Assembly (NCBI RefSeq): GCF_964204645.1
Contig: NC_134033.1
Span: forward strand, 8,192,655-8,256,654
Direction: 5' to 3'
DNA from: Tubulanus polymorphus
Taxonomy: Eukaryota; Animalia; Nemertea
Length of the DNA stretch: 64,000 nt
Shown here: positions 1 to 64,000 of the stretch, piece by piece
How positions within the stretch are numbered: the stretch's first letter is position 1
Layout of the letters: each line of letters starts with the position of its first letter
Notes under the pieces: model-generated
Told to the model about the DNA's origin: nothing
Databases searched by the model: none
The model's input: the letters and a program-made list of their open reading frames with translations, nothing else
Program-made: the position numbers and the translations under genes

Positions 1-207
1 CGCAAGTACTCTGAGAAGCTTATTAAGCCTCACAAAGGAATACCCTAGTTTCTGAATAAAGTCAAATGCCGCTTGTGTAAAAAAAAACCCCAATAAAAAT
101 TGAAAAAAAATCAAATGCGCTCGCCGCATCGGATAAGCATCAGTCGTCTTTAAAAAAAAAAAAGTAAAACCTGCTCGCTCGCATAGCTGTATAGTGTACG
201 ACAGTGG

Positions 208-1306
208 TTTTTTATACCCCCAGAAAGAAAGTGTAGGGGGTATACAGGAGTCGGGTCGTCCGTCCGCGGACACAATCTTGTCCGGAGATCTTCTAAACTA
301 CTGGATCTCTCTTCTTGTAACTTTACACGTATGTCTGTCTGGTAGTTGTGCATGTACGTTTTTTTTTGTAATTGGATCCAAGATGGCCGACTTGTGGCCA
401 TATTGGTTTTTTGGATGCTTAATCCATGAAAAAGATGATGTCAGATAAACTTCTTAATTGAAGCAGATTTGATAATGAAAATGTATTCACTTCGAATACA
501 TTCCCTGGGAAAATACACTATAGCCTTGTTATATTGCTTTTGGTTAGGCAAATAATGCCCGAATCAACTTTTGCTAGCGGCGCCGTAACAAACCGCCATC
601 TAGCATCATCTTTTTGCTTGGCGCTTGTTCTCCAGAGAATGTCATTCGCCAGTGCTCGTAAATCGTTTTAAATTTTCTACGAGATGTAGGCGCCAGCGTT
701 CTAATAAAAAACAACGTCGTTCATCGTCCCACCCCAGCTCTGGGTTAAGGTCTCGTCCTAGGTCACGATCTAGTTTATGAAACCTGTATTTTCTAAGGTA
801 GGTATTCCCCATAAGTACCAATTTTTTAACACAATTGGGATGTTGCAGATATGTAGTTGGTGCTATTCCATGTGGCCACTAGGGGGTGCTCAATAGATGA
901 AAAAGTGACAGCTGCAGATCACCTTGTAAACGAAACATATTTCATTATGTCTCCCTGGTAGGGATTGTGGTACATGAGATTTCCACCATCAAATATGGCC
1001 GCCATGGCAGCCATCTTGATTTTTTAAATTAGTACAATACAGCCTGTAATTCGTAATGGATTCCATGAAATTTAGTGACTGAGTTTGGGCGGGAAAGATG
1101 TGCACCCCTATCAAAAATTGAGGTCATCAAATATGGCCATTTTGAATTTATTGTTTAGCACAATACAGCCTGGAATATCTGATGGATATCCATGAAACTT
1201 GATGTGAAAGTTAAGACAGGTTTATCTGTGTTCGACTCTAATTCTTACAAAGTGGGGGAGAGTGTATTGCGGGGGATATTTAAGGCCGCAATGCGTAATT
1301 CTAGTT
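208..1306 (+). mobile_element. HINE-like (Helentron-associated) non-autonomous element, composite
   Basis: T-run then a tataccccc...gggggtata hairpin and gtcc repeats at the 5' end. Internal atggccgcc...gccatcttg repeats. Ends gggggata...ctagtt. Confidence 0.5.
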
Positions 1307-1565
1307 AATTCTTAGGGAATTAGTGATGAGAAACCAAATACTGAAAAATAGCAATTTCAATGACACTTATGAATCTATAATACTGAAAGAAGATTTTTGT
1401 TCAACAAAAAGCAATGTTCATGTTGGACCTGGGTTTAGGAGGTTATTTTGGGGATGTCAACAGATATACCTGTTTTTGCGATCTGAACACAAAACTTAAG
1501 CCTTTAGGTTGTGTATATGTACATACATTCAAGACGATAATGGAACGTGTATTTTTGCATCGCAG

Positions 1566-1686
1566 AATGTTTCTGTAACAGTAGAACCAATCAGGATCGA
1601 CACATCTTTGATGGCGATGAAAGATTTCACTAGTCAACAGTGTGAAGAAAATATACCTTCATCTGATGAAAAACTGGAAAATTTAG
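1566..1686 (+). CDS. Bromodomain-containing protein, internal exon upstream of the domain (NVSVTVEPIR...DEKLENL)
   Basis: cag| acceptor at 1563-1565 and |gtaata donor at 1687. Open frame, 121 nt, ends in phase 1, which matches the next exon. No domain motif in this exon. Confidence 0.6.
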
Positions 1687-2276
1687 GTAATAAATGAGAA
1701 AACTAACTGGAAAATTGTTCACATCTTGAAAAATAACATGTATATTTCTTAGTATGGTCGACAATAAATGATACCATATAAATCATATAATATTAAGGGT
1801 CAATAAAGTTATTTTGTATTTGAATAGCAACAATTGAACTGAATTAACCGGTTACCAGTCTAGCCTCGATATTTTGATGACGTAGTGCACATCCTGTCAA
1901 AAATAACTATCAAAATTTATCAAAAATAAAATTAGAGTTTCGAAATATTTTTGATTACAAAATAAACGTCAAAATTCACAATTATAATTCAGAGCTTCCA
2001 ACTGTCCTTGATTGGCGTGGACTGTCCCTGAAAATGCCTCGCTGTCTCTAATGGTGGTTTTTTGATGCTATAGAAAATCTATTGCTATCTTTGAAACAAT
2101 TTTTAACTGGCCCTCTTACGATGTTTCTAATCCTTAATTTTTACTTAGGTAACGCATGCTTGGTATCGATGAATATAAACATTATTTTAACGGTTTTTAC
2201 AGCATCAAAAAACAACATATGTGACATACGGATATGATAGGATGTGATTTTTATTTGATCTGTGCCTGTTAAACTA

Positions 2277-2390
2277 CTGGGTCCAGTTCCACAGTTCTGA
2301 GTTAAGATTTGACCCTCGGTTAAAACATTGAAAATGAACTAACTTTAACTCAAAGTTAACTCTAACTAACAACTGTGGAACTGGGTCCTG
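2277..2390. mobile_element. Small MITE (related pieces near 9490-9740, 19840, 23120, 33950-34240 and 55240)
   Basis: Inverted ends ccagttccacagtt / aactgtggaactgg, repeated elsewhere in the window. Confidence 0.6.
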
Positions 2391-2431
2391 TTTGCTATAA
2401 TTGATGATCCTGTTCTTATGTTTCGAAGCAG

Positions 2432-2501
2432 CTGGAGAAAAATCTGAAATTAAACCTTCATCAATAACTGATCTACCATCTTGGACCAACTCTGCCATTG
2501 A
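2432..2501 (+). CDS. Bromodomain-containing protein, exon (A)GEKSEIKPSSITDLPSWTNSAI(E)
   Basis: aagcag| acceptor and |gtaagt donor. Phase 1 to phase 2, joining both neighbouring exons in frame. Confidence 0.75.
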
Positions 2502-2811
2502 GTAAGTTTTAACATTGGTCTCCATTTATTCCTTACATCATAACACCCTTAAACTAACTAACAATGCTTAGTCTGGGTTAAGTATGGGAAAAAACAAGAA
2601 ATCAGAAAATGATTTTGTTTTTGTTTAAATTATTTGGAACTTATGAGGTAGGCAAGGTAGTACTATTACATCATTTGAAGGTACATGTACTTCAAATTTA
2701 AGGTAAAATGCTTCCAATTACTAACAGCATGGCATGCCAATAAAGACCTACTTAAGACGTACTTATTTTTCAATCAGCATTTTCCAGGACAGTTTTGATA
2801 TTTTTTCACAG

Positions 2812-2894
2812 ATTGTTGCAAAGGGTTTCGCGATTCCGAGGTTTAAATCGTGAGAGAGGTGATATTAATGCTGCCGCCTGGTTCTTACAGCCTG
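2812..2894 (+). CDS. Bromodomain exon: alphaZ helix and start of ZA loop, (E)LLQRVSRFRGLNRERGDINAAAWFLQP(V)
   Basis: ttttttcacag| acceptor and |gtatgt donor. Splicing to the next exon gives AWFLQPVD, the canonical bromodomain xxFxxPVD motif. Confidence 0.9.
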
Positions 2895-3199
2895 GTATGT
2901 TTTACGTTGATTTTTACCCCTTCTAAGCCTTCTTGAATTGCTTGATAGCATGATCGTGCTAATAAGTAATTCAAAATGCATACTGTTTGCATATACCGAG
3001 GAGACAAGATTTGGCCAATTTAGAACAGATTAAGTAGCGATAGTGTGAATGCGGTTCTTGTTGTTTATTGGTCGTACTGATGCCTTAATGCAAGTGTTAC
3101 ATTTATTTTATTATGAAATAAAATCAGTAATAGTTTCGAAAAATATATGGTGGGCAGATCGTCTGAATATCATGAAAAATTGTGATATGAATATTTCAG

Positions 3200-3279
3200 T
3201 GGATGTAAGAGAGGTACCTGACTATTACACTATCATTAACAACCCGATGGATTTTGGAACGATCAAGAAGAAATTGGAG
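3200..3279 (+). CDS. Bromodomain exon: ZA loop and alphaA, VDVREVPDYYTIINNPMDFGTIKKKLE
   Basis: tttcag| acceptor and |gtaaga donor. Contains the PDYYxIIxxPMDxxTIxxKL signature. Confidence 0.95.
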
Positions 3280-3506
3280 GTAAGATGAAAGTACTCTTAT
3301 CTGCGTTTGAGCCAGAAATGTCCAACATGTCCATAAGTCCATCTACGGTATGGCATGTAGAAGGAAGTTGAATAAAACATATACGGTAATCTATACCACA
3401 AAGTAACGTAGTCCACAGTCTGGTAATGATATCCTAATCGGGTGGTCATCATGACATGTGGAAATCCAATGTATTGAATTAAAGCACATTATCTATGTTT
3501 AAACTT

Positions 3507-5245
3507 ATTTTTATGCCCCCTGTCTCAACAAAGTTGAGAGGGGCATATAGATTTTCCCGCGTCTGAATACGCCACCGCCGTCACATATGACGTTAACAGC
3601 CCAGAGGCCACAATTGTTGACCGATTCATTTCAAACTTGGTACACAAGATGGATATCACTTGGGTCAGAACCCTGTTTAAACTTGGGTCGATTCGATTCA
3701 AATCATGGCCACCAGGGGGCCGACATGAAAAACGACGTTAATAGCCTAGAGGCCGCAATTGTTGACTGATTCAAATTATAGCCATCAGGGGAAAACAGCC
3801 TAGAGGCTGCAACTGTTGATCAATTTTTAGCCCACTTGGGACTCTAGTCCCAGCGGGCTATTGCATTCACTCTTTGTCCATCGTCTGTCCGTCCGTTGTA
3901 GCGTCCGTCCGTCCATCCGTCTGTAGACGGAATCCAGTTATTTTGGGAAGTTTTGAAGACGCTTCAATGTAATGTCTTGATATTTGGGTTACACATCTAT
4001 CTACCCTAGACACATCTTCAGCCCAAAAACTGGCCCTGTCAGAATCAAGATGGCCAACTGGCAGCCATTGTTGTTTGCCAAAATCAACACTTTTTACACA
4101 TTTTTGAACTTTTTGAAGGAAATTTTGAAGACCCTTTGATCAATTACCTTGATCTTTCGGATGTATGAGAATCCTCCCAGGGCCCATCAGCATAACAAAA
4201 ATTGGGTCGATCGGACTCAAGATGACCGTCCTATGACCTTTTTTATGCCCAAAAATGTCAATTTTGGCCCGAATTCACAGTCCTGTAGCTCCCTACTGGT
4301 TTGCCATTTCTCATTGCAATTTTTGATGGGTATTCTTTGAAAAGGGATGTTTTATACCTGAGACAGGTATTTTTGATCAGCCAATTATGAGGCAATTGGC
4401 GGCCATCTTGGTGTCATCAGTACTCATTCGTAGGTGGGAAAAAGTTTTTCCACATTATATTGATACCTAAGCGTATTTTGTTACCACAATCAATTAGAAA
4501 CTTGTAGCTCATAACGTGTTCTATGATTGTGGTGAGTTTCAAGGTCATTGGTTTTTGTATATAGCCACTAGGGGGCGTTGAATAATACAATATCTTAGTA
4601 TTTCTATAATATATTCGTATCAATGCATATTTTGTAACCACAATCAATCGCAAAGTTGTAGCTCATGACGTCATCTATGATTGTGGCAAGTTTTAAGGCC
4701 ATTAGTTATTCCATATGGTCACCAGGGGGCGTTGAATAGTAGAATAACTTAGTATTTCCTTATTACATTGGTACCTAGGCATATTTTGTTACCATGATCA
4801 ATTACAAAGATATAGTTTGTGACAGGTTTATGATTGTGATGAGTTCCAAGGTCATTTGGTTTTGAATATTGTCACCAGGGGGCGTTGAATAGTAGAATAA
4901 CTTAAAGTATTTCCATATTAAATTGGTAACGAAGCATATTTTGTTATCACAATCAATTACAAAATCGTAGCTGCTGACATGTTCTATGATTGTGGCGAGT
5001 TTCAAGGTCATTGGTTTTTGTTTATGGTCACCAGGGGGCGTTGAATATTGAAATTGTTAGATTGTTGAGCATTTGGAACCACTTCCCAAGTGGGCATGGT
5101 GTCCCTGGACCCATAGTTTACAGTTTGTACACATGTTCTCTAATATCATTCTTATAGAAATAATTGTGGGCTCGATATTTCTGACACATTTACCACAAAC
5201 CCTGTTTGTTTCAGGCTGGGGGCTTTCGAGGCTTTGCCTCATTTT
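3507..5245 (+). mobile_element. HINE-like element (second family) interrupted by a family-A copy
   Basis: 5' T-run and tatgcccc...ggggcata hairpin. 3' gggggc followed by a gaggctttgcctc stem-loop and T-run. Family-A copy inserted at 3824-5119. Confidence 0.55.
3824..5119 (+). mobile_element. HINE-like family A, full copy with four internal units of about 154 bp
   Basis: TTTTTAGCCCACTTGGGAC..GTCCCAGCGGGCTA 5' hairpin, (GTCC)n tract, tandem units, 3' subterminal inverted repeat CCCAAGTGGGC and TAGTTT end. No TSD; T-rich flanks. Confidence 0.85.
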
Positions 5246-5739
5246 AAGCAGGGAAACAAATACAGTATCTGGATGTAAATACAATGCATTTTGCTAAGTA
5301 CATTACTTCACGGGATGTTTAATATAAATTAGGGAAAAGAATACATTATGTTTTGACAAATTACCAAATTACATTACTTCACAATATATTGAGTGAATCT
5401 CAAGGAAACAAATACATTTATCTGAATTCAATACAATGCCTTATTGCCAAATACATTACTTCAGAGTATATTTAGAGTATTGTAGTGATTCAAATACATT
5501 TTCTTAGCGTAAATACAAATTGGCATTAATTCAGAGTATATACAGCGTATATTAGGGAAACAAATTCATTACCTTAGTGTAGATACAATGAATATTTATA
5601 GTGTATTCTGGAGAAGGAAAATACATTATTTAGGTGTATAAACAATATAGTTTTGCTAATGACCAGACAAGAAAATACATTAAGTTATGTGTTTAAACGA
5701 TGCATCGTATGAAAGAAATATATTTTTGGCAAACAAATA

Positions 5740-6260
5740 CAATTCAATACAATTTATTTAGATTCCCCATTAGGTTATAAAATATGACATGATGGAATAT
5801 AATACATTGTATAAAGGGCGATGAGTGAGAGCAAATGTCATTTGAATAGACCCTACCACAAATATGGGTTAATGCTTTCAACCAACGTCGATGCTTAGAT
5901 GGGTACTTAGATTTTTAGATATATTTACAATACATTTAGTATCATTCATTGAATTGATTAATATATTTGGACATTGCCAATAGTGCTTTGGAATGAATTT
6001 TTTCTTAGATTCAGTATACAGCTGGCATTCAATTGATAAATTATATTTATATAGGCTATACAAGGCAAAAAATACCATGTATTTCAGTCAGTGTCCCAAT
6101 CCCAAAGTTGCAATGTGAAATTCTCATAGCGCATTCCTGGATCGAGGCTTAACTCATATTTCCTATCGTAGGTCCCTTGGAGCTTCTGAATTCATATGTA
6201 CACCATTGACATAAAGTTTGTTTTCCGATTTACGTATCAACATCCATTCTGAAAGAGTTG
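5740..6260 (-). mobile_element. Degenerate 3' end of a non-LTR retrotransposon (LINE)
   Basis: Residual translation RISHCNFGIGT..ECQLY..KKFIPKHYWQCP resembles LINE ORF2 C-termini. AATAAA and a short-repeat tail near 5740-5760 on the - strand. Confidence 0.5.
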
Positions 6261-7752
6261 GCTCAATCACATAGAATGAAATGAACATAGAATTCTTCTA
6301 GAATGGTGTCAACCTCAACCCAAAAGACCTTGGATTAGATTGATTTGATAAAACAAAGAACGAAAGCTCGTAGCCTTTAATCGTCGATGAATCAGATGGC
6401 TCGGCACCAAATTTCAGTAGTACAGGCTGTTGGCTCATTATTGTTTGGGTCCCATTGATACCCACGACGGTTTGATATTCCTTTTATTTTGATATAATTG
6501 ACGTTTTCTGTTATCATGTTCGCTCCCTCGCCGTACATAATTCTCTGTTCAGTGTTGACATTCTTGAAATCAAATAGTATCGATATCGTCGCAACTTTCT
6601 CTAATCAGCGTTGAATTATGAAAAAAAAATTTGATTCAATTCTAGTTTTAAATGTTTTCCATTCCTACTCGGGAAGTTGACCCGTTGTCGTTCTCTTAGA
6701 AAGTTTCTTTCTAGTACCCATATATCATCTTTATTTTTACCTTCATGACGTAGTCATGGAGTCATGAAGGTTATAAGATGGTAGTGAGGCGATGAAGTCA
6801 TTTTCGTGTTACCACTTATAACTTGTTGGTGGGAGTTCAGATGAAGATTTGTCAAATGAATAAATACTTTAATCTTATTAATGCAAAGTGTGAAATTTCG
6901 CTATTTTTAGATATTTCCCTAAATTATTAGAAAATGCCGATAGTAAGAGCGTGGGAAAGTTTTTATCTTTGAATGGGCGAATCACGGCGGCAGAGTGCAC
7001 CTGTGATAAGGCAGAAATAGTTCCATATGAAGGCAAAGCTTTTAAATGATTAGACAGTCGAAGGTGGTTTATCAACTTATTTCAACTATAGTGCTGCTAT
7101 TTTCCCAATCAAATTGCTAGATTTCGATCGTTTCTCATCATAAGTCAACACTTGTAAATCAAGTGTGATTTTGTTGTGCGTAGAGATACATTATGACCAG
7201 CGTAATGAATGGCGGCACCATGTTTAAGCTGCGCGTCGATCGTTGAATAGTGGAATTATAGGGTGGGATTATCTTGATTGTATCCATATGAAGTTTATTA
7301 AAGGTTAGTGTCAACAAATGGTCGATTACAGTCCCTCTAATTCGTGTGGAGAGACGCTCTTAACGGGGAAAACCGTTGTCTGTGTCGTGTTATCGTTGGC
7401 CGACGTGACTGACCTTGCTTGAGCGTTCGCTGCCGGCGCACTATTATATAACTGTTATTATATAACTGATTGTTAATGACATACAACAAATAAACCTTTA
7501 AAGAAATGTACCTAGTGTCTGACATTCTACTGAAAAATTCCGGATTGATTCACCGCTGAGTTTTTTCATAGTGAGCATTCTAGTATATGAATGAATTAAG
7601 ATGATCGACAGATGCGGTGCGGTCGTATCAGCTGTTGTAGACGTTCGATGTAAACAATAATTCTAACCACGTGCGCGATGAAAACAGGGACGTCAAACTA
7701 AGAAGCACTGAATTTTTGAATCACACGTGATTTGAATAGGCATCTGTGCTGG

Positions 7753-8169
7753 TTTTTCAAAATGCTGTGGCTACTCGTACGGACCCGTACGGATTACTTT
7801 GGAGGCAATTCGTACGGAACTAGGATCTGTACGCTAATAAATGTTGCTGATTGGCTGATTAACGCCACACATGCGCACAGGGGTGCGCGACTTACAAAAT
7901 TCAAGGAAAGTGTGGAGAATAGAGTTAGAGAAAAATAGAGCGGATAGAGCGAGACTCGAACCCGGGCCAGTAAATTACTAGCGCAGCATCATACCACTAG
8001 ACCACCGAGCTCGCTGACAGTCGGCTGAATGTTTTAACTACATATAGCCTCACCTTACCCTAACCCTATCCCTTCCCTTACGAACCAGAGTAATCCGTAC
8101 GGGTGCGTACGAATAGCCTACGGAATTATTCGTACGGGTCTATACGACTAGCCACTTCATTTTCAAAAA
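7753..8169. mobile_element. TIR element (MITE) carrying an internal tRNA-derived segment (7942-8012, - strand)
   Basis: Imperfect TIRs aaaatgctgtggctactcgtacggacccgtacg / cgtacgggtctatacgactagccacttcatttt. Internal A-box TGGTCTAGTGG and B-box GGTTCGAGTC. Confidence 0.65.
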
Positions 8170-9845
8170 GTCGAATCTTAATTGACTCTATTGCATAGGC
8201 CTAAGCCAGGATCTCTGGAATTGAATTGAATTCGACACAGTAATTCGCCTGTATTTAGCGATGAATCTTCTTGAAAATTAGCTTGAAGATTGGGTCTGGC
8301 GAGATGTCCACCCCCTATTGTGAAAAAAGGTCATTGGTGATCAAATATGGCTCTATTTGGGTGGCCATCTTGAATTTCTTGTTTGCACAATGCAGCCCGC
8401 AATTCTTGATGGATGTCCGCAATATTTGGTTTGAGGATCAGGGTAGGTAAGCTGTCCATGCCTATTGTATATGGAGGTCATCGGCTTTTAAAAATGGCCG
8501 CCAGGTCAGCCTTCTTGAATTTCTAGCACGAAATGGCCTGCAATTATTTATGCATTTTCATGATACTAGATATAAGAATTTTGGTAGGTGAGATGTCTAC
8601 CCCTTATTGAAAATTGAGTTCAAGTATGGCCGCCAGGGTTGCTATCCATCTTGGATTTTTTCAGCACGATGCTTACACCAATTCTTAATGCATTTTTTCA
8701 TGTAGTGTGATCTTTGGGGCAGCTAAAATAGGCTTGTCTTTTCATGTAAGGATATATTAACAGAAAATGAACATATCGCCACATAGCCTATACCATCTTA
8801 ACTATTTTAAAACTTGTTACATCGTTACAATGTAAATCTTTCTGTAACTTTGGATACTGGATCATTCTTCTTTTATTACGTCATAAAGGTATAAAGCCCG
8901 TGGGCCTCTTGTTTTAAATATCTCTCAAAGATTATTTTTTCAGTCCAAACTTTCCTGTTATAATTGTACGTTTCATGTTTGGATTTTTCTCACAGAACTC
9001 ATTTATTTCCAGCTCTGAATGAACACAAAGTTAATTTTCTTTTCCTCGGGTATTGTAACTGCCATGCTTCCCCAGCAGGGACTCGAATGCAATGGCATCG
9101 CTAGATTCAGCTAGGGCATGCTGCCATAGTTATATGTATGATCAGCATACAGTAACATGCACACAATAAACAACATCATCAGACAGTAAATACTGGTAAT
9201 AGTTTAATCTTTATCAGGATCAGATTATCGGGGGAAAGCTTGTTCTTAGTCCGAGTTGAGTACTGGGGAGAACGAAAATTCGCCGAAATTCTGTCCCGAG
9301 TTAGACAAAAGTCCTGAGTTTAAAGAGAGGTGTGTTATGAACAGAAAATTATAGGAATTTAGAAAATGAATTGCTTTTTGTTCGAGTTGGTCATGTCTGA
9401 GTAAGGCGAGGTTTACTGCACATACTGTAAAAGTTAAATCCGAGAAGAACTATTTTGAAACAGAGTGTCAATTACGTATACGCCGGTTTCCAACTTCCGA
9501 GTCTGGACAGACTCAAGAGTATCAACTTAAGTTCAATTTCAAGTTTATTTAATTCTTTAAAACATATGCTCCCTAACCTAACCTAAGAGATTTCCATATA
9601 AACCGTATTTTTTCAATGTAGAACTAAAAACCGCAAGGTTAACATGTGGGTTTTATTACACGGTCACTGGCCTGCGTGGTTTTATCTTGTACATTTTGAA
9701 CCTTAAAACTTGATTCTTGAGTCCAACTATGGAACTGGCTTCACTATTTCATTTGGATCTGAAAAAACTATTTGTGCAGGAAAATTTTTAAAAGTCCATA
9801 ATTCATGCTACAATAAAGAAAAGTATTATCCTTGCATCTTTGCAG

Positions 9846-10010
9846 ACTGGACAGTACAACGACCCGGATGGTTTCCATAGCGATATGATACTGGTGCGAG
9901 ATAATTGTCATTTGTACAATCCAGAAATTTCGAAAGTTCGGCAGGATTGTGAACAGGTTTTCCAATATTATTTCATCGAGTATAAACGCATGATCGACCA
10001 ACTGCCGCAG
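9846..10010 (+). CDS. Bromodomain exon: alphaB and alphaC, TGQYNDPDGFHSDMILVRDNCHLYNPEISKV...QLPQ
   Basis: tttgcag| acceptor and |gtaggt donor, phase 0/0. F..D..L...NC..YN motif including the acetyl-lysine-anchoring Asn. Confidence 0.93.
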
Positions 10011-10346
10011 GTAGGTCTTGTAAATGTATATTTTACCCAAAAAATTACAAATATAATAGGCAAATATAACTACAAAGCAGCGATTACGGTTTTTCTGTAA
10101 AAGTGGTAGTAGGCTAAGCTAATACAAATGCTTTACAACGGGCCGAAAGGGATGAACCCTCACAAAATCTTAATAAACAATTTCCGGGTTTAAAAACCTG
10201 GAATTTCAATAAATTGAGTCATAGATTTATTTGGGTAGATGTGCAGCACCCAAATACAACAATAGGTAGGAAGATTTACTCTATACCTGCGTCAATGGTG
10301 CCGACTTGTAAACCAAGTGAAATTTGTTTGAAATGCATCCAAATGA

Positions 10347-11415
10347 TACGGAAGCCCCTAGGTGACATACGAGATCATTTTTTTCACAATTTCGACTTAT
10401 TACAGTAAAACTCGCTTACCTCTGATCTCGTGGGACTATACAATTTTTTCTGAGGTAGGCGAATTCCGAGGCAGGAGCAGAAATAGAAATGGATATTTTT
10501 ATGAATAAGACATCATTTCCTCTATGTTTCAATGTATATATGTCTCGTTGCAATCAGCGTGTAAAGTCCGATGTTATAAGACATATTAAAACAAATGACC
10601 AATGAAAACGTCCCACTTTTTGTCCTTTCTTGACTTAAATAAGTATTCCTGGGGGAATTTCAGAGGGGTGAGGTAAAGTTTAATCCAGGTAAGTTCCTTA
10701 TAAACGTACCTGATCTGATATCCTGGCTATACATACTTTCTATTTTCTCCAATAGATGGCGCAATCTTCACGATTATCACTTGGGAACTCATTTTAGATT
10801 ACCGGTAACGCAGTTCAAAATCAATAAACTGTCAGGATAAATGTATTGCATAGATCATCATTAAAAAACGTCTCAAAGGGTAAAAAACACGGAAGGTTGT
10901 TAAAGTTTTCCGAGGTGAGCAAAGAAAATGACGTTTGTCCCACGGTAATCAGTCCAAGGTAAACAAATTTCCGAGGAGGGCATTTCCGAGCAAGACACAT
11001 ATTTTTCCTTGAAAAACGGTTACAAATGAAAAATTATTTTTCATTTTTCCGAGGCAAGCAAAATTCCGAGGTGAGCGAGTTCTACTGTATGTCGAAATTC
11101 GACTTGTTAGGTCGAATTACGACTTATTATGGTGAATTTCAACTAATTATCTCCAAATTCGACTTATTAAGTCCAAATTTGACTTATTAAGTTGAATTAC
11201 GACTAATTATCTCTTACGACATATCATGTCGGAATTCGACTTGATTAGTCTTCTTGATGAGTTTTCTTTTCATGTCGAATTTTGAGTCAATTATGTCGAA
11301 TTTCGTGTTATTTTCATATAGACTTTTCATCTTAAGTCGAATTTTGACATAACTCGAAATTTGACTTATTTAGTCGAAATTCGATTACCTCGTATGTCAC
11401 CAAGGGGCTTCCATA
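10347..11415. mobile_element. IS3EU-like non-autonomous DNA transposon
   Basis: 27-bp TIRs TACGGAAGCCCCTAGGTGACATACGAG / CTCGTATGTCACCAAGGGGCTTCCATA. Perfect 6-bp TSD AAATGA (10341-10346, 11416-11421). Internal repeats of about 20 bp (gtcgaaatt). TAYGG ends with a 6-bp TSD match IS3EU. Confidence 0.75.
10403..11087. mobile_element. Tc1/mariner (pogo/Tigger-like) MITE nested in the IS3EU-like element
   Basis: TA|CAGTAAAACTCGCTTACCTC ... GAGGTGAGCGAGTTCTACTG|TA, with a TA target-site duplication. Confidence 0.8.
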
Positions 11416-11553
11416 AAATGATGATAATTCCTGTTTTTCCAACTGTGATGTATGTAGCTTTCGGTAATTAGTTTGACTGAATAAATTCACTTCCGTTTTG
11501 AGTACAATATATGGCATTGTAGTTCATTGATAATCGGTCAGGAAACGTCACAT

Positions 11554-11565
11554 TGGCGACGAGGA
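11554..11565 (+). promoter_or_regulatory. Primer-binding site complementary to the 3' end of tRNA-Ser(GCU)
   Basis: TGGCGACGAGGA, 1 nt after the 5' LTR, is the reverse complement of the metazoan tRNA-Ser(GCU) end ...UCCUCGUCGCCA. Confidence 0.85.
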
Positions 11566-11601
11566 AAACTTAATATCGTTCTCCATCCGAGTGTAGAAGG
11601 A

Positions 11602-14600
11602 ATGAGTATGGCTTCTGCTTATATCGGTTCGATAAATGAGTATTCTCCGCAAAAGGAAGAATGGAAAAACTACCAATGTAGACTCGAGGCGTGGATGAGG
11701 GTAAATAAAATTGCAAATGAAAGCAAAATGGACGTCCTTCTATGAATGATTGGACCTGAAACTTTCGAACTTTTAGTAAATCTAACCATGCCAAAGGCTC
11801 CTTCGGATGAAAAATACGATGATCTCACAGCCTTGTTAGAAGCCCACCACAAACCTCCATCCACAACAATGGGTGAATGGTACAAATTTAATATGAGGCG
11901 CCAGTCCTCGACAGAGACTTTGTCAGAATACATTGTAGCGCTGAAGAAACTTTGTCGTGTGAGTTTGGAGGATCCCTGGAGGATCAACTCCGAGATCGGT
12001 TTTTCGCTGGAATTAGAAGCGAACCAATCCGCAAAAAACTACTTGGTTCGTCAAAATTAGTTTGGAAAGACGCATGTAAGGATGCCCTTGCTATGGAAAC
12101 GGCATCCCTGGTGTCAAAGGAGATGTCAGTCGGGTCGACTTCAAATCCCAGTGAAAGCGATGTTAATATGGTCAAATCGCGTACCGGTAATAATAATGAT
12201 AACTTTGGTAGAAAGCCGCAGATTAATCAACAGTGTTATCGTTGTCACGGAAATGGACATTTAGCGGACAGTTGCAGATTTCGTGGATCTGAATGTCACA
12301 AATGTCATAAAACTGGACACATTGCGAAAGCGTGTCGTACAAATTTGAAAAACACTGATAGGAGAAAAACCGCCGGTCGTGTTAACAATCGTACAAGCAG
12401 ATCGTTTCATGGTGGTGCTACTTCGTATCTTCAAGAAAATTCTGTTGCCGATACAGATTATGATTACAACACTAGTTTTGACGACTTGTACACCGTGAAT
12501 GGTCCAACTGGCAATTGTAATAATGTAAATGTTGATATTTTTGTCAATGAGGTTAGAGTTAATCTTTTGGTAGATACAGGCGCATCAGCCACAATTTTTC
12601 CTGAGAGTTTATATAAAGAGAAATCTTCTGACATAAAATTGTCAAGGTCAAATGTAAAACTTGCTAGTTACTCAGGTGAAAATATCACTGTGGTAGGTTC
12701 TTTTCAGGCTTTGGTTGAGTATAAAGGTCAGAAATACTATCTGCCTGTCATTGTTGTAAAGGCGGTGAACAAGCCTCCTCTTTTAGGCAGAAATTGGCTT
12801 AGCATTATTAAACTAAACTGGTCTGAATTATTCTCTGTAACTTCATTTGATGTCAATGATTATAAAGGTCAAGTGTCAAGGTTGGTCGATGAGTACAGAG
12901 ATATTTTTCAAGCTCATAAAGAGCCAATCAAGGGTTACACTGCAGAGATAGAACTTAAACAGGAAACCGATGGTATATTTTTCAGAGCTAGACCTATACC
13001 GTATGCATTTATTAGACAAGGTAGAAAACAATCTTAAAAGATCTGTTGAAATGAATGTTATGAGTAGAGTTGAGACTAGCAAATACTCAAGTCCAATCGT
13101 AGTTGTCCCAAAAAAGGATGACAATGTGATTTGTGGTGATTTTAAGGTTTCTATATATAATTTGATAGATAGTGATCCTTATCCCCTGCCAACACCAGAG
13201 GACATTTTCTCAAAACTAAATGGTTGTAAATACTTTTCAAAGATCGATCTTTCAAACGCGTATCTTCAATTGGAATTATCTGATAAGTCCAGAGAATTAT
13301 GCACTGTTAATACACCATTTGGTCTTTTTAGGTACAACCGTTTACCATTTGGAGTTAAAACATCTCCAGCTATTTTTCAGAGATTTATGGACAAACTGCT
13401 CGTAGGTATTCCGCAGGCAGCAGCAAGCCAAGGCGATATATTGCTTGCTACTGTTACTGCAGAAGAACATGAGATTGTTGAGAGAAAGTTTAGTAGATTA
13501 CATAAACATAATGTTACTGCAAGTTCTAGAAAGTCTTGGTTCTTTGTACCTGAAGTAGAGTATTTAGGTCACAATGTAGATAGTGAAGGTATTCATCCAA
13601 CATCCAAGAATGTTGAAGCTATACAGTACCTAGTCCTAGTAGTGTTTCTGAGTTGCGTACTTACCTTGGCATGTTGAATCATTATGGTAAATTCTTACCA
13701 AACCTGTCTACGTTATTGTATCCTTTACATCAACTTCTCAAAAAGGATGTTAAATATGTGTGGAGTTCAGAATGTGAAAAGGCATTTTTAGAGTCAAAAA
13801 GGTTGTTGACAAGTAACCAGTTATTAGTACATTTTGACCCCAAGGCAGAGCTAGTTCTAGGCTGTGATGCGAGTCCATGTGGTATAGGTGCGATTCTTTC
13901 TAAAAGGTTTCCAGATGGATCAGAGAAACCCATAGCATATGGTAATCGTAGTTTGACTCCTGCAGAACGCAATTACTCCCAAATTGAACGTGAGGCTCGT
14001 TCAATCATTTATGGAGTCAAGCACTTCCACAAATATCTATACGGTAGAAAGTTTCTGTTGGTCGCCGACCACAAACCTCTTGTAACAATTTTTGGTTCAA
14101 AAACAGGAGTTCCGGCTCTGCGTCTGCAAAGGTGGTCACTTATTTTAATGGCATACGATTACGAAATTGTACATAGAAGTGGTAAAGATCATGAAAACTG
14201 TGATATGTTGTCTAGATTTCCTAATCCTAATGCTAAGATGGAAGCAGTGGAACTGGATATTAATTATTTTTCGTATGTGAATATGTTACCTATTAATGCT
14301 GCAGACATTGAGTCTGAGACTAGAAAAGATCCAACAATGTCAAAAGTTTATCAATATATACTTAATGGTTGGCCTAATCACTGCAACGATCCTGATATTT
14401 TGCCTTATTTTAGGCGCAGAAAAGAATTATCTGTGGATCAGGGTTGCATACTTTGGGGAATGAGAGTTGTTATACCACCAAAGTTCAAACAGATCATGTT
14501 GGATGAGTTGCACTCGGAACATTTTGGTATTGTTGGTATCAAGTCTTTAGCTAGAAATTATTTGTGGTATCCTGGCATTGATCAAGAAATTGAAAATTTA

Positions 14601-16952
14601 GTACAAAACTGTCAATTGTGTCTTAGTATGAGAAATGCTCCGGTTAAGGTACCTTTGTTGCCATGGCGACCAACAAATGGTCCATGGTATAGGATTCATA
14701 TAGATTTTGGTGAACTTGAAGGCAAACATTACCTCATTATTGTTGATAGTTTCTCTAAATGGTTGGAATGTTTTATGATGTCATCAACAGCTGCACCAAA
14801 AGTAATTGATACCTTGAGAAGTGTTTTTGCTCGTGAGGGATTACCTAAGGAGTTGGTCAGTGACAATGGGCCCCCATTCAATTCGGAGGAATTCCATGAC
14901 TTCTTATGTAAAAATGGTGTCAAATATACACCAGTACCTGTTTATAGCCCAAGCTCAAATGGGGCGGCCGAAAGGTCAGTACAAATAGTTAAACGAGCGC
15001 TCAAGAAACACATTTTGATGCAGCGAGTTGATAAGGTTGATCCGTCGAAAAGACTGGATAACTTTTTGTTCATGTATCGAACAACACCACACTCGATAAC
15101 AGGTAGATCTGCAGCTGAACTTTTCAGGAAACGACAGTTAAGATCTAGGCTGTCACTTATTAAACCTGATATGTATACCAAAATTTGTGCAAAGCAGGAT
15201 ATTCAGAGGAGATATCATGATTCTGTATTATCAAAACCTAGAGAGTTTGTTGAGAAACAAAATGTTATGGTTAAATCCACAGGGACTTGTCACAATTGAT
15301 AGTGAATGATTAAAACCAATATCAATGACCAGGTCCACTATCTCTGTATAATATAAAAAACAAGGGTGGCAACAAATTGTCAATCTGACAATGACTTCTC
15401 CACTTCAATCGACTGTAATTCCAAAAATTCTCAACCGATTCACATGAAATAAGCTTTAATACAACCTAGAAGACTTTCTGCTTCGAACGAGCCTTCAACC
15501 ACCACTCTCTGACAATTATCTCACAACGAAATCACCGTTTTTTGAAGAGAGATAGCTCAAATTGGAGGTGTACCGATTCTATGGTGGACAGCAAAATGGT
15601 CGTATTTTTCACTTCAAACGATGATTTCTATGTGAAATCTTAGAGATAACCCCAACAAACCATACATTTTTTAGAATTACGTGGTCATACCTGTACGCTA
15701 ATCTCATTTATTTGTATAATCCACGCGATGGGTGAGCTCACAAGCTCAAAATCGAGCAAATATACGAAAAAGTCACCTCGCACTATCGCGCTGGCGGCCA
15801 TTAATCACGTGACGTGCATAGGTTCGGGCTATGTTAATAGAACCGCGACAAGTCTACGTCTGTAGACTTGAAAAAAGGAAATATTTACTAATAAAACCAC
15901 CCCTCAGACGAATGTTGCACTATATTTTCATAATACAGATATTTTATTAATTAACAGAACTTTTAATAAATTTTGTAATGTTTTTCGAAATCTCTAAGCC
16001 AATCAGTGCGCGTGAAATATTTAGCCCGTTACTACGATATCACGTGATTAATGGCCGCCCAGTTGATGACAAGTTGAACGCTGTCGTGTTCGTCCTCATT
16101 TTCGATTTTGAGCTTGTGAGCTCACCCATCGCGTGGATTATACAAATAAATGACATTAAAAAATGTATGGTTTGTTGGGGTTTTCTCTTAAGATCTCACA
16201 TAGAAATCATCGTTTGAAGTGAAAAAAACCACCATTTTGCTGTCCACCATAGAATCGGTAGACCTCCATTTTGAGCTATCTCTCGTCAAAAAAAGGTGAT
16301 TTCATTGTGAGATAATTGTCCTAGAGTGGTGATTAAAGGCTCGTTGGAAGCAGAAAGTCTTCTAGGTTGTATTAAAGCTTATTTCATGTGAATCGGTTGA
16401 GAATTTTTGGAATTACAGTCGATTGAATTGGAGAAGTCATTGTCAGATTGAAAATTTGTTGCCACCCTTGTTATTTTATTATACATTTGCAGGGATACTG
16501 GTACCCCCATCATTGGTCTCATCCATTATCAATCGTGACAAGTCCCTGTGGTTAAATCTAATGTGAGAGGTCTTGAAAAATACTTTCCAGGTGTAATTAT
16601 TCACAGGAAAGGTCTTCTTACCTACCTAGTTAGGGTTGGTGGCAGATATCGTTATTGTCACATTGATCACTTATTTCCCTGTAGTGAAAATGTTCATGTA
16701 AATAGTAGTCGTGTGGATGATGTAGATAATCGACAATATGATATGCCTAGTGTTACTGTACCAGCGGTACCTCCAGTCAGTACTGATCTGGGTACTCAAC
16801 AAGGTTCAAACCCAGATGTCGAAAGTGGAGTTAGAAACTCAGGTGATTTGGTTGAAGTTTCTGATCAACCCCAAGCCCATAGTATTCCTATAAGTGTCAG
16901 GAAATCCTGTCGTGTTTCTGTACCGCCTAAGAGGCTGATCGAAGAAACTTAA
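11602..16952 (+). pseudogene. Disrupted gag-pol of the gypsy element
   Basis: Two CCHC knuckles (CYRCHGNGHLADSC, CHKCHKTGHIAKAC), protease VDTGA, RT (KIDLSNAYLQ, LPFG), RNase H (CDAS, DHKPL), integrase HHCC and D-D-E. Lesions: in-frame TGA at 11743, frameshifts near 11955, 13010 and 13640, and a MITE insertion. Confidence 0.93.
15278..16550. mobile_element. Foldback MITE (P-element-like ends) inserted in the gypsy integrase
   Basis: Ends CACAGGGACTTGTCAC / GTGACAAGTCCCTGTG. Perfect 8-bp TSD GTTAAATC (15270-15277, 16551-16558). Inverted arms of about 500 bp around a spacer of about 225 bp. Confidence 0.9.
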
Positions 16953-17188
16953 ATGTGGTTTTATTATGTCAGTTTTTCTTTTATTACACTTACAAGATGT
17001 TAATATGGAGCTTATGCATTTTAAGATAATGCTTAGTTTTTTTTAACTGGTGTGGAGGAGTGTGATGTATGTAGCTTTCGGTAATTAGTTTGACTGAATA
17101 AATTCACTTCCGCTTTGAGTACAATATATGGCGTTGTAGTTCATTGATAATCGGTCAGGAAACGTCACACCAACTACGCTTTTCACTT

Positions 17189-17230
17189 CCACCTGATCAT
17201 GGCTGTTAGTCAACAGCCAAAACGTTGTGG
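17189..17230 (+). ncRNA. Degenerate minimal type I hammerhead ribozyme (relic of a Penelope-like repeat)
   Basis: ccac-CTGATCA-t-ggctgtt(agtc)aacagcc-AAAA-cgt-t-gtgg followed by AATAAA. Stems are intact, but two core positions deviate from CUGANGA and GAAA. Confidence 0.6.
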
Positions 17231-17939
17231 TTTCGTTTTAATAAATTATTATTTTATATAGAATTCGAATTGTGGGACTTCTTTGATTATCTACAGTGTA
17301 CACGGATTAAAGTGTTTCAGTCGATTACTACGTTTTTCTGTTTAAGTTTAAATGACTTATCCAGATCGATTATGTTATTTCATTTTCATGTCGGGTAGAG
17401 TTTGCAGGATCGAACGATCGCTCCATTCTAGTCAGTATCAGTATTTTCTTTGATACATTCAAAGAATTCTAATCGTTGTTTTCAGATTGCTATCACTTAA
17501 CATTATTCAATGCGCTTAGTAGCCATTAGTAAATGGAGCTGATTTCACTTTCCTTGATTGGATATTCTTGGAGCAATCCTCTTTGACTGACACAGAGACC
17601 AATCTCAAGGTCGTTGGGTAAAATTATGAATTTAGGGATTATAAATCAACGAATGGCATATCCTTTATCTAGTTCGGTGTCTGAGATTCGGAGATTAATT
17701 CGACAAATACATTTAAAAAAATTCTAGCCCACTTCACGCTATATATAATGCTAATCACATTGATTAGAGTGTTTATTACTGATTAGTAGTCGATTCTGAG
17801 AGAGGATACATTTTTTGTTGAAAATAAAGTGGATAAATAATAATCACGACAATTACAATAGGGTTTTCTGTGAAACAACAGAAAACCCTAATAACCAGTT
17901 TTCGGTTTATTTTATCTCCTTTACGGTGATTTGAATTTC

Positions 17940-18304
17940 GACAGTCAACGTCATTACCAATTCATAACTTTCGTATGATGAAATGAGCCTCTAAGGAAAC
18001 ATGTAAATTGCATTAGAATATTAAAAATTGTGGATTAAATGCATTTTATGTAGGCATACTGTTTTCCTGGTTTAACCGGGCATGTCAGACCTTCAAACCA
18101 AGTGACCGAGAAGCAGCCGCTGTTCACATGACAGTCAGCCTTATTACCAATTCATAACTTTCGTTTGATGAAATGAGTCTCTAAAGAAACATGTAAAATG
18201 CATTAGAATATCAAAAATGTGGATTAAATGCATTTTATGTGGGTATACTGTTTTCCTGGTTAAACAATTGGCATGTCAGACCTTTATACCAAGTGATCGA
18301 GAAG
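17940..18304 (+). repeat. Local tandem duplication, two copies with a period of about 190 bp
   Basis: gacagtca..ttaccaattcataactttcg...gcatgtcagacc...gagaag at 17940-18113 and 18130-18304. Confidence 0.8.
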
Positions 18305-18345
18305 TAAATTTTACCTTTGAAATCTTTCTTTTTTTCTGTTTACAG

Positions 18346-18360
18346 GGCTCAAATTCATAA
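18346..18360 (+). CDS. Candidate terminal coding exon of the bromodomain gene (GSNS*)
   Basis: Strong polypyrimidine tract followed by tacag|, phase 0, stop TAA, and AATAAA at 18585. An alternative candidate is ttttcag|ATTGCTATCACTTAA at 17486. Confidence 0.35.
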   Translation, partial: GSNS

Positions 18361-18890
18361 TCATCGGCATTTGTTACACGAGAACAGGCAGCTACATGTA
18401 TAATATCTCCTATTCATCGAGTGTGTAACAGCGCTGGGCCCTATCAGTACAAAACTGTGGCAATGGATTGCCAGACTATGTTTGGGATGAAGTTAGTAGT
18501 TGCTCGGTCATATACATTTTTATTTCTCTAGATGTTCACCTTGAATTAAATCAAATGAATTTTTCTCCAAGCAAATGAAAAATCAATAAAAACAATACCT
18601 CACACTGCATGGAGAAAATTCGAAGTTATCTTGGAGGCTTATACTGAATGATAATGTTTAGATTCAAGAGCCTAAAAATCATGTTCAAAGTTTATGGAAA
18701 ATTAACTAAATTTTATTAAGGAAGTGACCGATGCTATTTCTGCTATCTGGAGGTTTGTGCTGGCGATACCCAGTGTTGTATGAACAAGAACCTTGTGCAA
18801 TAATAGATTCGTTGATAAGATCAACGCTTCATGCTCATAAAGATGTAATCTTAAACAGTGTAAATACAGAGCAAACTGCAGCATTTAGCA

Positions 18891-20571
18891 CGGTGTTGTC
18901 ATATCGCGGAAAGACGGAATCGCGGAATTTTCCAAAAACGCGGAATTTCTTCATTTTTACTTTAAATAGTAAACGGGTTTTCCCACGGGGATACCCACTG
19001 TCGGACAGGGCAGCGGACCGATCGATGCAACGAGTTAGGTTCGAATCCCATTATTTGCAGGCAATTTTATATGGAATAATTATATTACGATACCGTTGAC
19101 AGGGCCAACTTCGGTTTTCGTAGCTAGTCGACTAGTGGTCGGAACTAATAACCGAACACACTATAGTTCAGTCGTAATGTATTTCACAGTGTCGGCCATC
19201 TTGAACCTAGGTCCGAACTGTAACGACCGTGCTCAATTGCGTGGTCAACCATTTCCGGACCATAGTTCCGACTAACGGACATTCGGTTTCATGTAGTTCG
19301 ACTATAGTCGACTAACTCCGATAACCGAAGTTGGCCCAGGCTGCCACCTGTAGAAGAAGTCAGAATCAAGTGGGGTGAAAGAGACCAGGCACCTAATGTC
19401 TATTTCTACTAGGCAAACTTCGGTTATCGAAGTTCATCGACTTTTTGAGACCTTCAGAAACGAATATTATCAGATGAATATTAAGCACGTTCGCGGTGTC
19501 GGACCGTAGTTGTAGATGGTTGCAAACATGAAATCCTACGACCAAACAAGTACCGGTTCAAATTCCTTTGAAATTATTATAATTTTACAGCCGTCCAGTA
19601 CCGGTACCAATAAGATTCTTTTGATCCAAATAATCAGCATAGGAACATATATGTTATAGCAGTCACAAAGTAAACATTAAAAAAAAACGAAACCATTTTA
19701 TAATCTTTCATTTCATTTAATTCTAAAAGATAAACCACATTCGCTTATAACAACAATGTAGACACACAACAAGCATGAACAATCCTAAGCCAGAATTAAA
19801 TATACATAATGTCTATTTATTTTCGTCTGACATCGATCCAGTTCCACAGTTGTGAGTTAACTCTGAGTTACTTAGAATCAATTCATTTCCAATGTTTTAA
19901 ATCCAGAGACCAGAGTCAAATCTTAACTCGGAACTGAGTCCTGGAGAATGACCCATGGTGTCATCACAAATCCTACGTTTACGTACCATCGATTTGTATT
20001 CCTTCAGTTAATGCAGCGATACTCTGTATCACTGAATTCGCAAAGCACGTATTGCCTAGGTTCTCCATTATTTGGAACAGTATCATTAAGTTGTTGACTG
20101 TTGACTGTATCGTATACTGTATGCTGCGGTTAACCTCTCATCCTCGCCTGACCGTCTCTCCCGCCGAAGCTCATTCATTGATTCGGCTAGGTCGTCGGAC
20201 CCTGGCAAGCGAGGATGAGGCAATTGTATTGTATGTATACCCTACCGGTCTCTTCTTGTGCTCTTTTTTTGTTTGTTTGTTTTTTGTATTACACTTTCTA
20301 TATTTTTGTACTGTGTATTGCTTTATTGTACTTCTGCTACCGATGATGTTATGTAACATTAAGGACCAATAAAGTTATTGAATTGAATTGAATTGGCGAT
20401 ATAATAAATTATCAAATACTAATTCCCGGTGTTGAAAACCTGGGTCCGGTGCCCTGTCCGACAGTGGGTATCCCCGTGGGAAAACCCGTTTACTATTTAA
20501 AGTAAAAATGAAGAAATTCCGCATTTTTGGAAAATTCCGCGATTCTGTCTTTCCGCGATATGACAACACCG
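18891..20571. mobile_element. MULE-like non-autonomous element with long TIRs and nested cargo
   Basis: TIRs of about 130 bp starting CGGTGTTGTCATATCGCGG. Perfect 9-bp TSD CATTTAGCA. A related copy lies at 45274-46116. Confidence 0.8.
19103..19336. mobile_element. PIF/Harbinger-like MITE nested in the MULE-like element
   Basis: TIRs GGCCAACTTCGGTT / AACCGAAGTTGGCC with a 3-bp TSD CAG. Confidence 0.65.
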
Positions 20572-20976
20572 CATTTAGCAGTATGTAGAAATTTGATACG
20601 TGTTGTAAGGAGATTTTAGCCAAGTGGCCTATTGCATCTGTGTGTAGATGGAATCCAGTTGTTCTGGGAAGTTTAAACATGTATCCACCATAGATACATC
20701 TGCAGTGCAGGTCAAAAACTGGCGCGGTCAGAATCAAGATGGCTGCCTGACTGCCATTGTAGACCTTTCTTGTATCAACACTATCAATTTTGATCTGAAA
20801 TCCAAGGCTTCTAGCTTCTCTACATAGTTTGCCAATTTTCATTGAGTTTGAGTGGTATAGTTTTAGAAAGGTTGATTAACTTATCAAATGGGTACGAAAT
20901 CTGTGGCCATACTACATGTATATTTGAGATGGGGCACTTTGAGAAGGGATCTTACTGCAGTTTACACCTGGAATGA

Positions 20977-22162
20977 TTTTTAGCCCACTTGGGACTTGAG
21001 TCCCAGCGGGCTGTTGTGCTCACTTTTTGTCTGTCGATCTGTCCATCCATCTGTGTGGTGGCTATTCTATGGAAAGGGATCTTTGATACCTGAGACAGGT
21101 ATTTTTGATGAGCTAATTACCATGCAATTGGTGGCCATCTTGGTGTCATCAGTACTCATTCGTAGGTGGAACAAAGTTTTTTCACATTATATTGATACCT
21201 AAGCATATTTTGTTACCACAATCAATTGGAATGTTGTAGCTCATAACATGTTCTATGATTGTGGTGGGTTTCAAGGTTATTGTTTTTAGGCCAGCCGAAG
21301 GCTGAGCCTATTACTTAACAAATGGAGCGAATTTAAATGACATGGATTCCAGAGTTAAGGCTCTTTGACTGTGCAACTGAGCATATATTCATACAAATCA
21401 TTCATGAGAGCATTATCCAATCTCCAACCCCTATGAAGCTGAATTTTGAAAGAGGGCCTCATTATAATTTGTATGAGATTTTTCGTGAAAATCTGATCGC
21501 AAAAATATCTGTTTTAAAAAGCCAATCAGAAAGCAAAGACTCCGCTATGATTGGCTTAGCCGCAGAGATTAGCAGGTGTTCACGTGAACCCGCGGTATCG
21601 TCTACCATTTTACTTCCGGGTTTTATTTTAAGATCTAAAATTGTATTTCAATATCGTTTTCTGTGAAATCTTTAGTTGATTTGGTTTTTGGGATGAATAT
21701 TTGTGCTTGCACTACAGAAAATATCATTGACAATTGTGCAGAAAGTCCCGAAAAAAAGCTTTTTCTCAAATCGGATGGATGACCTTGATAAGCTAATTAG
21801 CCATGTGCTCAAACTGCAAGTTCAATCAAAAAAAAATATCAAAATCTATGAAAATATCAATATCTGCAAAGAAAAACATCAAATCCAATTCAATTTTGTT
21901 TTATAGAGCAAATTTCAGAAAATTCTATTCTATTCCGCATTCAAATCAATAAAACCAAGGGAAAAGATTTACTGAGGCATATATTGTTATCACAATTAAT
22001 TGCAAAATCGTAGCTGCTGACATATTCTATGATTGTGGTGAGTTTAAAGGTCATTGGGTTTTGTATATGGACACCAGGGGGCATTGAATATTGAAATTGT
22101 TAGGTAGTTGAGCATTTGAAACCACTAACCAAGTGGGCATGATGTCCGTGGACCCCTAGTTT
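20977..22162 (+). mobile_element. HINE-like family A, internally deleted, with unrelated insert at about 21283-21975
   Basis: Same 5' hairpin and 3' CCAAGTGGGCAT..GGACCCCTAGTT end as the copy at 3824. Confidence 0.75.
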
Positions 22163-24479
22163 AGATTAAAATTTTGATATTCTGGGCTCTAAACTGCACC
22201 TACATCAACGATTGCATGGGGGAGTCTTGCGAAGAAATCTGGGTACTGGTTTCCCCTAGTGATACAAATTAAGCAAGTTCAACAGTACTACTAGTAGGCC
22301 TAACCATTAACTATGGGGCTGTGCATAAATCATGTACCCTTGACTTAAGGGGATTTCTACCACCTCCCCCTTAGAAAAGTATGTACGCTTTGAACTCACC
22401 CCTCCTGTACGTTTTCGTGTGAATATTTTGAAAAAAATGTGCAAGACACTATCTGTTAGCCAGCTCCTGTGTTTGGATAAAACATTAACTAATGGATATT
22501 GTTGTAAGTCTTGCAAGTCAGTCCCTGGTGCCCCTTTGAGATAAAATGTTGATTAATGTACAGTATATTACATGTTAGTAAAATGTATATTGTAAGGCTA
22601 AAAAATGCCTTGTTTCTCATGGCTGACGCATTAAAATCAGTGAAAACAATAGATCAAATCAATCAGCAAAAACTAAAAATGATCAGATTCCTGAGATTTT
22701 CTTTTTTTATTGACAAAAAATTGAATACAGATGGGGTGTAAAATGTGTTTATCAATGTCGTTATTATATATCGGGATGTACCATATCTGATTCTGAAAAC
22801 AAGTCTTGACTGCTGCTAGTTCAGACAAAATTTACCTGCTGGTTATACTTAAAACAATTTTAGGCTTTTTTCTGAATTTAATAAAATCAGGTGGATAGGT
22901 GGATTTGATCGGAACCTTGAGAAACAAGTTATTTATTGTAGCCTAGATATGTATATTATATCATATTTCGATACATAGAAATGTATACGGCATTGGAAAT
23001 AGAATATGTTTAAAATGAAAATATTTCAATGAAAAGTATGTATGGTATGTTAATATTATTCTGAATTTCATTCAATACTGTGGATAATTGATATTGCATA
23101 GTGATTATTGAAACAGCGCATCAGTTCCACAGTTTTCCGATTGTTAAGTTTGACTCAAGATTTTAAACTCAAGTCTGAACTCTAGTCAAGCCAAGATCCT
23201 GTAGACATTTGCTTGAATGTTGGTTGGGGAGAAAAGTTAGAGAGAAAAAATACCATAACCAACTTTTGAGGAACTGGCTCCTTGTGGTTGAAGTTAACCT
23301 TGGTATTACGATACAACAGGCTAATGATCTGGAAAAATTACCAAGAAAAGGAAGTGGATCTAGGAAAATGAACCTTAGGATTATTGAAACAAAATTTTGC
23401 GATATTTTATCGTATTTTTCTTGTCATTGTTACCTACCGACTTAACTACTTTTCATTAGTGAACAATCCTTAAACTTGACATTACCAGCATTCACATTAT
23501 TCAGTACCATGCTGAAATACTGGGCTGATAAGGCGCGGAAAGTGATACCTCAGTGAAAACCGGATATCAGTATGGCACTAAGCTGGCCATGTATTTTCTG
23601 TAGGTATGAATGCAGATTCGGCGCTTAGCAAGCAGCGTATTGTAGTACGCTCCACTTAACCAGTTTTTAACATAAGAAGCCACTAAAAACGTATGGGAAG
23701 TTCACATTATTTGACGCTATTACTTTCAACAATATACGTTAACAAACATATTTTGCTCATATAAGCTACATTTATAGTTGTAATTAGCAAATCAATTGAA
23801 AGGCGAGTAGGTAAAGAATGGATTTAGAATATAAACCGTACAAGAAAAGGATGATATGGAGGAAACGGCATCTTGAAATCACCCTCAAATCCACGCGTGA
23901 ACGCATCTCGCCATGTAAGGGCAGTATTCTGGCAACTTCGTAACTACACACAAGTACAGAACTTTGTAAGCGTAGAATCTCGTGTGAACGCGGCTTTTAA
24001 TACCCAATCTATACAACTAGGCCTCGAATTGATATGTATGATATACAGGTTGTTAAATGTTTTGGGGTTTTAAACCCATTTTATATTGTAATCGAGATAT
24101 GTATTGTACCGTACTGTGTAGATCTTAGATTTAATTAAAAAAATGATTTGAGAAATACGTTAGTTGCATATATTAACTGCCAGCTGGTTGGTCATTTAAC
24201 AATAGATGTACCAAAAATACAACTCTTTATGTATTTTTGATGTACACAATGGAACCATCCGTAGTTTTTGATTCAACTCAATTTTCATGGCCACTGAAAA
24301 ACACTGTAGTGCTCATCCATCCAGGTCTACGACATGAGAATCAATTTCTTTAAACGGAAAAATTAAATCAACATGTACAAGAAATTACTTATAAACACCG
24401 AAATACATCAGTAATATTTTTCTATTCTAATGATAAACCCTAACGAAAACGACAACTGTTAACATGTATTGTCGATTTC

Positions 24480-26108
24480 AAGCCAGGGAATCAATCTGCA
24501 ATTTCTGGTGACCATACAAAAAAATCTAGAGTAACCTTGACACACTACAACCATATACAACATGTTACAGGCTACAATTTTGTTATTCCCTGTTGTTACA
24601 AAATATGCCTGGGAACCAATAAAATGTGAAAATCATAGAACATGTCTTGAGGTACAATTTTGCAATTGATCATGGTAACAAAATTTGTCTAGGTACCAAT
24701 ATAATATGAAAATACTAAGTTATTCGACTATTCAACACCCCCTTGTTGCGAAATCTTTTTTTCACAAGAGAGTTTCCGCCATCTTGTTTGCAGTGCGCAT
24801 GATCCCCAGGCATTCTGTTTGTAAACACAATCCACACGTGTGCACTACATTCGCTGTAGTCACAGTGCGTTCGCGGCTATCAACCTACAAACAAAACCGC
24901 ATCAAATATACCCGCAAACCCGGGCATCTTCTCAACGTGATGAAAAATTTTTGAATGGATTTTTTGCCACCGCCCTTCATTCATATTTCAACTCATAACA
25001 TTTTGGAGGATTTAATTAAAGAGGTCGTTAAGCTTTCAGGTGATCGAACATGCGTGCTTGAAATGGGAATTAGTATGATTGAAAATAAAAGATTGAAATC
25101 TTAATCATTCGATTCTCTTTCAAAGGCTGCATGGATAATTTCGTTTGGAAATAAACAGAGTTTTTTATGCATTTAGTATCTCCTCAAAAATTGATCTCTG
25201 TGGGGCAAATTTCTAATTCGTTACTCATCAACAACACAAAAAGTCTTTTCTGTGTACGTTTAAAACATTTTGATCGAGTAAGAAAACACAGTCAGGGTTC
25301 ATGATCAGGTTTTCCATCCCATAAGTAGTAGACCGTATATGCGTACACATATACTGTATCAGTGTGTTAACAGTAGTGTACACACTTCTATTACGTACGC
25401 GCATATAGAACTCATGGTACGCGGGCTCAGGCACACTACAGTGACACAGTTCTCGGCGGTGTTCAGCGATTCCGAGCATGTGCACTGCGAACAAAATGGT
25501 GGAAACTTTCTGTGAAAAAAAATCGCCCCCTGGTTACCATAACAAAAACAAATGACCTTGAAATTCAACACAATCGTACATGTTGCTAAAACTTGGCAAT
25601 TGATTGCGGTAACAAAATATTCATTGGTTCCAATATAAAAAGGCAAGTTGGTACATAATGCAATATTCAACTCCTCTGGTGGCGAGAACAAATAATTGCA
25701 TAACCCCAATGCCATGTGAGGAGAATCCTAATTTATCACATATCATTGTAAAATTTATCAAATATCATACCTGTCAATATTTTGCTGAAAAAACCTTTTC
25801 TTCCTACAAATGAGGACTGATGACACAGAGATGGCTGCCACTTGACCAGTCGAAAGATCTGTCTGTGATCCCTTCCCTAAGTGTACCCAATGAAAATTTA
25901 AATGGCAAATCATTTGAATGCTACAGGTCTCAGAATTCAGAGCAAAATGTGTTTTTTGGGCAAGGGTTACTGGATGGCCATCTTGTGTCTGTTGACCAAA
26001 TTCTTCTTGCGCTGATGCACCATAGGGGAGACATAACATATGTGATAGATCAAGATGATTTATCAAAGCGTCTTCAAAATTTCTGGACTTCAGTCCCAAG
26101 CGGGCTAA
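24480..26108 (-). mobile_element. Diverged HINE-like family A copy interrupted by a MITE
   Basis: Degenerate 154-bp units and terminal ggacttcagtcccaagcgggctaaa. Confidence 0.65.
24748..25526. mobile_element. MULE-like MITE inserted in a HINE tandem unit
   Basis: Imperfect TIRs of about 55 bp (gcga..ttttttcacaagagagtttccgccatcttgtttgcagtgcgcatg and its inverse). 9-bp TSD ccccttgtt / cccctggtt (8 of 9 match). Confidence 0.6.
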
Positions 26109-27204
26109 ACAGGGTAGGTACTCGGGTTATACTGGTAACAACCTGGGTCCAGACTCACAAAAAGTTTCAACTCTTAAATCAACTCAGTATCTTCATTCAG
26201 TTTAGATCGACATCTTAAGGAATTAGGATCAATTTAAGAACTAATCAATCCGTTTGTGAAACTGCAAGATCTCACAAAAATACAAAATAAAAGATACAAC
26301 ATGTATTATTTATGGAAATGCAGTGTTTTATTTATTTCTGTTTATAAGTTGATTGATTATATAGAATCATTTTTCATCACTTTACAAACTATGGCGTGAT
26401 CCATAGGTTACCATGACAGCAATATTTTCCTCTTACAACAATACACATTGTACAGTACAAAGAATCTACAACAAAATACAATGTACAACAAAAGTTCGGT
26501 CATTAGAGATAATGAGCCAATAATATCAACCGATACCATTTCAAAATCTTCATAGATTTATTACAAAATCCTAAATTTCAATTGGTATTAAAGTTTATTT
26601 GTATATGTATATATAAAATTCTACGAAGCATCATTAACAGAATATTTCAACTGTTTACGTAAAAAAATCTTTCTTTTGCAAGAATTCATTGTAAAATTGT
26701 TTCTCTCGCATAACGTGGCTATTTTATTGCATTTGAATCATGATATGTCTTTTAGGGTGTGCATATACGCGTACCAAACGTTAGAGAAAGATGAAATCGA
26801 TATACATATCAGATACAAATTTTAGGTGTTTTTCTCTGGGTTCTTCTCGGTGTCATTTGAAAGATAGGTTGGTTTTTGCTGTGCAAGCCAAAATCGGTTT
26901 TACGTTACTGCATACATCACATATTCATGGCCTTTTTAAAGTTGGGTTTATTTTTTTGCCCCCTAATTTAATGGTAGAAAATGCGTTGATGAAATGACCA
27001 TAATCATTCCATCTCAATTTTCCAAATAATGAAAAATCCTATGAAATCGTCGCGCTGACCCCCACAATGCATAAGAAGACCATGCGAAGCTCCCATAAAA
27101 TCTTTTAACACTACATTAGAAAAAAAGAAAATTTCAAAAATGTGGTCTTCCATAGTAACAAACTGGCAGAAACAGATTACTAGTACACATTATGAGACCT
27201 AGTG

Positions 27205-30200
27205 AAACTAGGGGTCCAGGGGCACCATGCCCACTTGGGAAGTGGTTTCAAATGCTCAACAATCTAACAATTTCAATATTCAACGCCCCCTGGAGACCAT
27301 ATTAAAGAACCAACGACCTTGAAACTCACCAGACTCATAGAATATGTCAGCAGCTACGATTTTGTAATCGATTGTGATAACAAAATACGCCTCGTTACCA
27401 ATTTAATATGGAAATACCAAGTTATTCTACTACTCAACGCCCCCTGGTGACCATATGACCAATGACCTTGAAACTCATCACAATCATAGAACATGTCATG
27501 TCACTACAACTTTGCAATTGATCAAGGTAACAAAATATGCCTAGGTACCAATCTAATAAGGAAATACTAAGTTGTTCTACTATTCAATGCGCTCTGATGA
27601 CCATATAGAATAACTAATGTCCTTAAAACTCACCATAATCATAGACGATGTCATGAGCTACAACTTTGCGATTGATTGTGGTAACAAAATATGCATAGGT
27701 ACAAATAAACTTATAAAAAAATAAGTTTTTGTATTATTCAATGCCCCTGGTGGCAATATACAAAAATCAATGACCTTGAAATTCACCAAAATCTTAGAAC
27801 ACGATATGAGCTACATGTACAACTTTCCAATTGATTGTGGTAACACAATATGCTCAGGTATCAATATAATGTGGAAAAACTTTTTCCCACCTACAAATAA
27901 GTACTGATGACACCAAGATGGCCGCCAATTGGGCCTTAATTGGCTTATCAAAAATATTTGTCTCGGGTATAAAACATCCCTTTCCAAAGAATACTCATCA
28001 CAAATTGCAATGAGAAATGGCAAACCAGTAGGAAGCTACAGGACTCAGAATTCAGGCCAAAATTGTCATTATTGGGAACAAAACAAGGTCACAGAACGGC
28101 CAAATTGAGTCCGATCGAACCAATTTTTCTTATGCTGATGGGCCCTTGGGGGATTCATATACATATGAATGATCAAGGTTATTGACAAAACGTCTTTAAA
28201 ATTTCCCTCAAAAACTTAAATAAAGGACCAATGGTCCAGTGGTTTGCCAAACCATAGTGTGAAGTAAAAAATTTGTCATGTATAGGCTACTAGTGCGAAA
28301 AAAATTCATTTCATTGAAAATTGAATAAGAGAAATATATCAGTAACGACTTCATTTTGGTCAGTGATAACTTACTTTCTAACAAGAATGAAATCTTGATT
28401 GATCGAAAAATTGATTTTGGGAATTTTTGTCTCAACAAATTAATATTCATAATTCTTATACATTCATAGAATGCATATAAAACAAATAATACTATGAGTA
28501 CCCGAGTACCAGTGAGAGCCTGGGATTCATCGGAGGTTTTTCATTATCATATGCCTCAATTAGGACAGAAGCTCCCAACGCTATGCAATGCTTGCTTGCT
28601 ATGCTTGAGGCCAGTGCTGATAACTGACGAAATATAGTTTATCGACTGACATGGTTTTTAATCATTTCACGCTAGAAATGATGAATATGAACCTCTTCAA
28701 TTATGCCGCCATTTTGTTAAGCACCTGCTGATCCACCTCATTTACATATTCATGGGCGGATCCAGACCGTATTAGCCGTATTGCCCAATACGGTCTAGAA
28801 TTTTTAAGTGCCCTTCGAAATTTCACCGGAAATATTTTTGACGGCATTATTTCAGCAACCGCTAATTCCGTGTCCGGAATCCGGGCATAATTATAAAATT
28901 AATCGGTATATACTGCTGCCGAGAAAGTGAGGAGAGATAATCATATTTGTAACGCCTTTAATCATGATAAATTAAAAAGGGCACTTTCCTTTTGCAAGGG
29001 GCACTCATGCTTTAGATGAGGGCACCTTGTCCTTGCCTTTTCAGGGAGGGCTAAAGGGGCACTCGTACTTTAGAAGAGGGCACTATACGCGGAAAATGTT
29101 GAAGAAAAGGGCACTTTTTTGCCTAATTTTGAAAATTTTAGGGGCACTTTTGGTTAAGAAGATGGCACACGACATAAGGATAAATGTGAAGACGAGGCAA
29201 TTTTTGCCGATTGTTAACAATGAAGGGGCACTTGTTAGCTGTATTCTGTATAATTGTTAAGGGGCACTTTTAAAGATTATAGGGGCACTAGGCGAAGTTG
29301 GCGACAACCATTCTTTCATATGGGTTCGCCAGCTTCGTTTTTATCCGCATATGTTGAAATCTTGTCTCGAATTCGTTTATTCTGGATTGCGCTGCTAGCC
29401 TCTAGAAGCCCTCTAAAAGCCTTTAAATGGCACCATATTTTCAAAATTTTCTGGGGGTGGGCCCCCAGACCCCCCTGTAAGGCGTTCGCATTGACCTGGA
29501 TACTGGGTGTGCCCTTAGATCAGAAAGGTGCCCTTAAATTTCCTTCCAATACTGTCTACCCATCCCCCTGGATCCGCCCCTGATATTCAACGAATGCTAT
29601 GACTTCATGATGGAGTTCAAACCTGGTCAACACAAATTATATATAACCGAGATTTTGAGGGGTTTCATCTTTGAAAGCCCATAACTACCAAACAAAGCAT
29701 CGGATCTTGACGAGATAAAGTTCTTCCGACGCAAATAGCATTGAATTTTCACATGTGTTATTTTGGACAGTTGAAGATGCTGTATAAAAAAACGTGCTCA
29801 AATAAATCGATTTTTTGACACTTTTTGGTAAATTTCTCAAAAAATATGAAACCCACGGCTTTCAAATTTGCGTACCATAAAGAAAACAAATTATGAAATA
29901 TATTTTTGCTTAGTCCGTTTAATTCGCCCATTAGAAGTGAAATTACAGGCTACTGAAATTGCGTTTGAGTGTGCTAAAAATAGCTTTGAGCGTGTGTATT
30001 AAGCATACAAATGATTATCGATCGGCCAGACCGTTTACATAGTTACATAGTGTAAAAAATGCTGATTTTGGCGAACAACAATGGCTGCAAGTCGGCCATG
30101 ATTCTGACAGGGCCAGTTTTTGGGCTGAAGATGTGTCTAGGGTAGATACATGTGTAAACCCAAATATCAAGACATTAATTACATTGAAGCGTCTTCAAAA

Positions 30201-30288
30201 TTTCCCAAAATAATTGGATTCCGTCTACGGACGGACGAAAAGTGAACGCAATAGCCCGCTGGGACTTAAGTCCCAAGTGGGCTAAAAA
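27205..30288 (-). mobile_element. HINE-like family A copy split by an insert of about 1.8 kb (about 28216-30050)
   Basis: Family sequence stops at about 28215 and resumes collinearly at about 30051. Both termini are present. Confidence 0.8.
28751..29582. mobile_element. MITE with CA(T/G)GGGCGGATCCAG ends and repeated GGGCAC motifs
   Basis: TIRs catgggcggatccag / ctggatccgcccctg. Flanking direct repeat ATATT. About 10 forward and 3 reverse GGGCAC motifs. Confidence 0.75.
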
Positions 30289-33031
30289 GAGGAGGGCATC
30301 CATGCATCTTTGATGTTTCATCCATAAAATTATACATTTGCAAAATAGCTTCATTTCATCCCTCGTAAAATCATTAACTACAGATGAAAGATTTTTACCA
30401 CAATCCAGCCAAAGCTGGCATAAACAAGAGGACCATAAGGTCCATATGGTCGGAGACAGATGATTAAAATTGACTAATAAAGTAATGATTAATAGTGGAA
30501 GCATGAGGAGAATTTTTGGTCAGTGATAACAAATTTCAGTTTCTTATCAAATTTTTTTGTTCTACAGCGCACACCATGAATAGGATTTTTTTTTCAATTT
30601 ATCTGTCACTCTGTGAGTCAGTCTATGTTATATATACGAGCCGGAATGCCGCTCACCTTGCCACAGCACCATGTAGTATATATTAGTCTCAAAAGCCACA
30701 CTATCAACCACGTAGGGTGATTCCCCGAGAGTACAGTATCTTCAAGCGGCGCAGTTTGCGTACGTACACGCATTACTGGTAATTTTCATTTGAAAATCCC
30801 CTTACACGCACTATGCGGGCCAGTTTTCGAGCAAGTTTTCATTTACAACCCTGCAGTGACAGAAATGACCCTCTCCCAGTCAGTGTAAAACCATGCACAG
30901 TAGTTTTTATGAACTACTTTTGAATAAATCAGTCCACGAGGTAGGCCCTTAATTATATCGCCTTAAAACTTGTCATAATTTCATCAGAAATTTGAGAATT
31001 ATAATGCCCATAGCTAGAATCACGGATACAGGTAAATGATGCGTAACAGGCATTTTTCTATCGGATCTATGTGTTACATAGTTATGGCACTACATCCATG
31101 GTAGTGGAGCTATTACAGGTGTTGTTCGGTGAACCGCAGGATTTTTACTTGATACGATGCCTTTTATGGTCTCTGACCATAAAAATATTCTCTGGCCACA
31201 AGATGATAATCTTAACTCCACAAGACTTCATGAAATATATATACCAGATATTATATACCAGCGCGCTTATATGTTAAGAACATTCAAACATCCAGACATT
31301 CATAGCACAAGAGTTTTCAACGAAACAAAAAACACCAGGGCCTAGCCACTTCTACAATTGTCTGTCTAAATTATTGAGTTAAATAGTCGAAAATATACTA
31401 CAATTTCAAATCAATTCACATCAACTGGAACTGGATTTGGCATATCAAAAAATCTTTACATTCTTATGTACACGTATGGTATATAGATAGTGCTGTTTGT
31501 TCCCATCCAATTTAATTGATATATTCTTATGTACACGTTTATACATATACGTATGTATATAAGTACATATTATAAAAACATACAGAAATTGAATAAACAT
31601 TTAATACAGTCATCGCTTCATTTTTAAATTTTTTCATACATTTTCTCTCAAGTGAGAGTTTTATTAGGAGAAAAAAAAAATTGTAGTTTACAGAGTTTGT
31701 AACTTTACACAATGAAATCAATTGATATTGTATAGGGCATGGATTCAGGGGTCTTTATCAATCATAAAGCAGAGGAGATTTGCCTCCCCTCGAGCAAAGA
31801 AAATTTCACATATAGATTCTTTCCAGCAACTGGGGTGCGCCTTGGTAATTAATCATTAGCGATCGAACTTTAAAATGTTGGCTGCCAAAAAACTGGTCGG
31901 CATTATGGCAGATTATATGAATAACTGAGGGAGGTTAGGTTACTTCTTTTTTAGTGTAAAGCACCCGGGATCCACCCCTGAATTAACTTCATATTGCTAG
32001 CAAAACCAACGCAACGCTCTTGCACATGTGCATGTTTCAGCTCACTCATGCATATGTGCAAAAAGTGTGTATGATAACTAAAAAAATATAGCGATTATTT
32101 TGCAGATACCAAAGCGAAATGAATGCAAAACATTTCAACATAATTCTATTTGTGCTTTCAACCATGTGCAAAACATTCTAAATACGTTATGATATCGATA
32201 ATCAACTAACATTAATTATTCTAATCTTAATGCGTAATAAGCAATCCTTTGCCAAAAGTGAACTACTGGTTATAGATTCTTAAAAACTGTATTCAATCAC
32301 AACACTTTTGGCATTTTGCAACAGAAACATAGACAGATCTATGGGGAAAAGGGGCACATGGATGGGCCTGGAGTTAGATTTGACCATGAGATACTTTAAT
32401 TTTCGTTTATTTTTGCAGTAGTATGTTGACCAAAAGCTGTGGAAAAAGCTGGGTCTTTAAACACTAACTGGTAACTTCCACAATTTTAAAACTAGGTCAA
32501 ATAATTATATAGTGACATTGGGAATAAATTTTCGAATACTTACACAATGCTCTCACTCAGGGCCAAGCCTAACTTACTGATGATAAGGATAGATCCCAGT
32601 TTGTCCAGACATAGAGAAGGTTAAGAAGAATAAGATAAGAACATCTAGAAGATCTTTTTAGGCTGGCTCCAGAACAAAAACGGACCAAGGGAAATTTTTG
32701 AACAAAGTGTCCCCGTATTGTCTTCTTCAGTTACGATTGCATGCAGCATAAAAATCTATTCGATTTTCCCTATCATTGTCTTTATAAAACGTAGAAAACG
32801 CAATTTAGAGTATGTGTACTTCAATTGGACCCCCATGGGTGAATTACACCTAAATAAATGCCCTCAATTACACCATTACTCTTTTATTTCTAGGACCACT
32901 CAGTATAAAGTTTGAGTACTTAGATGTTGGGCAAGATTTTGTCATTGATGGTAGATTATGCTTGTGTAATCAAAAGAATGATTAATTATTTAATTATTTA
33001 CTAGCGTAATAATCTATCACTTTTGCTGAAG

Positions 33032-33286
33032 TTACGAACTTCGTAGACAAACTTGGCACCGACTGATACGCTGACGCAAACTGCCGGCTTTCAGCGTCTC
33101 GGAACGAGGTTGTTTAAACTGTGCGAACTGGTCGATCGTTGCCAGCCAAAAACTGTATGTTGTTGCATAGTAGTTACACGTTCCGCGCCCATGACATTCG
33201 ATGAACGGAGATGGTCGGAAATCTTCCAAACATGAACCTGGCGACTGCATACTCTGACCAGTGGCTGCTGAACCAGCGCCGGTGTG
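33032..33286 (-). CDS. COL4A1: Collagen IV alpha-1-like, terminal NC1 exon [23 protein letters not shown]...RCQVCLRSS*
   Basis: tttttcag| acceptor, phase 0, TAA stop. NC1 motifs [15 protein letters not shown] (alpha-1 type) and TLKAG. Confidence 0.97.
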
Positions 33287-34297
33287 CTGAAAAATTCAAT
33301 ATCGAAGTCAGTACAATTATCAGATCATAAGAACATAGGAAACCATGTCTTATACTTTGGGCTTAGTTGCTTCATTGATCTAGAGGACATAAGCTGCATC
33401 AAACTGAAAAGATTGATCAGGACCAGGCCCTAGTTGAATTAAGCCTTTGCCTAATCACACGTATATCTCTCACTCATTACTTAAATGGTATCAAAACGTT
33501 GCTGTGGCAAGTGAGTCGAGTCACTTCCAGAACCTTATACAGAACTTTCACGAGGAGTAATTTGGCCAGTGCTAAAATTTGCATGGACCCTTTTGGACTA
33601 GGTTAGCATGGACCAAATTTGTTGCAGGTAAAAAACGCTAGTGTGATCACCACTTTTAGTCTGGTATACAGATCACTGACCTCGTCAATCCAGGGTTTAC
33701 AGGTTCAAACCCTGGTGGCGAGTTTCTTGGTCGAAGGTTCTTCTCTGGTCTCTCCCCCATTGGGAAAAAGAAACATAAAACCCGCTTATAATGCCCTGCA
33801 TGGCGCTTAGCGGGTTGAGGTGTTAAAATTAAAGAAAAAAAAAAACAGATATAGTGTATCGGAGCTCACGCTGATTTTTTCAAACTAAGGAGAGAATGTG
33901 GGAGGCAGAGTCCACACACATTTCCTTCAATTCTTGATTCATCAAGAGTGCCAGTTCCATAGTTGATTCATGTGTTCGAAAATTGGTATGACAGTTGTTT
34001 AGGCGACCTCTGCTACTCACTTAGGTCATCATAGCTGGGCGATCAGACGACTTATGGAAATAAACACTGGGACTCAAAAATAGACAACTTACCATAAGTG
34101 ATGTGATGATCTAACCAAATTTGTCAATGGTATTGAGGGGGTTAGGGTTAGGTTCAGATACTTATGTAAACTGCAGTTGCATCAAAAACTAATAGATTAG
34201 ATATAGAATTAAACCTCACTCACGACTATGGAACTGCATCCTAAGTTCACTTTGCTTAACAATGTAATACCCAGTACATCATTCAAATAAGAAATAC

Positions 34298-35518
34298 AAC
34301 TAGGGGTCCAGGGACACCATGCCCACTTGGGAAGTGGTTTCCAATGCTCAACAATCTAAGAATTTCAATGTCCAACGCCACCTGGTGACCATATACAAAA
34401 ACCAATGACCTTGAACCTCACCACAATCATAGAACATGTCAGCAGCTATGATTTTACCAATTTAATATGGAAATACTGAAAGTATTCTACTATTCAACGC
34501 CCCCCCTGGTGACCATATTCAAAACCCAATGACCTTAAAACTCACCATAATCATAGAACATGTCATAAACTACAACTTTGCAATTGATCATGATAACAAA
34601 ATATGTCTCATTACCAATTTAATATGGAAATACTAAGTATTCTACTATTCAACGCCCCCTGGTGACCATATTCAAAACCCAATGACCTTAAAACTCACCA
34701 TAATCATAGAACATGTCATAAACTACAACTTTGCAATTGATCATGGTAACAAAATATGCCTAGGTACCAATCTAATAAGGAAATACTAAGTTATTCTACT
34801 ATTCAACGCCCCCTGGTGACCATATAGAATAAATAATGTCCTTAAAACTCACCACAATCATAGATGATGTCATGAGCAACAACTTTGCAATTAATTATGG
34901 AACCAAAATATGCTTAGGTATCAATATAATGTGGAAAAACTTTTTCCCACCTACCAATGAGTACTGATGATACCAAGATGGCCGCCAATTGCGTCACAAT
35001 CAAAAATACCTGGCTCAAGTATAAAACAACCCTTTCCAAGGAATACCCATCAAAAATTGCAATGAGAAATGGCAAACCAGTAGGAAGCTACAGGACATTT
35101 TTTGGCACTAAAAAGGTCATAGGACGGCCATCTTGAGTCCGATCGACCCAATTTTTCTTATGGTGATGGGCCCTGGGGGGATTCAAATATATATAAAAGA
35201 TCAAGGTAATTGATTTAAGCGTCTTCCTTAATTTCCCTCAAAAAGTTCAAAAAGTGTAAAAAGTACTGATTTTGACGAACAACAATGGCTGCCAGTCGGC
35301 CATCTTGAATCTGAGAGGGCCAGTTTTTGGGCTGAAGATGTGTCTAGGGTAGACACATGTATAAACCAAATATCAATACATTACCTTGAAGCATCTTCAA
35401 AACTTCCCAAAATAACTGGATTCCGTCTACGGACGGACGGACGGACGAACGAACGGACGGACGGATGAAAAGTGAACGCAATAGCCCGCTGGGACTAAAG
35501 TCCCAAGTGGGCTAAAAA
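34298..35518 (-). mobile_element. HINE-like family A, full copy in the last collagen intron
   Basis: Both termini, (GGAC)n tract and four internal units. Confidence 0.85.
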
Positions 35519-36098
35519 GCAGACGATGGGTGCAAAATGCAAACACTTCATAGCTGGGTACATGTTTTATACTTTATCAATGAAGGTTTTAGTCAAGCAC
35601 TGATCGTAGCGGGTGAGGCTTAAAACCAAAAAAAACTTAGTGAAATATATTGCGAAAATACTCTCAGAAAGCTGGATCCACATCTATTGGCAAAACCTAC
35701 TCCATCGAATCTAGATTTCTCAAAAACCAGATGAATTAATAGAAAAGCCCATCTATCAATTTCACGGCTTGTAATTATGATAATATTTCCAAGACAATTG
35801 AAAATGACCTGAGACTAACTGCTAAGTAACTGCATCTGGTGGTGGATGACTGGAATTTTGCGTGGTCACAAATGATCCCGATTGAGTAGGGTTTACGGTA
35901 CAAGCATGTTGAAATAATATAGCACTAATTGGTTTCATTTCCTGAAAGCTCAAGTGAAATAGCCATAAGCGAGACCAATGCTAATAAGCAGGATGCAAGG
36001 TCATAAGTGGTGCACGGTCATACAGCAAAGCGAAAGTCAGCATATAAATGAGAAGCCAGAGTACACAACGATAAGCATTAAACATCTTATCGTCTTAC

Positions 36099-36185
36099 CA
36101 TCATTATACTGTAACCGATCCACATTCCACGCCAGCCGTTCGGGCACCGCGGAATTTGCATAGTTTGACTATGAACAGCCATGAG
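36099..36185 (-). CDS. COL4A1: Collagen IV NC1 exon, downstream copy [29 protein letters not shown]
   Basis: tcattcgtag| acceptor and |gtaaga donor. 87 nt, phase 0/0. Homologous to human alpha1(IV) [29 protein letters not shown]. Confidence 0.92.
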
Positions 36186-36248
36186 CTACGAATGACAAGA
36201 AATGAGAAAATCGGCATTACTTTACAAGGTGAAAATATTTCAACTTAC

Positions 36249-36335
36249 CACAATTAAACTGTAACCGATCCAAAGGCTCTCCCAACCGGTTGGGCAATCG
36301 GGGATTTCCCGACTCTGACTATGTATGGCCACTAA
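36249..36335 (-). CDS. COL4A1: Collagen IV NC1 exon, upstream copy [29 protein letters not shown]
   Basis: atctttcag| acceptor and |gtaagt donor. 87 nt, phase 0/0. Encodes the same NC1 segment as the copy at 36099-36185. Confidence 0.92.
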
Positions 36336-38387
36336 CTGAAAGATTATGAACGATCAAATACATGTAGATATTTTATGTAAAACAATTTTTTAAAGCGTGC
36401 CTAGCTCATTGTTCCTTGAAAGTTCACCAGTTTTCAGAGTATCTGTCAGGGGAAGATCCAGTATATAGTGAACATCATTTTTCTTGTTCATCTTGGGACA
36501 TTTCTGGTGGAATTTTTTTTATATGGAATTATGTAGATGTGGGAAGTTAGGCAAAAGCTTTAACTTGATTTGATATTCAGTGAAATGATCAAATTACTAG
36601 GGTCTTATATCACAAATGCAGCACAGTCTTTACTTCAGATATCATCGACTTGTTATGGTAGAAGCGTAGTAGTAAGAATTGCTGACAAACTTCTTCATAG
36701 ACTAAACTCACGCCTTGCGGTCTGAAAAACCCCCTCACTCCTGTAATACACTCTCCACTGGAAGCCATTATCATTCATATGATATCAGTTTAATTGCATC
36801 TATAAATATATATAATTTTATTGATTTTCTTTATAGAGGGCATCCCCTTCATGTACAGCTCTTAGGGCTCGGAGTTGCCCCTCAAATATGTAAATTCTTA
36901 ACTTATATGTAATCAAAAATTTTAACACTATTGTCCATATTTGAGAAAATAAATTCAATTCAAAATTGTATGGGGTAGAATGTGATCTTGAACCCATATC
37001 TTTGTAGTTAGAATACCGCCATCTATGTCTCTATTTGGAGTAGTTTTGATAGTAGTCTTTCTCCTAAAATCGTAGTTTTTTTCATAGATTATGAAAAGTT
37101 GTACATTCCTCATCAGTAGAATAGTTTCTTAATAAGAAATCCTTTCCTCAAAAGTAGAGTATATTTTACATTGTGCGCTCAGATGTAATTTAGCATCAGA
37201 TAATGATGGACAATGAACGATCAATACAAGAAAAAACTAATGATAATAGAATACACATTCATGAAAAAATATTTCGTGAGTAAAAATAATTCCGCTGTGA
37301 AAAATAAATTTCCATCAAAAAATATTCGTAAGCGAAAACTATTTTCTTATGAAAATATATGCGCCAGTAAAAATAATTCCGCTATGAAAAATAAATTGCC
37401 TTCCTTCAAAATATATTCCGATGACTAAAATATTTTTGCAGTGTAAGAAATAAGTGTGAGGTTTCCGCTAGTGCATGCGTATATTATTTCATCTATGCTA
37501 CTAGCCCTAAGTATAGTATCGTAATACACACTGCGTGCATAACATACTTGAACTACACAGGGCATACCGCATGGCTCTCATTTACACATGAATCAGGGTA
37601 CTTGGGTAGAGCTTTGGTTTTCATCTGAAAACGTTGTGACGAATCCTTGTGACCTAACGTTAGGAAGGGTGGAATGCTGTCATTGGGTCCATGTGAACAC
37701 AAATAGGGCCAAAAATATCAAATATTTTGTACAGTCACAATCAAAATTAGGGCTCTTGATTTTGATTCCTCCGGTCCATCTAGAAATAACTATTTTTGGT
37801 CAATGCAATGAAAATTACAATTTTTGGAACTAAAATTTGTATTTCCGAGTAGTACTTACCCTTTCCTATGGTTTTTGCCAATATTTTCTAAATTTGGATT
37901 TATCGCCAATGGTTTTTCTATACGACCCGGCCCTGCGGTATTGCATTTAGCCACCGGCGAAATCCGCCATCTTTTTTCGTCATAGCAGACCAAAAAACAG
38001 CTATGCGGGGCAGGTGGGCGGGATTCCCACCATAGGAAAGGGTAAGTACTACTCGGAAATACAAATTTTAGTTCCAAAAATTGTAATATTTCCATCGAGT
38101 ACTGTACCCTTTCCTATGGTTTTTGCTAGACTAGCCTAGCACAAGGATGGTGGGAAAGGTAGATAGAAAAACCACCGCTCAAACGCAAGGTAAGAGGGAA
38201 AAAGAGAGCACTTACCCAAGCACGGAATGGAGCACTGTAGCACAGGGAAGACCGGTTGGCCACAGTGAGTCCGTCCAGCTCAGGGGCCCCCCCCCCAGAA
38301 TTTTGCGAAATTAATACTTGCAGATATGAGCCCAAACTATGTACAAGGATACACCCCCTGTGATCCTGATAATGCTACATAAATATT

Positions 38388-41336
38388 CTACACTAAAGGG
38401 TCCGATCGGAAAGAACGGACACCTTGAGCCATGACAACAGGACCAAGTGAAGCTAATGAGCCTAACTGGCCTGAAACATCCCGTAAATAAAATGACGTGA
38501 ATGTCGACGGTGAATTCCAAAAGGCGGCCCGACAGACTTCCTCCAACGGAGCACCCGAAAAGGCTGCGCAGGAAGTAGCCATAGACCTCACTTGATGAGA
38601 AACGACTCCCTCCGAGGAAAGATTCTCCTTCAATAAAATGTCCTTGATCATTGAAGAGACCCATCGGGCTACTGTGTCCCGCGAAATATCACCCTTTAGG
38701 TGATCCAGCAGCGGAATAAATAACCGCTCCCGTGAACCCCTCCGTGAAGCAGAGCGATCTAAATAGAAACACAACGCCCGCACAGGACATAAAGTCCTGT
38801 CCGGGATGCCCGGTTCCACTCGATGTTTTAGGGCTTCAATTCGCCATTGACGCCCAACCGAGCCTGGTCGTTGGTTCTTTGCCAAAAATTCCAAAGCAGG
38901 CCGCAGCGAAACAAATTCATTCGCTGGCCCAAAGACAATGTGACCTTGTCGGACTGAAAGCGCATGAATCTCAGAGCGACGGGCCGAGCAAGCCAAGAAC
39001 AGCAAAAATACAGTCTTTTATGACAAATTCGCAAAAGACGCTGCCGAAAGAGGTTCAAATGGAGCCTCCATTAACTTCTTCAAAATTACAGACAGATCCC
39101 ATGGTGGAACTGTCCTTGTTACCCGAGGCCGGGAAATGGAAAACCCAGCAACCAGCTGGGATATCCGATGATCCCCTGCTACATTTGGCCATCCAGAAGC
39201 ACGCAATGTATGAGAAATCGCGGAGCGGTAACCTTTAATAGTTATGACCTGTAAACCTTTTGCTACAAATAGGTGCAGTAAAAAATCTGCCAATTGAGCT
39301 ACAGAGGGTGAGCATGGATCAATTTCCCCTGCAGCACACCAATCCGCAAAATGACTCCATTTGGCATCGTAAATGGTACTTGTTGATGGCCGCTTAGATC
39401 CTGCGATAAAGGAGGCAGCCTGTTCTGAAAAGCCTGAAGCTGACAAGGATCGCTGGACAATGGCCAGGCGAGCAGATTTAACCACTGGCTGTTTGGATGA
39501 TGCCGAAAGATCCCCTGAGACAGAAGCGATGGGAAATCCGGAAGAATCCTGGGGTTGTCGCACAGTAGGTTGAGAAGTGGTAGGAACCATTTCTGAGCCG
39601 GCCAACATGGTGCTACCAGAACTATGTTGCAATTGACTGATCTCTCTATTTGATCCAGTAAGCGCGGCAGGACTGGTGTGGGCGGGAACGCATACGCATG
39701 CATCCCCGACCAGTCCAGAGAGAAGGCATCGACCCCCCACGCTTCCGCGTCTGGAAACGGGGACACAAACAGAGGACACCTCCGATTGAACCGGGTGGCA
39801 AACAGATCCAGCAGCGGATTGCCAAAAATGCCCCGAACCCGATCGGCTACTTCTTGGTGGAGAACCCATTCTGTCGCAATAGCCTGACCTCGACGAGACA
39901 GAGCATCGGCCATCACGTTCCTTTTCCCTGCTAAATGTGCCACAGTCAGGGACACGCCCTTTGTCTGGCACCAAAGAAGAATTTTGGCCGACAGACCTGT
40001 GCGGGTTTCTGAGTGAGTGCCCCCTTGGTTCTGAAGGTAAGCCCTCACTGTTGAATTGTTTGTGGCTAACCAAACGTGGTGGCCCTCCACTCTCCTGTGA
40101 AAGAACTTCAGGGCCTTCCACACGGCCAGCATTTCTAGGAAATTTATGTGGTTGGTGGCCTCGTAGCGAGACCATTTCCCGGCTTTGACTCGGTTCTCCA
40201 GATGTGCCCCCCAACCTTGGTGACTGGCATCCGTGAAAACACGAACTGGAGCCTCTAACGGGGCTAGTGACACCCCGAGCCGAAGATTCGTAGTGGCCGC
40301 CCACCACTGAAGATCCGGACTTAGATCGGTTGGAGGTACGGGAATCAAGGCCTCCCAGTTGCCCTTCGACTGAGACCAGACCACCTTCCAATATTGTTGC
40401 AAACGCCTGCTTCTGAGGCGGCCTAAGGGCACCACCAGACCCATGGAGCTGATGGAGCCTAGAAGCCGTGACCAGTAACGAGCTGTTCTCGGGGTTGTGG
40501 ACACTCCCGCTACAGCTTCTTGAAGTTTGGCCACTCGAACCATAGACGGAAAGACTTTGCCGATTCGGAGATCGAAGTCCATGCCGAGATAAGTGAACTG
40601 TTGGGCCGGCGTCAACTGAGATTTTTCCCTGTTTACGCGGAACCCTAGCTGATGGACTAAGTCCAAGACTGAGGTCATTGCCTCCCGACATTCCTGAGCC
40701 GAATTCGCGACTATTAACCAGTCGTCGAGGTAAACGAACAGTCGAACACCCCTTGACTGAAGTACCTTCTGAACTGACTTGACCAACTTGGTGAAAACCC
40801 ACGGGGCCGTACTGAGGCCAAATGGAAGAGACCTGAATTGGAACTGGCGGCCTTTCCACTTTATCCTGAGAAATCGCCGAGATTTTGGGTGAATTGGAAC
40901 CTGAAAGTAAGCATCTTTCAGGTCCAATGAAGCCGCCCATTGACCCGGACGGAGCCCTTGAATCACGTCCTTGGGCTTGGTCATCCGGAACCTTGGAATG
41001 TCTAGGTGCCGATTGAGGGATGACAGATCTATCACTGTCCGTTGACCCCCTGTGGCCTTTGGTACCATGAATATTCGAGAAAACCAGCCGGGAGAAGTTT
41101 CGTTGCAAACTGGTTCTATCGCTCCCTTCTCTGCCAGTTCCTTGAGAGCCGGAGAGATTAAGGCCTCCTGACCTGGTTTTGGCCGCATGTCGGGAGGTGA
41201 CCTCATCAGGCGCGGTCGCCTTAGGAAACGGAGACGGTAGCCCCGAGAGACGACCCGGGAGGGCCAACCGTCTCCAAAGAGGTCGGACCAGTGGGTTGCT
41301 GCCTGCTGCAGACAACCTCCCACTGGTCCCAAGAAT
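38388..41336 (-). pseudogene. DIRS ORF3: tyrosine recombinase with long N-terminal overlap on ORF2; one in-frame TAA at 39018-39020
   Basis: ARRSEI (R), AKNQ (K), HQVR (HxxR), W and FTSFY (Y). The pieces 41315-39018 and 39005-38388 are in the same frame. Confidence 0.9.
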
Positions 41337-41348
41337 TCATTTCGAGTT
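39299..41348 (-). CDS. DIRS ORF2: reverse transcriptase, RNase H and Dam-like methyltransferase domain (start approximate)
   Basis: PVGG, LDLKDAYF, LPFG, YLDD; TDAS, HINFLE, ADALSR; DLFA..N, VDAF..W, YAFPP, P.WP..WF. The RNase H TDN motif reads TNN. Confidence 0.9.
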
Positions 41349-43571
41349 TTTCCGAAAGGAAGAGCCCCTTTTTGGAGCCTTCCCCTTGCCTCGATACGAA
41401 CCGGAACTGTTACGACCGGACGAGGCTTGACACGATTGTTGAAGTTGCGCGCTAGTTCTCCAACCGGCATCCGAAGCCGCCTGAGAAAGCGCTGAAGTTT
41501 GAGATGGTCCTGTTTGCGTCCGTGCCGAACCTTGCGCCGCCGGCGTCGGACCAGAACGCTTTTTCCACGGAGTTCGGGGGTTGGACTTGGCCTGAACCTC
41601 CCGAATCTTCCTCAGCTCTGCGGACACCGGAGCGCACCAACCGGAGAAGAGACGTGAAGACGTCCCCAATGGGGCTCTCAGCAAAGCATTGGACACCATA
41701 TCCGGTAGACGAGTTTTGGCACTGGAGTCCATCACTGACTGACGGGAGGCTCACACCAGATTAGCCTGACCCCGAACCGACAACGGAATTACATGCGAAA
41801 CAGACCGAGCCAAAGATTGGATAATCCGGTCCATTCCCTCCAGTTTTAGGGCAACTGACTCTGGGTCGGAGCCCGCATGAACGGCGGCGTGAGTCTCGCG
41901 AAGCTCACCCGTCAACACCTTAAGTGCCATATCTTGAAACGAACCAACCCTGGTAAGATTGTCCAGGATTGACGTCATGGCCACCAAACCGGACTTAGGC
42001 AAACGAATACCCGACTGTGCTGTAACAGTATCCGGGCTGATCAAAGTATAATCAGCATCCAGGCAGTTATGACTGTGATCCACGACACCTGGAGTTGCGT
42101 AATACGCCGAGCGAAATGCGCCTATAGGTGGATCGGTTGAACTAAAATATTTCCCAGATTTCATACCCCGTTCTGGAGGGGGAAATGAAAAAGTTCCAGG
42201 CCGACATTCACCCCATAATTGCGTATCCAATCGAGCCCATTCTCTTGAAACCGCTGACGATTCCCGTAAAACGTTAAGATCGGAGTCCGGAGGGCGATAA
42301 GCTTCCATTGACTCACCGACCAGAGGAGCTGCTGTGGGCTTAGCGCGAGTTGCCCCATGCTTGACAAAGAACTCACTTATCATCGCTCTAAATGGCATGT
42401 CCCCCGCTGGTTCGGATAAAACTGAACGGGACGGAGATACATTGCGAGCCAGGGAAGCCCCCATCGTCTGGGGCAACCCACAATTGCTTGCGACAGGAAC
42501 GACCCCAGAAGGAATTGCCGCCTCTGGGACCGGATCCTCATTGAAATCAGACCCTACCGCAGCATCCAGGAATTCAGAGTCAGAATTCCGAAAAACTGAG
42601 TGGGCTGGCGAACTTCTAACCGGACAATCAGGAATAGGCTTACCTGTTGTAGAAGTTGCAGCGACTTGTTGCGACGAAGATAACAAGTTTAAAATTTTCT
42701 CCTCAAATACATGGAAATCCTTCTGAGTCAGGTATTTTCCAGTATCCCGACGATCATGCCGACTTCGGTGACGGTCCCTCGAACGGGATCGCGACCTACT
42801 AGAAGAATCGCTTTCATCGCTAACCAACGTCGACGAACGATGAGAAGACCGACGGCGAAACTTCCGACAATAACGATCGTAGTCCCTCTCGCGATCAAAC
42901 CTTGATCTGCGAGAAGGAGATCTTGCTCGTTTATTACGCTCACGGCGTCTAAATCTAGTGGGAGAGCGAGCTCTATCCCCGGAGCGACGATCAGAATCAG
43001 ACGATGAACGTACCGGATGTTTTGAACCAGACGACGTCTGGACCGGACCGGTGGCCGAACCGGACCGATGCCCGACCCGGACCGGTACCGACCGAACCGG
43101 TGCGGGCCGTTCGCGACTACCGCGGCGCGCGCTCGGTTCCGAACATGTAGTCTGAACCGGCCAAACCGGCCGAACCGGTGAACGACCAGAGACCGGTGAA
43201 TGACCGGAGACCGGTGCCGGTGAACCAGCGTTCCTCCCCGGTGAACGGAGTTGGGAAGCCGATCGTACCTGAATGACCGGCGACCGCTCCGCTTTACGAT
43301 AAGAAACAGGATTAGAAACGTCGGTTGGCACATCGGCCGAAACCGACGAATCCCTGCTAACTCGACGACGATCTCTTAGTTTAAGAGCCTTATCGGCCCG
43401 AAGCCAAAGGTCCTCGGACCACACGACGCAAATATTGCAAGGATTGCTCCTTGCACATATTTGACCGGATTTGCGCCTGCACGACGCACATGAATCGTGG
43501 TTGTCCCAGGCGCCAAACAAATGCCCGCATCCTTCCCCACCACGATGATGACCCTTAGGAGGGGGTGGCAT
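41337..43571 (-). pseudogene. DIRS ORF1 (Gag-like), one in-frame TGA at 41751-41753
   Basis: ATG at 43571. N-terminal Cys/His cluster (DNHDSCASC..C..PCNICVVW) and an Arg/Ser-rich tract. The frame continues past the TGA to a stop at 41337. Confidence 0.85.
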
Positions 43572-44576
43572 AATTATCCTGTTACAAATCAAAACAATTC
43601 AATTCAATTCAATCAAATTATATTTGTAAATAAAATTCTTACGGAAAAAAAGAAATCAGGGATAACCCCCAAACCGAACGGACTCACCGTTACGAGAGTG
43701 AAAACTCCCTAATATTCTAATTCCCAGATTTTTACGGCGAAAAAATCCAACGCGTTCTACTGCGAGAACGCCAAGAAAAAAGATGGCGGATTTCGCCGGT
43801 GGCTAAATGCAATACCGCAGGGCCGGGTCGTATAGAAAAACCATTGGCGATAAATCCAAATTTAGAAAATATTGGCAAAAACCATAGGAAAGGGTACAGT
43901 ACTCGATGGAAATAGTAATTATTGCAGATCAATAAAAAGTGGATACAAGTAAATAATGGATACAAGTTGCTGTAGCCGTAGGATCAAAAACTAAGACATC
44001 TTTTACTTGATGTCCCGTTCAACACACTACAAACACACTACATACAACGCGTGAAAATGGAATAATGGATATTTTTAGACATAGGGAAATAATTCTGATG
44101 GAAATATTTTTCGATGGAAATTTATTTTTCATGACAAAATTATTTTTTTGACAATAATTTGGAAATATTTCCATGGCCCTTATCAGCCACCATAGTATTG
44201 TGCTAACAAGAGAATTCAAGATTACTGCCCTGGCAATCGTGAAACAAGATATTTCTTTTTATCAAATGTGCGCCCCCTTTTTGAATTGGCGAGATCTGTC
44301 TCTGGGGATTGCTTTCGAGCTGTGACCCTTTGACAATGCTGGAGAGAACTTTTGGAGAATGAGATTCATTAGGATGACGTGTTTCCTGATCGGCTAGTAG
44401 TGTGGAAAAACTCTGCTTCATACTCATTACTGATAGATAGATTTTGAACAACAGCTAAGTAAGTACATGGTACAAACAGACAAGGTAGCCATATGAATGA
44501 TAGTGGCAAAATCAACCCTTGGTCACCCTTATCAATTCAAAATTGATGTTCAGTAGATATGTATTATCCCAAATAC

Positions 44577-44782
44577 CTGAGCAGGTGCTTCACATACGGA
44601 GCATCGACTGATGTATCGTTTGATTCCTCCATCTTTAATCGGGTTCATCATCGGAGTCATTGGCTCCGGGGTTGATAACCAATAACTATAGTCTGTTCTC
44701 GATGCCGTGTAGCAGACATTATTAACATTACAGAACATGTACGGCATTGTACTGAAACGCTGTAAACAACTGCCATGAGATC
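44577..44782 (-). CDS. COL4A1: Collagen IV NC1 exon (G)[17 protein letters not shown]...CEAPAQ
   Basis: tttttcag| acceptor and |gtattt donor, phase 1 to 0. [16 protein letters not shown] has the alpha-1-type DYSYW motif. Confidence 0.96.
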
Positions 44783-44889
44783 CTGAAAAAGAAAAATCAA
44801 TAACATTGATATTACCGAGCTATTCGTGAAACTACCATTTCTTAGGCTTATATCCTTTTTTACTTAAAGAATCAACCAATTACTCATCC

Positions 44890-45165
44890 ATCCTAGTGGA
44901 GGATGTCTACTAGGAAAATGGTTTTCACTCTGGCAGTCTCATGATGCAATCAGATTTGAATCCCTGTTGAGGGAGAATGTGTCCACCGGGGCAGGGGTTT
45001 AAACTGTAGCAGTCTCATGGTGTTATTTGGTTTGGATATCTGTTGAGGGAGGATGCGTTTACGAGGGCAGGGGTGTTTACTGTGGCAGAGTCTCATGATG
45101 TTATTAGGTTTGAATATCTGTTGAGGGAAGATGCGTTTACTAGGGCAGGGATTTATACTGCTACA
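44890..45165 (+). repeat. Tandem repeat, unit of about 78 bp, 3-4 copies
   Basis: Repeated ctgttgaggga..gatgcgtttac..gggcagggg..gcagtctcatg. Confidence 0.75.
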
Positions 45166-45273
45166 GTGTTCAAATCCCTCCTCAGCGGATGTCCATCAGT
45201 TGTAATATCACGTGATGTCCTATCAGCAGGACATGGAAATCGTAATATCATTCAATACAGCTCTACAGTTAGT

Positions 45274-46116
45274 CGGTGTTGTCATATCGTGGAATCACGG
45301 AATCGTGGAATTTTCCAAAAATACGGAATGTCTTTATATTCATGAGATGTTCAAATACTAACTGGGTTTTCCAAAGGGATATCCTTTGTCGGACAAGGCG
45401 CCGACGCACATGGAGAAGCAACTATATAACAGCTTTCTCTTCACAAATAACGGAGTTAATAAAACAAACCATTTCATAATCTTAAATATCATTCAACTTT
45501 AATTAGATTTTCTAGACACACTACACTCGCTTCAATCACAATTTAGATGCATGAAACGCATGAAAAATCCTAAGCCAGAATATGCATTGTGTCAATTCAT
45601 TTTTTGTCTGACATAGATTATTTCGGCATATTTCTGTTGATCGTTTGAATACATACCTCAGTTTGGTCTTTTTATGACCAGCGAAACCGTGCGGTCTAAA
45701 TAAATCATTGTTTTTATATCCATTTTACAATGCAGCATTAGTTGGACTAAATGAAGGCTTATCAGTGGAAAAATATGCAGAACTCGTAGATGCGGTTGCG
45801 GTCTCACCCGATGTACTGCCTCCGGTACAGGCCAGATACCCCAGTCACTGTGGGGTCAGCAGTTAATGTTGATAGATTAATTGCCTAGGTTCTCCATTTT
45901 GTCATTGAGAAGTGTCGTTAATTGGTTGAGTGAAGATAATAATAAATTATTACATAGGCCTACCGGGTGCCGGTAATGAAAAAATGCATCCGGCGCCTTG
46001 TCCAACAAAGGGCATCACTATGGAAAAACCCAGTTACTATTTATAATGAAAATGAAGAAATTCTGTGTTTTTATGAAAATTCCGTGATTCCCTGATTCTG
46101 CGATATGACAACACCG
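45274..46116. mobile_element. Second, shorter copy of the CGGTGTTGTCATATCG TIR element
   Basis: Same TIRs as 18891-20571. Shared internal motifs aatcctaagccagaat and ttgcctaggttctccatt. TSD degraded. Confidence 0.75.
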
Positions 46117-46167
46117 TGCTTTAGTTTGATTGACATAAAGCATTTATTTACAGTAAGCCTAACTTAC

Positions 46168-46280
46168 CCAAGTCTTGACCATGAGGACGTCCGTTGCCTT
46201 GGAAGAACAATAATGAATAGCCATCCCATAGTTTGTTAGTTCCGACAGGACATTCAGGTATATCAACTGTCTGGCTATGC
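46168..46280 (-). CDS. COL4A1: Collagen IV NC1 exon (R)[37 protein letters not shown](G)
   Basis: gtctactag| acceptor and |gtaagt donor, phase 2 to 1. Not in the ORF track because it is too short. Confidence 0.95.
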
Positions 46281-46359
46281 CTAGTAGACAAAAAGTACAC
46301 GAATTTGCCTCGGTTAAGCTGTTTCATGTCATAAAAATTGACATTTATTCAACATATTT

Positions 46360-46700
46360 GCTTCCACCTATGAGATATAACGTACTAGGTCAGTGACCAT
46401 TAGTACCAAGTTTGCCAGTATGAAATACCTCATGGTTCTTGCCCTGTACCATTACCAACATGAGATATATCATACTATCAGGTTAGCTACCATTATGACT
46501 ATGATATCTAATAGTACCAGGTCTGCTACCATTGCCACTATGAGATATCTCACAGTACCAGGTTTGCCACCATTATCACCAAGAGATAACTCAAAGTACC
46601 AGCTCTACTACCATTATCACTATGAGATATCTCATTGAACTCATATCTCATAGCTTCAGTTCTACCACCAATGCGACTATGAGATATCTCATACTACGGT
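46360..46700 (+). repeat. Degenerate minisatellite, unit of about 40 bp
   Basis: Repeated tatgagatatctcacagtaccaggt..ctaccatt. Confidence 0.7.
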
Positions 46701-48684
46701 CAAACTTGCTTAAGTTGTAGTTGGGACAGAGATGAGAACGCCGACCTATATAATCCGCGTTTTTTTTTTTAGTTACACACGCGAACCAGCTGACGGCTTA
46801 GTTAGTTACCTAATCGTTGGTGGCAAGCTTGTGATGACTACCATGTAGTTTGTGAAAATATCCGATCGTGAAACTAAACCACAGTTAGGTTACTGACTAC
46901 TGACGGCTTAGCCGTCAGCACTCGTGAGCGCCGAAGGCGCGAAGCTATTTTGGGGGGTTTGGGGCTCCCCCAAGAAAATTTTAGAAATTAAAAGCGTTTT
47001 CCGAGCACTTAGAGCGATATTGAACCCATGAACGACTTTTTTATTTTGGAAGGTAATGGCTAGTTCCAATGTGGTACATCCTCATCCGATGACATTCAGC
47101 ATCTCATGCATTACGGGTCGAGCCCTGAATTATTGCAGTAAAAATGCGCCGATGAATGCTCACTAAAAATCATCACCATAATATCTGAAGGCGTTCGCCA
47201 CACAAGCACGTCAACAGTAAGTAGGCCTATAATATACATTACTACTGTTGCCGCGCACGTGTATCGATAAAATACATACACACTCATTGTAGTACAAATG
47301 TAGATACAAAATCACTGTGTTGCAATGAATATGCATTGAAATGCGATACTTTTACGTGACGATCAGTAAAACAGGCACTGAACGCTTTTACGGGTCACCT
47401 GATTACCAATCGCGCCTGACCAATTGAGTGAGATCATCACCCCCCATACTTTTACATCATTTTTGGACTATTTGGAAAATTGATATTTTTCAATACCGAA
47501 ATCCGCAGGAAACTGTGGATCTGCGGGGAATTCTCATCCCTGTTGGGATGACCATTACGTTAACAACCTATTCAAATGACAACTTACACTTCATGAATTG
47601 AATTGGAGATATAAATTTGGACTCATTAATAGTAATCACTTAAAGCAATCTGACAAGTACCATACCATTGGTAGAATTTTGTAGCAAGATTCATCTTGTT
47701 CACTGTTTGGTATTTCTACTCCAGCAAATGGAATGTCATGCTCATTGGTTGGCAACATTAACAATCAATTCTGAACACAATGTTTTCATCACTCATATCA
47801 GTATGAAGGAAGAATGACTGGGGCAATATATGTGTCAAAATGACTACTTAAAGGCCGAGGAGTATGGATGCTAGTTAACCGGGTGGCAAACACTTGAGAT
47901 CGGCCGTCCCACTTTTACAGTATCTTGTTTATAATGTTTAGAGTGAGCGAGGTTGGCTCACAACAGAAAAGCAGGTCACACACAGTTAAATTTTACAAAT
48001 TCATAAAAGTTTTCATATCAAGTTCTAAACTAATTTTAGATAATCTAGTCATAGTGGGAATGAAAATCTGATGCTGGCGATCTTTTTTTGTAGAGATAGG
48101 GCCAAGATTAAAGATTTTAGAGACATTTCAAATTTTTTGAAAATCATTAATTTTTATCCGATTTCGATGAAATTTGGACACAACATTGATGGTAGATAGC
48201 TAAACAAGTGTACGAAATTTCAGACTGATCCATTGACCATAGAAAAAGTTTTGATGTTGCCAAATTTTGGTACTATGAATGAGGCTATGTTTTGTTTATG
48301 TATACTGATGACTATAGGTATCAAATTACTGTTACTGTGCTCTGTGAGCTATACTAATTCACTGGATAACTCCTCCCTCTATGTCATTCAAAGATTCAAA
48401 TTTTGAAGGAAATACCAACTAAAAAGCTTAATTTCTCGTAGAGGAGGGCCTAAAACACATTTTTGACTGCAGAAATGAATATATTACACATTAATACATA
48501 TGTCTGACAAAAAGGAGGGTCAAAATCGGATAACTGACAGAGAAAATAGGAGATTTCTAGTTTCAACCGTTGGAGCTCTCTACTGCACTATTGCTTCATG
48601 GGTACTGCCATCTTTGACATTGATTGGGCTTTTATACTGCTCCTTCAAAAGAAAGGAATAACATACTTTGATTTAATTTGTTAC

Positions 48685-48892
48685 CTTGTGAAAAAGAATC
48701 CATGATCTCCTCCTACTGGACCTGGTAATCCAGGATTTCCAATCAAGCCAGGAGTACCTTCATAACCTCGAGTTCCTCCACTACCTTTAGGACCTCGGGA
48801 ACCTCCAACACCTGGCAGACCTTCGGGACCTTGAGGCCCGACATATCCTTGGGGTCCATTTGTACCGGGTTCACCTTTAGGTCCATCAAAAC
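48685..48892 (-). CDS. COL4A1: Collagen IV junction exon: last Gly-X-Y repeats and start of NC1 ([10 protein letters not shown])
   Basis: ctgtag| acceptor and |gtaaca donor, phase 1 to 2. Confidence 0.95.
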
Positions 48893-49269
48893 CTACAGTT
48901 AAAATGTACAATAGGTCTAGATCGTCAGTCCCTTACGAATTGTATGGGGTTAATAAAAGTTTTTATCTGCTATCTGGACCTGTGCCAATCAAACACTTTA
49001 TCAGTATAGAAACACTAACCACACTAACGTGGTGAACGGATGATAAGACAAGAGGCCCATGGGCCTTGAAGCATTGGTAGATTATACTGTGGTAAGGTAT
49101 TTAGTGGTTAATGCTTTACATATGCCGGAAAATGTTCTATGACGATGTTGATTGGGAGGACCACAGACTAAGAATTGAATGAATTTCATTTTTCTGCCGA
49201 ACGATTTAGCCTACGCTATTTGTATTGTTAAACCTCATTAATTAATTTTCCATCATGTCCCAGCCAAGA

Positions 49270-49433
49270 GGTTTTTAAGCCTATTGGCTTGTTCATTTAA
49301 CCTCACGACGGGACGGCCTTTGAAGTGTTGCCCGCACACTGTAAGCAGTCAGCAGGACTCGAACCCACTTGTCACTCAGCACTGATAGTGGATGCAACAG
49401 CATCACGCCTTATCTCACTGAGCTACTGAGGCC
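49270..49433 (-). mobile_element. tRNA-derived SINE-like element
   Basis: A-box TAGCTCAGTGAG (49425-49414) and B-box GGTTCGAGTCC (49365-49355). No tRNA cloverleaf. Confidence 0.6.
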
Positions 49434-50510
49434 GCTCGATTCAATTCCAAAACAACTACAGTAGCGGCAAATAACCATCGCAATATTTGATTTTACGACA
49501 AACAACGTATAAATTTAATCACTGTGGTGTTGTTCATCACATGGAAAAGATAAGAGTTATTTTTCCCGGCGCGTATTACAAAGTGAATCTATCTGCCAAG
49601 TGCGTAAGGGGCTGCTACCGCCTCATGAGTGCGCAGGAAGTGGACAGAGCATCTTAAAGTGAAAACTTGTCTTAGAATACAGCCGAACCGATGGAATCTT
49701 ACAATAAACTGTCAGTCAACTGATTGAAGATACAACATGGTTGTTCTCGGCGTACTTTAACAATGATATTCCTCCAATAAACAACTCTGGTAAAATTGAA
49801 TAAAATAATCCGTCTTTATTGGTTAAATCGTATCATAGTGGTAGCCTACCGTTTAACAATTAATGTTTCATGACATCATGAAATGGTTTTAACCTTAACT
49901 AAGGCGTTCCCGCACGATCACATAACTTACTTGTACGGGCTTCAGTCACGAGTAGGCCTGCCGTACCACTGTTCTAGAATTACGTATTCTGACGCTGAGA
50001 ATTAATCCCAAATAATCCCATGGCTACTGGTAGTTGGAATAACAGTGATATTCAAACACTATTATGATATTTATAAATCGGAGGTACATAATTTTATGTT
50101 TTTCTATTCAGAAGAGGCTGTTCCCCATTCTTTACTGCCAATGTCAATGTGGACATATCACTACGCGATTGCTTAACCCCCTCTCATCCACCAGATAACT
50201 AACGAGAAAATTGCCATAGAATAACTTTTTCGGCCAATAAATCAGAAAACTGGCGACGCTATCTTGTAGGGAATAATTTAAACATTATTTTGAGTCATTT
50301 TCAGCTGTGTCTACTGTTTTATGAGAACAGAGTTACAATTTGAAGTTACTATGAAAATGAGAAGAGTCGGCGCTTTTTTTTCGACTAGGACTTTCGATCC
50401 ATTTTATTAGCATTGGCATGACGTCATAGACATCAACCATTGCTAATAAAAACCCACTTCGTCCAAATTAAAAGACTATTAAAATCAAGAATTCATTTAT
50501 TAAAAAAATC

Positions 50511-50552
50511 ACACCTGACGATGTTCTCTAGGGTGAGATCGAAACGTGGTGT
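50511..50552 (+). ncRNA. Minimal type I hammerhead ribozyme motif between inverted repeats (Penelope-like)
   Basis: acac-CTGACGA-t-gttctc(tagggt)gagatc-GAAA-cgt-g-gtgt. Core boxes intact, cleavage triplet GUG, AATAAA downstream. Confidence 0.65.
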
Positions 50553-50758
50553 ATTTTACATTTTAGATTTTTTTAATAAATAAATTCTTGATTTCAAAAT
50601 TCTTTTAATTTGGACATAGTGGGTGTTTATCTCACTTTATCACTATTTCTCCAATTTGTTAAGATCCACGCCTCCCTTGTCATGGTTCCCACAAAAAAGT
50701 TTTGTCGGGTCAGGTATAGTTTTTGAATTTGGTTGATTCCCTTTGCATGTTCAACATT

Positions 50759-51996
50759 AACTAGGGGTCGAGGGACACCATGCCCACTTGGGAAGTGGTT
50801 CCAAATGCTCAACAATCTAACAATTTCAATATTCAACGCCCCCTGGTGACCATATACAAAAACCAATGACCTTGAAACTGACCACAATCATAGAACATGT
50901 CAGCAGCTACGATTTTGTAATTGATTGTGATAACAAAATATGCCTCGTTACCAATCTAATATGTAAATAATAAGTTATTCTAGTATTCAACGCCCCCTGG
51001 TGACCATATTCAAAACCAAATGACCTTGAAACTCACCACAATCATAGAACATGTCGCGAACTATAACTTTGTAATTGATCATGGTAACAAAATATGCCTA
51101 GGTACCAATATAATAAGGAAATACTAACTTATTCTACTATTCAACGCCCCCTGGTGACCATATAGAATAACTAATGGCCTTAAAACTTGCCACAATCATA
51201 GACGATGTCATGAGCTACAACTTTGCAATTGATTGTGGTTACAAAATATGCCTTGATACGAATAAAATATAGAAATACTAAGATATTGTATTATTCAACG
51301 CCCCCTGGTGGCCATATACAAAAACTAATGACCTTGAAACTCACCACAATCATAGAACACGCTATGAGCTAAAAGTTACTAATTGATTGTGGTAACAAAA
51401 TACACTTAGGTATCAATATAATGTGGAAAAACTTTTTCCCACCTACGAATGTGTACTGATGACACCAAGATGGCCGCCAATTGCGTCATAATTGGCGGAC
51501 CAAAAATACCTGTCTCAGGTATGAAACATCTCGCTGCAAAGAATACCCATCACAAATTGCAATGAGAAATGGCAAACAGGTAGGGAGCTACAGGACTCAG
51601 AATTCAGGCCAAAATTGACATTTTTGGGCACTAAAAAAGGTCATAGGACGGTCATCTTCAGTCCGATCGACCCAATTTTTGTTATGCTGATGGGCCCTGG
51701 GGGGATTCACATACATCCGAAAGATCAAGGTAATTGATCAAAGCATCTTCAAAATTTCCCTCAAAAAGTTAAAAAATGTGTAAAAAGTGTTGACTTTGGC
51801 GAACAACAATGGCTGCCAGTCGGCCATCTTGATTCTGACAGGGCCAGTTTTTTGGCTGAAGATGTGTCTAGGGTAGATACATGTGTAACCCAAATATCAA
51901 GACATTACATTGAAGCGTCTTCAAAATTTCCCAAAATAACTGGATTCCGTCTATGGACGGACGACGGACAAAAAGTGAACGCAATAGCCCTAAAAA
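50759..51996 (-). mobile_element. HINE-like family A, four units spaced exactly 154 bp, terminal hairpin deleted
   Basis: attcaacgccccctgg at 50831, 50985, 51139 and 51293. End reads atagccc|taaaaa. Confidence 0.85.
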
Positions 51997-54041
51997 TTGA
52001 TATTTTGACCTTTGTAAAGGTTGAGAAAAGTTTTGCTTTGTTATCATAACCTATGCATGTAGAAGTTGCAGTAATGACTTTTACTATATACTCATTATAT
52101 CACTATTTCATTTAGGGCGTTATTGAATATAGCTATCACCTATTTTCAATTGATCATGATGAGTGAAGTATAGGCCATTTTGGAAATCTCATTATGGATT
52201 TTTTAAGTACCCGATGTCCACTACGTGCCAATTAATTATGGTCACACTTCATTTATGAGCATGGATTGATTCTCTGAAAATGGGCAAACATGGAATCTTA
52301 CCAACTTGTCTTGTGTAAAAGAATGATCAAGCAAGCCGTTATTGTTTAAAACACAAATACGAAAATTTTAATCTGTGTTGAAATACCAGTGATGACATTT
52401 TTTATGATTACTATCGAGTACCGATAGACCATGATTGTATGCCTATCCACTCCAAGAGGCATACCGGTACCAGTATACTATAATAATAAGATGAAATTTT
52501 ACATTGAGTGACCTATATGAGTGAACTACAGTATGTGTTTAAAGTAAAAGTAATCGTCAGATTATCTGAGGTAAACGAAGAAAATACCGATGTGAGCCAA
52601 TGAAATATGGCCGAACTAAACGATAATCTGATGTAAGTGACTTCAAGATGGATTTTTATTTGAAAATGAAAATGGAAGAATTTTCCACCGGGGCAGCTGA
52701 TAATCTCGAGTAATCATGTCTGAAGTAAGCAGAGTCTACACTTCCCCACTCTAATATATCTCATAATTCCACAAAAATAATGATAAGTTACTTATATTAT
52801 GGAAACTTTCTCATCTTCAGTGGCTTCAACAATGTGATTTGATTTTAATTAGGTTTGTGAAACCGGCTTTCCCTCATGGTTTCTAAACGTCCAAGCAATG
52901 TTAACAAGAAAATTAACTTTAATATATCATTTGACGTCTGTTAAAAAAAATATAGAATTTTTTGGATAAGCTTATGTGGGATTGCAAATTTGAAATCGAA
53001 GTTTTAAGAAATTTGGGGATCTATGAGATTTGGCGATTGAGTAGGTGATACAGGGATCCGACTGTAAATAGTGGTTTAATTTTTTTATTGAAAATTGTCA
53101 ATAATGGGTTATCTACATTTGAATATATATTACGAATTATAGGTCGGGATATTTTCATTCAGTTTTCATATAATAAGGCAAATAGAAATCTTACCACATT
53201 TGATAAGGAAATTTTACGACAGACATAACATAACTGCTTGTATACTTCATATGCAAATACGCTCCTGTTTATTCTCCCTCAGTGGAGTCTCAGCCTCGAA
53301 CCCTTTGGTTTCATAAACTCCTACGACGTGCAGTCGCGCGGTGCCATCGGGTTCGAGTCCCAGCTGAGGGAGAATATGTTCATTGAACACTTGGCCGTTT
53401 AATATTAAATGTCTTTCTTCAATGTTTTGTTCTGTCAATTTATTGCATGTCTTAACCTATGTATAAATGTTATATACGGCGCAATATATAACTTCAAGTT
53501 CAAGTTCAAGTTCAAGCTTGTTACATTGTCACCTGATACTCATGCCATCAGAGGACGCGGAGCCGTACATGGCAGCTTTGCTATTATAAATTGCTAATCG
53601 CGATCGTTCTCATGAAACCTGCATACCCCTAATAGCGAACATATTTTCTTAAACATTTGAATATTGAAATTGTATGTTTACAAATTTTTATATTGACCGC
53701 TTGTAGCCGCCGATAAAATTCACGCCGGCCCTACACAGATCGTAGATAGCTTCGTCATTCCACCAGCATCCCCATGTCAGGGTCCCACTTTTATATCAGA
53801 CTTCTGCATTGTGTATACATCCGCCATTTTGTCCGAATAATCCAATTTACTTATCATTTCTATTTATGCCTGCTGCTTCTGATATAATCATACATCCATT
53901 ACTATTGCAATACATCTTCTCATGATATTCAATGCAATATAATACTTCGACATTCAAATAGGGCTCATTATATAATCACAGGAAGACATTCTACATCTTT
54001 GTTAATAACATTTTGCCAAATAGCTTGTATGTGTACACATA

Positions 54042-54465
54042 AGCTGCATTCACACTAGGATTACAGTATGGTACTAAGCTTTCACACTAGGAAATTATTC
54101 GAGGCCTATTCGCGGCTTATTCAGTTCCATACTGAAGTATGTGGCTTATTAAGTGCGGAATGCGATTCCGTGCCGAAAACCCGATTTCAGTATGGCACCG
54201 AGCTGGCCGCGTATTTTCTGTAGTGTGGACGCAAATTCGGCGTTTAGCTTGCCGCGTATTTTCATCCTCATAGTACAAAACACTAAATAATAATTACACT
54301 CCCCTCTATTGGCACACTGGGTGACTACTATACTGGGCTTACTAAGTGCTGAATTGCCAACTCGTAGGGCGAACGTAACTGGCTGCGCAAGCGGCGTATT
54401 TTGCTGAATTCAGCACCAGCGAAGTAAGGTACTTCATAAGCGCCGAATCTAGTGTGTACGCGGCT
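54042..54465. mobile_element. PIF/Harbinger-like MITE
   Basis: TIRs AGCTGCATTCACACTAG / CTAGTGTGTACGCGGCT with 3-bp TSD ATA. Confidence 0.8.
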
Positions 54466-54706
54466 ATAGACCCGTGACGTTTTGCACATCGATTTACTGA
54501 TGTGATTTGTAAAATGATGCTGAATGGTTAACATTGTTTAGGTTTCAAAATGGTTACATTTTATTAGGCGTCAAAAAACCATCATAAAGGTAACTAGTAA
54601 ATATAAATGAAAACTATAAATGACACTTCCATTCAAATGAAAATTCAAAAGGATTCAATAACAATTTTCAATACATTCATGTCATCCAATATTGAGAATA
54701 AATTAC

Positions 54707-54971
54707 CTGGCAATCCAGGCTTTCCACGTCGGCCTGACACACCAAGGTAACCTTTGATACCCTTCTCGCCCTTTGGTAACGTGATATCCTCAGGAGGTAA
54801 TCCGGGGAGACCCGGCTCTCCTTGTACACCTTTATCTCCAATTGCACCCTTCATAGTAAGACCTGGTAAACCTGGTTCTCCACGTGGCCCACGTTGACCT
54901 TTAGAACCAGAGCTTGCTCTACCTTGTGATTCACCCTTCATTCCTTTCAAGCCGTCTTGACCATTCATTCC
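54707..54971 (-). CDS. COL4A1: Collagen IV triple-helix exon with interruptions (GMNGQDG...GKPGLP)
   Basis: tttaag| acceptor and |gtaatt donor, phase 0 to 1. Gly-X-Y repeats. Confidence 0.92.
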
Positions 54972-55321
54972 CTTAAATCAAGTTACAATGAGCAATCAAG
55001 TTTACAAGTTTGTGAAATGATGGATAATTGGATACGGATAACTCTTGACAATGAGGAATCACTGTCTCCCATTGCCGCAGATGAGCAATTTTTCCGTTTG
55101 ACATCGAGCCAATCGGGCAGTTGCTCGCGAATTGCTTGAAAACATTTGCCGTGTGGGCTAGGCTTAAGTTTGACTTGAAGAGTTAAAATAAGTTCCGATG
55201 TTTCTAACTCAAGAATCAAATTTTTAAAGAGAACTATGGAACTTGGTCCAGAATTAAACCATTATGAAAGTTGGTGAACAAAAGGTTTAATACAGATGTC
55301 CCGCATTTAAAGAAAACTTAC

Positions 55322-55455
55322 TGGAACTCCGAGAACTCCCATTTCTCCTTTATCACCAGGGCGTCCTTGTAGACCACGAAGGCCTTGATCTCCTTTCATT
55401 CCTTTCGGACCCCGGAGTCCTGGATAACCTTTCTCACCCATTAAACCATCAAGAC
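55322..55455 (-). CDS. COL4A1: Collagen IV triple-helix exon (GLDGLMG...GVLGVP)
   Basis: tttctgtag| acceptor and |gtaagt donor, phase 1 to 0. Confidence 0.93.
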
Positions 55456-55779
55456 CTACAGAAAACACCCATCTCACAATATCATTTGGTGACCACAAAC
55501 CACAAATTCTTCAGGTGAGAGTTCAACAGAATATGGCAAATTCTCTCACAAATTCTACATATTGTCAATTATACCTACCATATTTTCTGGTGTATAAGTT
55601 TTTGAGACCAAAAATCGTGTCCCAAAAATGTAGGTCGACTTATACACTGGCTACACTTTTGATATTGTTTTAAACTGACGATGTTTATTAGAGTTCAAGG
55701 TCGCCATGATGAAATGGAATATCAATTTATGTTAGGCTACATATACCAGTTACAAAGAATTTAGGATTTTGGTAAAATA

Positions 55780-56164
55780 AGCTGCGTTCACACTAGGATT
55801 TCAGTACGGTACTAAGCGCTCACCCTAGGAAATTATTTGAGGTCTATTCGCGGCTTATCAATCGAATTCCGTGCCGAAAACCCGATCTCAGTACAGCACT
55901 GATCTGGCTGCGTATTTTCTGTAGTGTGAATGCAGATTCGGCGCTTAGCTAGCCGCGTATTCAGATTCTCGTAGTACAAAACACTCAGCACTAATTACAC
56001 TCCCTCTATTGGCACACTGGGTGACTACTATACTGGGTTTACTAAGTGCCGAATCGCGACTCGTAGTGTGAACATAAATAACTGCATAAGCGCCGTATTT
56101 TGGTGAATTCAGCACCAGCGAAGTATGGTACTTCGTAAGCGCCGAATCTAGTGTGAACGCGGCT
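55780..56164. mobile_element. PIF/Harbinger-like MITE, second copy (degenerate relative at about 23487-23996)
   Basis: TIRs AGCTGCGTTCACACTAG / CTAGTGTGAACGCGGCT with TSD ATA. Interior similar to 54042-54465. Confidence 0.8.
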
Positions 56165-57379
56165 ATAGTTTCTTATACTTTGGGAATGTTTCAAAATTAA
56201 CTCATGTTAAAAATCAAAAGAGAAAGAAAGTGTATTCATTATACAGTATTTATATAAGCCGCGCTGTGGAAGTGTGCCAATAATCAATACACAGCAATCA
56301 TACTAAAGTCTATTTTTGTCTGACATCAATTTTTTGGGGATATTTCTCTGAAAAACTATGGTTCGTAGACATAGAAACACAGGAAGCATATTGTTTGAAT
56401 TTCAAAAATGGTTGATCTTTTCTTACTAAGGACCAAATTGAGGTATGTGATCAAAATATTAAGCGAAATATCCCAAAATGATTGATGTCAGATGAAAATA
56501 AATAGACATTAGACACTATGACACATGGATACAAATAATGAGCACTAATCCAGTAATTTGATATTAGAAACAACAGATTCCAATGATTAATTGCAAATCG
56601 TGGTAAAGACTCTCACCGTTTTCTAAGTGACTAATGTACACACACGAAGAAGCGACTAGACATATACACCCACTATAGCAAGTACAATTTTTTGAACTGA
56701 AAATTTGACCTTGACTTTTACACTGGGTTGACTTGTACAACCGAAAATATGGTATGTCTCCCGGCAAAAAGTAGACAGTAGCGATCTTGAATCTCTTATT
56801 AGCACCCTGCTGATATGGACAATGATCAATGACACAGTTTTATCTCATACCCATCCAACTGAAGTTTTGAAATGTTCCCTTTGGATTTGCAGGCTCCAGT
56901 TCACCATCAAGAAATTCAAGATGGCTTCCACTTACAATAGGTGTAGACATCTTCCCAACTCATGCAAAAAATTTCAAGAAAATTGGATTGAGATTTGCTT
57001 GCAGCCCATGGTGTGAAAATTCTAGATGACTACTATTTCATATACGGTACATATATACATTTAAAATTTGAGGCTGTATTGCGCTACCAAGTCGTAGGAG
57101 AGGGCACACACTGAAACAAAATGCTTCTACCCCCACCCCATCCCAATTTGACTCAGAAGTCAAAATAATCAAAAATGAACAAATTTTGATTCTTGGGAGA
57201 AACGCTGCAACCTTGTTCGTCAGACCTGGGTTATCTGGATCTGGAACGCTGACAGTGACGGGTAGGCAGGTGGCTATAATTTGATCTTTGAGTTGAAATA
57301 TTGAAAATAAACTAAATTTGAATTATGAAACTGTTTTCTGATCTCTAGATTTCATATTGTCCTCCACTGTGAATATTAC

Positions 57380-57589
57380 CCCAGATTCCCTTGTCTTTTT
57401 TACCTTGAATTCCGTCTGCGCCTGGATCGCCTTTACTTCCTTTTTCTCCGATTCGCGCCCATCCAGGGTCACCAGGGACTCCTTTCAAACCATTACGTCC
57501 ATTAATGCCCGGAGTACCTGGTTGTCCTTTCAATCCAGGCATACCAGGCATGCCATTCTGACCAGATTCGCCATGCACACCTTTTGGAC
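57380..57589 (-). CDS. COL4A1: Collagen IV triple-helix exon (GPKGVHG...); 3' end at 57380 or 57404
   Basis: ttcatag| acceptor, phase 1. Two in-phase donors: |gtaaaa after 57404 and |gtaata after 57380. Confidence 0.88.
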
Positions 57590-57777
57590 CTATGAATGTA
57601 GTTATATATATGACAGTTATGTGGTCAATCAATTTCATTTGTTTTCGAATTTGTCATCTTAGTTATAGGGTTCTGCAATGACAGGTTGTCACTTGAAGGG
57701 TTATCTTTGAATGGAAGGGCTACCATAAATATCAGATTGGTTGGGACCAACATTGCTGTATTTAGATGAAAACAAAC

Positions 57778-58138
57778 CTGATCCCAAAGATAATCCTGGT
57801 AGTCCAGACAATCCTTTGACTCCTTTTGTGCCTTTCGGGCCATCGATGCCAGGTTCTCCATCTTTACCAGAGAGTCCTACATCACCAACATCGCCTTTTC
57901 CACCATCTATACCAGGTAAACCAGGTACACCTTGTTCTCCGGGTAAACCATCCAAACCATTGTGTCCACGCAGGCCGCGGTCACCGATTGTGCCTTTAGG
58001 ACCGACTTCACCGTCCAGTCCGCGCAATCCATCATTGCCTTTTTCACCTCGTTTGCCTTTTAAACCCGGACTGCCCCGACGACCAGGTAATGGTGGCCGG
58101 CCTTGACGACCTTTTAATCCTCGAGGCCCTGATTCACC
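57778..58138 (-). CDS. COL4A1: Collagen IV triple-helix exon (GESGPRG...GLSLGS)
   Basis: ttttaaag| acceptor and |gtttgt donor, phase 0 to 1. Confidence 0.9.
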
Positions 58139-58498
58139 CTTTAAAAAGACAATTATTCAAAATCATATATACACTTAAGCCAAAACCTTTCAAATACCGG
58201 CGCATACAACTGTTCGAGATACTTATACAGGTAACAATCTTCTGTTCGCACCCACTACTACTCTGATATTCATCACAATTGACCTGACTTAAAAGGACTA
58301 TTTTAATTGATATGAACTAACTTGAGGCATCAGAAATGTCATCTGTTATTTCAAGCACATTTTCAAAAAATAATTGAAACAAACTTGACACATAGCATGA
58401 AATATGACACTAGTATAGTAAAGTCTGAAGGGGTGGTTCCATCTTACAGATCAATACCTGGATAAATCATGAACATAAATTAATTAAAAGTTTCTTAC

Positions 58499-58632
58499 CA
58501 CTTCTCCCTTTGGCCCAAAAGGCCCTCTTGTTCCAACTGACCCCTGCATTCCTTTGAGACCGGGTAGACCATGTATTCCATCGACTCCTACAGGCCCAGG
58601 ATTGCCAGCCATTCCCTTCCCACCATCAACAC
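58499..58632 (-). CDS. COL4A1: Collagen IV triple-helix exon (GVDGGKG...GPKGEV); upstream exons lie beyond the window
   Basis: attatag| acceptor and |gtaaga donor, phase 1 to 0. Confidence 0.92.
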
Positions 58633-58802
58633 CTATAATATAATTATTGATAGTGTTGTAAAGGGCAATTTGGTAAATGAAGATGCAAGAGTTATACATG
58701 AATAAGAAATGAGACAATTTGGAATTTATTACAGTTGACACTGTTAATATGGATCAGTTCAGTCTGGATTATGATCAAATCCAGGTGTCTGATTCTAATG
58801 AA

Positions 58803-59948
58803 ATCTGCATTGTTACCACAACCAGGGGTCCTGGGACACCATAACCACTTGAAAAGTGGTTTCAAATGCTCAACAATCTAACAATTTCAATCTTCAACGC
58901 CCTGGTGACCATATGCAAAAACCACTGACCTTGAAACTCAACACAATCAAAGAACATGTCAGCAGTTACAATTTTGCAATTGATTGTGATAACAATATAT
59001 GCCTCGGTCCCAATATAATAAGGAAATACTAAGTTATTCTACTATTCAACGCCCCTGGTGACCATATGAGCATGGATTGATTCTCTGAAAATGGGCAAAC
59101 ATGGAATCTTACCAACTTGTCTTGTGTAAAAGAATGATCAAGCAAGCCGTTATTGTTTAAAACACAGATACGAAAATTTTAATCTGTGTTGAAATACCAG
59201 TGATGACATTTTTTATGATTACTATCGAGTACCGATAGACCATGATTGTATGCCTATCCACTCCAAGAGGCATACCGGTACCAGTATACTATAATAATAA
59301 GATGAAATTTTACATTGAGTGACCTATATGAGTGAACTACAGTATGTGTTTAAAGTAATCGTCAGAATATCTGAGGTAAACGAAGAAAATACCGATGTGA
59401 GCGAATAAAATATGGCCGAACTAAACGATAATCTGATGTAAGCGACTTCAAGATGGATTTTTATTTGAAAATGAAAATGGAAGAATTTTCCACCGGGGCA
59501 GCTGATAATCTTGAGTAATCATGTCTGAAGTAAGCAGAGTCTACACTTCCCCACTCTAATATATCTCATATTTCCACAAATCAAAATAATGATAAGTTAC
59601 TTATATTATGGAAACTTACTCATTTTCAGTGGCTTCAACAATGTGATTTGATTTTAATTAGCTTTTTGAAACCGGCTTTCCCATCTGCATTGTTACCACA
59701 ACCAGGGGTCCTGGGACACCATAACCACTTGAAAAGTGGTTTCAAATGCTCAACAATCTAACAATTTCAATCTTCAACGCCCTGGTGACCATATGCAAAA
59801 ACCACTGACCTTGAAACTCACCACAATCAAAGAACATGTCAGCAGCTACAATTTTGCAATGGATTGTGATAACAATATATGCCTTGGTCCCAATATAATA
59901 AGGAAATACTAAGTTATTCTACTATTCAATGCCCCCTGGTGACCATAT
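58803..59948. repeat. Direct duplication (58803-59068 and 59683-59948) enclosing a copy of 52254-52873
   Basis: Near-identical segments read directly from the sequence. Confidence 0.9.
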
Positions 59949-61215
59949 GCAAAACCCAATGACCCTGAAACCACAATTATAGAACATGTCATGAGCTACA
60001 ATTTTGCAATTGACTTGGTATCAAAATATGCCTACGGTACAGACTGGAAGTAACATAACTCATAACGGTCTGGCGTTCATCGGAGATCTTTGCATTTTCG
60101 TTTTTTGTTTTCGATAAAACGAAATAGAAACGCAATCAAACTAGTTACTACCATGGTTCAAATTCAACGCCTCTAGCGTGCACACATAGAATGCACATAC
60201 GTATAAATAGCAGCTCCCATCTTTTTGAGTGCAACTTCTTGTATTTGGATGACTACATGGTAAAATACATGCAGTAACATTTTAAACGCCTAATAGGAGC
60301 ATTCGAAGTTTCATTGCACCCATAAGCGTGCAGCGAAATGCATAACTCTAAAATGGATATTTGTCCCTAATGCTGGGATGAAAACAGAGGCGTTTAAAAA
60401 ACGCGGACAAATTAGAAATATAAAGGTCAAATGGCCCTGTGGCTCACCATTAAATCATTGAATGCATATATTGTCAAAAATATCATACTAAATATAAATC
60501 AATTTGGATTGATGATGTATGAGGCTGACAATATATGCGCCTGAGGATGTGTGAGAGTGCTGTACTATCATTGCCGAGTCACTGTGCTATATATAGTCTC
60601 GCTCAGGTGATTGCTAACACGCGCAGCCATATACTGTAACCTATATTCAAACACACACGGCTGACTGCTGACGCGCGTATATACAAATGTACTAGCGACG
60701 CAGTATTAGATTGACCGCAATTTCACAAGTCAGAATCCATCCATCCACAAAATGTCAAAAAATACAAACATATACAGACTTTTTTTTTCTAGAAATCAAA
60801 ACGAATACCGGCTATGATTTTTTTCTTAAATATACAAATAAATACCAACTTGGAAGACCAATGCCATTGGTATCGTCGTACTTGCTAGTTCAGATACTGA
60901 ATTAAATAGCCTACTCACTTATATTAGTGACAACGAACAAATTATAAGCAAACGTACGATACCCAGTCGAACGTCGGTCGAATAAAATGCTCGCCATTTT
61001 GTTTTGGGTTTCACATTAGGCTTTCCCAATGGCTTTCCAAATTACATCAGAAACGCCGAAATCCCAGGAATTTCCCGTCTATCCCACAGACAGCCAATCA
61101 CATTCATTGTAGCTCAGGTTACAAGGTCAACTCAAATAAATAGAAGCAAGGAAATTTAGGGGGTTTATAAAGTGAGGGACTGTAGGTCGAAAAGTACATT
61201 GAGATCAGTCGAACT

Positions 61216-62972
61216 AACTAGGGGTCCAGGGGACACCATGCCCACTTGGGAAGTGGTTTCCAATGCTAAAAAAATCTAACAATTTCAATATTCAACGCCC
61301 CCTGGTGACCATATACAAAAACCAATGACCTTGAAACTCACTACAATCATAGTAGAACATGTCAGCAGCTACGATTTTGTTATTGATTGTGATAACAAAA
61401 TATGCCTCATTACCAATTTAATATGGAAATACTAAGTATTTCTACTATTCAACGCCCCCTGGTGACCATATGCAAAACCCAATGACCTTGAAACTCCCCA
61501 CAATAATAGAACATGTCATAAACTACAACTTTGCAATTGATCATGGTAACAAAATATGCCTAGGTTCCAATCTAATAAGGAAATAGTTATTCTACTATTC
61601 AACGCCCCCTGGTGACCATATAGAATAACTAATATCCTTAAAACTCACCACAATCATAGACAGTGTCATGAGCTACAAGTTTGCAAGTGATTGTGGTAAC
61701 AAAATATGCTTAGGTATCAATATCATGCGGAAAACCTTTTTCCAACCTACGAATGAGTACTGATGATACCAAGATGGCCGCCAATTGCGTCATAATTGGC
61801 CGATCAAAAATACCTGGCTCAGGTCTAAAACATCCTTTTCCAATGAATACCCTTCACAAATTGCAATGAGAAATGGCAAACCAGTAGGAAGCTACAGGAC
61901 TCGGAATTCGAGGCAAAATTGACATTTTTGGGCACTTAAAAGGTCATAGGACGGCCATCTTGATTCCGATTGACCCAATTTTTCTTATGGTGATGGGCCC
62001 TTGGGGGATCGAAATATATACGAAAGATACAAGGCAATTGATTTAAGCGTCTTCAAAATTTCCCTCAAAAAGTGTAAAAAGTGCTGATTTTGACGAACAA
62101 CAATGACTGCCAGTCGGCCATCTTGATTCTGAAAAGGCCAGTTTTGGGGCTGAAGATGTGTGTCTAGGGTAGATACATGTATGAACGAAATATCAAGACA
62201 TTATCTTGAACTGTCTTCAAAACTTCCCAAAATAACTGGACGTATCGGCCCCACTCCGCGCGGTTGCGCCACCGCGCGGGATTTACGCGAAGCAGCAAAT
62301 ACAAACATGGCCACTCTCTCAATTTTCAGTGATAGAAATCGTGTCCACATTTCAATTATTTCGGCTGTTAGGGTTTTAAGGCACAATATAAGTTGATGAT
62401 GTGATATGGCGATGTTAATTAATGATAATTCCTCAGTGAAGCTAGTCACGAACGGTGCCAATCGAGTGTACAGCTGCCAAAAACACTGAAATGTGCGTAG
62501 TTGCGTAACTATTTGCAGTGAATTGCAGACGAAACATGAAGCCTTAACGGCCGTTTAAAAAAAAAATTATACCAATCGCAATTGTAAAATAAAGATGAGG
62601 TAGAACCTAAGTTAAAATTCTGGCCATTTCTAAAATGTTATTACTAATTTTTAGTCAGTGCGGAACGTTTAGCTTTCCAACAATAATGAGGGGTGGCAGG
62701 TAGTCATGCAATTCAAGTCATCATTTATTACACGTTACTTCCGTGTTGTTGAAAATCTTGCGAGTCCTGGACCAAACCCCATTGAACAATTTGATCTGTG
62801 TGCTGGCCACAAATGCTCACAGATCACACTACACTACCCATTACACACTCCAGTAACCACAGCTTTCATATATCCATCCAAATATTTAGAGTGTCTTTCT
62901 TCCTGGATTCCGTCTACGGACGGACAGACGGACGCTATGACGCTGGGACTTAAGTCCCAAGTGGGCTAAAAA
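61216..62972 (-). mobile_element. HINE-like family A, three units, with an insert at 62241-62902 flanked by CTGGA
   Basis: Family sequence stops at ...aataactgga (62240) and resumes at ctggattccgtctacgg (62903). Confidence 0.8.
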
Positions 62973-63029
62973 GGGAGTTAAGTTTCTACTAGGCTGTACC
63001 GTAGGTACAAAAATAATAAGGAACTAATT

Positions 63030-63645
63030 AGTTATTCTACTATTCAACGCCCCCTGGTGACCATATAGAATAACTAATGACCTTAAAACTCACTACAATC
63101 ATAGACCATGTCATGAGCTACAACTTTGCAATTGATTGTGGTAACAAAATATGCATAGGTACAAATATAATATAGAAATACTAAGTTATTGTATTATTCA
63201 ACACCCCCTGGTGGCCATATACAAAAACCATTGACCTTAAAACTTGCCACAATCATGGAAAATGTTATGAGCTACAACTTTCCAATCAAGATAATGTGGG
63301 AAAACTCTTTTCCATCTACGAATGAGTACTGATGACACCAAGATGGCCTCCAATTGCGTGATAATAGGCTGATCAAAAACACTTGTCCGAATTCGTAAAG
63401 ATCCCTTTCTATAGAATACCCATCACAAATTTCAATAAAAAATGGCGAACCAGTAGGAATATACAGACTCCGAATTCGGGCCAAAATAGACATTGTGGGC
63501 ACAAGAAAGTTCACAGGATGGCCATCTTGAGTCCAATCAACCCAATTTTTCTTATGCCGATGGGCCCTTGGGGGAAATAAATACATACGAAAGATCAAGG
63601 TTATTAATCATAGCCTCTTCAAAATTTCCTTTGAAAACTTCAAAC
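63030..63645 (-). mobile_element. HINE-like family A, truncated copy
   Basis: Two 154-bp units and the adjacent unique region. Termini missing. Confidence 0.75.
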
Positions 63646-63840
63646 ATGTGGTCGGTTCTCCTGCCCTGGTAGATTCGAATGACAAAGATCGTTTTTCATT
63701 AGATTGACTGAGAAATGACAGTCTGTTCTACAAACAATGAAAATTAACCTGATAGATAATCTTTTGCTTGTTTCCAACTGTCAGAGACTGTCAAGTAAAG
63801 ATAGGCTGAAAAGTCTTTGAGAGATCCGTCAATTGACATC

Positions 63841-63876
63841 CTCCCTCTGCAGGGACTCGAACCTGATGGCATCGCT
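63841..63876 (-). repeat. B-box-containing interspersed repeat (also at about 9071-9100 on - and 53338-53374 on +)
   Basis: Shared motif gc.(a/g)tgccatc.ggttcgagtccc....gagggag. Confidence 0.5.
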
Positions 63877-64000
63877 ACACTCAGCCACGGCACGAACCCC
63901 TGCATCAGTAGACCGGGTGCGCAGGTACATGCGCAGCTTTCCGAACGAAAACTGGCGGCACCAATCAGATTGCTCGTTGTATAATCGTTGAGGCAAATTT

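Follow-up and report, generated by a model that had tools for sequence, protein, structure and literature searches.

The minus strand of the window (i.e., the whole 64,000-nt stretch of Tubulanus polymorphus DNA analysed here) carries the 3′ part of a collagen IV gene in which an 87-nt exon of the NC1 domain occurs twice in tandem. We consider it quite probable that the two copies (hereafter A and B) are a mutually exclusive pair that arose by a lineage-restricted duplication, with B as the main and A as the minor form, and that they are kept apart mainly by a short intron and swap a surface loop of NC1. The proposed origin would be a tandem duplication of an ancient exon in an alpha1-like collagen IV gene, and the parts of the gene that bear on it are the following, together with a repeat family dispersed over the window:

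54707..58632, minus strand: five Gly-X-Y exons of the same collagen IV gene (boundaries approximate)
48685..48892, minus strand: exon with the triple-helix end and the NC1 start, 208 nt
46168..46280, minus strand: constant NC1 exon with the start of subdomain 1, 113 nt
44577..44782, minus strand: constant upstream NC1 exon, 206 nt, ending in phase 0
36249..36335, minus strand: exon A, 87 nt, phase 0/0, NC1 residues 117-145 (alpha1 numbering), net charge -2
36186..36248, minus strand: A-B intron, 63 nt, with in-frame stops and candidate branch-point adenines at positions 46 (best motif), 19, 27 and 32
36099..36185, minus strand: exon B, 87 nt, phase 0/0, net charge +2, spliced on either side to the flanking exon in run X4 (contig 15)
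33032..33286, minus strand: constant terminal coding exon, running to the stop codon, alpha1/alpha5-like
3824-5118, 27205-28224, 34454-35518, 50759-51969, 58820-60041, 61216-62240 and 63002-63650: copies of the dispersed repeat

The Gly-X-Y exons run from 58632 to 48685 and are followed by NC1 exons encoding two C4 subdomains, i.e., the architecture of a collagen IV alpha chain, and the gene probably continues past the edge of the window. Exon searches were made one exon at a time and, scored against solved structures, the terminal exon obtained 170 and 162 bits to alpha5 and alpha1, respectively (vs. 129 bits to alpha2), and the upstream NC1 exon 133 and 128 bits (vs. 114 bits). Moreover, a tree of the terminal exon (only 84 columns) placed the chain outside the alpha2-like clade with a support of 99/99. 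Judged by these comparisons, the NC1 domain is nearer to alpha1/3/5 than to alpha2/4/6, and the chain is classed as alpha1-like.

The window also contains several mobile elements. A DIRS1-like retroelement occupies 37857-43896 in the intron upstream of A, with minus-strand ORFs at 43598-41754, 41611-39302 and 41336-38391, 122-nt terminal inverted repeats that are 100% complementary and an internal complementary region near 38029-38126. Reverse transcriptase and RNase H were recognised by Pfam, an overlapping ORF ends in a tyrosine-recombinase-like part with one stop near 39020, and the element looks young. On the plus strand, 11952-15299 holds a Ty3/gypsy-like gag-pol spread over three ORFs (zinc knuckle, protease, reverse transcriptase, RNase H and integrase), for which no long terminal repeats were found by self-comparison of 9000-19000. 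The dispersed repeat is about 1.0-1.2 kb long, with an internal array of a 154-bp unit and copies that are 80-94% alike; the copy at 34454-35518 terminates near a 4-nt microsatellite, a feature reminiscent of non-autonomous Helitron-like elements. Finally, inverted-repeat pairs typical of small DNA transposons lie at 15277-16551 and 45274-46116 (about 400 nt at 90%, and nested arms of 40-48 nt).

On recheck, the two 87-nt, phase 0/0 exons proposed from the sequence alone proved correct in their coordinates, translations and splice sites. Both copies are free of stops, have CAG or TAG acceptors and GTAAG donors, and match the Pfam C4 profile alike (profile positions 2-30, E about 1e-11), while the A donor is a full GTAAGT consensus and the A acceptor is pyrimidine-rich to the same degree as that of the terminal exon. 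Since the 63-nt spacer contains in-frame stops, it is an intron and not read-through. A and B share 16/29 amino acids and 58/87 nucleotides (67%), with matches at 18, 24 and 16 of the 29 first, second and third codon positions, respectively, and the introns flanking them can be aligned over no more than 6-9 nt. No third copy of the exon was found in the window, where the sole extra match was the subdomain-1 homologue at 46279. Homology, similar length and a common reading frame, by which mutually exclusive exons are recognised (PMC5740500), are all present in this pair.

Sequencing runs were available as assembled contigs and were placed on 35600-36900, a span chosen because the intron on the terminal-exon side holds a long tandem repeat and the upstream exon lies more than 6 kb off. 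None of the runs is on record as RNA, and their type was judged from their behaviour. Run X2 (DNA-type) spans the two exons in one contig with 0 differences and may be the source of the assembly. In one contig of run X1 (DNA-type, another sample), the last 22 nt of A are followed by the spacer and B, and differences from the window are confined to intron DNA. A merger of two haplotypes into an artefactual tandem pair is already refuted by this recurrence of the arrangement in two DNA-type runs from different samples and, moreover, sits badly with copies that are only 67% identical between unalignable flanks, so that we give it practically no credence.

Splice joints were read from loose contig ends. 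In run X4, a single 1219-nt contig (depth 16.3) covers exon B only, with 0 mismatches, and at its loose ends it continues into sequence found once each in the window, at 33257-33286 and 44579-44608; the two ambiguous bases at the joint are a shared AG. These ends point to a real transcript in which the upstream exon is joined to B, and B to the terminal exon, with A skipped. Because B stands alone between the flanking exons, constant inclusion of both copies, an outcome that the sequence-only reading had named as speaking against exclusivity, is ruled out in the X4 sample, and B is the main form in the single sample seen. A junction joining B across A, also among the features of mutually exclusive exons (PMC5740500), is thus found in one X4 contig. 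The proposal that one gene makes two NC1 isoforms thereby stands for the isoform with B, and for the other half neither an A-containing spliced contig nor an A-to-B joint was seen among the contigs of X4, the sole RNA-type run; contigs drop rare variants. Run X5 (guessed to be RNA, from another study) had no contig over 35600-36900. At 87 nt, an alternative exon may be collapsed by an assembler, and the absence of A from one contig set says little about its use, as it is expected for a minor short alternative. With B spliced alone, mutual exclusivity is half demonstrated and, overall, probable, in which case A would be a minor alternative limited to certain tissues or stages.

The sequence of A itself carries a record of use. 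Between A and B, dS is about 1.15, dN about 0.33 and dN/dS about 0.29, over only 29 codons. At 11 near-invariant codons, 0/22 first- and second-position differences were found, vs. 16/36 elsewhere (Fisher p = 1.4e-4), and a simulated neutral copy stayed intact (in frame, splice sites and near-invariant residues) in fractions of 0.20, 0.04 and 0.002 at 0.05, 0.1 and 0.2 substitutions/site, respectively. The near-invariant codons and the simulation together indicate that A was under purifying selection for most of its history, which bears out, over that span, the earlier suggestion of an old duplication with both copies under such selection. Moreover, the conserved Phe143 is missing from both A and B, and both start with a rare Leu; these common traits suggest that the duplication postdates changes specific to the lineage.

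A rival reading is a recent loss of use, i.e., A as a formerly functional alternative that has lately been abandoned and has begun to decay, leaving the gene with a single NC1 product. Of the two copies, A deviates more from the family (its profile score lies at the 2nd percentile, vs. the 13th for B), with a Val at residue 145, where 96% of homologues have Met145, and a further deviation at Arg125. Its transcript was not seen in the X4 contigs, the young DIRS-like retroelement with its identical terminal repeats lies 1.5 kb upstream of it, and a neutral copy would still be intact 20% of the time at 0.05 substitutions/site. Nevertheless, after a dS >1, A retains its frame, its two splice sites and 11/11 near-invariant residues, B is likewise off the family at Phe143, and a minor short alternative is expected to be missing from a contig set, and we consider such a decay unlikely. 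Far less likely still is that A serves as a cassette exon, at times included with B as an in-frame insertion of 29 residues. Joint inclusion keeps the frame, and introns of about 60 nt are spliced in many invertebrates, which counts against steric exclusion by the 63-nt intron, itself perhaps spliceable here. However, no A-to-B joint was found, the assembled form has B alone, the plausible branch points all lie <50 nt from the donor, and, as judged from a homologue model, the NC1 fold would have no place for a second β1′-β3′ core with its extra cysteine.

How, then, could the inclusion of A together with B be prevented in a mutually exclusive pair? Since A plus B (87+87 nt) stays in frame, nonsense-mediated decay is unable to enforce exclusivity. 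RNA-pairing (docker/selector) elements around the exons were not significant (z-scores -0.6 to +1.0), and inverted repeats within 35500-37250 were only short and at chance level; RNA secondary structure was rejected as the enforcing mechanism for want of significant pairing around the exons. The 63-nt intron is the shortest that the collagen IV gene has in the window, followed by one of about 190 nt, and its plausible branch-point adenines, predicted at positions 19-46, are all <50 nt from the A donor. This spacing suggests steric exclusion, given a threshold of about 50 nt from donor to branch point that was measured in vertebrates and may not be this animal's (PMC5740500, PMC7969005). On that vertebrate threshold, a donor-to-branch-point distance of at most about 46 nt would be the main obstacle to the joint inclusion of A and B.

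A set of 15 loci that extend over both flanking exons, among them Candidula, Pomacea and Ruditapes, have the 87-nt exon once and with the same boundaries, and encode 11 distinct exon peptides; a Saccoglossus homologue is without the 5′ intron. On this comparison of loci, the exon with its two boundaries is judged ancient. Metagenome contigs provided 80 loci, 45 of which cover both flanks, and a tandem second copy was present in none; there is much near-redundancy among these loci, and one annelid group is probably the source of many of them (a guess from sample names and sequences). Since each of the 89 other loci, genomic and metagenomic, has the exon only once, and no relative with a duplicated exon occurs among the loci examined, the duplication looks lineage-restricted with respect to a set that includes no known nemertean. 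No isoform pair stood out among the homologous proteins fetched; apparent pairs (fragments, fish and crustacean-like, whose short flanks were nearly identical) dissolved once longer flanks were compared. Protein searches for full-length annotated relatives, nemerteans included, returned fragments and partial models, none recognisably nemertean, and the few mammalian-type fragments entered the column-frequency profile only. Between species, the swapped segment is the most variable part.

Some further observations were made in these loci. The homologous 87-nt exon has a GC donor in several related loci (L005:4390, L046, L059 and L081). In a Ruditapes locus, two stretches similar to the start of subdomain 1 (L008:11152 and 13158) lie 2 kb from each other and 5′ of the single-copy exon; they may reflect exon duplication or an additional C4 repeat. 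A Cyprideis torosa model (P0156, 977 aa) combines a collagen IV NC1 with ankyrin repeats and a kinase domain, and is probably a fused gene prediction.

By alignment, the 87-nt exon corresponds to human alpha1 NC1 residues 117-145, and in a homologue model (P0384) of high local confidence a strand is followed by a loop of 12 residues and a long strand. The exon takes in strand β1′, the exposed EB loop and β2′/β3′. Exon residues 9-23 align to alpha3 127-141, the EB region, which is a surface-exposed, mobile loop at the apex of the hexamer (PMC8093946). A and B differ at 13 residues, 7 of which, with every charge change, lie in the EB loop, making it acidic in A (net -2) and basic in B (net +2), and three conservative changes lie at the end of β3′, in the sheet that docks the hairpin of the neighbouring chain. 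The motifs SM1, SM2, SM1′, SM2′ and SM3′ and the chloride loops are described as key for protomer closure and hexamer contacts (PMC6211539), and the exon stops at alpha2 residue 143, just short of SM1′ (144-154, alpha2 numbering). It contains neither the swap hairpin, SM1′-SM3′, nor the chloride and cross-link motifs, and only β3′ of the docking sheet. The upstream exon (44577..44782) carries the β6-β7 swap hairpin and the chloride loop (positions in part from PMC6211539), and the terminal exon (33032..33286) carries SM1′, SM2′ and SM3′. As for the sulfilimine cross-link, the equivalent of Met93 lies in the upstream exon and that of Lys211 in the terminal exon. The fold, the cysteine and all known assembly motifs are common to both protein forms.

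Since the assembly motifs lie in the constant exons, the exchange of A for B, which turns the EB loop from acidic to basic, would most likely alter the binding of the NC1 hexamer surface to matrix partners or receptors, and not chain choice. The suggestion that this splicing provides the network diversity for which vertebrates use paralogous chains finds no support in this placement of the described assembly and cross-link motifs. A related reading, in which both exons are tissue- or stage-specific and the EB charge together with the three changes at the β3′ end makes alpha1-like chains that differ in partner preference or ligand binding, appears to us quite improbable; if true, alternative splicing within NC1 would let a single gene form two distinct collagen IV networks.

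A duplicated NC1 exon in collagen IV is thus real and apparently undescribed: no earlier description of an exon pair in NC1, or of nemertean collagen IV, was found in the literature searched, which left subscription papers mostly uncovered and gave let-2 as the sole collagen IV case. Few regions of collagen IV are as conserved as NC1, the domain by which the basement-membrane network is linked, and no report was found in which exchange of an exon diversifies a full-length NC1. Were A in use, the EB loop, known chiefly as the epitope of autoantibodies, would exist in two versions of opposite charge on an otherwise identical chain, a natural experiment on this loop. The reach of the finding is limited, in that the duplication looks lineage-restricted and the animal is not a laboratory model.

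Comparable arrangements are known from other genes. In C. elegans let-2 (alpha2(IV)), exons 9 and 10 are mutually exclusive, with >90% exon 9 in embryos and 80-90% exon 10 later (PMC2119826). The present pair resembles it in having duplicated similar exons in a collagen IV gene; one-at-a-time use and a developmental switch are let-2's. In contrast, what the let-2 pair exchanges is an interruption of 9-10 residues in the triple helix of an alpha2-type chain, whereas A and B lie in an alpha1-like NC1. Tandem exons kept exclusive by a short donor-to-branch-point distance are known from OGDH 4a/4b (PMC7969005) and from 57 human clusters (PMC5740500), with which A and B share equal length, the same phase, homologous sequence and a predicted distance of <50 nt. 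Unlike in those cases, the whole intron here is 63 nt, the branch point is predicted at an ordinary 3′ position and not a distant one, and a junction was seen for B only. Finally, the segment resembles the EB loop of vertebrate alpha3/alpha5(IV) (the Goodpasture hypoepitope; PMC8093946, PMC6211539, PMC5571546) in being exposed and in varying between chains and species; vertebrates, however, vary this loop between paralogous genes along with the assembly motifs, whereas here the segment alone would be swapped, by splicing.
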